DNA of 64,000 nt from Monocercomonoides exilis PA203 (lineage: Eukaryota; Protista; Preaxostyla): positions 62,001 through 126,000 of the forward strand of contig LSRY02000057.1 in NCBI GenBank assembly GCA_001643675.2, given 5' to 3'. A program made the translations under genes and the position numbers. Positions 1 through 64,000 of this stretch are shown here, piece after piece (the first letter of the stretch is position 1; every line of letters starts with the position of its first letter). A model generated the notes under the pieces. The model did no database searches. It was given only the letters and a program-made list of their open reading frames with translations, and was not told the DNA's origin.

Positions 1-909
1 ATGAATAAATAAAATTAAGGATAATCACAAACAGTTAGCATTTTTTATTACAAAAATCGTTTCTTCTTTTAAACTTTCTGTTCGACTCAAAAGAAGAAAT
101 TTTTTAAAAGCAATTCAATTCCCCTTCACATTACAATCGTTCCACTTCAACATTTCACTTTTTGTTCGATTTCAACTTCTTGTGCAATTCTTTGTTTAAA
201 GCTTATTTATACCTTAGCATTTTTTTTAGAAAAGATTTTGCTTTTTTCGTTGTGAGTTTTATGTTTTTTTGTTAATTGTTTTTCAGTATGTTTTTAAGAA
301 ATGAATTTCTTTAATAAATGAGTGGAAAGGAGTGTATATCTCTTATTTCACTTTTTTTATACAGAAAAGATTGATAGAAGAAGTACTTCTTTTGGTATCG
401 AAAAAGTGATGATGATTTGATTGAGTTGAGGATGTCAAGAAATTCACATGCACTTTGCTTTGCTTTGAAGATTTGATTCCAACTCACTTAATAATTCTTT
501 TCATCTTCTAATTTTTATTGGAGAAAATGATTTTGAACAAATGAAGTGCGTCGAGTTGGGATTTTTGACAATTAGTAGCATTCTCCATTCTGTTAACCAT
601 TTTCTTTACTCTCAAAAAAGCAAATTTGAGAGCAAAGCCGTAAACGATGTGAAATAACATCAGCAACGATATCTCATAACTCGAGAGCTTTCTGTTTTTG
701 ACTTTAAAATAATAAAATTGACATAAAAAGAATTGTGTTCACAGCACATGCAATCGAATAAAATGCAATTTTTTGGGCAGATGCATGCGGATGCATGTTC
801 ATTTTGTGAACAAATAAATAATCAAAAATTTATAAAATTTAAAAAGATTAAGAAAAAGAAAGATATTTCTCCGTTTTCACTCAATTTACATGAAAGGTGG
901 GGTGTATGA

Positions 910-3761
910 TTACTCTTCCGCTTCGTCTTCAGCTTCTCCTTCAGCTTCTTCAGCTTCTGCTTCAGCTTCTGCTTCTTCTGCAGCTTCATTCTCTTCCTCT
1001 TTCTCTTCCTCTTGATTCTCTTCTTCCTTTTGTTCTTCTTCCCCTTCTTGATTCTCTTCAGCTTGTCCCGCATTTTCTTCTTCATTTTTGTTTTCTTCTT
1101 CTTTCTTCTTCCTCTCTTCTTCTTCTTCCTCCTCCTTCTTTCTTTCCTCTTCTTTCCTCTTCTCCTCTTCCTCTTCTTCTTTGCGTTTTCTTTCTTCTTC
1201 CTCTTCTCTCTTCTTTTTCTCTTCTTCCTCTTGTTTAATCCTCTCCTCTTCTTCTCTCTTCAATCTCTCTTCTTCTTCCTTTTGTTTCCTTTCCTCTTCT
1301 TCTTTCTTCTTCTTTTCTTCTTCCTCTCTCTTCAGTCTCTCTTCCTCTTCCTTTCTCTTCTTTTCTTCCTCTTCTTTTCTCAACCTCTCCTCCTCCTCTT
1401 CCTTCCTCTTCCTTTCTTCTTCTTCTTCTTTCCTCTTCCTCTCCTCTTCCTCTTTCTTCAACCTTTCCTCTTCTTCTCTTTTCTTCTTCTCTTCCTCTTC
1501 CTTCCTCTTCTTCTCTTCCTCTTCTCTCTTCAATCTTTCCTCCTCTTCCTTCCTCTTCCTTTCTTCTTCTTCTTCCTTCTTCTTCCTTTCTTCTTCCTCT
1601 TTCTTTAACCTTTCCTCCTCCTCTCTCCTCTTCTTCTCTTCCTCCTCCTTCTTTCTCTTTTCCTCCTCTTCTTCTTTTCTCTTTCTTTCTTCTTCTTCCT
1701 CCTTCTTCCTCTTTTCCTCTTCCTCTTCTTTTCTCTTTCTTTCTTCTTCTTCCTCTTTCTTCTTTCTTTCTTCTTCCTCTTTTCTCAATCTTTCCTCTTC
1801 TTCTTTCTTCTTTCTTTCTTCCTCTTCCTTTATGCGCTTTTCTTCTTCCTCTTTCCTCTTTCTTTCTTCCTCTTCCTTTTCTTTCTTTATCCTTTCTTCC
1901 TCAATTCTTTTCTTTTCTGCTTCCTCTTTTTCTTTTGCTTCTTTTTCTTTTGCTTCTTCTTCTGCTGCTGCTTTTGCTTTTGCTTCAGCTTCTTCTTTCT
2001 CTTTTGCCTCAGCCTCTAACTTGGCTGTTTCCTCTGCCGATGCCTCAGAAGTCTCCTCTTTTGCCTTGTTCTCATTTGCATCTGCATCACTTGCTTCTTC
2101 CTTTGCTGCAGATGTTTCTGTCTTCTGCTCTTCAGAAACAGCCTTCTCGTCTGTTTTTGCTTCTTCCTCTTTCTTTTCAGCATTCTCTGCTTCTTCTGCT
2201 TTGACCTCTTCGTTCTTCTTTTCAACATTGTCATTTTTGGTTTCTTCTTCTTCTTTTTTCTGCTTTTCTTCAGTCTGCAATCCCATCTGGTTCTGTTTTG
2301 TCTCATTTGCATATGACTGTTCTTGTGTTGTTGCTTCATAAGAACTGGAAGATGATGTTGAGTATGAAGAAGAAGAAGAAGACGATGATGATGACGATGA
2401 AGAAACAGAAGAAGATGAAGAAGCAGACGACGCTGCTGCTGCTTGTGGTGCTTGTGGTGCTTTTGCTGCTGGTGCAGTGGAAGATATTGCTGTGTCTGAA
2501 GTAATTGCTTTTGCAGTCTCTTTCTCTCCCACATTCCTCAAATGCACTCTAATGTGGATGTCAAACTCGCTCCCCAGTGACAGAAACGGATACTCTCCTC
2601 CTTTCTTCATCAGCGCTGCTTTGCTCGAAACGTGCAGAAAGCCCACTCGTTCGCTTCGCTCGCGCCTCTCATCTGAAAGATCCATACACGTTATCACTGT
2701 AATTATCCTCTGCGAGGCATCTTCTGCTTTTGCCACGGTCTGCGACGCAACTGCTTCTGAAAATGTGCTCACTGAACTTTCAGTCGCTGCCTGCTGCTCT
2801 GCGCCCTTTCCTTCGCTTGGAGCGCTTGAACCACTTTCGCTGCTTTGCTTTTCTGCATTTTCAGTTGATTTTCCTGCGGCTTCAGAACTTTCTTTTGCAT
2901 CGTTTTTAACATCCACTTTTGGCTCGTCTTTCAATTCACTGTCACTATCTGTCTGCATCTCATTCGCATTTTCAGTCTCTTCCAATGTTACCTTTTCTGA
3001 TGCCATTTTCAGTTTTCCAAGAATGACATCTTTCTGGAGAGTCATAAATCGAGTCTGGACAAACAATACCATCTTCTGTCTTTCAGCATCACGATATCCT
3101 TTTGGAAGAAAGTTGAGAACTTCATCACGAATTTTAGTCAATGGAGCTTGGGTTAGTCTGAACAATATGTCAAAAAGTTAAATAAAAAACGAAAACATAA
3201 ATATTTTTCATAAATAATGACATGCATACTCTTGTGAAGGAGGTGCATAATGACTTGTTGACACAGCAGAATTGATAAGAACCATAGAAATTACTCGTTT
3301 TGGATGAGTCTTATCAAAGAGCTGGGCAAGAAATCCACCATATCCAGAGCCAATAATGTGCAATTTATCAATCGATAAAGCTTCAAGAAAACATTCAAAT
3401 GCTTTCACCCAATTATCGTGCGTGTCATAATATGGGAAAAATGCGGAAACAAGTCGATATCCATAAGCAGGAAGGCTGATGAACTGATTATAAAAGATGT
3501 CAGGCGTCGTTGGCAAGTCAGGAAGAAATACAAGAGGGCAACGGTCTGTTGGTCCAGCTTGATAATACGTCCATTCCTTTGGTACTGGAGAATTTATTGT
3601 AACCTTTTGAAATAAACACAACAAAAAAAGAATCCAACAAAATACTATTTTTAAAAAAAGATTGAAAGATAAGCTGCAACAACCTTTTGTAAAGAGTATT
3701 TCGAATTGAATGCATCATATTCGGGATCGTGAAATGATTGGGTTGATTGCTGAGGTCCCAT
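910..3761 (-). CDS. SPG21: Maspardin (SPG21/ACP33)-like alpha/beta-hydrolase with long C-terminal ER/K charged tail; 3 exons (introns ~3604-3683, ~3158-3229)
   Basis: Spliced translation MGPQQSTQSFHDPEYDAFNSKYSLQK|VTINSPVPKEWTYYQAGPTDRCPLVFLP...KLHIIGSGYGGFLAQ...MKKGGEYPFLSLGSEFDIHIRVHL matches recalled maspardin motifs (YDAGP..RCPLIFLP, HLFGASLGGFLAQ, LKTGGNFPYL). GT-AG introns keep the frame. Confidence 0.85.
1080..1960 (-). repeat. Coding low-complexity ER/K repeat (EEERKRK/EEEEKKR), predicted single alpha-helix
   Basis: Near-pure pyrimidine tract on + strand; the minus-strand translation has alternating E and R/K blocks over ~290 aa. Confidence 0.85.
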
Positions 3762-3960
3762 TTAATGCTTTCGAGTTGATCTGATACTATAATTACATGA
3801 TCGAATGATCAGAAAAAGATCAAAAATTATTACTGAAAGAATTTTATTTTCAAATAATAAAAGCAAAACAAACAAAAACAGAAGAAATGATTATAAAAAA
3901 TAGTTTACGAAAGGAAGATGTGGAAATGTTATGAGAATTGTGAAGTGATTGAACAATTAG

Positions 3961-6900
3961 CTATCTTTCATCAACGTTTCCCATTGGTTGCCTGATATTC
4001 TCAAACGATGAAAAGGTCTTTTTCATTAATCGATCAACTTCAGCGCGCAATTTTGATATCACTTCGTTCTGTTCTTTTATTTTCAACTTCATATTTCCCT
4101 CTGACATAATCTCTTTCATTCTAATCTCTGACCCACGATGATCGTCTTGTGCCACTCTTGATGCTTGTATTTCATAGACACGTCTTCTCTGTGAAACAGA
4201 AACTGATGCTTCACGAATGCGATCATCAAGCTGTGCATTTTCAAGCTGAAATAAATAAATGAATATTAACAGATCGATTAACAAAATAAATAGTAATAAT
4301 AATCAAACATTAAACAATTGTTAAATGTTTATTTTTAAAGAAATATAAAAATTGAAACCTGTTTGGCTTTGATTTGCGCCTCCAGTTTCTTCTGCTGTCT
4401 CCACAGCTCGTCGATCTTCTTTGAAGCAGAGTCCTTGAGATACTCTCTCTTCTTTTTCAGCTGCTCCTCCTCTCTTTTGTGCCTACTGTCATCTCCTGTC
4501 CTCACAATGTCCTGCAATTCTTTCGTCACCCGCATTATGTGGAACTCTGATATCGTGTTTGCCTCGTCCACAATCGCCATCGTCGCTGCCTGAATCTCCC
4601 ACTCTCTCCACTTGATCGACTTCAGCAGCGTGCCTGCGTGTTTCAGCAGCTGCAGTGAGTGCTGTGCTTGCTGTCTCAATCTTCCATTTAGTGCTAAGAT
4701 TTCATCTCTATGAACAAGAAGAGCATCTGCATAGGATGTGATGCAGGGCTGAGGAGGTGCTTCAACCTGCCCTTGCAACAGACGCAGAATGAGCACAAGA
4801 TCGATGTCTGTGTACTTCGTCTTCTCTGCACAGCGCTGCTGAGCTCTCTTCACTTCGCCCATCTCTGCCTCGATGGCGCTGATGCGGTCAGTCAGATACT
4901 GTTTGTGCGACACAAGCTCATTCATGTGCTGCTGAAGCTGCGTAATTTCCTCTTCCAGTTTGATTCGCTGCTGCCTCGCTTCGTTAATCGTCCGCCACAG
5001 CTGCTCGTCGTCTGCTGGGAGAACCCCTGCCCCATCCACTTCTGGTTCCAGCGGCACCGCCTGCGTCTTCGCCCGCTGCCACGCCACAAACGCATCATGT
5101 GCCAGAAACGGGTCTAAATTCGACCGAATAACAGAAAGATACATCGCCGCATGCTCTCCAAACACCTCCCGAAGCCATTTTTCGTCAGAGCGGATTTCGC
5201 GTAGGTATTTTCTGAGCTCTTCTCTTTGCTGCCTCCATTTCTCTCTCTCTTCCCTCGAGGCATCTGCTTTTCCTCTTCCACCGGTTCTTCTCTTTTTGAT
5301 CCTTTTCTCTCCTTCTCTTCCCACAAAATTGCCATTTTCGTCGTACATTTCTTGTTTTCCTTCTTCTTCCTCATTCTCCTCTTCGTTTTCTTCTTCACTT
5401 TCCCCTGCATTTCTTCCATCAATTGTTTCGTCTTTCTTCCACGCTTCTCTTCCTTTTGCTGCTTCCTCTTCTTCCTCTCCTTCTCTTCCATCCACAAACC
5501 TTCCTTCGCTGTCAAGAATTGTTGGAAGCCCTCCTTCACTCGCAAGCTGATGCACAGCCCATGCTTTGACACTCAATGTATCGTCTCTATCTTCTCTTCC
5601 TCCTGTCCTCATCCCATTCATTCCATTCATCTCATCAATTGCTGAATCAGCTCCACCTGCCCCGTGCAGCTTGCCTCTGTATGCATTCATCGCCACACTC
5701 AGCGCTTCTGCACGCGATTGCTTGTCTCCGAAGAATCTTCGCACTTCTCTTTCGAGCATCGCCTTCGTCTCTGCATCAACTTGCTTCACTCTTTCTTTGA
5801 TGTGCGCTGTCTCCTGTTTGATGACATCGATGTGCCGTTCTGTTTGCTGCTGCATCGCCTTCCTCTCTTTCTTCTCTAATGACAATTGTGCATGTTTCAT
5901 CCTCAGCTGTTTATCTTCTCTCAACTGCCCTTCCTGTGCAAGTATTGATTCAGATAGCTTTGTGATCCACATCTCGTTCTCAAAGCACCGCTTGGACACT
6001 TCTATGCGCTCCAAAAGCAGCTCTTCCAGTTTCTCGTCAAACAAACGAAGAGATTCACGAGCAGTCTCCGCCAGCAGCTCCAGCTCATTCTCCTTCGACT
6101 TTCTGAACTTCGCAACAGTCTCTTTCTTCTTCAGATACTCTGCCATTGCTGCCTTCTGCTCGTCTGTGTACTTTTCTGGTGGAACAGTGTCCATCCAGGG
6201 CTCCCTCACAATCTGCATCGTCAGCAGAGACTCCTCACTCTTCGCCTGTAATGTCCCATCCATCATGTCCATCAGTGCTCTTTTAGCTGATTCTGGATCG
6301 AGTGGTGCCTGTGATGTGTTCCAGCCTTCTGAACCACCAGAAGCAGTCGATGAAGAAGAGGCACCTAACGTCGCAGCAAGCAAAGAAGCTGAAGGTAAAA
6401 ATGAGTTCTTTGCTCCGTCCTTTTGAGAGGCAGAAGAGGAAGAACCTGTCTGCCCAGATGAAAGTGAAGCTTTTGCAGCTCTTTGCTCCAATTCTTCAAT
6501 TACCTCACCGTATGTCACACTCCACACCATTTCTGGCTTTTCCAGCGGATGCAGATGAAGAAACGGTGCAAAGTTAATCTTCTTTCTTGCTTCGGCTGCT
6601 GCTTGCGCTTTCGTCATTCGCTTGCCATCTGAGCCAAGTTGTGATTGATTGCCTTGAGCACCTTGTGATCCCAAAGGAGATCCAGCCATTTGAGAAGAGC
6701 CATCTCCACCGTTCTCATTGCCCTGCGTTTCATCTTCATCTTCCTCTTCTTCTTCTGCATCTGGCCCATTGCCTGCCTTGTCAGACGCCTCCAGCTGTTC
6801 TCTGATATCATCAATTTGCTTCTGCAACCTCGACACTTTTTCTATTGTGCTCTCTTTCTCCTTCCGCATCTGCTCAAATTTCTCGTTGAATTCACTTCGC

Positions 6901-9900
6901 AGCTGCCTTGTGATCGATGCCAAAAGTGCCATCTGTGTGAGCTTCCTCTGCACAGACACAAGTTGCAGGGGATGATACAACAGCAGAGTGTCATGTTGCG
7001 ACAGCTTCTGCACATCCATCAGCACATCTCCAGACAAGTCACTCTGTTCATCTGCGCCTGTCGGAACAAGCGCGGGATTCTGAGTAGCAGAACCCGAAGC
7101 AGATGCTCCGGCTGAGGCATTTGAAGCAGAGGCTGATGATGAAGAAGTAGAACTCCCAGGAAGTGCAATGTTCAAAAGATTGGAAATATTGTTCGATTCC
7201 GATCCTTCTCCAGCTGCTGTGTTGTCACCATCTCCGCTTCTCCCTCTCTCGCTGCCACTTTTGCTTCCAGTAATGTTCAGGATGTTGTCTGCATTACGAT
7301 ATGCATTTTGCGACAAGCCCAACTTGATTTTAATCGAGTGCTCAACAGGAAGAGCGTGCGATGTGAGCGAATATTCTCCGTTCTGAAGTGAAAGCTGTAC
7401 AGCACCTGAGCTGTCTGCTGAAGAGGATGATGCGCTGAGCATCGCTGTGACAGCAGCCGGCTGTCTCTTCTCCACCAAAGTGCGGAAGAGCGTGTCTCGT
7501 GGCTGCCTGTGGAATGAAAGAAGCTCCATTCTTCGCATTCTTCGGATGATATCCAACTTCCTCAGAGTTTGTGGTGACTGCTTTGGAAGAGCGAAATTGT
7601 ACACTCGCAATTTGGGCAGTTTTGAGGAAGGCAAATAAGAAGATGCAGAAGAAGTGAGAACAAGCGCAGCGGAATTTGAAGATTGCTGGCGTTGTTGCTG
7701 AGGAGATAATTGAGCCAAAGGAGAACTTGGATGCTGTGACAACAATGTCTGGTCCATTTGCACTGTTGCTCCCAGCTGAGCATCTTGTTCATTGTTCTCT
7801 TCTGCTGCATTGTCAACTGTGTTGAATGCAACCAGCGCTGATCCCTGCACTTCCATCGTGTCCCAACACAGCGCTTTAATTCGTAGTGTTCGAATTGAAC
7901 TCATCAGCTCCTCTTTCCTCACCTCAGCAGTCACTTCTCTTGCCTGCCTTTCGCTGTCCTTCTTCAGCTTTTCCCTTAGCTCTGTGTCAATCACAACCTC
8001 CAATCGATCCAACCTTTCTGCTTCAGGCGCGTTCTTGTTGCGAGCAATGAGATCTGAAAGTGCTTGTCTTATTCTCTTCATCTGCTCCTTCAGCTGCTCG
8101 TTGACTGACACATACTGCCGTATTTCATCTTCCTCCTGTTTGCGCTGCTTCGCTTCAAAGAACAGCGGCTCTTCATCGTCTGGTGTGAGGATCTCATCTG
8201 CATCTCCACTCGGCATCAGATGTGCTGTTCCCGCACGACGTGACATTGCTCCATCTTCCATTGGACTGTCTCTTTCGTCTGAGGCTTCTCTTCTTCTGTG
8301 CCTCGAAATTGGAGTCGACAGTTCGTCCATCCGTCCAGTGCTGTTCTTTCTGTCTCTTTCTTCTCCTTCTTCATCCATTTCTTCTCCAGCAAACCTTCTT
8401 TCTCTTCTTTCCCTTTCTCTTCTTTCTCTCAACTCATTCCTCATCTCTTCTCTCTGCTTTTGAATAAACTCGATTCTCCTTGGAACCTCCTTCATAATCG
8501 CAGACGCTGCCACTTCTGCTCTTGTAAAGTGCTCGTTCGGAGTGACTATTCCATTCAATGATGTTGTTTGTCCGCTTCCTCCAGCCGTTGTCTGCGCTCC
8601 AAAAGCGCCTCCTTGTTTGAATGTCTGTGTGAGGTGTGGCTGATGCCCCATGATTGGCACAAGCTCAGGAGAAGGAAGCACCGGCACCTCCCATCCGAAT
8701 GCACACCCATCGTGTCCAGTGGAGATGGCGTGGGTGGAAGTGGGAGAGAATCTGATGCAAGCACCTCCCCCGCGGAATGGATCGTGAGATCTGTGCAGAA
8801 ACAGAGGATGCACTTGAGGGATACCCATTCCTCCTCCTATTCCTGGTATGTCACCACCAGCAGCGAGTGAAGCCTGCTGCATCTGTGAGCCAAGCATCTG
8901 AACTGAATGAAGTGCCAAGCAGCCATCTCTGCAGACAGCTGCAAGCAGCTTTCCGTCTGGCGAAACAACTAGTGAGTCGACTGTTCCGTTCTTCTCCATC
9001 CCTCCACAGGCGCCCGAACACGCAAAGAACGAGGCTTCGTCTGTGGACTCGCTCTCCTCCATCTCCAGCGGCAGACAATACAGCCGGGCAATCCTGTCTC
9101 GAGTGAGTGCAAACAGCGAGTGCTCATTTAGAGACGAGAGATACACAGCCTGATGATTGAGCGAGGCTTTCTGAAGTGCTTGTGCTGCTGCTGCTGCTGA
9201 TGCGCCTGTCCCTGCTCTTCGCCCAGGTGCTGCCTGTGGAATGGTCGGTGGCACAGGAAGAGGCAGCGCAGCGAGTGAGTCTGCGGGATATTCGAGATGC
9301 ACAGCAGACTTTTTGATCAAAAATGATGGAATTTCGTTCTCTTCGCTTGTTGTGTCGAGTGGAGGTGGGGTGATTCGGAGTACATCTCCATTTGACAACC
9401 CGACCAGAGCTTCAGAGCGGGTGCCGTTTGTTGCCCATGAAAGAGAAAGTGCTGGGTGCTGCAGCGTCACATAGCCAAAGAGAGAGAAGTTGCGTGCTGG
9501 CCGACCGTCCAAAATGAAGAGACGGGAATCATCGCCGGTAACTCCGATGTATTGGCCATATGGATGGTATCTGAGACATACAACTGCAGATGTGAACAGT
9601 CGAACACGGTGAAGAAGACGCAGTCCTTTCTCTTCGTTTTTCAGAACTTTCTTTTCATTACTCGCAGGTTCTTGAGATTCTGCAGGAGTCAGCTTTGCCA
9701 GAGACTGTGAGTGTTGTGAAGAGAACGACTGGTTCCTCTGCATCTGCTGCTGAAGAGGCGTTCTTGAGCTTCCTGGCTGGTTGCCCATTGGTGTTCCTGG
9801 AGTTGCACTCCCTTCTTTCCCATCTTCCAGCGCACAGAAGTCTCTTGCATCGTATATCCTCACCGTTCCACAATCTGTCCCCACAACAAGAAGCCCAGCA

Positions 9901-12900
9901 CCACTACAGAACGACATTGCCTGTGCTGATACACCCAGCCTTATCATTGCAACCATCCTCACGCCATGGCATGCTGTGCGAGGTGCAGGCTGTTTTGTGG
10001 GTCTTTGATGGATGCGCCTTCTCTTTGCGTGCGGACCTTTCTTTCCTGACCCTTCTCCTCCTTGTGATCCTCTCCCTGTATTTCCCCTTCCTGCTCCATC
10101 TCCATCAGCTGCATCGACTGCTCCTCCGTCAATTCCAGGGCGAGAGCGCGTCGACCTTCCAGTCTGCAGCACGTTTGAAGGGTCATTCAAATCAGCTCCG
10201 TATTCGTCATTGTCTCCTTCTCCGCCAGCTCCGCCCATCTCATCTTCATACCCTCCCCCCATCCTGCTGGCACCATCGCCTTCGTCCCTCATTCCTTCAT
10301 TGTTCCCATTCGCACCACTTCCTGATTCTCTGTTGCCTCCTGCTCCTTCCTCGCCTTCACCTCCTCCGCTGTTCATCGAGTCTGACTGGATGATCTGCAC
10401 AATTGGTGAAGACAATTCATCCCCTTCTCTTCTGTCGCGTGTGGAGTCGAGTGTTGGGTCAGTGGTCAGATGGAACGGAACGCCAACTGCATCAAACCAG
10501 TCAAGATCCATCTGCGATGACATCAGAATCAATTCTGAAAGAGCTTCTTTATCTTCGCTTTCATTCGAATCAGATTCTGCAAATTCATCGTTATTTCGTT
10601 CATTTCCTTTGTTTGATGAGAAATCGTCTTCATTTCCCAGTGGCTGAGGAGGTGCAGAAGAAGGATCTTCATCAGAATATTCCTCATTTCGTGCAACTTG
10701 CCCGTTTTTGCGCCTAATGATGTTTGAAAGTACATTTCTTTGAGTTTCATTCAGTTCTGCCGCATCCAACTGCTCAGCAGTCGCAAAGCTCTTTTCCATC
10801 TCCTTCAGACGTTGTCGAAGCAGCCTTCGTGGTGCGAGCGTGTTTAACATTTCGCGTGTGCCTTCAACGAATGACACATCGTTGTCTGCATTGTGCTGCT
10901 CCCAAATGCGAAGTGTGGCATCTTCCCCACCGACTGTCGCAAACATCGTCGGTGACAGCCACTCAACAGCTGAAACAGCTCCGATGTGGCGGTCCATCAC
11001 ACGCACATACCTCAGCTGCATACGGTCGATTGCTCGAAGATGTTGCAAGAATTTGCCTTTGGATGAATTTCTTTCGTTATTATTGAGCAAATCATCTGAA
11101 TTTCTTGCTTTATTTCTCCTTTTGGAAATATCTTTCTGATTTCGCTCTCCACTTTCATCTTCATCAGCATCATCATTATCATCGAAGAACGAATATGACT
11201 TCAACAGGTCATCTGGGCCGACTGTTGTAACCTCCTCTCTTTCTCCATCATCCATTTCTAACTCATTCTCATCTTCTGCATTTTCTTCTCCTTTTTCATT
11301 CAGAGCACCTCCTCTTCCTCTTCCCCTGCGCATCGCCCTTCCCAGCTCCTCCCAAGAAACAAGACGGTATTTGTTTCTTCTGATGGCATTGTTTCCTCTT
11401 CCACTCTCATCTCCTCCAATCTGAGACGATGCTCTGGCCAATCTTTCTTCGCCTTTATAACCATCGACTCCATCTTCTCCGTTTCTGTTGAGTGTTGCAT
11501 CGTCGACTGTCCTCTCCTTCCATTCGCTGCTGTATCCGCTTTCTCTTCGCCCGTCCAGCTCCATTTCTGCCATCTGCTCTCTCATCAGCAGCCGCCAGAT
11601 GCGCCGCTCTTCGAGTTCTTCGATGTCTTCCAGCGCTGCAAGAAACGAGGCTCCAGACGCAGAATTCACAAGAAGCAGCTGCATTCGGGCATCAGTGTCG
11701 AGAGAGAGAATGGATGTTGCACAGAACGGGAGGTAAGAAAGAGAGTGATCCGAATCTGTTGAAGAAGAAGAAGAAGAGGACGATGAAGAAGATGATGAAT
11801 TGGGCATAAGTGTAAGAGAAGGCTGATGTGGTGAAAGAGCAGAAATTGAAGTGGCAGCACCGAAGGAAGTGTGGTTGCTGGATGATGCAGAAAAGGAAGG
11901 TGAAGAAGCAAACGATGAAGATGAGGCAGAAAATGATGGAAGACTCTCCAGACGAAACGAGTGACGCAAGTGCAGAAAAGGGCAACTGAGATACAGCAGC
12001 TGCCCGTCCAAACAGCCAGCAAATAAGCCGTGCTTGGTGAGTGCAAGTGAAGATATCGGAGAACCAGATGGGATTCGCGTCTCCTCAGTAAATGTTTCCT
12101 TTTCCAAAGGGCTTCCGGAAAGCTGTCTATCAGCATCATATCTTGTTTGTGCTTGATCTGCATCTAACGATGATTTTCCTCGAAAATGCAACTCTTCTGC
12201 ATCAAAACGAAATATCTGTCCCTTTGAGGTGCCAATCAGAATACCCTGGGACTGTGGAAGCCACACACAACATAGAGCATCACCCATTTCATCAGGAATG
12301 CGGTACAGCCCAGGTGTGAGGAGGCATGTGAGTTCGTGAGGTACCATCGACATCACAAACACATATCGATGGGATAACACACAAATTTCATATCTATTTT
12401 CAGGGTTGAAAATAACTGTGTGCCATTGAGGTGGATTAAGCGACATCTCCAGCATATCGACTCCGTTTTTTGAATCTTGTCCTTTTGATTGAGAAATTGC
12501 AGAAGGAAGCGTTAACCCTGAACGCTTTGTCGTTCCGAGCTGTCCTCTTCCTGTTGCTCCAAATGACTGCTTGTCTTTTCTTTGTACATATAAAGGATTT
12601 AAACAAATATCTTGAGGTTGTTTTTCTCTATTCAGATAATAGTTACAAAGATGAGGCTCTCCATCACGATTCCAATCCCATATCGTAAGCTTTGCCTCAG
12701 GCAGAGACGATAATGAAGCGAGAAAACGTCCATCGCGAGAAAATGCCAAAATTTCAAATGGAACGAGAGGATAGCCTTTAATAAATTTTGTTTAAAAATA
12801 ATTAATATTGATTATCACCAAAATAACAAACCAGGAAGAACTTGAATCAATTCCATTTCAGGAGATTTTAAGATGGAAATCGATGGAGTTGAATCTCTCG

Positions 12901-13154
12901 AAGCAAATGCAATGTGAAATGAGGATTGAGAAACTGCAAAGCAACTGATTCCGTATGAAAGACCCCAAATATGAGACATTGAGCCTTCCTTCAGATTTGA
13001 AAGGCATACAGATGTACCGCTTAAATAAGCAAGTTTGTTCTCAAACAGCTTTGGCGGGGTTGTACTCCCAAGTGAAAAGCTATATACGAAAGTTTATTAA
13101 ATGTAAAGTTAAAAAAGTCTACTCATACCTCAATTTCGTGGGAAACGAAGCCAT
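3961..13154 (-). CDS. CFAP43: Cilia- and flagella-associated protein 43 (WD40 + coiled coil), ~3000 aa; introns ~13080-13128, ~12776-12831, ~4246-4358
   Basis: 2804-aa ORF with WD40 motifs (AFSRDGRFLAS, LTIWDW, LRIWE, STGHDG). C-terminal LLQGQVE..ITSYADALLVHRDEILALN..EWE resembles CFAP43/WDR96. Flanking exons join in frame via GT-AG. Confidence 0.8.
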
Positions 13155-13460
13155 GATTGAGCAAATAATAATTCAAAACGGTTGATCAAATGATACCAAT
13201 ATATGTTTCTCAAAGAATATTTGTTGATGATTAATGATGATGCCAATACTCTCACTCAAAAAAGCATAATTTTTCAGAAACTTTTTTTTCAAATATTAAA
13301 ACAACCCAAGTTTATTTTTATCTGGTATTTCTAATTTTTTAAATGATAATTAACAACTTTTTCTCAATTTTCAAATAACACTCTAACTTTAAAACAATCT
13401 GTTTTATTGTGTTTAAAAACACTATAAAAAACAAAAATATGATAACTTGAAATGTCAGAA

Positions 13461-13871
13461 TTATGCACGTTCAGCTCTGATTCTTCTTGCAAGTTGCATA
13501 TCTTTTGGCATGATTGTAACACGCTTTGCATGAATTGCGCACAAGTTGGTATCTTCAAACAATCCAACGAGATAAGCTTCGCATGCTTCCTGAAGAGCTG
13601 CAACTGCTGAGCTTTGGAATCTCAAATCAGTTTTGTATTCTTGTGCGATTTCACGAACAAGACGTTGGAATGGGAGCTTTCTAATCAAAAGTTCAGTGCT
13701 CTTCTGATACTTTCTGATTTCACGAAGTGCCACGGTACCTGGACGGAAACGATGGGGCTTCTTCACACCACCAGCTGCAGCTGCTGTTTTACGTGCTGCT
13801 TTTGAAGCGAGCTGTTTGCGTGGAGCTTTTACACCAATTTGCTTACGAGAAACTTGCTTTGTTCTAACCAT
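13461..13871 (-). CDS. H3: Histone H3 (variant N-terminal tail), intronless
   Basis: 136-aa ORF with the canonical H3 fold ([40 protein letters not shown]...[21 protein letters not shown]). Confidence 0.98.
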
Positions 13872-14496
13872 TTTAAATTATTATTTGTTTGATAAAGATA
13901 TATCAAAATATTTTTTGAGAAAGTTTTCTTTTAGATTACATATATAACGATGAGTATGAAAAGATCAATTTGTACGCAAAAGTGATCAATTATAATTATT
14001 AATATATTATATTTTGGATCTATTACGATTGAAAAATGATAAACTGTTTTTATTTTGTGCAAGTTCAATATTCATTTGAACTTACTTATTTCTTATGCAT
14101 TAAAGCATTGATTTTGATTTTAAGGTGTTTTTTCATTTTATTGATTTCGATTTTGTTATGAAGCTAGTTGAATATAGGATATACCAATTTGGTAATTTTT
14201 AAATACAACAAGCTACATTCATGTATACATTGAAAGAAATAATATATGTGCTTGCTGAATGTTTTTGATGTTTTCAATTAAATTTTAATTTTTATTAAAA
14301 TTCTGATTTTTGATTTTGTTTTATTAGTTTTTCTTTTTAATTTTTTTGGTTGTTTATTCGTTTCGTTTCGTTTCACATTTTGTGTTCAATTTATTTATTT
14401 GTGAAGAATATTGAATAGTTTGTTTTTTCTATCTATTTCACCCCCTCAATAAGATTATATTAAGGTTTTAACAAATAAGGTGAATAGCTTAACTAT

Positions 14497-17400
14497 ATGA
14501 GCATAAATGCTCTAATGATAGAAACTTGCATATGGAATATTCTTTTTATTTTTATTGGAACAGAATTTTCCATTTGTCAAGCATTCGATGTGACTGAAAT
14601 AATGGATAGAATAATAGAGCCTTCAATGTATTTCAATAAGTTGAATATTGATTTTTCTTCTGATGACGTATGTTCACAAGCATTTAAATCGCATTTAGGG
14701 GTTAGAAATATTTATTATGTTGAAAACATTGAAAACGAGTTATTTTGCGAAAAAGATAAATGCTTTCATGAACGGAAAAATACTGAAATAAGAGGAAACG
14801 TCGAATTGAAAATTTCATCTTTTGATTGCAAAAACTTGAAAATGAAGGAAGAAGCAAATGCAAGCATTATTAAAGTTGAAAGAGGAAGTTTATTATTATT
14901 GGACAGGTGCTCGATTGAAATCAGTTGCGAATAGTTCCCGTTTGACATAAGCTGGGGTTATGTGTCAGTTGCAAATATTTCACTCTGCTTGTATTCAACT
15001 TCACTTTTACAAAAATGTCCGTCTCTTTTCTCTTCAGAAACATTTCAAGAGAAGTTTACTGAGAATTGCCATATTTCTGTTTGTTCATCTTGTTTCTCTT
15101 CTTTTTGTATATCGTCAGTCTCGTTTCTGGCACTTCCCTTCGTATCTTATGTATCCCTCTCTAATCTGGTAGTCTTCAACATTTCAACATCGCCATCAGA
15201 ACGTTCACCTTCAATAACTGCATCAACCCAAACAACATGCCTGATGAGCGGATGCATATTTGCATCAGTTTGTGATGTGTACGATGGAGGGGTTGTATCT
15301 TCCTTGAACAATCCTTCGTCTTCATTATCTTCTTTGAACGCCTCATTTGTCAGGTGTTATCGAACTCAGAATGTTGTTTATTCAGGGAGTGAAGGATATC
15401 CTTCGAGACCAGGAAGACAGAATCAAACAACAAATGGAGTAAATTCATTCACTTTGTGCGAATGGAATGGCTCTAAAACAATCGGAATAGATGGCTCTTA
15501 TACAGACGGGATTTCAAGTGGAGGGGCAATTTTCATGTACGGTTTATCGTCTGGAGTACTTTCAGTGAAATTCTGTTCGTTCTATAATTGCTATACGCAT
15601 TATTGTGGTGGCGGAATATTTTGCAATTCAATATACGCTGTTGAAATTGAGAACACCTCTTTTATTTCATGTGCTTGTGGTTATTATTGAAGGGGATGTG
15701 CTGATATTCAGCTAATTTCATCTAATGTGCATATTGGTGGATGCATATTTCAGAATTGTTCTGCAAATGAAGATGGGGGATGTTTAAGTCTCGTTGGATT
15801 TAATGTTTCGGGATCATTGCGCTCCAGAACGGAAAATGGGAACAAAGAAAATTCTTGCATATTTGACTGTTCTTTTTCTTCCTGCTCAATTGCATATTCA
15901 AGAGGAGGAGGTATTTTTGTTCATAACGCTCCTGCTCAATTTAAAATAAGGAGCACAAAATTTATTTCGTGCACTGCAGAATCATTTGGCGGAGGTTTTT
16001 ATTTGGATCAGTCTCAAATAGATTCTTCACTTAACACTATTATTTGTTACTTTCTTTTCTTTCATAATTGCAAGTACTATGAAGATCCTCCATATGGTCA
16101 TGATGTACATTTTTTTGATGAATCGAGTTATTTCGAATATTCAAATCCATTCTATGAATCATACACAACGAATGCAGATGATAGGAGAGTCTGTTTTGGT
16201 TCAAGTAATAATTGGGAATTTCAGGAAATAGAAAAGAAGTGGTGGCTAAAGGATGGGATGCTTGAACGATTTGTTGGAGTGATGGGTGATGACAATAACG
16301 TTTGGTGCGGAATAAATGAAACCTTCCCTTGCAAGACGCTTGGTTATTCTGTACAAAAAAGCCCAGAACAAGCGAATTCGTCCGTCAATGTGCTTGAAGG
16401 AAATCGTGTAAGCGAAATGTCAACAATAAAAGTGCAAAAAAGAAACATAAATGTTGTTGGGAAAGGGAAAGAAGAGAGCGTGATCGAACTAGGTTTCCTT
16501 TCATCTACATCAAAATCGTTGTTTTGCTTGCTTAGTGGAAATCTCAGTATTGCTTCGTTGGGAATTAAACAAAACTCAGCAAACAATCCTTCGCCAAATA
16601 TATTTATTATGGAGGAAGAAAATGGATATCTCAAATTATATGACATTGTAATATTTTCTAGAAATGGTGAAAACGTTGCAATATCATCACCATTATTTGT
16701 TGTAATATACTCAAAGTTATCTATTATTTCCACAGAAATAAAAAATATGATTATTTCTCAACCATTGTTTATTGAGTCTTCATCAAGATCAACAACTTGT
16801 GTCCTGTCAAATGTTAGGCTTTCAAATGTGAGGAGGGTTGGAGGAGACGGAGTTTTGGCTTCAAAGACTGTTGGGGCGGATGAAGGATTTGAGATATGGA
16901 ATGCAACATTAGAAGATTGTGAATGCACTGAAGGGAATGGATGTAGAATTAAAGTGGATTTTGCATCAACCACAAGCAAGCTTCGAGTGGGTTCGTCATC
17001 AACAATGAGCGGAACTGAAGCCAGATTTAGCGCTTGTGGATGTGGAGGGTATGGGGGAGGGTTGATGAAAAATTTGATAGAAAATGCTTCCGACTTTAAA
17101 ATTTTGGTAGTGAATTTTGCTTATTGTTCTTCGGAAAAGGGAGGGAATTTTATATTTGTTAACTCTAATGATTTATCTCAAGTTATTAATGGAACTACGC
17201 TTGCCTTTTCTGTTGATATAAATGATGAAATGTCATGTTCGGGATTTGAACGAGGCACAACTGGAGAAGGTTTCGTAATTCCGCTTGTTCTCTACTCGAA
17301 GAATTTATCATTTCCAGTTTTCATTAATGGGACAGAAGGTGCAGATTTTTCTGCTTGCTGATTTTTGAATTATCCATGCTGCTCATTAAACGCATTATCG

Positions 17401-20400
17401 AAATCGCGATTTGGTTCACAGCCTCACATTTTATTTATTTCTCAGCCTTTCACTTTTGACGAAGAATTCGTATTTGATGATCAGGAATGGAGAATTAATT
17501 CTTCATCCTACATTTCCTCAAACGGATTTGCTGTTGTATCACCAATTGGACTTGTCCAAAACGAGCTGATGATTACAAAAGTGTCTTCATATTTCAATAA
17601 TATAATGTTTAATTTGTCCAGAACGTTGAATGGCTGAGGATCTTGATTTCGAGTTGATTCAGATAATCTCAATGTTAACAAGTGTGGGATACGTAGCTCA
17701 GAAACAGAAATAGGATATGGATTTGCTCGAATCTGTGGAGGAAAAGTTTTCATTTGCGAATTTTCTACATTTTAGCTGAGTTTTCCATCATCTTCTTTGT
17801 TTAATATCAATTCGAGCAGTGCTTCGCTTTTAATGAGCGATTCACAATGGCTGACCAAGGCCGTAATATCTACATAATTGCTCCATCTCTGAGTGAAGTA
17901 ATCAATAACGAGCGATACCTTCAATAGATGATCCAACTATTGACAATTCTTCGATGGAATGAGCTGAACCTCCGGATAACGAGCCATCTATTTCATTGCC
18001 ATTGTATATGAGAGTATTGGATGCATTTGTTTTTGTTTCTTCGAGTGGCCTGGATGTCAATGTTTGTGGGTTTAGCGACTTTTCTTGCCTAACACTTTTG
18101 TATTCATTTAGCAGAAAAGATGATGACAAAAAAATATGTGTTTTGGACTCAATTGCCTTTGAAGAAGAGATTAAAGCATGTGATTGCATTTATTTAATCA
18201 AAGGAGGCACAGAATTGAGCGGATGGAACATAAGTTCCAATGCTTCCGGTGATGATTATGCGCTTATTACAGCAGACACTGACCTAACGATAAGCAATCT
18301 CACAATTAGACTTCCAGATGCATTCCAAACACATTTAGCGTTTATTGGATCAACAAAATATTTGAGAATAAACGACTGTGAGCTGGAATGCCTTGATTCC
18401 ACTTCCTCAATAATTAACTATTGCATTTTCTCCTTGAACGGCGGAGGATGCTCAATGTCTTGTGTTACATGCAAAAACACTGAATTTATAAATACCTCAA
18501 TTATTGCATTTGGAGAGAAGTTGTTAGATTTGAATTTGAATGAACTTGTCTTTGATAATGAAATATTTTCCTCTGCTTCCATTTTAAGCAATTCTTCAAC
18601 AACAGAATTATTCTGGGCAAATGCTGGCACAACGAAAATGCAATTAACAAACACCACTCAGAATGGCTCAAAATCATTGTTATGTCTCTCTTCATTCGCT
18701 TTATTTATTGAAGGTTCAAATTTTGTGTTGCAACAATAAAGTCCATGGAAATGGAACAGTTTTGAACATCTCAGGAGGCATAATTCGAATATCTAATTGT
18801 TCAATATCAGGGTTGAATGGCTTTGCTAGTTCTGAAAATAATGAAGCAGATTATGAAGAAGATTTCAGCTGTAAATTTGAGGGATCACTTATTACTCTCA
18901 GAAATTGTCTTTCTACGATTAGTTCAGTTACGTTTGCTAATTCGTCGATTGGTGCGCTGTCAATAATTGAAGGCGAAACTCATTTAGAAAATTGTGCATT
19001 CATTAACAACACCATCAACAATGCTGACTTCAATTCTGTTCATTGGAACATTTTGTGTGAAAAAGGAGCTCTTATTGTTGATTCGTATTCTGATGAATCT
19101 GGATTGAGAGATCCAGACAATCTACTGGAAGGAGAATACCTCGAACTTTGGATGCAGAATAGCGGCTGCACGATAAATGGTTCGGTTGGTCAGAGATTGC
19201 AAGAGAGCGAAGATTTATCTGAGGATTCATTAAAAGCATTTCCTCAGAAGACTTATCTTTTTTGCAGTCCGCATGTTTCAAAAACAACACTAATTGATAC
19301 CGATGATAAAGCAATTGTTCATTTCAAAGGAAATAACCTTCTTCTTTGTCTTGTATCATATGAATTATTTTCCTTAAATGTTTCTGATGAAAATGCAAGA
19401 ATACAAGAAATTTCTTTATCCTTAATAACATGTTCGTATATCAACCAGAATGAAAATGCCGTTGAGGTGTCAAAATCTCAACTCAAGTCCGCTTTTGATA
19501 TGACTGAGATTCAAATTTGGGTACAGCTGTTCTTTCGTTGAAGGAGAACTCTCTTTATGACGAGCACTCAAACGGTGTTTGTGTTATTAAAACGGAACCT
19601 GTTCTTTTGCAAGATGTTATCGAACAGCCTGCTGATGTTTCCAAATCATCGTCAAAAGCATTTCCTTGGTGGATTACACTTATTATTGCTGGAGTTTTGA
19701 TTATCGCTTTGATTATTGCTGTGATTGTAATTGTTAAGAAAAAGCGCTCAAATAAATGGAAAGACATCGAAATTAGAGATGTTAATGAAGAATGTGAAGA
19801 AAAGGGATTGATGGACATGAACGAAACGGATAAACTGGGGATAGCAATAAATCCTGTTAGCGAGACACCATCAAAACGAGATAGTTCTTCGATCGTTATC
19901 CAATCATCGAAAACTTCAAATGTTGATGGAAATTGTATCTTTAAGAAACAATTTAGCAATTCGTCGCTCGTATCAACAAATCCATTTGAGAATACTCCTG
20001 GATTAGCTTACGATTTTCCAAATGAAGAATGTAATGAATGCTCATCATCTGATTTATTGGGTGATTCAAGCTTGCTTGAATCTTTTGAATCACTTTATCC
20101 TATGGGGAAAAATGCAGATAATCTCTCGTTTAAAAATGGTTCAATGGATTTGTTGTCCGTCTCTTCAACAGCAGCGCTTCTGGCAAATGAAAATAACTCA
20201 GTTGCACAAAGTTTGGATCTATCTCAGTCAAATAACGGCTTCATGTCTAAAAATTTCAGTGTAGCTGAGACTGATTCACTTTGTGATGAATTAGAAGAAG
20301 ATATAATGAGCAAGCTTTTGACTTCTACTATTATACATAAAGCTTTTCCGGAAAATGATATGACGGGTGATTCTCAAGATGTATTAACTGAGATTTGTGC

Positions 20401-21454
20401 CGCTTGTACTGCATTTGCATCTCATGAGAATAATGACTTGATACGGGATTCTGAACAAATGGCAAATCCTTCGCAAAGAAAAAGGAAAAAGAAAGGAAAG
20501 AAAGGAACGCATAGAAGGGGAGCAAAATTGAATGATGTGCAATCAGAAAATGAAAAAGAAGAAATAGAGAGCGTAGGAATCCTTTTGAAAAATACAGTTG
20601 CAATGGTAGAAAAAAATAATGGATCTGATAGTATAGAATCTGTTAATTTTAAATCTCCTGAATATTATCATGCATCTTCTTCAGCATCGAGCACTCCTTT
20701 CTCTTTATTTGGAGATGACGATAAAGCTACTGGAGATTCAGTATTGAAACGATATAACAATTTATCAGAAAATACAATAAACATCATAAGAACAGATACG
20801 ATTCTTGATGATACTGTTACTGTTAATATTCTGAGTGCATCATTTAAACAAACAACTCCAGATAATCCTGTAGATTCAGACCAATCTGGGCAGGGTGAAA
20901 TAAATACAAGATATTGCAACATGGAATCTGAAAATCCTCCAGCTGCAGATGGAGAGCCTAAACAAGAGCGTCTTCGAAAGAAGAAAAAGAAAAAGAAAGT
21001 TGAAAAAAGCACTTCTGAACAATCAGGGGATCCTGCAATTCATGTGAATAACAATATTGAAGATCAGGAACAGAAAGAAACTGATCAATTTTCAGCTCTG
21101 AATACAGTGCATAATAAATCATCGTTTGATCAAAACTGTTCAGTGGAAAAACCCAAAGATGGAGATTCGGAAGCATTAAATGCACATACATTTACCGATA
21201 TTAAATCTGATAATGAGCAAACAAAGGAGAATGCTATTAATTCTCCAGAAGAGTTTCTTGTGAATGAAAATATAATTCCGGACAAATTGAAGAAAAAGAA
21301 GAAGAAGAAGAAGAAATTACAAAAGCAACTGAAAGAAGAATCGAATGGTGAGTTATCTGATGTTAATTCAACCTTGTTTGATGAATCAAAAAATGAAAAA
21401 TTTTCATCAAGCGAAGGTCCAACAGTTACGAAAACAGATATTTTCGATATTTAA
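14497..21454 (+). pseudogene. Decayed large Cys-rich beta-helix surface/receptor gene (ectodomain related to 26668-34410) with TM helix and non-kinase tail
   Basis: Same-frame ORFs 14497/14962/15727/17365 are separated by single stops (TAG 14932, TGA 15688, 17359, 17635), followed by more stops and frameshifts. Family motifs FTLCEW, SSGGAI, CGINETFPCKT, CGFSDFSCLT; TM FPWWITLIIAGVLIIALIIAVIVIV-KKKR. Confidence 0.75.
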
Positions 21455-22837
21455 TCATCCGACATTTATTCTTCTGCTGTATCCTTGAATCAAGAAAATA
21501 AAGAAATAATTGTTGTTCAGAATTGTGATTGATCATCTCAATCTCGATAAGAATAAAATCAAGTTCGAGCAATTTCATCACTTTGGAAGCATCTCAGAAA
21601 CGAAGTTAAAATAGATGAAGATATCAAGAAAAAGAAAAATGAAATTGAAGAAAAATCTCAAACTATAGGGGGGAGTAGATATTTAATGAAGACATCATTA
21701 TTCAATTGAACAAATTGATAAATGTGTTTGTTCCGCTGTATGTTAACTTTTATTCTAAACAGAAAATCAGACCAGTCATTTGCAATTAAACGATTTTATT
21801 AACTTGTTAATTTTTTGCTTGCAATTGTAATGCTATGAATTTGCGAAAAGCAGTTCACAGAGCGCAGTTCGTCCAATGAGAGAATCTGCTCTTTCATTGT
21901 TGTGAAGCCAATAAAAAGACTGAAAATTTTCTTATTCAGCTGTCTGTGTTGCGAAGATAAAAATTATAAACTCTATTGTCTTTTTTTTTTTTCCTGTAAT
22001 ATTTATGCCTCTATTAATGGAGCAAAAACAATCAATGTGTAATTGTTTGATGTCTTTGTTTTTCTCTTTATATTTAAAAGTGTGAATGTTATCTGTATTA
22101 TTTTCACTCTTAAACTTTTTGTTATATTTAAATTGATGGATTCTGTTAAAGTTAATTTTTTTTTTAACATGTTAGAATGTTGAGTAATTTTTTGTATGTT
22201 ATAGGTGTTCCTATTTTCCTTATATTCATTCATTTTTTATGTTCTTTTTGTGGCAGTTAAATATATATGTGTGTGTACATGTTTCCCTTTAATTTCTTTA
22301 TAATATTTTTTTAACGCAAGTCTTTGAGTACATATCTTTCTCTTCTGATAATCATCTTTTTTTTTACTATGTTGTAAAAATGATATTTCTCGAGCATCAA
22401 TTATTACCAAGGTTTATTACTAAAAATTCTGCACTCACTTAAATAATCTTATTCATGATTCTTTTATCCCAATTTATTTTTAACTCAAATCGATTCGGTT
22501 TGAGTTGTTTTTGATATCATATATTCGCCACGAAACAGCCTGTTCCCTCGGCTTGCTCACATATTCATTGCATTTAAAATCAAAATTTATTGAATTTTAC
22601 AATTTTATTTGATGAGTTTGAGATTTTTTTATCAAAGTTTTGGAAATTGAAATTTTGATCATTATTCTTTGAAATTTTCATAAATCTGCAGAACATTTCA
22701 GATTGCATGAAAAATGTATTTTGATATCATTTTTTTCATTTGAGCTTTGGTCAAATGTTTTTCCTCAAAGGAAATAACTAAGTTGTAAATGATCCCATTG
22801 TTCTATTGGTGCCAAATCCGAATCCAGCAAATTATCT

Positions 22838-22869
<32 letters not shown>

Positions 22870-22879
22870 CAAAAATAAT

Positions 22880-23065
22880 AAATGGGACGATATTTTTTTC
22901 TTTATGAATTTTGTTCCATTCTGCTCATTTAATTATATTTCTCAATTTTGAAGAATTTTCTATGTTTTTTTGACATGGAATGAAAGATTTTACATGATAA
23001 GGTTGTGGAAAAAGTTTGGAACAAATTGTTATCTTTTTCATAAATGAAAGAATTTTGCCCCAAAT
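22880..23065. mobile_element. MITE-like element, family C (~185 bp)
   Basis: Ends ATGGGACGATATTTTTTTCTTTATGAA / TTCATAAATGAAAGAATTTTGCCCCAAAT; internally similar to 25797-25982 and 45221-45400. Confidence 0.6.
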
Positions 23066-23273
23066 GTTAACCATGCGTTTGATTGAATGTGAAGAGCTCA
23101 CATTCGTGCAATTACTTGATATTTTATGGAAAGCTGCAATCTTTTCGTGAAGCTGAACATTTTCAGAAAGCAAATAGTCTAAATATGAATTGTTTTTTGA
23201 GTGTAAATATTAAACAATCTTTCTCGGTGTGAAACTGTATTTTTGTATAAGTTAAGCCTTTTCAAATAATACA

Positions 23274-23781
23274 ATATGTCAAAATTTTTTTGAAAAGTTC
23301 CTTTTGTTAAATTTTCAATATAAATATGGGTGATTATTTTTGAAATCATATTTTTCCATTCAAAATTTTCGGTTTATAAATTTCCATTTAAAATTAATTA
23401 ATGAACACAAAAAAAGTGAAATGGTATGTTTGAGACATCTTCATCTTTAATTCAGCAAAAACATTTGTTTTTGAAACAGTTGTAATGAATTTGACATTTG
23501 AATTCAAAATCTCTTCCCAATGACAAACAATCATTGAAAAATCAACACCCCGAAAAAAGATATGATTTCAAAAATTATCACACATATTGTTTTCAAATTT
23601 CGATCAAATTTCTGTTCCCAATCATGAAAATTTATAAAAATGGAAATAACAACATTGTCAAGATTTTGTTTTCATAACAGTATAATCTGTTGACTGATTA
23701 CAGATATTTGATCAAAATAGGAAATTTTTATTCTATTTGATAATTAACCAAAAGGAACTTTTCAAAAAAATTTAGACGTAT
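23274..23781. mobile_element. MITE-like element, family D, carrying a nested family A copy
   Basis: TIR TATGTCAAAATTTTTTTGAAAAGTTCCTTTTG at 23275 vs CAAAAGGAACTTTTCAAAAAAATTTAGACGTA ending at 23780. Confidence 0.65.
23324..23587. mobile_element. MITE-like element, family A (~260 bp), nested copy
   Basis: TIR ATATGGGTGATTATTTTTGAAATCAT / ATGATTTCAAAAATTATCACACATAT; its reverse complement aligns along the length of 23844-24105. Confidence 0.7.
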
Positions 23782-23843
23782 TCATTTTGAAACAATTTTG
23801 AATTTTCATTAGAGAATAAGCTTTTCTCAGTGTATTAGTGTGC

Positions 23844-24105
23844 ATATGGGTGATTATTTTAGAAATCATGACTTTTTTCGGTGTGCTGTTTTTTTAAAGG
23901 TTGTTTGTAATTTGGAAAACGTTTTGTGATCAAATGCAAATTAAAACACAATTGTTTCACAAACAAATGAGTAATCTGAAATTAAGATGAATATGTCTTG
24001 AATATACCTGCACACTTTTCAGTATTTATTGATTAATGTCAAAGTGAATTTTTCGAACCGAAATCTTTGAATGCAAAATCTGATTTCTAAAATAATCACC
24101 CATAT
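23844..24105. mobile_element. MITE-like element, family A
   Basis: TIR ATATGGGTGATTATTTTAGAAATCA / TGATTTCTAAAATAATCACCCATAT (perfect 25 bp). Confidence 0.75.
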
Positions 24106-25631
24106 TTTATCTTCACATCAAAATTTTATCTCAACCCTATTTTTTTGAAACTTATTTTTGCTTTTTTGATTTGTGAAAAGGCTAAAAAAAAACAAAATAA
24201 ATAGACTTTCTGATATTTTTGTTTTTTTGGAATTCTGTCAAAAAATTATTTTGAAATTTTTATGAACAAAAAAATATTCAAAATTATTATTATTGTTGGA
24301 CCCAGATCAAAGACATGCTGGCTGTGAAGTGAATATATCATAATGAACGTTTCAAGCCACAGTATCACAATTCTGCATTCCTATATTATTATTTAAACTT
24401 GTTTTTGACTTTTTCAATAAAATTTTTAACCTTTTTTTCTCATTTCACTGTTTATGCATAAAACACAATTTTCGGAACAAATATGAATTTGTTTAAATAT
24501 TTAAGCACATTAAAAATAAAAACAAGGTGTTATTTATTGTATTTTTGAATAAAGCATTGGAATGAAAAAGAATTGAACAAGAATTTGAAGCGAAATGGAA
24601 GAACATATGAAAATTTTGATCTGAAAATTGTTCGTCATATTCAAATATTTTGTTGTTTTTTCTTTAAGATATCATTTCATTTCAAATTTGTTTTTATTTC
24701 ATTTCATTAAATTTTAAAAACAAATGGATGCATGTCTCTGAAATCATGTTTTTCAAAAAAAATGAATGAAATGAGAAAAAGTGTTCAAAAAACAAGTTGA
24801 GAAAGTTTTATACTAGTTTAACTTATAAAAAAGAAACGATGTGGGGGAAAATACGGACTTTCAAGCTTTTTATGCACAAAGAATGAAAAAATTGTTTCTC
24901 TCATAACTTTATTTCGCTGTCTCATATTTCAAAATAAATTGGATTAACATATCTTAAAGCTGTCATTATTGAAATTAAATCATAAAGTTTTGTGACATTC
25001 CGCATTTGTCAAAAAATGGACACATTTTTTTCAAATTTTTTGATCACAAAAAGTTCATCTCAGGTCATAATTTTTCTTTGAAAATGCCTGAAGTCAAATA
25101 TTTTGTCCCATGTATTATGATATGATAGCTTAAAACTTCAAACAAAAAAAATATTCGCTGGAAAAGCAGCAAGTCAATGATCAAAACATAAAATTATCAC
25201 AATCCTCGATCTTTTTGAAAAACATGAAATATTGGGGGAAAAATACTAAAAAAGGAAATTAAAACATTTCAAACATTTCTGGTTATTTTTTATTTTCATA
25301 GGCTTGTGTTAAGCTAAAAGCATGACAAAAAAGAAAAAGGTCTCGATAAAGAAAAAATGTCAAGATAAAATCATAGCTTTATATTTGAAATAAAATGATG
25401 GTCTTATTCATTTCATGCATTAAAGATGAATAACAAATTAAAAAAGTTATTTAATAATGAAACCAGTAAAAAAGAAAGAAATATATCATTATTCATAAAT
25501 AATCATTTGCAATAATGTGACAAATAAACCATTTAATCCAAAGAAATATGATGATACAACAATAATCAAGAAAAACCGAGGAAACAAAAAAGAATATAGA
25601 TGGAGGATAATATTTGTGTTTTTCATTTCTG

Positions 25632-25680
25632 ATATGGGTGAAAGTTTTTGAAATCATAACTTTTTTCGTTGTGATGATTA
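25632..25680. mobile_element. Truncated family A end
   Basis: ATATGGGTGAAAGTTTTTGAAATCATAACTTTTTTCG matches the family A left end. Confidence 0.5.
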
Positions 25681-25796
25681 AAGAAAAAAATTTTTAATAT
25701 ATAAAAAGAAGTTTTTCATTCAAATGTTAAATTCTTTCTAATGATTATTAAAGACAATGATTGAGATGAAAAAAAAGACAAAGAAGATTTTTGAAG

Positions 25797-25982
25797 ATAT
25801 AGGACAGAATTTTTTGCTTTATGAATTTTGTTCCACACAATGCTTCCAAAGATTTTTTTCTTCTTTTTAATATTTCTATATTTTATTTTGCACGAGAATG
25901 ATAAATTTGCAATTATTCGAATCAGAAATAGTTTGGAACAAATCATCGATTTTTTCATAAATGCAAGAGTTCTGTCCCATAT
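25797..25982. mobile_element. MITE-like element, family C
   Basis: TIR ATATAGGACAGAATTTTTTGCTTTATGAA / TTCATAAATGCAAGAGTTCTGTCCCATAT. Confidence 0.7.
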
Positions 25983-26667
25983 TACAACTTTCGGTGTTCA
26001 GAAAATAATATTCAAAACAAATTTTCAAATGGACTATTTTTTTCACCCTTTCACTTTTGTTTTCATGTGTCAAACACTCCTCTCTCCTTTTCTCAAAACT
26101 GTTTTTTCATCTCCAATTCTCCTTTTCTGTTGATATGCCTTTGTTTTTCAATGTCAATTCCTAACAGCTCTGTGCCTTGTCTTATATCAATAATTATCAG
26201 CCAACAACAATGCTTCAGATAACACACTTGAAACAAAATAGCTGTTTCAGAAATATTATTTTTGGGGGGCACTTCATTTTTTTTCCAATAAGAAAACACA
26301 TGATGGTTCAAATTGTTTTTCATTTTCATTCATTCCTTTGCCGTTGTATTTCCAATTCAACAAAAAATAACAATAACTTAAAATAAAAAATAAAAACAAA
26401 CACTCGTTTTCGCTCAAGAAATCAGCCACCTGCTTTTTGCTTGCGATTCGGAAACCGCAACAAAATTTCTTCACTGCGACTGACCAACTTGAGCATTCAC
26501 AATGCCATCACTTCTGTTTCTGCTTCGTCACCCAAATGCCAACTTTCTTTCCCCTCTCCTCATTCGGTGTTTCAAATTGTTCAGAAAGTTCGATCCACGC
26601 TCATTCTGTTTGTTTGTCGTTTCCATATTTCTTCTTTTCCAGTTATGTGCTCTTCAACCACAAACAA

Positions 26668-29600
26668 CTACAGATATGATGTGTCGCAGAAACTGCTACT
26701 CCCAACATCGCTTCCTCTGCCAACATCGCTCACATTTTCATCGTCGATTGCATCAGATGCTGTCACAACCATCATCTCTGCTGGAAAGTGCCCGAAGAAC
26801 TCTCGCTTCAGCTCCACGAGCGTGGGCCTGCTCTTCGCCTGCAGCATCACGCACGCTTTCGCCGTCTCACCAAAACTGCTTGTCTCAACCACCCCCATGT
26901 TCGGCCTCTCCCCATTCTTTATCTTCTCTCCAGCCGTCTCAGCCTCATACTCCCCAAACGGGATCTGCAATGTCAGGCACTCCCACAGCATCATCCCTAT
27001 CGAGAACACCACCGTCTTCTTCGTCGCATGTTTCTTTGTTCCATTCAACAGCTCTGGTGCCTTCCACCTCAAACACTCCTTTCTGTTGTCTTCATCATCC
27101 TCAAAGGCAGATGAGGGCAAAGAGTCGCTTTCATCATCACTTGCTGATGTCACGACTGTTGATGAAGAGATGGAGGACGAAGTGTCTGAGCCTGATGAAC
27201 AATCTGAGTTCATGGCAATGCAGATGACCATGTGCTCGGAGAAAAGAATAATGTGGGGACTCAAATTGACAAGGGATTGAAGTTTGTTTTCCATCTCATC
27301 AAATGAATGGAGCGCCCCATTCACCACCCAGAACAGGATCTGAGCAGCTGTCATCTCCCTCTCTTCAAGAGTGCCTATTGCCATCTCCTTTGTTTTATTC
27401 CTTCCATGCAGGAGCATGAACAGCGAATCCCTCAAGTCCACAATCAGCTTTTCATGAGGCGATGAACAGGCCATTGCATCCACCAAATTCGACATCGACG
27501 AGGTTGTCGGACACAAATCCTCCCCTCGAACAAATGTGGTTTCTGTGTCAGTGGATGAGATGGATGAAATTGATGGTGAAGGAGTTCGCTTTCTGGTCTC
27601 TTCCTCATCATCAACCTTCTCCAGCATCCAATCTGGAATCTTGTCTGAATCCTTTCCTAATATGAATTCTGTTGAGCCACTCTCGGAAAGAAGATGCTCC
27701 GATGACTCCGAGTGTCCCAAACTTTTCTCATACACCCTCTTCTTTATCCGATCCTCATTCTTCTTCTCAGCTTCTCTTTCAGCTCTCCTCCACTGTGCCT
27801 CAGGTGACATCTCCATCGTCACCATCTCAATCAGCTTCGGATCCTTTTTCACTGTGTCTTCCACAATCATTTCCAATTCTTCAGTCCTTCTCTTTTGTTT
27901 TCTCCATCGAACAGCCAATATTATTGAAACAATGAGAACAATCAAAAGAATAACAACAAGCACAATCACAATCAACAACCAATAAGATTTCCTTTCTTTT
28001 CCTCCTTCCACCACTTTTTCATTTTCTGTCTTTGATTCGGTTTTGTTCTTCAGTATCTGTGGAGAAGTGGAAGACGATTGTTTTCCAAATAGAATCATCA
28101 CTGATACCTCTGTTTCATCTGTAACCTTTGAAACATTTTCTGATGGGATTATTCCAATCACTTCAGTTTCCGATTCAAAGCCATCTTCTTCAAACTGATA
28201 TGTCTCAACCAACTCCACATCCCCTGTTTTATACACAAGTCTGAATGACAAGTCGCAAGGCACAAAAAATGATCCCTTGAATTTTATTCCAATGTTGCTT
28301 CCTTTTTCATTCACTGAAACATCTTCCAGTTTTGGAATGAAGAAAGGAGATGAACTTTCTGCTGCTATCCCTCCAAAGCTGCATCCATCATTCAAGATCC
28401 AAAGAGAAGAATTATCCTTCAATCCATCTCCCCCTTTCAAGCTGGAAATATTCAATAAAGTTGAATCCGAGCAAATAATGTTTCTTCTCATCGAAGGATA
28501 TTTTTCAATGAATGGATTATTGTTCAAAAACTCTCCTTTCTCAATTGTTATATTGCCAGCTAGCACCGATAATCCACCCGATGAAGCATTCGAAATTGTC
28601 ACATATTTCATCATCAATGAAGAATTGGCAGAATGAACAAGCGATCCATTCCATTTGCATATCTCTTCAAAATCCCTGTTTCTCTCGTTTTCACTTTCTT
28701 TTCCAAGCACTCCAACAAATCGACATAAATCCATCAAAGCATCAATCGCATTGCTCAATTCCATAATGCTTCCTTTGTCAGACATGGAACAGCAGTTTGA
28801 GCAAGAGCAATTAGAAAGAACGATTTGAGCAGAAGTTGAAGAAGCCGAAAGAACAGAAGTGCCTTCTGAGTCCCTCGAACAGTTGTTGAATGAGGAGCTT
28901 CCAATGGAAATTGTTCCTGAAGTTGAATCATTTATTGAAAAGATACAGCCATCAGACAGTTTCACTCCATCTGCATCAATTCCATTGAATACAACTTTTT
29001 TGCATCCATCGATCACAAACACATTTCCCATTGTTTCAAAATTATTCATTTTCACATTTGTTATTGATGTCTCATCTCCACAAAGCAGAAATGAAGGCTT
29101 CTTGAATGATAAGAACGAGATTGAGCAGTTGTCAACATGAAGAATCCCCTTTGCAATGCTCAGCAATGATGAATTAAGAAAAACAACAGGCTGATTGTTG
29201 CTTGACCCTCCATCAGAAGAGAAATCAACAAATGAAAGAGAAAGCTGTCCACTTGCTTCATGAATGACTGAACTTCCAAAATAAGAAAACGATTGATCAA
29301 AGTTGAATTTCAATCTCTCAATCCGAACATTCTCTGATGTTGTTATGATATTTCCCTCATTGATATTAATTGTTGAGTTCAAATGCACTGAAGCAGCTAA
29401 CTGAGATTGCAACGAGTGGAAAATCACATCCTTCGCTTCGCATTCCCCGTTCATGACTGTTTCCTCTGATATCAACAGTTGGGAATACGATGATGGAATA
29501 ATGTGTTGCACTCCCTGATTCAATGATTGGCAAGGCATGCTGAACTCTCCACATTGCTTGCTATCTCCGTGGTTGCCTGTTGCTGAAGAAACAAATATCG

Positions 29601-32600
29601 TTTCACTCTGATATTTCACAACCCTCAGCAGAAGATCCTCTTCCCCAACAAATGAGTCTGTTGTACATCCCCATATTGCAAGATCCTTCACAAATGGTGT
29701 TCTGAAATCCAAAAGGAATTGCTCATCAACAATTTGTGTTTCGATTGAATGGCATCTCACATACACGTCCCTTCCTCTCAACGCAGAGTTGTCTCTGAAT
29801 GTGATATTCGACAGCACAAAGTTCAGAGGCTGTTCAACCACCGAGGTGCATTCCAGAAACAGCCACCCACCTCTTCCTGTGCTCGAGCAGAAGCACTCAG
29901 AAATCGTGCAAAATGAGCAGTCAAAGCTTCCTCCCTCATTCAACACACAAAACATCCCTCCTCCCTTTCCACATTTCGATCCTCCACACTTCTTCATTGT
30001 TGTGTTTCGAATCACCAGTTTCAATTGCTCATCATCATTGTCATTTCGAATGATGGGAATATCATCTGTTGTGTTCTGGGTGACTTCTTCGAATATACTC
30101 CACTCGATAACAACATCTTGTTCAACTTCATTTCTCTCTCTTCTTGAACTCTTTGAAATGCTCAATTCGCTTGCTCCTTCCAGATCAATATTCTTCATTG
30201 TCAGATTTTGAATGTTCAAAATCGTTGTTGATAACACAGAAACAACATTTTTTGAAAAGCTTAGTGACTGAATTGTTACAAATTCCAATTGAACTGCGCC
30301 TCCGTCTGCCTTGATCAGACCAAAATTAATTATTTCTTTTCCACTTTCTTCATTTTTTGTGAATGAGCAGTCTTTCAGAGTCAACAATCCTTCACTTGAT
30401 CCAACATGCATTAAATAACTGACTCCACCTGTAAATGATGATGGAACAACAAAGTTTATCAGCTCGAAATCGGTAATTCCAGAAATCTTCATTGCTGCTT
30501 CCCCTTCTCCTTCAAGAGATGAGTGGCATTCCAAGGAGCACAATTTTTCTTCATCTGATTTTATTGAAATTCCGCCGAGATCAACACACTTCTGAAGAAT
30601 CCCCTTTCCAATAATGTTCATATTCTTTTCATTTCCCTCAGGCAATCGATCCAAAGAATAATCGATTGACAGACAAGGATAATCTGAGAATCCGCAAGCA
30701 CCCATATCTCTTCCTTTGTCTCCAATAAATATCTCTGAGCCAAATGCTCTCCAGAAATAGATCAGTGGAATAGCACTTGTTGTGTCGTCTCCATCAAACC
30801 CTCTCATTGAATCCAATGAAATATCTGCCAGATGTCCTGATACGAATGGAAGAGAAATGTTTGTGATGCTTTTTGTCAAGTTGGATGATTCGACAAACAG
30901 GTCATTTCCACATTTTGCAACATTTGGCTTGTCTGAACAAAAAACAGGAGATGAGATCACAAACGAAGAACAAACATCAATCAATTTCAGTGCCATTCCT
31001 CCCCCAAATCCAATCTTCCGTTCTTCAGCTGGTGCTGTGCATCCTGTGAATGTGTATGAAATAATGTTCAATTGAGTATTCCCTTTCATCTGCACATTGA
31101 GAGCCCCTCCTCTGCTTTCATCAGCCAAAACAGAACATCCATCAAAAACACATTCTTCAATAATTATTTCACCATTTGAATTTTCATTGTTGCTATTATC
31201 AATGCTGATACAGCCTCCATTTCCAGCTGCCCTTTCGATTTTCGTGAAATTGCTGTTCGTCATGTTCAACCACTGAGTGCTTATCAACTCGGTATTTGTG
31301 CTGCTTCCAGACAATGAAATCAATGGATTTCTCCTCAAATCAATCGATGAAGCTGAGAATTTGTCGATTATCAGGATCCCTGACTCAACAGACAAGAACA
31401 AAAATGTCAATTCTGATGATGGATTTTGAAGGGAAAGCGAACATTGAGACAAAGTCAGTTGTGAAGAAGACAAAATAAAAGTGGAGTGTGACGAGAGAGA
31501 AGAAGGAAGAGAAAAGATAAGCGCTGATAATTCTGTTTCAACACTTGCTGTAATCATCTCTGAATTGGTCATTGAACTTGTTTCAGAGACTGTCCAGCCA
31601 CTTTGATCATCATTTCCTTTGATTTCATGTTTCTGTTCTTCAAATGTCAATTCATCGCTCATCAAAATCATTCCATTCACAATAATTTTCTTTGTTCCTG
31701 TTTGCCTTGTGAGTGAATGTTTCATTGCCAAACAAGGGAACTGGACAATTCCACAGTGCGAATGATTGGATGCCTCAATATCGCTCACATATATTTCTTC
31801 TGGAGTGGGAAGGAGATAGATGCACAGAGGAATGGCCACACTCGTATTTCCATTGTCATATCCTCTCACTCTGTCGACAGAATCCAAAGAGGCTGTCACA
31901 CATGTAATATTTTGTGAGTTTGCAGTTTCTTCCAGATTTGGTGAAACGACAAAAATATCTCTTCCCCATTTGGCTGTATTTGTGCCAAAGGAAGAAGATA
32001 TCAGGAAATCTTGATTCTCATTCATCAATTGAAGAAGTATTCCTCCTCCGAGACCATTTACTATTGAACAATAGCATTCATCAAAAGATCCACCATTCAC
32101 TTTCACTTCATTATCATTCCCAACACATAGCTTCATTGATCCTCCATTTTCTGAACTTGTGCTTCCGCATCCTGAAAATGAACAAGAATTCAAATTAGCA
32201 TTGACCTTGTCGTTGGAAAATGAGATGACAGAAGCTCCACTCGTTGTTCTCTCAATTCCATTAAAGGTGCATTCGGATATTATCAATGAAATTTCATTTG
32301 TTGAAGAAAGCGAAAATAACGAAGTTGTGGAGATAGTCTTTGCCCAGTTCACACTATCCATCTGAAACATCCCATTCTGAACATTTATCAATTCTGTAGT
32401 AAATGCTGTTTCTGAAGATTGCCCACTTTCAGCAGATATGTTCAGTCTACTAATATGCATCTCTCCTGCTCCACTTATCTCAAACAGCCTTGAGGCACGA
32501 TTATTTGCATGTGCCGAGTTGTGCACAAGAATAAAGTCTCTGACAGTCAATGCGCCTGTTGAGACTGAAAAAAGAGTAAAACCTGATTCTTCTAACTCTG

Positions 32601-34410
32601 TCTGCACAGTTGTGCTCAAACCACTTTGGCCATATATTGTGTATGTGTTGGAACTGCAGTCCACGCTTTTGGTCTCTGTAATCGTTCCTGCGAGCATCTC
32701 GATATCCTTCACAAAACCTGGAATTAGTTGACTCAAACAATGGCTGATGGTGCTGCATGGATGACTTTCATTCAGTCCACATGCAAATGTATCTTTGGCA
32801 TTTGGTTGTGAATCAGTTGAAGAAACAAATCTCACATTTCCAAAATCGTTTCGAAGCCATTCGCTTCTATCAACAATGGAATATAAGTCTGTACAAACCC
32901 TATTTGATGTATTCCTTGTGGAGAAGCAGCTTGGGTCAATGTTGTTTGTCGATGATCTATGAAGAACAATATCATGTCCTCCTTTTACACAGGTGTTATT
33001 GTGGAAAAAACAGAAATAAAACAATGTCCCGTTGTTATCTGCATTTAGCAATATTCCAACAGCTCCTCCTCCATTCACGGAATGACAATTACGGAACAAA
33101 CAATTTGAAACGATAGCCTTTCCAAATGAACACCAATGTTGAATTGCACCTCCAACGGACGATGTTGAATGATTTACTTCGCAAGAGATAAAAATTGAAT
33201 TTATGACACATTTTTCCTGTCTTTGGGTTTTTATTTGATTGAGTTCAATTGCCCCTCCATCATTGCCAGATGAGCAATTTTGAAAGGAACAATCGTCTAC
33301 CATTGACTGCACAATAACATTTTCAAATTGAATTCCTCCACCTCCAAATTCTATATTTTTTGTAGCACATGAGCATTGTGCAAACGTGGAATGGAGAACA
33401 ATGCATTCTGCAATTTTCAATGCATATATTCCTCCTCCTCTTGTCGAGGAAGCGTTGCATCTTGTGAATGAAGAATTCTCAACTCTGAGAATTGCATTTT
33501 CATTGTCATGCACATAAAGGGCACCTCCTTGTGGGGATGTGCAATCAACCCATTCGCACAATGAAAATGATTGGCTGCTAGTTGTGTCCATTTTTTCTTT
33601 TCTTTGGAGATCATTCATCTCTCTTTCCCCGTAGCTTATTGATGTGTTTTTGCACACAAATTCTTGTGAAGAATAAGATCCACTCGAAATCCCTCCTTCA
33701 AAGGCATTCACGCACGAATAAATAAGGCAATTTTCCATTGAACTCAACAAGCATGAATGCTCCATTTGACAATCACAGTTCTTGAAGGGCTTCATAGAAA
33801 TGTTCCTGAAGGCACAGTTATTAATTTGTTCACTTTTGCTCTTTCCAGACAACAGAAAATAGTCTGAGGATGATACAGTCAGATCTGTCATGATCGAATT
33901 TCTCAAAACGACATAATTTGAATCATCAGATGAAAATATGAGACTGGAAGGGTTCAGATTCTTTTGGGGGATCAAACTCAAATTCACCATGCAGATTGAC
34001 CCACTTTGCAAATGAAAAGGAGTTGTTGATTTTTGGTGGGAAATGCAGGAATCAATTGTGATTGTTGATTTATCTGTAATTAGGATCAAAGGTGAAGACA
34101 AATGTTCAATTGCCAAATTCTTTACTCCAATTGTGGAATTGGAAAATACAAAAAATGAATAAACAACTGTCGATATTCCTGATTGCAATCTTTTCACTTC
34201 TGAGAATGTATTCTGATCAAATAAATAATAACTATTTGTCTTAGAGATAAATTGTGAATCATTAAAATTGCCTTGACCAAAATAAATGCAATTAATCAAA
34301 AAATATTAATGCCAAAGAATACCTTTGTTTTTCAATATTGCAGCACCAGAGACATTTTGCGCTTCAAGTTTCCTCCAAAGAATCAACCATGCAAAAAGGA
34401 ACAAATGCAT
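26668..34410 (-). CDS. Giant single-pass receptor-like protein: signal peptide, repeated Cys-rich beta-helix (Pmp/pectin-lyase-like) modules, TM, C-terminal TKL-like pseudokinase; intron ~34272-34322
   Basis: Short first exon MHLFLFAWLILWRKLEAQN joins the 2543-aa ORF in frame. GGA(I/L)/GGG and F..C/F..N repeats; four CG....PC motifs; TM YWLLIVIVLVVILLIVLIVSIILAV-RWRK; RWKAPE...VVFSIGMMLWECLTLQIPF...RP. Confidence 0.8.
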
Positions 34411-36298
34411 TCTCTTTTGGGATGAAAATCAATTTTGATTTGAAAATTTTTATTTTTTTCCGGATGATCAAATTGAAATAAATAATGGTTTTCTGCGCAA
34501 TTGGTAAGATCAAAAAACTTCTTTCAGCAACCATTTTGTGAGTGTTTGGAAAACATCTGAGACAGTTCCAAGGCAACGCTATTTCCTCGGTCCTTTTCAG
34601 GAATGAATCGGTATTTGCTGATAAAGATACTTATTTTCACATCAAAAAATTAAAAAGAATAAATATAAAAAAGTTACAAACAAAAAGAAACGTCAAACAG
34701 AGAGAAGAAATATGTCCAAATTAATGCAACAAATGATGGGAATCAATCTTGCATCACCTGAATGAAAAAATCATTTGTAATCAGATAATGCTTTGTTTGT
34801 TGGAATAAGTTGAATTATTCCATGTTCTTAACAGTGCATTCACCAGAAAATAATAAGAAACTTATCTGACAAAAATTGTTGAATGATAAAAGCACAAAAA
34901 GCAACAAATGCCACACCTTAACAAATGACCCATGTTTTCACTTTGAATGTGTTGTTCCGAATTATTGAAAACTTTCTCTCCCAACCCAATCAGATGGCGA
35001 GTCTTTCTTTTCCATTCTCTTTTTTTCCCTTCTTCTCTTCTTTTGTTCATTAGCTCCTCAATTCCCTTTTCTTTGTCTCTTTCAATGAAAATTCTTTCCC
35101 TCAAAAATGCTTCTCAATTTCTCTTCTCTTTCATTTTTTCCTTCTCTTTTTTTTCCTTATCACCCTCCAATATGTCATATATTAATTCATCTTTTCTCTC
35201 AACTGTTATCATTTTTTCCTGTTCAGTCCTCACAAATCAAAATTTGCTCTTCTTTCAAAAAAATCTTTTCTGTGAAAGTCATCGCTATCAACTCCTCCTA
35301 TTCTTCCTCTTCTTCTCCTATCTTCTCCATTGTGCTCTTCATATTCTCATCTATTTTGTCTTATTAAACCATTTCACCAGTTTCTTCGCCAAATTTTCCC
35401 AAATAAGTTTTTCCGCTTTAGTTGTCTCCAGTTTTTTTGCTTCTTCTCAATTTTGTATGTTGATTCATTATATGCGAATAGCTATTGTTTGTGGTTTAAA
35501 AATACTCGCATGCTTTTTCTTCAGCGAAAAGATCCTTTCAAGAAGCCATTTGTGCTTGTTGAGAGGAAATGTTTTGTGAACCTTCTTTGCATATACACTT
35601 TTACAAAAAAAGAGTTTAAAAAGATTGCAAATAATCAAAGAAAGAAATCAAACATGTTGTTATTATAAGTTAAAAATACATTTTGTAAAATAAAATAAAA
35701 ACAAAAATTTAATCTCTTTCTTTTTTCAATTCTGAATATTTTTCATCATTCAAAAAAAAAAAACAATTTTAATCAGCAAACAAGCACAAACACAATTTGC
35801 CCTTCTTTGCAAATCAAGCATTCTCATTGCGAATTACTGATTACTCAATCTGCCTCTTCTCCCTTTGTAATCGCTTGCTCCTCGCGTTCCTTCCTGCATT
35901 GATTAAGCCTCCATCTCTTCCTTCTCTCTCATAAACTCCATCCTTTCACTTTCTTTTCCACCATCTTCTTTTCTTTCTTCTGTCCCATGACTCGATTTCA
36001 ATTGCTCCAATAATAATGTCTTTTCTTCCCATGCAAATCCTTCCAATACGGAACCACCCCAAAGCCAGTGCTTTTCTGATAAATTGTGTGTATTTCAATA
36101 AAAAGCAGGTATATCTTCAAATGCATAATCCTTAAATTCCAAAAGGGAAAAAAGAAATATGAAAGTGAACAGCACAGAACAAATGAAAAAATCATTCAAA
36201 CCTCACAATAAACACAGAGTTATTGATGCCCAATTGCAATTCCAAGCATTTTTTCAATTCAAAGCAGCCAAAGAATTTTCGATAAATCAGATAAAGTT

Positions 36299-36826
36299 TC
36301 AATAAAAATGGAGACATGTTCGATGAAGAATGTCTATCTGAATAAAATCGAATGCTATCCTGAAAAATTGTTGAAATTTCAGAAATCGTTTTGGCTTAAC
36401 TTTCCAAGGAAAATAAGACGCATAGACAATTAAAGATAATTTTGGCCAAAAAATAGCAGTGCGCTCAAGTGCATCCTCGGTTAACGTGCATGGCGTTTGT
36501 TGTATTTTGTGGAACGAATCAACATCTGCTCCACGATTGGCAACAATTTTGCTCAGGCGGATGAAAAGGAGCATGTTGTTGAATTTCATTTTGAATGCTT
36601 TGCCTTTTTTCGAAATTTTGTTTGTTCATGTTGTTGAGCTGCACCTGAAGAATGTGGATTTTTTTCTGCTTAAATTAAAAAAAAGACCTGCTTCAAATCC
36701 TTTTGATGGTGCACATCCATCGCAAAAAAAGAGAGAAATAGTTCTTGCTCTTTCTATCTCGGAATTGCTCAAATTATATGTTTTTATTTGGAATTTTAAG
36801 ATATCAAGACATTTTTTATGGTTCAA
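36299..36826 (-). other. Decayed ORF fragments, possible DIRS-type retroelement remnant
   Basis: FCDGCAPSKGFEAG (RNase H-like) then DVDSF...EDAL...W...VYASYFPWK (loosely like the DIRS methyltransferase-like domain); weak motif resemblance only. Confidence 0.2.
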
Positions 36827-37323
36827 AAAATAACTTTTTTAATTATGAGTTAATTATTCCTTTTTTAATTCTTAAATTTGATCATAAAATTGGCTGTTCT
36901 TGTTGAAACAATCCTTTCTTTTGAGCTTTGACCAATAAACGTTGATTTATTTTTTCGAAGAAATAATTTTTTATCAGATGAACATTTCTTAATAAACAAT
37001 ATTCAGAAAGCCATAATGATAAACTTATCTCTTTGAGGAATATCATTTTGTTATATTGTGAAGTGACGTGAAACTTCAATTTGAATCAGCCATTTTTGAT
37101 AATTGGTGTGAATAATAAACACTTATTCTATTACATATTTTTATGTTCGATTCATTTTGATTATTTTTTTAAATGAAAGTTGCAAATTTTTGCATATATA
37201 TATATACAATTTCTTTTCTATTCTATTCAATTATTTTAATAAGATATTTATAAAACAAATACTAGGCAGTTAGATTTGAGTATCAAAATTGAATCATAAA
37301 ACATAAAATTACATCTCTTTCGC

Positions 37324-38342
37324 TCATTCTTCCCACATCATTTGTCCATCATCTTCATTTCTGTCGTTGCTAATGCATGAATACTTCGTTAACAAAGAGC
37401 TTACAAACATAGGAGATGCTGGCAAATCAGCACCATCAATTGTCTGGGGCTTAAAAGCCAAAAAGGAAGATGAACAAGAAATTGGACGAGATAAGAATAT
37501 TGGATCAAGTTGTTGTATGGCCAATGATGATATAAAATAATTAAATGCAGAAGAGTTAGTGTTGTTTTTAACTGCAAATTCATTTGAATTTGAAGAAGAT
37601 GCACCAACAGTTTCGTTTTTGCTTTTGAGATGTTGCTTTGCTGCTAAAATCCATTTCTTGCAAAATTCGGATTCACCTCCACAAAAATATTTGAATAAAT
37701 CCGTTGTATCTGATTTTTCGCTTACAGAAAGCTTCGATAAATAATTACTGAGAGGACTAAGATCAGGAACTGAATCAGCAATATTCAACAATGATTGAAT
37801 TTCTGAAATTCGTCTTGAAGGATTAAAAAACGTTGGCTCTCGCATTTCGAATTGTTTAAAGCTCGTTACTAATTGTGATTACATTTCAGAAAAAACCATT
37901 TATTTTTGTTTATTACGATAATTTCAAACAAACCATGTTCATGAGATAACATTCCAAAAGATCTGTCAAATTGAGCTTCCTCAAAAAATGGTGTTTCGTC
38001 TTCGATATTTGAAAGGCGAAAAGAAGCAGCATCTACAAAACGAGCAATATCATTCATTTCTTCATTTATTGAAGAAAATGCTTCATCCTGTAATCAAATC
38101 AAGTGATGTTACAAATAAAGAGCATGATTAAAAAATGTGTCATTATTTTACAATGAAATGCGAAATACAATTGCACGAGTTAATTTTTGGGCTGCAATTA
38201 GAATTCCAGTAAGCTCAGTTATTAAAATTGAACTCTGAACTTTTTCCGGTTTATCTCGAGATCTATCAATAGTCTGATCAATGAACTCATATCCTGGTCC
38301 AGATGGACCTGGATGAAGTTGGGCTGTATGAAAAGATGACAT
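37324..38342 (-). CDS. Compact, divergent SCAR/WAVE-like actin nucleation-promoting factor (~290 aa); introns ~38088-38168, ~37869-37933
   Basis: ELTGILIAAQKLTRAI|DEAFSSINEEMNDIARFVDAASFRLSNIEDETPFFE resembles SCAR homology domain helices. VPDLSPLSNY..FKYF..EFCKKW resembles PPPLNILTPY..KFYT..FFDLW. C-terminal FVSSLLTKYSCISNDRNEDDGQMMWEE resembles the C-A region with terminal Trp. Confidence 0.6.
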
Positions 38343-38646
38343 TCTTTCCACGCAAACTAAAAAATTTATTATACCCTGGATCAAAAGAAAAGATTATAAT
38401 TTATGTTTGAAACAACATCATATTCGAGCTCATGATTATTTTGCCTAAAATCCTGTTTTGCTCAACAGATAAAAAAACAAATATATTTCTGAATATCTCA
38501 AAAAATAAATAATAAATGAATCTTTTTCGAATTCTTATAAAAATAACATAAGAAACAAATAAATCAACCAAACTCTAGGTTGATTATGAAATTAGGAAAA
38601 AACTCAAATTAAAATATACAAAAAAAAAAAAGCAAAAACAATTAAT

Positions 38647-39096
38647 TTATGGGCGGTATGCAGCAGTAATGTTGTTGTACTTAATGAAATCACTAACGGA
38701 CATGGAAACAACTCCTTTCTTTGAGTTTGCAGCGTGAACAGCTTGTCCATTGTTTCCAACCAACCCAACATGCCCGGACCTGTACAAAATATCGCCTGCT
38801 TTTACACTGCTAAGGGAAACAGTTTTAATTCCACTACTTGGGTATCCAGATGTTGTTGAGGGAACTTTCTTTCCAATTTGTGAATATGCCTTGTAAACTA
38901 AGCCAGAGCAATCAAAGCAATTTGGTCCAAGACGGCAGCATTCTCCAGCACGTCCCGTACATTGAGCTTGTGAATACCCTTTTCCAACTTGGTTAAATGC
39001 GTACTTTACAACTTCATCAATTCCATTGGATTCGCGCAAAGGAGAAAATTCGTTTCCAAAAGTCGTGAAGAAAAATGAAATAACAAAAGCAAGCAT
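38647..39096 (-). CDS. Secreted NlpC/P60 family peptidoglycan endopeptidase, intronless
   Basis: Hydrophobic N-terminus; A..QVGKGY, GPNCFDCSGLV (catalytic Cys), AGDILY, GHVGL (His), VHAA (third His), KGV, final YRP. Confidence 0.92.
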   Translation of the reverse strand: MLAFVISFFFTTFGNEFSPLRESNGIDEVVKYAFNQVGKGYSQAQCTGRAGECCRLGPNCFDCSGLVYKAYSQIGKKVPSTTSGYPSSGIKTVSLSSVKAGDILYRSGHVGLVGNNGQAVHAANSKKGVVSMSVSDFIKYNNITAAYRP

Positions 39097-39948
39097 GTTT
39101 GCCTAACCCCTCAATAAATGATCTTTTCCTTTTATAAGATTATTTTTCCAATTTTCATAATTTTTCCGATGGCTAAGATCCTCTTTTGATGGGAAATATT
39201 CATGAAAATTTAACTTTTTTTGAATACCAATGTGGCAATTTTACCTTTTGAAGAAATAAAAAGGATTGATTGTATTTTTTGTTTTGCAACAAAAAAAATA
39301 TTATCTGCATGAAAATTTACCAAGATATATTCGCACTGTGTAGAATCAAGTGAAGAACAAAATGAAAAAATGAAACGAAGCTTGATCTAATTGAAATTTT
39401 TTCTAATTTTAGAGAATTAATTATTTATGAATAATTCAACATTTCATTTTCAATCAAAATATGATATTTTGAAAGTGATATAATTATATTTTTCAAAAAG
39501 AATTTCAAAAAAGTTATAAACATCATTTCACTTCTCGAAAATTGCAATAGTTTTTTCTTATGTAAAGAAAAACACTTTAACAGAAAATATTCTCTTTCTC
39601 TAAACTTTCAGATAAAAATTGGTAAAACAATTAGCATTCATTCCGCATTTCACCATTAAAATAAACATCAAATCATTTTTGATGATAAGTCACAAGCTAT
39701 TTCCAATGAAATAAAGTTAATAAAGCATTTGTTACAGAAAAATTTAACCGAATCATAAATTGTCCATTCTTTTTTTTCAAAACATTAAATAAAATGCCTT
39801 TTATGTCAATGTAAATAAACTGAAAAATCGCTCGATACAAGAAAAGACATGGATAAATAAATCCATTTTTTTTAAAAATGTTAAAACTAAAAAAATTGAA
39901 AGAAATCAACAGCAAGTGAAGGAAATGAGCATCAACAATGTCCCAGTT

Positions 39949-42547
39949 CTAAAATCTGACTTCGTAATTACCAGAGAGTGTGAGTGTTTTGAGCCCCTTG
40001 TACATCTTGTACGTGGTGTCAGGAGAAAGATCGAGCTTTGTGAGCTTCAGCGACGATGCTGTGAAGTTGGGTATTTTGAAGTGGAGGCAAGCGATCGGTC
40101 TCTCTTCGCAGATGGTGTCCTTGTCTTCGAAGTCCATCGTGCCCTGGATGGTTATCTCGCCTGTCAGTGGGAGACGGTTCACTACCCATCTGCCCAACTG
40201 TCATGCGGGAAAAAGAGGAAAATAAATATGTCATGTTTGAATTGATAAATACACATTTGAATATTTATAGTAATAAAAGAAGAAAGATTAAATAAAAAAG
40301 ATAAGAATATGGCAAATTCATACGTGTGTGGAAACATCATAAGTGAATCCTCCAACAGAACACGATGCTCCACAAGATTTGATGCAGCGTGGCATTTTGA
40401 AGTCGATGTAGCAGTCTTCCACAGGAAGAGAGCGAGTGTTGCGCGCAGCAACCTGTCAGATGCAGAATATGAGTGACAGAGATAGATAGAGAAAGAGAAA
40501 GAGAAAGAGAAAGAGAAAGAGAAAGAGAAAGAGAAAGAGAAAGAGAAAGAGAAAGAGAAAGAGAAAGAGAAAGAGAAAGAGAAAGAGAAAGAGAAAGAGA
40601 AAGAGAAAGAGAAAGAGAAAGAGAAAGAGAAAGAGAAAGAGAAAGAGAAAGAGAAAGAGAAAGAGAAAGAGAAAGAGAAAGAGAATAAGAAATTATTAAA
40701 TTGTTAAAGTATTTATTTAAGAGGAAGAAAAATAAAAGAAAGGACATTCAATAAAATCCAAAAAAAAAAAAAACAGTGATTAACACAATAAAATGAAAAT
40801 CTCTATACATTTATTTCTCTCTCATTTCATTTCTCTCCATTCAAAAAGCACATTTCATATACAAAATTGAACACAAACCCCCAAAAAGAACCGCGCAGAG
40901 CCTGTTTGGACAAGAAACTCAGGTCGAACAGAAATTGGCGGTGGAACAGCAGCTGATGTGGCTCTATTGAAAAACAAATAATCATAATAATTAATAACAT
41001 TCAAATTGAAGTACAAAATATAAATAAATATTATTGATTTTTTCAGTTGGATAAATAAAAATAAAATATCAACGAAGAAGTTATCAAAACAATAAATGTG
41101 AATAATCTCCCAATTTTCCTAACAAAGAAGCACATCTCAAACAAAAAGTGGCTCAAATGATGAAAATGCTTTTGCAAGCAGTTTGCCCAGCAATGTCGAA
41201 TGCAGACATCACAATGAGGTTTCATATCGTTTTCAAATAGCCTCAATTTATTTCCATTTCTTTGATATTCTTTCTTTCTCTCTCTCTTTCTCTTTCTTTC
41301 TCTTTCTTTACAAATTTCATTCTCCTCACATAAGCATCATACCCAGCTCTGTATCTCAGCAGCGTAAACATCCCGTCAGGCGGTACAAAGGAGACCACCT
41401 TCGACTGGTTCCAGCGGAAGTACCTGACACACGGGTGCAGCGACACATCGTCCATAATCGAAGGGTTTTCGAACTGCATCGTCAGATCAGGAACTCCGCT
41501 GAGCTTCGCTGTGCATTGGATCTCTCCGCTGATGTGACTGTTTTGTATAACACCCTCGCTGATTAATTATCGGCAAATTAAACATTAGTTGTAAGGGATT
41601 GTGCAGTGTTGTTATAGAAGAATATGCAACGCGTAAATGCAAATAATTCAAAAATATACAAAAGCATGAATAATACAAATAAACATTGTGAAATTCGAAA
41701 AAAAAAAGGAAATATTGGAAGTTTTAATCATGTTTTAAAGATCGCAAGAAAAGAAGCAAACGATCCAAATGATGCATTGAATGTTTCATTAATATCAATA
41801 AAGACTTCATTTTGAACATAAACAACTTTTGATTTTCTCCAATACATTGGTGAAGACATGGAATCTGGTAGTTTCGGATTAGACTGTTAAAACGCATTTA
41901 AAAGAATATATATTATAGAATAATTTGCATTTTTTTTCTTTGAAAAGCAAAAACAAACAATTACAGTTCCTGCTGAATAACCAGTAAATCCAGGAGTCTC
42001 GAGCATTTCCTTTATCAAATTAGGTTCTGTAATATTTGGATATCCTCCATCAATTAACTCTTCCATTAACTGTTTAATGAAAAGTACAATATTAATAATT
42101 GTAAGGCTTTAAATGACAAACCATAAATAGATAGATAAAATTCTGTCTCACTTTTTGATCAACAGCTTTCTCTCCAAAGAAATCGCATAAAACACGATCG
42201 ACGTGTTCAAGAAACTTTGAGAATAAAAGTGCTGGGGCTTCAGTTTTTGTTGCAATCATATAAACCAAATTGTGTTGTTGATAATAAAATAAGAAGCAAT
42301 CATGTTGCTCCGAGTATATCATTGGCTTCATTGGAACTTTTTCGTCAGTTTTCGTAACTGTCAAAAAGAAATCATCACAAAGCGAGCGAGGGTAAGCTTC
42401 GCCGTATGATCTTTCAAATATCAAATCACTGGATCAAAATTCAGTATGAAAAAGAAATTAAAATGCACGAATTTTAACATGTATTGAAGATAAATTTTAT
42501 AAATGCTCCAACCCTTGCCCTGAGCAAATGTAAAAACTGTCAATCAT
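39949..42547 (-). CDS. AP3M: Adaptor protein complex mu subunit, most like AP-3 mu; multi-exon
   Basis: MIDSFYICSGQG|DLIFERSY...LCDDFF; MEELIDGGYPNITEPNLIKEML; MDDVSLHPCVRYFRWNQSKVVSFVPPDGMFTLLRYR; YKGLKTLTLSGNYEVRF. Confidence 0.85.
40489..40685. repeat. Perfect (GAGAAA)~32 microsatellite in an AP3M intron
   Basis: Read directly from the sequence. Confidence 0.97.
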
Positions 42548-42574
42548 TTATATGATCGTAAACCCTAAACAATT

Positions 42575-44431
42575 ATGTCTTGTGATCTGTACCATCAATT
42601 TGAAATGATATCATTCACAAAAGTTTCAAAAGAGTATTCCATTGTTAAAAGAGGTCATTCGTTTATCTCTTTTTTATTTAATTTATAGTGTGCCACCTGC
42701 AATGCTTGGGAAGCCTCAATATCGCATGGCTTTACCAGATCTCCCTGCACAACCAATTTTTTTAGAAACCGAAACAAATGTCGATGATTTTGTGACATAT
42801 CAATTTACTTCAATGGAAAAGGCTGCAAAATATCCTTTATTAACTGAGCCAGATCTTGGAGTTCCAATTGACCTTGTATCACACATAGCAAAAGTCAGTA
42901 TGAAATCATTCATATTTTCATTAAATGTGTATATACTGGAATTTTTTAAATTTGTAAAGCTATTTTCCATGGTAATGACGCTAATCAAAAAGATCAAAAT
43001 ACTCTTTCTCCTGAAGATGAAGATCTTCTTCCAGATGATGATGATATAATGGCTATTCAACCTGCAGCTGCCAGGAACAGAAGTTTGGGTCATGTCCCTT
43101 GGATGAGAAAGGGACTTCTTATTTCAGATGAGCCAATGGATGGCGTCAAGCGACATTCCGTTTCGTTAAAACCGTATGATAATCTTTTTACTTTTGATGA
43201 ATTATGAAACATTTTCTATTTTTTTTTCAGTCATCAAGCAAACGAACCACCTCCGTTTGAAGAAATGTATTCTTCAGTCGATAAAACATTTAAGCCATTA
43301 AATTTTGATACTCGTTCTTTCCGTCATCCGTCAAAGAAGCATTTAAGAGTGAAAGATTGCTCACCTCTTCTTCCAGCAGCAGATCAATGGGTCAATTTGT
43401 TTGTCTCCTTGTTTCTTATTTTTGCTGAATTTTGACTTATTTTCCTCAATTATATATGAACGAATTTGTTATATTTTGTGCCATCTGATAATACTTTGAA
43501 ACATTCAGATATTGGCATGTCTCGTTTCCAAACGATCCAAAGCTTCCTACAGATGTTCGACTGGAGCAATCCATTCTCCAAAAACAAGAAGATACAACAA
43601 GCATATATTTACCAACGCCAGCTCACGAAATTGTTTGTTTTTTGTGCTAAATAATGAGAAATGTGAAATGAAAATTTCGTTTAAAAATTTTAACACGCAA
43701 TTTTCTTTGCAGGAAGAATACAACGACATTTCAGATCCAACTTCAGGAGAGCACGAAACTGAAAAGGGCGATTTGTCGCTTCGCACAGAGCTGATGGAGG
43801 AAGATGACTACGAAAGTGCCTCCGTGTATGCAAATGATAGAGAATATTTCCGTGAATATGAATGGAAAAATGATTACTCTTGTGAAGCTGAAACGTATGG
43901 CGCATTTAATTGATTTAATTCACTCTTTATTGACTTTTTTATTCATATATTCAAATTCTTTTGATAAGCTTGACGCCTTCTCTTTATACGATGTCAGACT
44001 CCTTTGCTCTGATGCGAGATACACATGGAAGAACACTCTACGTGGAAATTGCAGGAAAATTAAACGTGTGGATGAAAGATAAATCAAATGAGAAAGAGCC
44101 AGATTCTGAAGAAAGAGAATCCAAAGAGAAAAAGAAACAAGAGATGCCTCTTTATGTTTATTTCCGTCTTCCTGATGAATCTGAAATGAACGCTCACGAG
44201 GAAAGAAGTAATATCATTGATGATCCAAACATTGTGCTCGATGAAATTCAGCTTGTAGAAGCAGACCAACTTTTGCAACAAAATCGAACCACAGCATGGA
44301 AGCCTCAATCATTTATTCATAGGCTATCAAAATTTGTTGATCCATCTGAACTTACAAAAGAAGATGCATATGAGGAGCAATCAGATATGCAGGACATAAA
44401 CTCAGCTTCAACAAAAGCAGAACCTTATTAA
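42575..44431 (+). CDS. PAF1: RNA polymerase II-associated factor 1 (Paf1); multi-exon, start at 42575 or 42605
   Basis: YRMALPDLP..P.F...YQFTSMEK...LLTEPDLGVPIDL, LSPEDEDLL, VPWMRK, HPSKK.L.V....LLP...QW match Paf1 motifs; GT-AG introns restore the frame. Confidence 0.85.
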
Positions 44432-44500
44432 TTTTAAATTTTTTATTTCATTCTTTTTTTAAAAAAAAAAACTAAAATAAATTTCTTTGAAAGAAAAAAT

Positions 44501-44573
44501 TGGAGATGCCGGGCTTTGATCCCAGTGCCTCTCGCATGCTAAGCGAACGATCTACCAATTGATCTACATCCCC
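44501..44573 (-). tRNA. tRNA-Ala (anticodon AGC)
   Basis: GGGGATG-TA-GATC..GATC-G-TTCGC-TTAGCAT-GCGAG-AGGCA-CTGGG-ATCAAAG-CCCGG-CATCTCC-A folds into a cloverleaf with the G3:U70 Ala determinant; a T-run follows downstream. Confidence 0.93.
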
Positions 44574-44842
44574 AGTTGAGAAAACAACCTTTTTCATTCA
44601 AATTTATCAGATCTTATGTTTTCATTATCAAATTAGTTTAATATGAAGAATTTGATGAAAATAAAAAACATTGAAGAATCATTTTTAGCGTATTTATTTT
44701 TTAACTGAATTTTTTTTATGATACGCTGGCTGTGAAGATATTTGAAAAGCTGATTTTTATCTTCTTTATTAACCGTATGGGATAGACAAGGCAAAATTAT
44801 TCATGAGAAAAAAAAAGATTTCACATTTTTTTTATTATGAAC

Positions 44843-45056
44843 ATATCACTGATCCTTTTTGAAATCATTCTTTCGTTCGAGTTTTGATCAAAATTTTTAT
44901 CTCAATGGGATTCTGAAAAGAATTTTTATTTTCAAAAAACATCATCATGTGTAATATGAATCAACCGTTGTTGTTCATTTTTTCATAATCCCATCTAGAA
45001 CAAAATTTTGATGAAAACTCGAACGAAAGTGTGATTTCGAAAATGATTAGCCATAT
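44843..45056. mobile_element. MITE-like element, family B (~215 bp, ~75-bp TIRs)
   Basis: GAAATCATTCTTTCGTTCGAGTTTTGATCAAAATTTT..ATGGGATT vs AATCCCAT..AAAATTTTGATGAAAACTCGAACGAAAGTGTGATTTC; ATAT at both ends. Confidence 0.7.
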
Positions 45057-45220
45057 CATGATAACAATATTCTTTTCATTTTTTAACAACAAGAATAAAA
45101 GTGATAATAATATTGAATGCATAAATAGATTTATTGATAAATTTACAAATCTTTTTCATGCATTTCTGAATTTTCACTGACTCCAAAGAAAGAAATAAAA
45201 ATTTCGCTTTCCCTTTTGGC

Positions 45221-45400
45221 ATTTTGGAGGAAATATTTTTTTAATAAAATTTGTTCCACACAATGCTTTCAAAAAAAATTTTTTTATAATATTCCTGTTT
45301 TTATTTTGAACGAGGATGTCAGAATTGTTATGACACTGTGGCAGAAAAAGTTATGAACAAATCATTGTTTTTTTATTGAAGCAAGAATTCTGATCCATTT
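45221..45400. mobile_element. MITE-like element, family C, diverged
   Basis: Shares TTTGTTCCACACAATGCTT and GAACAAATCAT..GCAAGAATTCTG with 25797-25982. Confidence 0.55.
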
Positions 45401-45593
45401 GATCATTTTTTGTTGTTCATGAAATGTTAACAAAATTCAAATTATATTAAATAAAGTTGGGCACAAGGTTCCTTTATGGAGACCTATAAACTTTTCATTT
45501 CATTTTATAAAAAGGATTTGCGTTTTAAGTTGACATTTATCAGCACTCTTTAATGTTGATGAGAGGTCTAATTTTATAATTGAACATTTTTTT

Positions 45594-45986
45594 GGGTTTT
45601 CGATCTCTTGAACAACTACAGATATCACACAAATTACCGGACAAGATCAAATTCACAATAACTGCGAGAGGAATAATTCTGACAATTTTCCTCAAAATAT
45701 ATCTCATCAATAAAAACCCATTTGATATTCAAATCTTTCAAAACAGCTTCATTTATGCTCAGAAAAAAAATCATTATTTAATTCCCGGAGAAAAAGGATT
45801 TTGAGTTTCTCCGAGGTTTTATCAATAATTTTTTTCTGAGCACAAATGAAGCTGTTTTGAAAGATATGAATATCAAATGGGTTTTTATTAATGAGATATA
45901 TTTCGAGGAAAATTGTCAGAATTATTTCTCTCACAGTTATTGTGAAATCGATCTAATCCGATATTTGATGCGATATCGAGATCCCC
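45594..45986. repeat. Long foldback/palindrome (arms ~45621-45793 and ~45806-45977, 12-nt loop)
   Basis: Arms are near-exact reverse complements; the ORF track gives near-identical peptides on opposite strands (45580+ and 45749-). Confidence 0.9.
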
Positions 45987-46360
45987 TTATTGATATTTTT
46001 GAAAAAATATTTCGACAAGTTGTTTTAATAACAATAAAAGGACAATTTCAGGTTTTTTTAATTTGCGCATAAGCGCTATTTGCAGTTGAAATGGTAGATA
46101 ATAACTCAATTATGGCATTGACATGAGATTTAATTTAAAAGACTCATGAAAGTTATGATGAGAATAAAAAATTGCTCAGTGATTTTTAATTTTGATCAAT
46201 ATGTTATTATTTTCCTCACACACATTTATCATATCCTGACATTGCTTTTCTATCTATCTTTCTTTTATTTTCTCTTAGACCACAAATTATTTGGAAGAAT
46301 GGAAAATATTTCTTTTGAAAAAAATTTTTTTTGATTGCCAATTAAAAAAATTTAAAACAC

Positions 46361-46621
46361 AATGTGTTTTTATTTTTGAAATCATAACTTTTTTCGTGGT
46401 GTTTATTTTTCAAAGGCAATTTGTCATTAAGAAGAGATCTTGTATTCAAATTGTTTATTTATCACAACTGATTTTTTATCAACTGCTTTTGAAAAAATAA
46501 AGATGGAAATGTCTTAAACAAACTTATTCATTTTTCAATGTTCTTTTGTAGAAATTCTTGGGATATTTTTGAACCGAAAATTAGGAATGAAAAATATGAT
46601 TCAAAGAATTATCACCCACAT
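46361..46621. mobile_element. MITE-like element, family A, diverged
   Basis: TTTTGAAATCATAACTTTTTTCG...GAACCGAAAA...ATGATTCAAAGAATTATCACCCA; colinear with 23844-24105. Confidence 0.65.
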
Positions 46622-47279
46622 ATTTTGAACAAAAATTTGTACTAGTTTAGCAAAATAATAAAGCAAGGGAAATCAATCCATGACAAAGTTATTATTTCTT
46701 CATTTTTCAACTCCAATAGACTCAGTGTGTTGATTTTGCAATTTGAACAATATTATTGTTTTTTTGCATAAATTGAAAAAAAAATGAAAAGTGTTTTTTC
46801 AAAAAAATTGACTTTAGCTTTGCATAGAATAAAATAAATCCAACTTAAAATTTCTTGATGCATTAAAAACATAAAAGAGTACGAATGAAGAGAAGAAACG
46901 CGATGAAAATGATAAAGAAACCATGGAAAAAATGATACAATTGAGTTAGTGAAACAAAGGAAAAATAAAATAAAATCGAAGAATAAGGTTTTAAATGATG
47001 TAAATTCTGACTTAAATATACCTTTCTTTCCCGAGAAATTATGTAATGATTCGTTAACTGTGTTTAAAAAAATAAATTCTTGGTTTGGGGAAATGAGTGC
47101 AATGCTCAAAAACGAATGAATTGGGGAAAAAAAATAAAGGAAAAAAAGAACGAGAAGTTCAGCAATAAACAGAATAACAAAAATATTAAAACCAAAAAAT
47201 CAAAAATTGATCCTTTAACTATAAAATGGTTCTTCCAGATAAAGCAAATTTCATATCCTTCTCCCTCCTCTTTTCAAAT

Positions 47280-48290
47280 ACCTTTCTTTTCCTCTCTTTT
47301 CGTCTCGCTTTCTCTTTTTCATTTTCCGTCTTTCCTTTTAATTTTTCACAAAAAAAATTGAAAATCTTCCAACTATGATCAATTGATGAATCCAATGTTC
47401 CTGATTGGTCAATTTTTTCTTATGAAATATTAACGGCTCTCAGTTCCAACAAGTTATTAACTTTCACATTTTCTTTTTCCGTTTCTACTCTTAAGAACAA
47501 AATACACAAGTTGCAAAAGCCACAATAATTATCCTTCACTGCTCAAAACACCTGGACAATGCTGTTGATTTAACGAGTGCATTCATCTTCCTTGTATTCA
47601 TGATACAAATATTGAATTCAATGTTTGGTATCATCAAATCAAATGAAGCACTTCTTTCATTTCTCTTCTCTTTCCTCTTCTTTTCCTCTCTCCCAGTCCA
47701 CATTCATTAAAAGTTCTTCTAGTTCTTTTTCCATCTCTCTGCAAAATGTATCTCATTCACAACAACTTCAAAACCTTTACCATTGTCCAATCGGTTAATC
47801 AAGAACTAACAATCAGATTGATTAGCCAGCCGCGTAAGGTTGTGAAATTTCTAATGATTTTGAATAATATCTTAATTTCATTCAAATGCGATATTTTTTT
47901 TTCAGCACACCGTTTGAAAGCTAGAAATACATCAATAAATGGAGCAAAAGAAATTCAACAAACAAGCAAACAAACAAAAAATCATCCCAATTCTCCAAAT
48001 GCTTCTCAAAGCCATCGAAGCCATTTCCACAATAATTTTTATGTATTTTTTCGTAATCATCTTTCTTCTTCAAAATCTTCAGCAGCTTCTTCATCTTTTT
48101 CAAATTTCTTGAAAAAATATTTGAAATTGTGTTACTCATGAATATCGCAGCTCCTTTAAATTTCAGTTTGAATGAGCAATATTTCATATTCAATCGCAAT
48201 CACTATGTAAAAATTTCACTGATTAAAAAAAAACCTTCATCATGCTCACGGATAATTTTATTTAGCTTCTTTCCCAATTCATCAAAATTC
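47280..48290 (-). pseudogene. Heavily decayed copy of helical Lys/Glu-rich gene family (boundaries approximate)
   Basis: Frame-broken remnants HLNEIK..., HNLTRLANQS, VVNEIHF, LEELLMNVDWER, EMALMAL match the copies at 48693 and 51807. Confidence 0.55.
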
Positions 48291-48692
48291 AAAATAAAAA
48301 TAATGATTTTGGTCACACCTTTCATTTATCTACTTCGTGAATCTCCAAAAATATCGCTTTTGTTTACAAAACCCAAAACATATAATTTTTTTGGTATGAT
48401 CAATAATTTTTCAGTTTTTTATAAATTACATTTTGTCATGAAAGTTGAATAAGTTCGGAATATGGAGCAGATTTTCGATTTTTCAAAAGTCTCGTTCCAT
48501 ATTTCAGAATCTGATCTTGAGTTCCGAAATTAAAGAGTTTTCTGAAAAAACGAATATTATCGTTTAAAATTCGTTTTTTAAATTGCAGAGTTTTTTCAAC
48601 AATTTTTTCAAAAAAAAAAAATGCTTATATCAAATTTATCATTGAATAAAGATAAAACTTTTAAGAATAGAGCAGAACAAATTGAAAGAAAA

Positions 48693-50125
48693 ATGGATAT
48701 TGCTGATGTAGATAATGCGGAGAATGAATTGCAAAAGTTGTCTCCAACTGATTATTTTTTGTGTTTGTGCATTACAAATAACTTTATATTACACAGTTCA
48801 TTCTTTTTTCAACCTTGAAGAATTGTTTTCTGAACTGGAAGGATGTGAAGAGGATGAACAAAAACAGAAAATCTTTGAAATGAATGGACTTATGGACAAA
48901 ATGAATGAAAAAGAATTACAATCAGCTTTTACGGTTAGGCTGTTCAACAAAATACTCAAAATGATTAAAGAAAAGAAAATGCCAATGGAAAATGCACTCG
49001 TCTTGCTGAAGCACATGGGATATTGCACATTCTGAAGAATTTATGGAGTCTGAATTTTAAACAATCTTCATTGAGGGATAGATTCGAGAAGATGATTTTT
49101 AATCAAAATGAGAAAAATGAAGAGAAAAATGAAAAACTGCAAACTGGTTTCTGTGAATGCTGTATTTCTCTTGGCTTTGACTTTCCACTTGAATTACTTT
49201 CAATTTGTGTGCCTTGTCTTCTGAAAGTTGCATTGAAGAAAGAGGAAAACGAGGAGGCTCAGAAAGAAGCGGAAATGGCATTATTGGCTTTGGGCACTAT
49301 TGGATTTTGGGTTTGAGTACATTTTTACTGTTTTGATATTGTTGAATTGTTTTTTCTTCCTTTTTTGCATAGGAAATTGAACAAAAATTGTATTTGAATG
49401 ACATGAGAGAATTCATCAAATATCATCAGGAACATCGCAACCTAACACAACTTGCCTATCAATCTGCTTGGCAATTTTTTGTAAACAGATTACTCAACGA
49501 TAAAAGTAAGGAAATGGTAATCGCGAACGAGCTATGTTTATCAGAGAGTCAAGAAGAGAATTGGAAGAATTATTGAAATATGTGGATTGGAAGAGAAAAG
49601 AAGAGGAAAAGAAAGAAGACAAAGAAGAGTTTATTTTATTGAGATGGCTGAAAACACTGGACAAATTTTTTAAATGGTGTCATTTGCATAATGAAGAATT
49701 TGCTGGTCTTTTTAGCAGCCTAATGGACATGTTTGGAGCTGCAAAAGATAATCACAGATATATCAGCTATTTGTGTATTTGTATCTTTCGAAGTGCTTCG
49801 ATAAAAAAATGCTGTGAAGCTTGATGACTTGTTGAAAAGTGGAACTGTTGGTGTTTTTGAAGAACTTCAGCAAGCAACATTAAGAGACGACAGCTCATAT
49901 GATTGTTTTGTTTTCTTTTTAAAAATTTTCAGTAAAGTGAAAGAAGAAAAGGAGAATGAAAATGGCGAGATAAAACGAAAAGAGCTGAAAAGGAAGGCAT
50001 TTGAAAAGATGGAAGAAGAAGGATTCGATGATTGCATCGTTAAGATGCGCTTTTCTTTGTTTGAAGAAGAAAGGTATTTTGGCTTTCTTAACAAAAATGT
50101 GGAGAGTTATTATATGCTCATGTAA
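48693..50125 (+). pseudogene. Helical Lys/Glu-rich family member, frameshifted
   Basis: Consecutive ORFs in different frames: LEELFSELE, ICVPCLLKVALKKEENEEAQKEAEMALLAL, LYLNDMREFIKYHQEHRNLTQLAYQSAW, VDWKRKEEE, FEKMEEEG. Confidence 0.7.
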
Positions 50126-50362
50126 TGAAGGCATTTGGCTTGATTTTTTTTTATTAGTCCGTATGTTGCATAGCCATCGAAGAAAGACAGAAAACAGATG
50201 ACAGAAAATGAGCAAGCGAAAAGGATTATGAGAAAAAAAAGAGATTATCTTCTATTCAAAATAGATAGCACCATCTGTCTTTGAGGCATATTCATAAAAT
50301 TTTATTCGAAATTCACTTCATTCAATTTTCTTGTAATTGCTTTCCATTTCGATATTTTCTTT

Positions 50363-50470
50363 TTCACCTCCTTCACCTCCTTCACCTCCTTCACCTCCTT
50401 CACCTCCTTCACCTCCTTCACCTCCTTCACCTCCTTCACCTCCTTCACCTCCTTCACTTCCTTCACCTTT
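50363..50470. repeat. (TTCACCTCC)~11 9-mer tandem repeat followed by (TCA)n/(TTC)n/(TCC)n
   Basis: Read directly from the sequence. Confidence 0.95.
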
Positions 50471-51806
50471 TTCATCATCATCATCATCATCATCATCTTC
50501 TTCTTCCTCCTCCTCCTCTTCTTCACCTTATTCACCTTTTTCACCTTCTTCTCCAACTTCTTTCTCCCCGTTTTGCTTCTTCTGTATTTTATTCGACTTT
50601 TAATACGATAGTATTGGAGAATGGAGGGGAAATAACAAAGGAAAACGTTTTCAATTGATTATTCAACAAGCTTCATCAAGATTACTTATTCGGTACCTTC
50701 ATCTTCTCATTTCACGCTCAGCCAGCCAAAAGGCAGTTACGTGAGCGAATAAATGCATTTGTTGAACATCTGGATCATTTAAAAGCGGATTTGGAAGAAT
50801 GGATTAATGGAGTATTTCATGAATCATTTGCAAAGCAAGGGAAATGAAGAAAAATGAAGAGAAAAAGATGGAAGAAATGAAAAATTGAGGGAGATCAGCC
50901 AGAGAGGCTGAACGAAGATGGAAAATGATTGATGAATGAAGAAACATTCATTTATGCGAAAACAAAGCAGCTGAAGAGACAAAAAGAATGGAAAGAAGAA
51001 CTTTTGGATAATTTTGTTAGAAAAGAATGCGAGCAAGGCATCTTCTCTTTCTCCAACAATAGGCAAAGGCAGATAAAAACAGAATGATGAAAGAAAAAGG
51101 AAGAGAAAGAGATGGAATCTGAGTGAAATTTTGAAGAATTTCATTTTGAGACGAAATGAATGAAACGAGTGCCCTTATTCAAGAAGAAGAGATAAAATGG
51201 AATGAAGAGAAAAGCAAAGGAAGACAATAAGGAATAAAGGAAATTAGAGATAAAAGATGAACAAAAATGAGAAGAATGAGAAGGGCAATTAATATTTATT
51301 TACATGTTCTGTCATTTTCATTCTGAACTGGAGTATTGTATTAGATTCTTTTCAGCCATGTTTGTGCTTGTTGTATTTGGTGCTCACGAAGTTGATGCCT
51401 GAAATCTTTAACGAACATTTCTTCATTGATGCCTTTTCATTCTTCTCAATTTTTTTCATTTCATATTTTGCCTTCTCCTTCTCAAATTCAAAGAGAAAGC
51501 GATGAGAAAGAGTATCAGCAGAGTTAGCCAGAGGGGAAAAGAGGAAATAAATGAACCGAATTTTTTTTTGAAAAAACGAATCTGTTTGAAGAAGATATGA
51601 TGCAAATATTCGTTCAACGAAGATTCTTGATGAAAATAATTGAAAAGAAAAGAAAAGAATGGAATTTTTAACATTTCTTTTTTTAAAAAAAAGGAAACAA
51701 AAACATTAATAAAAATTCTTCAAATAATTTTTGTTGTAATTTTGTGAAATGATGAAAATTGAAAAAGACAGTTTTTGATTCACAAAATGAAATGAAATGA
51801 ATTTGG

Positions 51807-53269
51807 TTAAACATTCACAAAATAATCTGAAATATTCAATGATAATTCATTATAGTTTTTGCTGTTCAAAAACTTTATGATTTTGAAAAAACTTGTGATA
51901 ACATCTTCATGTCCTTCTTCTTCCATCTTTTCAAACACTTTTCTTTTCGACTCTTTTCTTTTTGCTTCTTCCATTTTAACTTTCTTTTTTCTTTTCAATA
52001 GCCCTGAAATTGCAATGAAAAACATCAAGCTACAATATGCAATTTTGTTATTTAAAATTGGCTGCTGAATCACCTCCAAAACAGCATCAACAGCTTCTCT
52101 TTTCAACATATCATCAACATTCACAGCTTCATTTCTCACCACCGCTTGAAATAAACAAATGCATTGCTTGCAAATTTCTATGTGATTAACCTTTGCTTCC
52201 CGTAAGACTCCCACAATACTTCCTATAAGCACGGTATTAACTTCATTCTCCAATTTGAATGCTGACAAGAAAGAATCAATAGCATCGATCCATTTCCTGA
52301 TAATAAGCACTTCTTTCACTTCTGTTTCTTTCTTTCTTTCTTCTTCTTCTTTTCTCTTCCAGTCGACACATTGAGACAATTCTTCTATCTCTCTTGTTGC
52401 TTCCTTCACAAAATGAAGTTCATTCACAACCACTTCTTCCAAACTTTCGTCTTTGAGTGAGCGATAAATCAAAAACCCCCAAATAGACTGATACGCATGT
52501 CGAGTTAGGTTGCGATGTTCCTGATGATATTGGATTATCTCTTTGATTTCATTCAAATACAGTTTTTCTCCCATATCCTGATTGAAAATTGAAAGAATAA
52601 AAATGATTGAAAAAATGAAATGGAAGATATCATGCATCATATCGAATATAACTCAATCCCAACAATGCCATTTCCACTTCTTTTTGTGTATTTTCACCTT
52701 TCTCTTTCTTCAAGGCAACTTTCAGAAGACAGGGCACACAAATCGACATCAATTTTGACGAAGGTTTGACGTGAAGCAAAAGACAACATTCACAAAGGTC
52801 AATTTGTAATTTTTCATTTTTTTCATCTATTTTCTTCTTTTCTTCTTCAACAATCATCTTCTCAAATCTTTCGTTCAGCAAAGATCTTTCAAAGTGATTA
52901 ACCAAACATTCTTTATCGCATAGTCATATCCAAGAAGCTTCAATAAATAAATCGCATTTTCCATTGACAGCTTCTTTTCTTCAATCATTTCATTGATTGC
53001 ATCAAATGGTTCTTCTGTAAAAATAGAATAAAAATCATCTTGATCCATTTCGTTTATGCATTCGTCCATTTCTTCGATTATCTGTTTCGTATCGCCATCT
53101 GCACATTCTTCCAGTTTACAAAGCAATTCTTCCAAAATAATGAAAGAACATAAATAAAGTACCTTCAAACAACAGTCACAATAAACAAACTTGAAAACTT
53201 ATCCCTGAGAGATAGCTCCTGAGCATCATCATCATTTTAAACTTCATTGTCCATTTCCATTCTGTTCAT
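51807..53269 (-). pseudogene. Helical Lys/Glu-rich family member with a frameshift near 52900 and an early stop
   Basis: Same motifs as the 48693 copy (ICVPCLLKVALKKE, LYLNEIKEIIQYHQEHRNLTRHAYQS, VDWKRKEEE, FEKMEEEG). Confidence 0.65.
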
Positions 53270-54659
53270 TGTTTGCAAAGATCAATTTGTGCAAAATTTC
53301 AAACATAAAACAAAACAATAAAAAAACAAACATTGTTGATTGTTGAAGAAAAAAAGGCAAAAGCCAAACTCAATTCCTTTGCTTTGAAAAAATCAGAGTT
53401 AAAAAAAAAGAAGTCACAAAGATAATAAAACAGGCAATTGTTTGCAGAATGCAAAAGAATCGAAATCTTTCTGATCGAGACAACAATAATTCATTTTATG
53501 AAATGGATGACATTTTAATGAAAAATTGAACAAATTGAGAAATATCCCACATGTTTGTGTTGAATAGAAATGAAATATCTATTTTCGCATTCTGAGCCAC
53601 ATGAAGAAGAAGTGAAAAGACTATGAAAAGATCTTTGCAAATAAGAGACAAAAAATAAACAGTTTGTTGATTAATTGTGTGTGAACTTTTATATCCCTTC
53701 AAATGAAAAATTTAATATTAGTTTTTCATTTTATAGTACTCACATTTTGAGTTGTCTGGAAGCTTTCCTTCATTGAGATGATTCTTTGTGTAATATCAAA
53801 GTGCTTGTTGGTTTCAGTGAACATTTCAAATATAATGTATTGAGCAAAGTTGTTTGCTGTTTGGATGTTTTTTTATTTAGTCCATTTCTTGAGGGGTTGT
53901 TCATGCGAAAGGAGGATTGACGGATTGGATCAAGTTTTCGTTATAACTCACATTTTCGATGTTTGAGCAAATGACAGTTGGACACCTTAGGGAACGAATC
54001 AGAGCAATAATGAATGACATAATTGATCGGAAAATTAAATTGATTTTTTAATCAAAGGATTTTGAAGCTGAGCGAAGATGAAAGAATTCGTGATGGTGGA
54101 GGGAGATTTATGCAATATGCAGGACAAAGAACATAATGAATGTTGAGTTCATTTCAGAACAAAAATTGCCTATTTGTGTTACTGCTTTATGCGTATTATC
54201 CTGAAAAGAATCTTGTTGCCTTTTGTTGAAAATCATCATTTTGAATATTGTTGTCGATTATCATTGATCCCTCAATTTCAGCATGGATTTCAACAAAACA
54301 CAGAAACAATTCGAACGATATCAAAATGAATTTGCCAAGACAGACGGGCAACAGTTGAAGTGTTTGATCATGCAAAGGTGTGTAATCCAAAGAAAGCTGC
54401 ATTTGTGTTGCATTTTTTCAAAAAAGGTTTTACGAAAGAAAAAGGAAAACACGAGAAAGATGTGAAAGAAGAAAAATATAAATCACAATTATCATCAACT
54501 GTTTCATCATCATCTTTTTTCTTCCTCCTCTTTCCTAACCTCTGCTCTCCACTGTTTTCCTTCTTTCTTCATCCGGTTGCATGGCTTCTGTGTCATTCCT
54601 TCATCAGCCCTCTTCCTCCTCTTCCAATCCTCTGCAACATCTCCCTCGCTCTCCCAAGG

Positions 54660-55416
54660 CATTCCCATTCAGTTTTATTCTGCTCTATTGGCTGTGGCAA
54701 ATCGGCGCTGCTTGCATCGATTCTGGGAGAGACAATCTGTTTGGAAAGGAAAGGCTATTTGAGTGTGAAGGTGGCTTATATGCCTCAGGTGTGAAAGTTC
54801 GAAAGAAAAAAAATACAAATAAATCTCTGCTTCTTTTTTTTCTTCTTCTTTACTGATTAATATTGTTTTCATCTGTTTTTTCACTTAATTTTTACCCCCT
54901 TTTTCTGATATATATCATTTCTTTCCTCCTCTATTTCCGTTGCAAATTCCCAACGTATTCAACATCACCATCAAATCCAACATCCTCTTTCGTTCAACTT
55001 TCAACACTCCATCTACCACTTCCTCGTTGTTCAATAATTCTGTTTGGAACAAAACTTATCCATTCTTCCTGGAGGAAGAGAAGAGGAAGTGGGGCAAATG
55101 TAGAAATAACCTGTTGGCAGTGCAACTTGTTTGGATAACTCTGGCGAAAGCAGTCTTTTCATCTGATGAGATGCTTCTGTTTGATGAGATTTTTGAAAGA
55201 ATCGATACTCATGTTGGACAGACACTGGTTACAAAGACCAACAATCATCTTCAAAAAAGGGGACACGGTGCTGTCTTGACAGCAACACACAACACGATAT
55301 ATATGTCTTGTTTTGGCACAGCCATCGCGATTGGAGGAAGACAGTGGGATCAGAAAGACAGGAAGGGCGGAAGAGTTAAAGGGGATTGTGAAGAAGATGA
55401 GGGTGTTGATAAGTGA
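54660..55416 (+). pseudogene. ABCC/MRP-type transporter NBD1 remnant
   Basis: IGCGKSALLASILGE (Walker A), VAYMPQ (Q-loop), NITIKSNILF, TLAKAVFSSDEMLLFDEIFERIDTHVG (Walker B/D-loop), ATHN (H-loop); signature motif degraded and no TM domain seen. Confidence 0.7.
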
Positions 55417-56329
55417 GGAGAATGAAGAAAGGAGGGAAGAAGAAGAAGAAAAGATGAAAGAGTTAGAGAACTTTTTTAATATGATTTTGAAAACAATTTT
55501 GAAAAAAAGATTGAAGATGCAAATGACATTTCTTCGCCATCACATCGTCTTCGTCTTTTTCTTAATCTTTGTTTTTTTTTTTGCAGCTTCTTTTCAGATG
55601 ACATTCAACAAGAGTTTCATCATTCCGAAGTGTTTGAACAGTTCAATTCAGCAGAGATTCCGAATCGAGCCAAAATATTTTGATTTCATATTCCATTCAC
55701 AAATTCAAAAAAGAAAATAAAATTTGGACAATGTTTTTCTTTTCATTCAAATCTTCTTCTTCTTCAACTCATTCGATGAACAACAAAAACATTTGCATTT
55801 CAATTTCATTCAAATTCTTATCGAATTAATCAGGAGACCTTGCCTTTCATTTCTATTCATCAAAGCAAAATGAATATTCACACTTTCATAGAATTAATGC
55901 CAGGACAGACGCAGCAAAGAAATGGGCTATTTTGAGCTGGAATAGCAGATCATCAGGCATTCAACAGAAAAAGGAGATTGAATCCGAGTGTTTTCATTGA
56001 AAACTGAAAGAGGTGCAGATAAAGGAGAAAGAACGTTGAAGAAATTCATTGATTAAATTAATGAATTCAAAAATAACCTTTGATTAATCTCACAGCTTGA
56101 AAACAACAGCGAATTGAGAAAATAAAATGAGAAAGGAAATCAATAAAGAGTGAAGTGCTTGTTTGAATGAAAATTCTATGAAACAATAGAATAAATGCCC
56201 GATAAGCAATGGTGATTTCATCAAATGCACATGTGAGATGTTTTCTTCTATTTTGTGTGCCATCTCTTCAAATATCTTCGACCGTGCCATCACTCACACA
56301 TAAATTCACATTTTGTCTGCTCATTCAAT

Positions 56330-56890
56330 AATATTTGCCAACGTTCTTCACCTTCTTCAGAAGCCCCGTCGCATTGTGCGCACTCTTGCAGGACATCTTT
56401 GATAACCGACAATGCATTGCTTTAATGCCAAGCATGTTTTCCATATGTTCATCATCAGCTGTGTTCCCGTTGATAAAGATTTATTAATCGACATTCCAAT
56501 CACAGAATGCTTCTGTTCTGTCATGTCCAACAGCCGAGTTGTCTTTCCGAGTGATGTTTCCCATGAAAGTGAACAAAGGTTCTTTCACAGAAGCAACAAA
56601 TGATTCGCACACAAAATACATATCTCTTCCGACACAGGCCTTGTTGGCTGAAAACACGATATTGGTGATGGAAAAGGTTGTGGATGACACTTGTGAGCCT
56701 TCATTGAACTCGAACATGAGAGCACCGCCTCTTCCTCCAGAACTTGTATCATCGCTCACACAGCAGGTGGAGAAGGTTGTGTTCCTCACAGAAAATGTGT
56801 TGGCAGTGGAAGATGAGGCGAATGAGATGCACCCGCCATCTGTGGCAGTCTGTTGGCTCAACTGTGATGAGTTGATGTTGGTCATGGTGC
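56330..56890 (-). pseudogene. Isolated fragment of the beta-helix receptor family
   Basis: MTNINSSQ..DGGCISF..FSTCCV..GRGGAL..FSANKACVGRDMYFVC matches module motifs of 26668-34410. Confidence 0.65.
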
Positions 56891-58734
56891 AGTTGGCGAG
56901 GGAGAGGGAGAGGAAACTGGAGAAGGATGGAAGGGAGGTGATGGAACATGTTGAAAGGAAGAAGAAAAAGAAGGAAAGAACGAAGAAGAGTTTATGAAGA
57001 AGAAGAGAAGCGAATTCCTAAAGTGTTTGCGTGTGGATTGAAGATGAGTTTTAAATTGAAATAGGATTGTGTAAAAAATGATAAATTTGGGATGAAGGAA
57101 AAACAAAGAGGAAGGAAAATGAAAAAAGATAATCTTCAGATTGAGAGGAGAAAGAGTTGATGTGATTGATCCAGTTGTTGATCTTGGTGGTGATTGTTTA
57201 TCCATTGTTTTATATTTTTTTTCCAAAAGTTGTCAAGCCGCCCAGCTGGAATGGTGAATGACAATTCTATTTATGAAGAGGAAAAAATAAATCAATTGTT
57301 TTTTTATTGATTTATAATGCATTTTTTCACCCCCCATTTTCTTTTTGAAAAGATTTGTTCAATTGGATACGATGCATTTCTTCAACTTAATCTTCGTTCG
57401 TAATTTCAACAATTGATTTTTTAACCTTCGTTTTTTATTTTTTTTTTTTGATCTTCTTGAGAAGTTATTAAAAATTCCACAAATATTAACTTATTCTTAA
57501 TTTTTTGGCATATTTATCGATAAAGATTGAACAACATCATAAGTTCTAAAAAAAAAAATCAAACTCTCATTTTTCGCTTTTCAGGCATTATTTGGATGTG
57601 GGATTTCATTGGATGATTCTTTTGATTGTCACTTTACAGATGTCTGAGGAAAACATGATAATCATTTGTTTCTCAGATCTTTTGAAGATTATCAGAATCT
57701 GTTTGTTTGTTGAGGAAATATTCTGGTTAAATAATTTAAACGAAATGTTTCATCATTTGTCGTGAAACGTGAAAAAATGATAATTCATTTTCCAAAAACA
57801 AAGTGGATGAATGCAAAAATGAAATGAGTATGAAACAAAAAAGAATTGATTAACTAATATTGAAGGAGTTACATGGATGGATACACATGTGATGAATAAT
57901 AAATAATGAAAAATGTTTGCTATTTCAAAAAATAAAGAATGACAACAAAAGAAGGTGAAAGCCATTTTGAAGATCATTCTTTGAACAGAATAGAACAAAA
58001 GCAAATGGTGAAAGAATTAGAAAAAATTAAAGATAATGATTACAACTAAATTTGTCACGGAATAAAGCAACTGAATTTAAAAAAAATCAGAGTTACAAAT
58101 ACAAAAATGAAAAACAAGTTCAAAGAAAACAACTGAAAATAATCCACTTCAAAATCGATATTGGTCAAACAAACACAAAACATCTTTTTCATCAATAGAA
58201 TTCTTTTGTTTGAAAGAAAAGCAAAATTGTGGCAGCTTGTAAAATAAATCTTCAAATGGCAGATTCTTCAAGTATTTTCCAAAAATACAGCAAAGATCCA
58301 ATCTCCTGCATTGAAAATCATGTGCAAATGATGGAGCCAGCTGACAACTCAAAAATTCAATCATCTGCCACACAAAAAACAAACAAAAGCAATTCTTCTG
58401 TTCTCTTCATGTTAGTTGTGTTCATAATGTCCGTTGAACTTCATTTTCTTCATCAGTCTCCAAAAATGTTAATTTATTCATCAATAACAATCAAACATCG
58501 CTCTTTGAATGCAATACATCAAAATTTAGATTTTCTCCTGTGGGTGATCAAGTGAGTTTTTGATCGGATGCTCCTTCAAAGAGACAATTGACTCAACATC
58601 TGAACAGCTGAACAGACCATTCGAAGAATACAAAAGTGTAGAGAAATATATTAATATCATTATCTTTCTTCTCAAATGCATTGGGAAAAGGATGAAAGAA
58701 AAGACAAATATCATGATCACCATCATTTTCACCA

Positions 58735-61700
58735 CTAGCACATGCTTTCCAGTTCCCCTCTGCTTCCTGAGTCTCTGCGTCGCTCACTCTCCCCATCACA
58801 CCCACTGAAGCATTCAACAGCATCTGTCATTGTGAGCACAGCAGCACCTGGTGGGAAGCGCTGGATGAACTCGCGTTTCAACAAAGCCAAAGTTAGCCTC
58901 TGAGAGGCACACCCTGACAAACAGCACTTGGCAATATTCTCCATCGAGGATGTGCTGATGCTTTCGAAATTCGGTCTCTCCCCATTCACTATCTTCTGCC
59001 CTGCCACTTCTGCCTCATAATCTCCAAACGGGATTTGAAGAGTCAGGCACTCCCACAACATCATCCCAATCGAGAAGACAACCGACTCCTTTGTTGCTCC
59101 CATTTTCTTATTGATCAGCAGCTCAGGTGCCTTCCACCTCAAGCACTCTTTTTTGAAAGCATCCTCATCCTCAAAAGCAGATGAGGGCAGAGAGTCTTCA
59201 TCATCATCATTGCCACTGGCAGATGTTACAACAGTTGATGATGAGATGGATGATGAATCTGAATCATCATCAGACAATAAGTCTGAGTGCATCACAATGC
59301 AGATGACCATGTGCTCGGAGAAGAGAACAATGTGAGGGCTAAGATTATCAAGAGATTGAAGAGGATTTTCCATCTCATCAAAGGAGTGAAGAGCTCCATT
59401 CGCCACCCAGAACAGGATCTGTGCAGCTGTCATTTCTCTCTCTTGAAGACTTCCAATCGCCATCTCTTTCTTCTCATTCCTGCCATGAAGAAGCATGAAC
59501 AACGAATCCCTCAGATCCACAATCAGCTTCTCATGAGGAGATGAGCAGGCCATTGCATCCACCAAGTTCGACATCGATGAGGTGGTTGGGCACAAATCCT
59601 CCCCTCGAACAAAAGTGGAATCTGAATCAGTTGAACAAGTGGAAGAAATTGACGGTGATGGTGTTCTTTTCCTTATCTCTTCTTCTTCATCTTTCTCCAA
59701 CATCCATTGAGGAATCTTGTCTGAGTCTCTCCCCAAGATATATTCAGTTGAACCACTCTCAGATAGAAGATGCTCTGAAGACTCTGAATGTTGCATATTC
59801 GTATCATACACCCTCTTCTTCATCCTTTCTTCATTCTTTTTCTCAGCTTCTCTTTCTGCTCTCCTCCACTGCTCCTCAGGCGACATCTCCATCGTCACCA
59901 TCTCAAATGCTTTGGGATCCTTTCTGATGTTGTCATTCACAATCTCTCTCAGATCTTTTGCTTCATTCTTTGCCTTTCTCCATCTGACCGTTGAAATAAC
60001 TGCAATAATCAGAATGATAAGAAGAATAAATGCCATGATGATCACAATCAACAACCAATAAGACTTCCCTTCTTTTCCTCCTTCGGCAAGCTTTCCTTCT
60101 CCATTTGTTTTTGATTTTGTTTTGTTCTTCAGTATCTGTGGAGAAGTTGCAGCCAATTGTTTTCCAAACAGAATCATCACAGACACCTCTGTTTCATCTG
60201 CAACCTTTGAAAAATTTTCAGATGTGATTGTTCCAATCACCTCAGTTTCTGAAATAAAGCCATCATCCTCAAACTGATGTGTCTCAACCAACTCCACATC
60301 TCCTGTTTTATACACAAGTCTGAATGACAAGTCACAAGGAACAAACAGTGATCCCTTGAATTTGATAAAAATGTTGCTTCCATTTTCACTGATTGAAACC
60401 TCTTCCAGTTTTTGGATGAAGAAAGGAGATGACCTTTCTGCTGCTATCCCTCCCAAATCACATCCATCATTCAAGATCCAAAGAGAAGAATTATCTTTTA
60501 CCCCATCTCCCCCTTTCAAGCTGGATATAGTCAATGAGGCAGAATCTGAGCAAATGATGTTTCGGCGAAGAGAGGGATATTTTTCAATGAATGGATTGTT
60601 GTTCATAAACTCCCCTTTCTCGATTGTCACATTGTCAGCAGACACTGATAATCCACCCGATGAAGCATTCATTATTGTCACATATTTCATCGTTATTGTT
60701 GAGTTTGTTGAATGAACAAGAGACCCATTCCATTTGCATATTTCTTCAAAATTATTGTTTCTCTCATTTTCACTTTCTTTTCCAAGCACTCCAACAAATC
60801 GACATAAATCCATCAAAGCATCAATCGCATTGCTCAATTCCATAATGCTTCCTTTGTCAGACATGGAACAGCAGTTTGAGCAAGAGCAATTAGAAAGAAC
60901 CATTTGAGCAGAAGTTGAAGAAGCCGAGAGAACAGAAGCTCCATCTGAATTTCTTGAACAGTTGTTGAATGAGGAGCTTCTAATGGAAATTGTTCCTGAA
61001 GTTGAATCATTTATTGAAAAGATGCAGCCATCAGACAGCTTCACTCCATCTGCATCAATTCCATTGAATACAACTTTTTTGCATCCATCGATCACAAACA
61101 CATTTCCCATCGCTTCAAAATTATCCATTTTCACATTTGTCATTGATGTCTCATTTCCACAAAGCAGAAACGAAGGTTTCTTGAATGAAAGGAGTGACAC
61201 TGAGCAGTTGTCAACATGAAGAATTCCATTTCCAATGCTCAGCAATGTTGAATTAAGAAAAACAGCAGGCTGATTGTTGCTTGACCCTCCATCAGAAGAG
61301 AAATCAACAAATGAAAGAGAAAGCTGTCCACTTGCCTCATGAATGATAGAACTTCCAGAATAAGAAAACGATTGATCAAAGTTGAATTTCAATCTCTCAA
61401 ACCGAACATTCTCTGATGTTGTAATGAGATTTCCCTCATTGATATTAATTGTTGAGTTCAGATGCACCAAAGCAGCTAACTGAGATTGCAACGAGTGGAT
61501 AATCACATCCTTTGCTTCGCATTCCCCGTTCATGACTGTTTCCTCTGAAACCATCAGCTGAGAATACGATGACGGAATAATGTGTTGCACTCCCTGATTC
61601 AATGATTGACAAGGCATGCTGAACTCTCCACACTGCTTGCTATCTATTGAGTTTTCAGAAACTGAAGATACAAATATCGTCTCACTCTGATATTTCACAA

Positions 61701-64000
61701 CTCTCAACAGAAGATCCTCTTCCCCAACAAACGAGGCTGTTGTGCAGCCCCATATCGCAAGCTCCTTCACAAACGGCGCTCTGAAATCCAGCAAGAATTG
61801 TTCATCAACTATCTGTGTTTCAATTGAATGGCATTTCACATACACATCTCTCCCTCTCAATGCAGAGTTGTCTCTGAATGTGATATTCGACAGCACAAAG
61901 TTCAGAGGCTGTTCAGCCACTGAGGAACACTCCAGAAACAGCCACCCACCTCTTCCTGTGGTGGAGCAGAAGCACTCAGAAATCGTGCAAAAAGAGCAAT
62001 CAAAGTTTCCTCCCTCATTCAACACAGAAAACATCCCTCCCCCTTTTCCACACTTCAACCCTCCACATTTCTTCATCGTTGTGTTTCGTATCACCATTTT
62101 CAAGGGTGCATCATTGTTATTTCGAATGATGGGAATATCATCCGTTGTGTTCTGGGTAACTTCCTCGAAGGAACTCCACTCAATAACAACATCTTGTTCC
62201 TCTTCATTTCTCTCTCTTCTTGAACTCTTTGAAATGCTCAATCCACTCGCCCCATCAAGTTGAACGTCCTTCATTGTCAGATTTTTGATGTTCAAAATCG
62301 AAGTTGACAGCAAAGAAATAACATCTTTTGAAAAGCTAAGTGATTGCATTGAAACAATGTCCAACACAACTGTACCTCCATATGCCTTGATCAGCCCGTA
62401 ATTCATTATTTCATCAAAACTTTCTTCATTTTTTGTGAATGAACAGTCTTTCAGAGTCAGAAATCCATTGCTTGAACCAACATGCATCAAATAGTTGACT
62501 CCACCTGTAAATGATGATGGAACAACAAAGTTTATCAGCTCGAAATTTGTAATTCCAGAAATCTTCATTGCTGCATCCTCTGCTACTTCGAGCGAAGAGA
62601 GACATTCCAAAGCACACTTATTGTTATCATCTGATTTTATGGAAATTCCACCAAGATCAACACACTTCTGAAGAATCGCCTTTCCAATGATGTTTATATT
62701 CTTTTCGTTTCCTTTCGGAAATCGATCCAATGAATAATCGATTGACAGACAAGGATAATCCGAAAATCCACAGGCACCCATATCTCTTCCTTTGTCTCCA
62801 ATAAATATCTTTGAGCCAAATGCTCTCCAGAAATATACCAATGGAATGGCATTCGTTGTATCACTTCCATCAAAGCCTCTCATGGAATTTAATGAAATAT
62901 CTGCCAGATGTTCTGATACGAATGGAAGAGAAGTGTTTGTGATGCTCTTTGTCAAATTGGATGATTCGACAAACAGGTCATTTCCACATTTTGCAACATT
63001 TGGCTTGCCTTCCTCAAAAATGGGGGATGAGATCACAAACGAAGAATAGTCATCAATCACTTTCAGCGCCATCCCTCCCCCAAAGCCAGTCTTTTCTTCT
63101 TTTGCTGGTGCTGTGCATCCTGTAAATGTGCATGAAACAATATTCATTTGAATATTCCCTTTCATCTGCACATTGAGAGCTCCTCCTCTGCCTTCATCAG
63201 CCAGCACTGAGCATTCATCAAATGAACATTCTTCAATATTTATTTCTGCGTTCGTATTTTCATCATCGCTGTTATCGAAGCTTATGCAGCCTCCGTTTCC
63301 AGCTGCTCTTTCAATTTTTGTGAAATTAGAGTTCGTCATGTTCAACCATTTGGTGCTCATTGACTCTGTACTTGTAGTGCTTCCTGACAATGAGATCAAT
63401 GGATTTCCACTCAAAGTGATTGATGAAGCCGAGAATGAATCAATAACCAAGGTTCCAGACTTAATAGATAAGAACAGAAATGTCAATTCCGATGAAGGGT
63501 TTTGAAGAGAAATAGAGCAATGAGACAAAGTCAGTTGTGAAGAAGACAAAATAAAAATGGAGTGAAGAGGAAGGGAAGATGGAAGAGAGAAGATGAGTCT
63601 TGATAATTCTGTTTCAACACTTGCTGAAATCATCTCTGAATTGGTCATTGAACTTGCATCAGAGACTGTCCAACCACTCTGCTCATCATTTCCTTTTATT
63701 TCATGCTTTTGATCAGTAAAGTCCAATTCATCACTCATCAAAATCATTCCATTCACAATAATTTTCTTTGTTTCTGTTTGTCTTGTGAGGGAGTGCATCA
63801 AGGTCAAACAAGGAAATTGGACAATTCCGCAGTGTGAGTGATTGGATGCCTCAATATTGCTCACATATATTTCTTCTGGGGTGGGAAGGAGATAGATGCA
63901 CAGAGGAATGGCCACACTCGTATTTCCATTGTCATATCCTCTCACTCTGTCGACAGAATCCAAAGAGGCTGTTACACATGTAATATTTTGTGACTTTGCA
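58735..64000 (-). CDS. Paralog of the 26668-34410 receptor pseudokinase, 5' part outside the window
   Basis: 1742-aa open frame colinear and highly similar to the C-terminal two thirds of the 2543-aa ORF, including the TM and RWKAPE...VFSIGMMLWECLTLQIPF. Confidence 0.85.
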   Translation of the reverse strand, partial: AKSQNITCVTASLDSVDRVRGYDNGNTSVAIPLCIYLLPTPEEIYVSNIEASNHSHCGIVQFPCLTLMHSLTRQTETKKIIVNGMILMSDELDFTDQKHEIKGNDEQSGWTVSDASSMTNSEMISASVETELSRLIFSLPSSLPLHSIFILSSSQLTLSHCSISLQNPSSELTFLFLSIKSGTLVIDSFSASSITLSGNPLISLSGSTTSTESMSTKWLNMTNSNFTKIERAAGNGGCISFDNSDDENTNAEINIEECSFDECSVLADEGRGGALNVQMKGNIQMNIVSCTFTGCTAPAKEEKTGFGGGMALKVIDDYSSFVISSPIFEEGKPNVAKCGNDLFVESSNLTKSITNTSLPFVSEHLADISLNSMRGFDGSDTTNAIPLVYFWRAFGSKIFIGDKGRDMGACGFSDYPCLSIDYSLDRFPKGNEKNINIIGKAILQKCVDLGGISIKSDDNNKCALECLSSLEVAEDAAMKISGITNFELINFVVPSSFTGGVNYLMHVGSSNGFLTLKDCSFTKNEESFDEIMNYGLIKAYGGTVVLDIVSMQSLSFSKDVISLLSTSILNIKNLTMKDVQLDGASGLSISKSSRRERNEEEQDVVIEWSSFEEVTQNTTDDIPIIRNNNDAPLKMVIRNTTMKKCGGLKCGKGGGMFSVLNEGGNFDCSFCTISECFCSTTGRGGWLFLECSSVAEQPLNFVLSNITFRDNSALRGRDVYVKCHSIETQIVDEQFLLDFRAPFVKELAIWGCTTASFVGEEDLLLRVVKYQSETIFVSSVSENSIDSKQCGEFSMPCQSLNQGVQHIIPSSYSQLMVSEETVMNGECEAKDVIIHSLQSQLAALVHLNSTININEGNLITTSENVRFERLKFNFDQSFSYSGSSIIHEASGQLSLSFVDFSSDGGSSNNQPAVFLNSTLLSIGNGILHVDNCSVSLLSFKKPSFLLCGNETSMTNVKMDNFEAMGNVFVIDGCKKVVFNGIDADGVKLSDGCIFSINDSTSGTISIRSSSFNNCSRNSDGASVLSASSTSAQMVLSNCSCSNCCSMSDKGSIMELSNAIDALMDLCRFVGVLGKESENERNNNFEEICKWNGSLVHSTNSTITMKYVTIMNASSGGLSVSADNVTIEKGEFMNNNPFIEKYPSLRRNIICSDSASLTISSLKGGDGVKDNSSLWILNDGCDLGGIAAERSSPFFIQKLEEVSISENGSNIFIKFKGSLFVPCDLSFRLVYKTGDVELVETHQFEDDGFISETEVIGTITSENFSKVADETEVSVMILFGKQLAATSPQILKNKTKSKTNGEGKLAEGGKEGKSYWLLIVIIMAFILLIILIIAVISTVRWRKAKNEAKDLREIVNDNIRKDPKAFEMVTMEMSPEEQWRRAEREAEKKNEERMKKRVYDTNMQHSESSEHLLSESGSTEYILGRDSDKIPQWMLEKDEEEEIRKRTPSPSISSTCSTDSDSTFVRGEDLCPTTSSMSNLVDAMACSSPHEKLIVDLRDSLFMLLHGRNEKKEMAIGSLQEREMTAAQILFWVANGALHSFDEMENPLQSLDNLSPHIVLFSEHMVICIVMHSDLLSDDDSDSSSISSSTVVTSASGNDDDEDSLPSSAFEDEDAFKKECLRWKAPELLINKKMGATKESVVFSIGMMLWECLTLQIPFGDYEAEVAGQKIVNGERPNFESISTSSMENIAKCCLSGCASQRLTLALLKREFIQRFPPGAAVLTMTDAVECFSGCDGESERRRDSGSRGELESMC

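Follow-up and report, generated by a model that had tools for sequence, protein, structure and literature searches.

The window analyzed here, a 64,000-nucleotide stretch of the genome of Monocercomonoides exilis PA203 (contig LSRY02000057.1), carries on its minus strand an intact open reading frame for an NlpC/P60 cysteine peptidase. We conclude, at a probability of roughly three in four, that this is an expressed nuclear gene of the oxymonad, that its product is a secreted NlpC/P60 enzyme cutting peptidoglycan stem peptides, and that it belongs to a distinct clade, eukaryote-encoded wherever its context could be checked, that derives from bacteria independently of the NlpC/P60 enzymes of Trichomonas. 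The features of the gene and its product are as follows (positions are those of the window).

38647..39096, minus strand: NlpC/P60 (MEROPS C40) coding region, ATG to TAA, intronless, 149 codons plus stop (open reading frame list, Pfam, RNA)
39055..39096, minus strand: putative signal peptide, residues 1–14, hydrophobic MLAFVISFFFTTFG, small residues at −3 and −1 (hydropathy, low pLDDT, family likeness)
38650..39024, minus strand: residues 25–149, one NlpC/P60 catalytic domain of papain-like alpha+beta fold (AF2, Foldseek)
38917..38961, minus strand: Cys-rich insert with C46, C53, C54, and C60, residues 46–60, directly N-terminal of the catalytic Cys (alignments)
38908..38910, minus strand: codon TGC of catalytic Cys63 (sequence; aligns with the Cys of MepS and other solved enzymes; invariant in the family)
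38770..38772, minus strand: codon CAT of catalytic His109 (sequence; aligns with HVG of solved enzymes; invariant)
38734..38736, minus strand: codon CAC of His121, the third triad residue (sequence; aligns with VHA of MepS)

The 149-residue product matches the Pfam family NLPC_P60 (PF00877) with an E-value of 2.2e-11 and a score of 44.1 bits (gathering cut-off, 23 bits). In a six-frame search of the 82.3-Mb M. exilis genome (101 contigs; 82,301,135 bases) with the Pfam profile, this locus scored 44.4 bits and was the sole NlpC/P60 locus. Neither protein search nor the Pfam profile yielded further paralogs in the genome; thus, the gene is single-copy. When the protein is aligned with solved enzymes, E. 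coli MepS/Spr among them, the catalytic residues are identified as Cys63 (FDCSGL), His109 (GHVG), and His121 (VHAA). This is the arrangement expected of NlpC/P60 enzymes, in which a helix begins with the catalytic Cys and a His and a third polar residue (His, Glu, Gln, or Asn) complete the triad. The Cys and the first His are invariant across a 57-row alignment; at the third position oxymonads have His, and other members of what we call below the YSQ family have N, S, E, or Q. The intronless 149-residue frame with an intact Cys-His-His triad, described in an earlier sequence-only reading of this DNA, is confirmed by the open reading frame list, the Pfam score, the alignments, and joint-free RNA contigs.

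The AF2 model of the protein has a mean pLDDT of 93.5 and the papain-like alpha+beta fold of NlpC/P60 domains, with a helix (residues 63–72) that begins at the catalytic Cys63. Each of the 50 Foldseek matches listed from the PDB is an NlpC/P60 domain (probability 1.00), with TM by target reaching 0.80, the best solved match being 8er5 from C. innocuum (34% identity; TM 0.66/0.77). No SH3 domain was found by Pfam in the 149 residues, and the protein, of about 14 kDa and with a pI of about 9.3, is single-domain; its mature form is basic and Cys-rich. The N-terminal segment is probably a signal peptide. Residues 1–13 are strongly hydrophobic (Kyte-Doolittle 9-residue means of 2.0–2.7 for segments starting at residues 1–5, falling to about 0 by residue 10), the model is poorly ordered there (pLDDT 66–77 for residues 1–20), and a similar hydrophobic segment opens nearly all members of the YSQ family. 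The signal peptide of the earlier reading is kept as probable, for a segment that has no charged n-region.

Assembled RNA contigs, obtained in four runs within a single study, show transcription of the locus and its surroundings and define these additional features.

38400..38646, minus strand: 3′ UTR, about 247 nt long, with its end at the poly(A) site (near 38400)
37231..38412, minus strand: downstream neighbor, a spliced gene with a 290-residue joined open reading frame (RNA joints in all four runs)
37869–37933 and about 38087–38168, minus strand: introns of the downstream neighbor (CT..AC on the plus strand, i.e., GT..AG on the minus strand)
39748..40357, minus strand: upstream neighbor, AP-complex mu subunit (last exon to 40197, intron 40198–40323, then the next exon)

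Over 38400–39379 the contigs are colinear with the genome, with neither joints nor sequence differences, and hence the NlpC/P60 gene is intronless. The contigs of two runs both stop at 38400. One of them bears the poly(A) tail whose presence the sequence-only reading had suggested checking: in this single contig, 24 non-templated T (plus strand) stand where the genome reads aagattataa. An AAAUAA hexamer is situated at 38436–38441, that is, 36–41 nt upstream of the poly(A) site. Published poly(A) signals of M. exilis are AAAUAA and AAUAAA, usually located 20–30 nt upstream of the site (PMC8767320), so that the spacing at this gene is somewhat long. The gene is highly transcribed as judged from contig k-mer depth, which is a weak measure (470–966, compared with 27 and 32–54 for the two neighbors in the same runs).

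A protein of a bacterial family, encoded by a gene with no intron in an organism grown in xenic culture, might be a bacterial contaminant or the product of a chimeric assembly. We reject this explanation, whose probability is negligible. Apart from the polyadenylated mRNA, the gene is flanked by two spliced genes, as the sequence-only reading had recognized, both of them on its own strand, and their RNA-supported GT..AG introns make contamination or chimerism very unlikely. The spliced transcript on one side is at most 60 nt away, and the 5′ end of this downstream neighbor, at 38412, in fact overlaps the poly(A) site by about 12 nt; no Pfam family was found on its last exon. The transcript on the other side is about 370 nt away and comes from the AP-complex mu subunit gene (Pfam Adap_comp_sub on 39949–40197; 43.5 bits against a cut-off of 31.6), the RNA contigs of which reach 40328–40357, with one mismatch and a loose end that are consistent with a minus-strand intron of the canonical GT..AG type. 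A Paf1 exon is located 3.5 kb from the NlpC/P60 gene, and the contig that carries all of these is longer than 500 kb. The GC3 value of the NlpC/P60 coding region, 0.31, is host-like (host range 0.21–0.44, computed with the joined reading frame of the downstream neighbor). Finally, another oxymonad genome, that of Blattamonas, contains four orthologous paralogs, and no close relative was found in any bacterial genome searched.

The sequence preceding the catalytic Cys sets the protein apart from typical members of its class. The Cys-rich insert takes the place of the usual G-x-P-Y-x-W-G-G stretch, which in this protein opens with GKGYSQ; the full motif reads GKGYSQ...CCRLGPNCFDCSG, and the C-terminus ends with AYRP. 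The M. exilis protein therefore has both signatures by which we delimit the YSQ clade, namely, GK-x-YSQ...R-x-G-P ahead of the catalytic Cys and YRP at the C-terminus. The four-Cys insert, which is probably stapled by disulfides, is confined to one subgroup of the clade and occurs in no bacterial sequence examined. Among 270 NlpC/P60 proteins scanned with a regular expression, the four-Cys pattern was seen in the oxymonads and eight other family rows only. Environmental sequences with four Cys are P0006, P0007, P0010, P0018, P0019, and P0030. Neither this pattern nor the two-Cys pattern of related proteins (see below) was found in 219 non-family NlpC/P60 proteins or in 185,579 species genomes, and the CCRLGP pattern matched no bacterial or archaeal species genome as a relative.

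The closest relatives of the M. exilis protein are four Blattamonas nauphoetae paralogs (BLNAU_20846, _5565, _14136, and _2289), annotated as hypothetical proteins, which are 53–61% identical to it and encoded on contigs of 86–684 kb. They have the same length, style of signal peptide, four-Cys insert, and triad. The two genomes differ in copy number (four vs. one), in an extra Cys pair near the termini of the Blattamonas proteins, and in a C-terminal SPOR domain in one of these; no SPOR domain was found anywhere in the M. exilis genome. Next come proteins of Heterolobosea (Naegleria, Willaertia, and an Acrasis-like contig) and unnamed sequences. The named heterolobosean members, from N. gruberi (a “predicted protein”) and W. 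magna (ABK040_012163 and _002371), share the YSQ...R-x-G-P motif, the C-terminal YRP, and signal peptides, and heterolobosean proteins are 39–58% identical to the M. exilis protein. They differ in having a two-Cys pattern (GKC...PxC) or none instead of the four-Cys insert, often N or S as the third triad residue and, in many cases, long N-terminal extensions (lengths of 170–440 residues). Profile scores are at least 192 bits within the family and at most 132 bits outside it. In an exhaustive search, only 3 of 3,930 matches had E-values of at most 1e-30.

Wherever the genomic context could be checked, the YSQ clade is eukaryote-encoded. Such context was established for about 8 of about 40 non-oxymonad rows, namely, the Naegleria, two Willaertia, P0009/P0161, P0014, P0017, and P0030 contigs. 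The contigs of unnamed members variously carry homeobox, SPT16, Arf, BEACH, SPX-EXS, split Ras, or prefoldin genes, one SPT16 protein being 58% identical to that of Acrasis kona. About 30 family rows are located on short or ambiguous contigs, and some of them could be bacterial or viral. These include P0011, P0019, P0163, P0016, and P0025, whose surroundings are too short or bare to assign a domain of life (a borderline cyclin match adjoins P0163, and a PreP protease adjoins P0016). The context of P0024 is odd, as its contig has 21.5% GC and encodes RNase III and dCTP deaminase.

Phylogenetic analysis places the YSQ family (44–45 rows of oxymonad, heterolobosean, and unnamed environmental sequences) in a monophyletic group that excludes the sampled bacterial NlpC/P60 proteins. 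A careful maximum-likelihood tree of 83 rows separates the family from all sampled bacteria with UFBoot/SH-aLRT support of 99/95. In a tree of 88 rows that also includes YSQ-bearing bacteria, the same split has support of 99/94, and in a quick tree of 149 rows its SH-aLRT support is 94. The M. exilis and Blattamonas proteins form a group supported at 100/96–99 in the careful trees. The trees are based on about 130 columns, resolve the bacterial side as a polytomy, and were built without the NlpC/P60 sequences of Trichomonas, Acanthamoeba, fungi, and mites. The oxymonad gene is thus a member of what is in effect a new clade within a known enzyme class, and published NlpC/P60 trees did not sample this oxymonad-heterolobosean clade (PMC10461829; bioRxiv 10.1101/320382).

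The ancestry of the gene is ultimately bacterial, and to that extent the lateral transfer proposed in the sequence-only reading stands. A lone transfer from a bacterium to an oxymonad does not, as the nearest kin are eukaryote-encoded where context could be checked and split from sampled bacteria at 99/95 and 99/94. That reading also named a grouping with vertically inherited eukaryotic homologs as evidence against itself. The grouping with eukaryotic homologs is real, but simple vertical descent is not shown because of the patchy distribution across two distant lineages.

Bacterial P60-type DL-endopeptidases, e.g., C. innocuum CI_01448 (8er5), E. coli MepS/Spr, M. tuberculosis RipA/RipC, and B. 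subtilis LytE/CwlO, have their fold, triad, and Pfam family in common with the M. exilis protein. In contrast to the YSQ family with its GKGYSQ and insert, they carry G-x-P-Y-x-W-G-G and are usually lipoproteins or multidomain proteins; they act in remodeling of the wall of the bacterium itself or in phage or conjugation entry. A search of species genomes with the single protein found no close relative, and a search with the family alignment retrieved a Nocardioides MAG only. The QVGKGYSQ...LRLGP...DCSGLVY signature is also present in this MAG (L013) and in P0108 and P0121, with a YTQ variant in P0036, P0064, and P0158. The YSQ-bearing bacterial proteins are hydrolases of the mobile-element type that combine NlpC/P60 with M23 or Phage_lysozyme2. 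L013, P0108, and P0121 (the latter two with M23, EEP, and NlpC/P60) are 39% identical to the M. exilis protein but are multidomain proteins of 950–1270 residues that lack the Cys insert. Large hydrolases of this kind, from Actinomycetota or mobile elements and ending in an NlpC/P60 domain, may be related to the donor. The tree with the 99/94 split does not recover the YSQ-bearing bacteria as a resolved sister group of the protist clade but places them with Nocardioides, among the bacteria.

Oxymonads and Heterolobosea may each have taken the gene directly from the same or closely related unsampled bacterial or phage donors, in which case the eukaryote-only clade would be a sampling artifact. 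The patchy distribution over two very distant lineages favors repeated capture, bacterial YSQ...RLGP proteins of the mobile-element type are plausible repeat donors, and the context of many family rows is unverified. We nevertheless consider repeated capture unlikely, since the branch between the family and bacteria keeps its support even with the YSQ-bearing bacteria included, the Cys patterns are absent from all non-family proteins and species genomes searched, and profile scores drop from the inside to the outside of the family. Under the preferred reading, the YSQ proteins form a distinct clade, eukaryote-encoded wherever context could be checked, that would descend from NlpC/P60 enzymes of bacteria. 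Large hydrolases of the mobile-element or Actinomycetota type that share the YSQ motif are a possible source. The gene would have entered oxymonads before the divergence of Monocercomonoides and Blattamonas, independently of the NlpC/P60 genes of Trichomonas.

The comparison with Trichomonas bears directly on the last point. Both metamonads live among bacteria and encode small NlpC/P60 enzymes of bacterial ancestry with predicted signal peptides, the Cys-His-His triad, and the same fold (TM 0.60–0.66), expressed in the presence of bacteria (PMC10461829). An ancestral metamonad acquisition, common to M. exilis and Trichomonas clans A and/or B, would account for these similarities, and we regard it as highly improbable. 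The Trichomonas structures are 21–27% identical to the M. exilis model, below C. innocuum (34%) and C. glutamicum (28–30%). In the profile search they are mid-table, at 79–84 bits against 114 for 8er5, and no Trichomonas protein is among the named top matches. The one alignment viewed, of the clan A protein 6biq, retains the canonical G-x-K-Y-V-W and lacks both YSQ...RLGP and the Cys insert. As judged from identity, profile rank, this alignment, and the top matches, the M. exilis protein has no specific affinity to either clan. Nor does it have the clan A architecture, which combines two bacterial SH3b domains with NlpC/P60; it lacks SH3b. Copy numbers also differ (nine vs. one). Published trees place the Trichomonas clans beside a C. 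difficile phage and Drancourtella as well as beside Streptosporangium and C. bifermentans; in the same work, an event in common with other eukaryotes is rejected by AU tests (bioRxiv 10.1101/320382). Hence the proposal that the acquisition was ancestral in metamonads is not upheld by this comparison, which was made outside a joint tree; the gene is common to two oxymonad genera.

The activity of the Trichomonas enzymes is experimental, whereas the peptidoglycan endopeptidase activity of the M. exilis protein is inferred from its family, the domains of its relatives, and the bacterivory of the host. With its probable short signal peptide and single C40 domain, the enzyme would enter the secretory pathway and may reach phagolysosomes, the medium, or both. 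At its destination, Cys63, with His109 as its activator, would attack an amide bond of the stem peptide of peptidoglycan, in all likelihood that between gamma-D-Glu and the diamino acid, as in P60-type DL-endopeptidases. It may thereby complement, in digesting or killing bacterial prey, the muramidases that cut glycan strands; the M. exilis genome has four GH25 loci of this type. For M. exilis, which feeds on bacteria, genes for peptidoglycan-degrading enzymes have been reported (PMC12308965). Action on bacterial cell walls appears to be the best reading, because relatives are fused to the peptidoglycan-binding domains SPOR and SH3_3, the mature enzyme has a basic, Cys-rich composition, and the host is a bacterivore with four GH25 loci. 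Of the antibacterial enzyme envisaged in the sequence-only reading, the cell-wall role is thus retained on these grounds, and the activity is assigned by analogy.

Alternatively, the enzyme might act off peptidoglycan, as a peptidase or amidase on another gamma-glutamyl or lipid substrate, or as a non-catalytic wall binder. The NlpC/P60 superfamily also holds acyltransferases, amidases, and inactive binders such as RipD; the insert adjoining the active site could change specificity; and the third triad residue is replaced in several YSQ-family members. This alternative seems very unlikely, given that the triad is complete in five of five oxymonad proteins, that all close structural neighbors found by Foldseek are peptidoglycan endopeptidases, that relatives carry the SPOR and SH3_3 fusions, and that M. 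exilis is itself wall-less and feeds on bacteria.

A broader scenario can be sketched, which we consider possible but doubtful. The YSQ proteins may constitute a family, so far undescribed, of NlpC/P60 enzymes that reside in eukaryotes and are secreted to lyse bacteria. Such a family would have a single origin in a hydrolase of a bacterial mobile element and would have spread from eukaryote to eukaryote between Heterolobosea and oxymonads, two unrelated groups of bacterivores, possibly with the aid of viruses; its eukaryote-specific, disulfide-stapled insert beside the active site would tune stability or substrate range in phagolysosomes.

Eukaryotic capture of bacterial cell-wall hydrolases is a textbook case of functional gene transfer. 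Among protists, the NlpC/P60 enzymes of Trichomonas alone have been characterized; they have been called the only functional peptidoglycan hydrolases described in protozoan parasites (Barnett et al., 2023; PMC10461829). The present analysis adds a second, independent metamonad lineage with a demonstrably expressed NlpC/P60 gene, and shows the oxymonad genes to be part of a wider clade that also takes in free-living Heterolobosea. The enzyme class is well known, and the gain concerns its distribution and evolution rather than its mechanism. The oxymonad-heterolobosean clade offers a test case for distinguishing eukaryote-to-eukaryote spread of antibacterial genes from their repeated capture, and M. 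exilis, so far ungrowable without bacteria, gains a candidate digestive or antibacterial enzyme.

The gene sits where the sequence-only reading had placed it, as a complete ORF from ATG to stop, and it is flanked on both sides by genes of the same strand:

38647–39096, (−): NlpC/P60 CDS, complete ORF, 149 aa
37231–38412, (−): downstream neighbor, two introns with GT..AG ends, seen in 4/4 RNA-seq runs
40198–40323, (−): intron of the upstream neighbor, an AP-complex mu subunit gene; RNA contigs skip from ~40197 to 40324

The protein matches the Pfam model NLPC_P60 with 44.1 bits (cut-off 23). Its NCBIfam matches are to NlpC/P60-type models (RipC, RipB, MepS, and others), with scores below the full-length cut-offs, as would be expected of a lone domain; two additional weak matches to reductase models were taken as chance. 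Alignment to solved enzymes confirms that the Cys-His-His triad is intact, with Cys63 in FDCSGL, His109 in GHVG, and His121 in VHAA, and the three codons were verified by direct reading of the DNA sequence. In the AlphaFold2 model, based on a 57-row alignment (mean pLDDT 93.5), Cys63 starts a helix and the first ~24 residues are disordered. All 50 matches listed by Foldseek against the PDB are NlpC/P60 domains, the best among them being that of Clostridium innocuum CI_01448 (8er5, 34% identity). Residues 1–13 are strongly hydrophobic, and since N-termini are alike throughout the family described below, the protein is predicted to be secreted; the mature form would be ~14 kDa, with pI 9.3 and four cysteines in addition to the catalytic one.

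Contigs from four metatranscriptome RNA-seq runs of one study were aligned to positions 36900–40250. Across the NlpC/P60 gene they follow the genome colinearly, extending at most over 38400–39379, free of joints and sequence differences. In two runs the contigs stop at an identical base, 38400, and one of these contigs continues past it with 24 T (plus strand) that differ from the genome sequence there; this is the poly(A) tail of a minus-strand mRNA with a 3′ UTR of ~247 nt. The hexamer AAAUAA, one of two published M. exilis poly(A) signals with a usual spacing of 20–30 nt (PMC8767320), lies 36–41 nt upstream of this site, somewhat beyond that range. The k-mer depth of RNA contigs is 470–966 for this gene vs. 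27 and 32–54 for its neighbors in the same runs, suggesting high expression, although depth derived from contigs is a weak measure. RNA contigs of the downstream gene begin at 38412, overlapping the poly(A) site by ~12 nt, so that same-strand genes are tightly packed at 38400–38412.

The introns of both flanking genes are supported by RNA. The downstream gene was searched against Pfam with its last exon, which matched no family; in the mu subunit gene, one mismatch and a loose end of the RNA are compatible with a canonical minus-strand intron at 40198–40323. GC3 of the NlpC/P60 CDS (0.31) is within the range of neighboring host genes (0.21–0.44). Contamination or chimeric assembly, already considered unlikely from the sequence, is thus effectively excluded by the polyadenylated transcript, the spliced neighbors, and the host-like GC3. 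Farther along, an exon for the N-terminus of Paf1, an RNA polymerase II-associated factor, was identified at 42642–43046 (+) with 41.7 bits, and several unassigned ORFs of that strand, at 43.5–44.4 kb, probably represent its later exons.

Several other features of the window were recorded. At 40337–40747, inside the mu subunit gene region and directly upstream of the exon at ~40324–40357 (−), a perfect (GA)n/(CT)n repeat exceeds 200 bp; it was kept out of the RNA alignment. An uninterrupted ORF of 2543 aa (26668–34299, −) has a kinase signal covering the C-lobe only (residues 2402–2500; positions 160–257 of 258 in the PK_Tyr_Ser-Thr profile), preceded at residues ~2076–2195 by a weak match to transmembrane-protein families. 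An ORF of 2804 aa (4335–12749, −) has a CDS GC of 0.49 and occupies an island rich in GC, where the local value reaches 0.53 (window mean 0.36). Positions 1001–2000 have an extreme strand composition (GC skew −0.88, AT skew −0.92), which points to an extended tract of repeats or low complexity.

In the searched M. exilis genome (82,301,135 bases, 101 contigs), which corresponds in size to the published ONT assembly of PA203 (101 contigs, ~82.3 Mbp; PMC8767320), NlpC/P60 is single-copy by both protein and Pfam-profile searches. A word search returned a few metagenomic proteins and, as the nearest relatives, four Blattamonas nauphoetae paralogs (53–61% identity; contigs of 86–684 kb). The exhaustive phmmer search yielded 3,930 relatives, only three representatives of which reached E ≤ 1e-30; Blattamonas accounts for two of these, and the third comes from an ENA contig of 600 bp. 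The next tier, about 40 representatives at 60–104 bits, carries GK-x-YSQ...R-x-G-P ahead of the catalytic Cys, where other NlpC/P60 proteins have G-x-P-Y-x-W-G-G; it also has YRP at the C-terminus and signal peptides of eukaryotic style. Named members of this YSQ family found by profile search are from Naegleria gruberi (1) and Willaertia magna (2). Profile scores are at least 192 bits within the family and then fall steeply to 132 bits or less before bacteria enter the ranking, beginning with Nocardioides, Streptomyces, and Luteococcus. We found no description of an oxymonad/heterolobosean NlpC/P60 family in the literature.

A eukaryotic gene context could be verified for about 8 of some 40 non-oxymonad family rows, among them environmental members on contigs of sufficient length. 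A 103-kb contig contains homeobox, SPT16, Arf, ribosomal S15, and TANGO6 genes, its SPT16 being 58% identical to that of Acrasis kona vs. ~35% to fungi and animals; a second contig has the identical cluster, with a split Arf gene. Others carry BEACH and SPX-EXS genes, or split Ras genes and kinases, and a prefoldin gene adjoins yet another member. For comparison, the bacterial protein P0036, which belongs to the group closest to the family in the quick tree described below, is encoded in a compact co-directional array with Peptidase_S11 and MMPL. The contig of the family member P0024 (L012:1–11051) has 21.5% GC, with genes for dCTP deaminase, RNase III with dsRBD, and an M43 peptidase alongside, as well as large ORFs that match no family. 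Its source may be a giant virus or else an organism very rich in AT, and it could conceivably have carried genes from one eukaryote to another.

In a quick tree of 149 domains, oxymonads fall within a 45-row clade (SH-aLRT 94). Two careful IQ-TREE runs (LG+C20+F+G4 PMSF, ~130 columns) share one backbone, in which the family separates from every bacterial row with support of 99/95 (83 rows), and 99/94 after the addition of bacterial proteins with the YSQ motif (88 rows). These trees are unrooted, with a polytomy on the bacterial side. Excluded from them were the remotest of the bacterial representatives, redundant copies (P0161 and P0094 in both trees, P0158 in the first alone), and sequences that were long or fragmentary (P0136, P0077, P0113). 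Monophyly of oxymonads is supported at 100/96 to 100/99. They are sister to the remaining family in the first tree (94/69) and fall weakly (84/72) within an 11-row group in the second. This group comprises exactly the sequences with a four-Cys insert, C-x6-CC-R-L-G-P-x-C, a two-Cys variant of which occurs in Naegleria-type members. Neither form was found in the 219 proteins not assigned to the family; an apparent exception for the two-Cys variant, P0081, fell within the family in the second tree. A CCRLGP pattern search of 185,579 bacterial and archaeal species genomes retrieved no relative. Large mobile-element-type hydrolases with several domains are candidate kin of the donor; their architectures are M23+EEP+NlpC/P60 (P0108, P0121, and L013, a Nocardioides MAG) and Phage_lysozyme2+NlpC/P60 (P0158, P0028).

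The grouping with eukaryotic homologs is real. Trichomonas enzymes were compared by identity, profile rank, motif, and published trees. TvNlpC structures are 21–27% identical to the model of the window protein, lower than several bacterial enzymes, and rank mid-table against the family profile; 6biq, the one Trichomonas chain compared at the alignment level, keeps the canonical Y-V-W motif. No Trichomonas protein was among the named best matches of the word and profile searches. In published trees, the two Tv clans are allied with other bacteria or a phage, and AU tests reject events common with other eukaryotes (bioRxiv 10.1101/320382); such trees sampled neither oxymonads nor Heterolobosea (PMC10461829; bioRxiv 10.1101/320382). 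A study of the Trichomonas "toolkit" from 2025 reported M. exilis homologues of GH19 and Lcn972 and did not report NlpC/P60. This evidence, although indirect, is consistent, and the gene is taken to be independent of the Trichomonas ones.

A stem-peptide endopeptidase is indicated by the complete triad, by the fold, and by structural neighbors that all act on peptidoglycan. Peptidoglycan-binding modules are fused to the domain in one Blattamonas paralog (SPOR) and several environmental clade members (SH3_3). SPOR, a bacterial module binding septal peptidoglycan, is unusual in a eukaryotic protein; here it is C-terminal (BLNAU_2289, residues 167–236, 56 bits), and it had no match in the M. exilis genome. 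That genome contains four loci of GH25 muramidases, with open frames of 250–335 aa and no internal stops, which are likely the glycan-cutting partners of the NlpC/P60 enzyme:

C37:943770–944384: GH25 muramidase
C14:1417446–1418060: GH25 muramidase
C14:969137–969733: GH25 muramidase
C2:1323333–1323935: GH25 muramidase

The initial interpretation is thus partly supported: it holds for the enzyme class and the antibacterial logic, whereas the relatives in the YSQ clade displace its single-protist, perhaps Trichomonas-like origin. Our data instead place the gene in a distinct clade of bacterial ancestry, common to oxymonads and Heterolobosea, independent of Trichomonas, and eukaryote-encoded wherever the context could be checked. 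M. exilis is a bacterial grazer that depends on bacteria in culture (PMC12308965), and, beside the muramidases, the enzyme would most likely digest or kill prey bacteria inside phagolysosomes, in the medium, or in both. The novelty is, in effect, a new clade within a known enzyme class.
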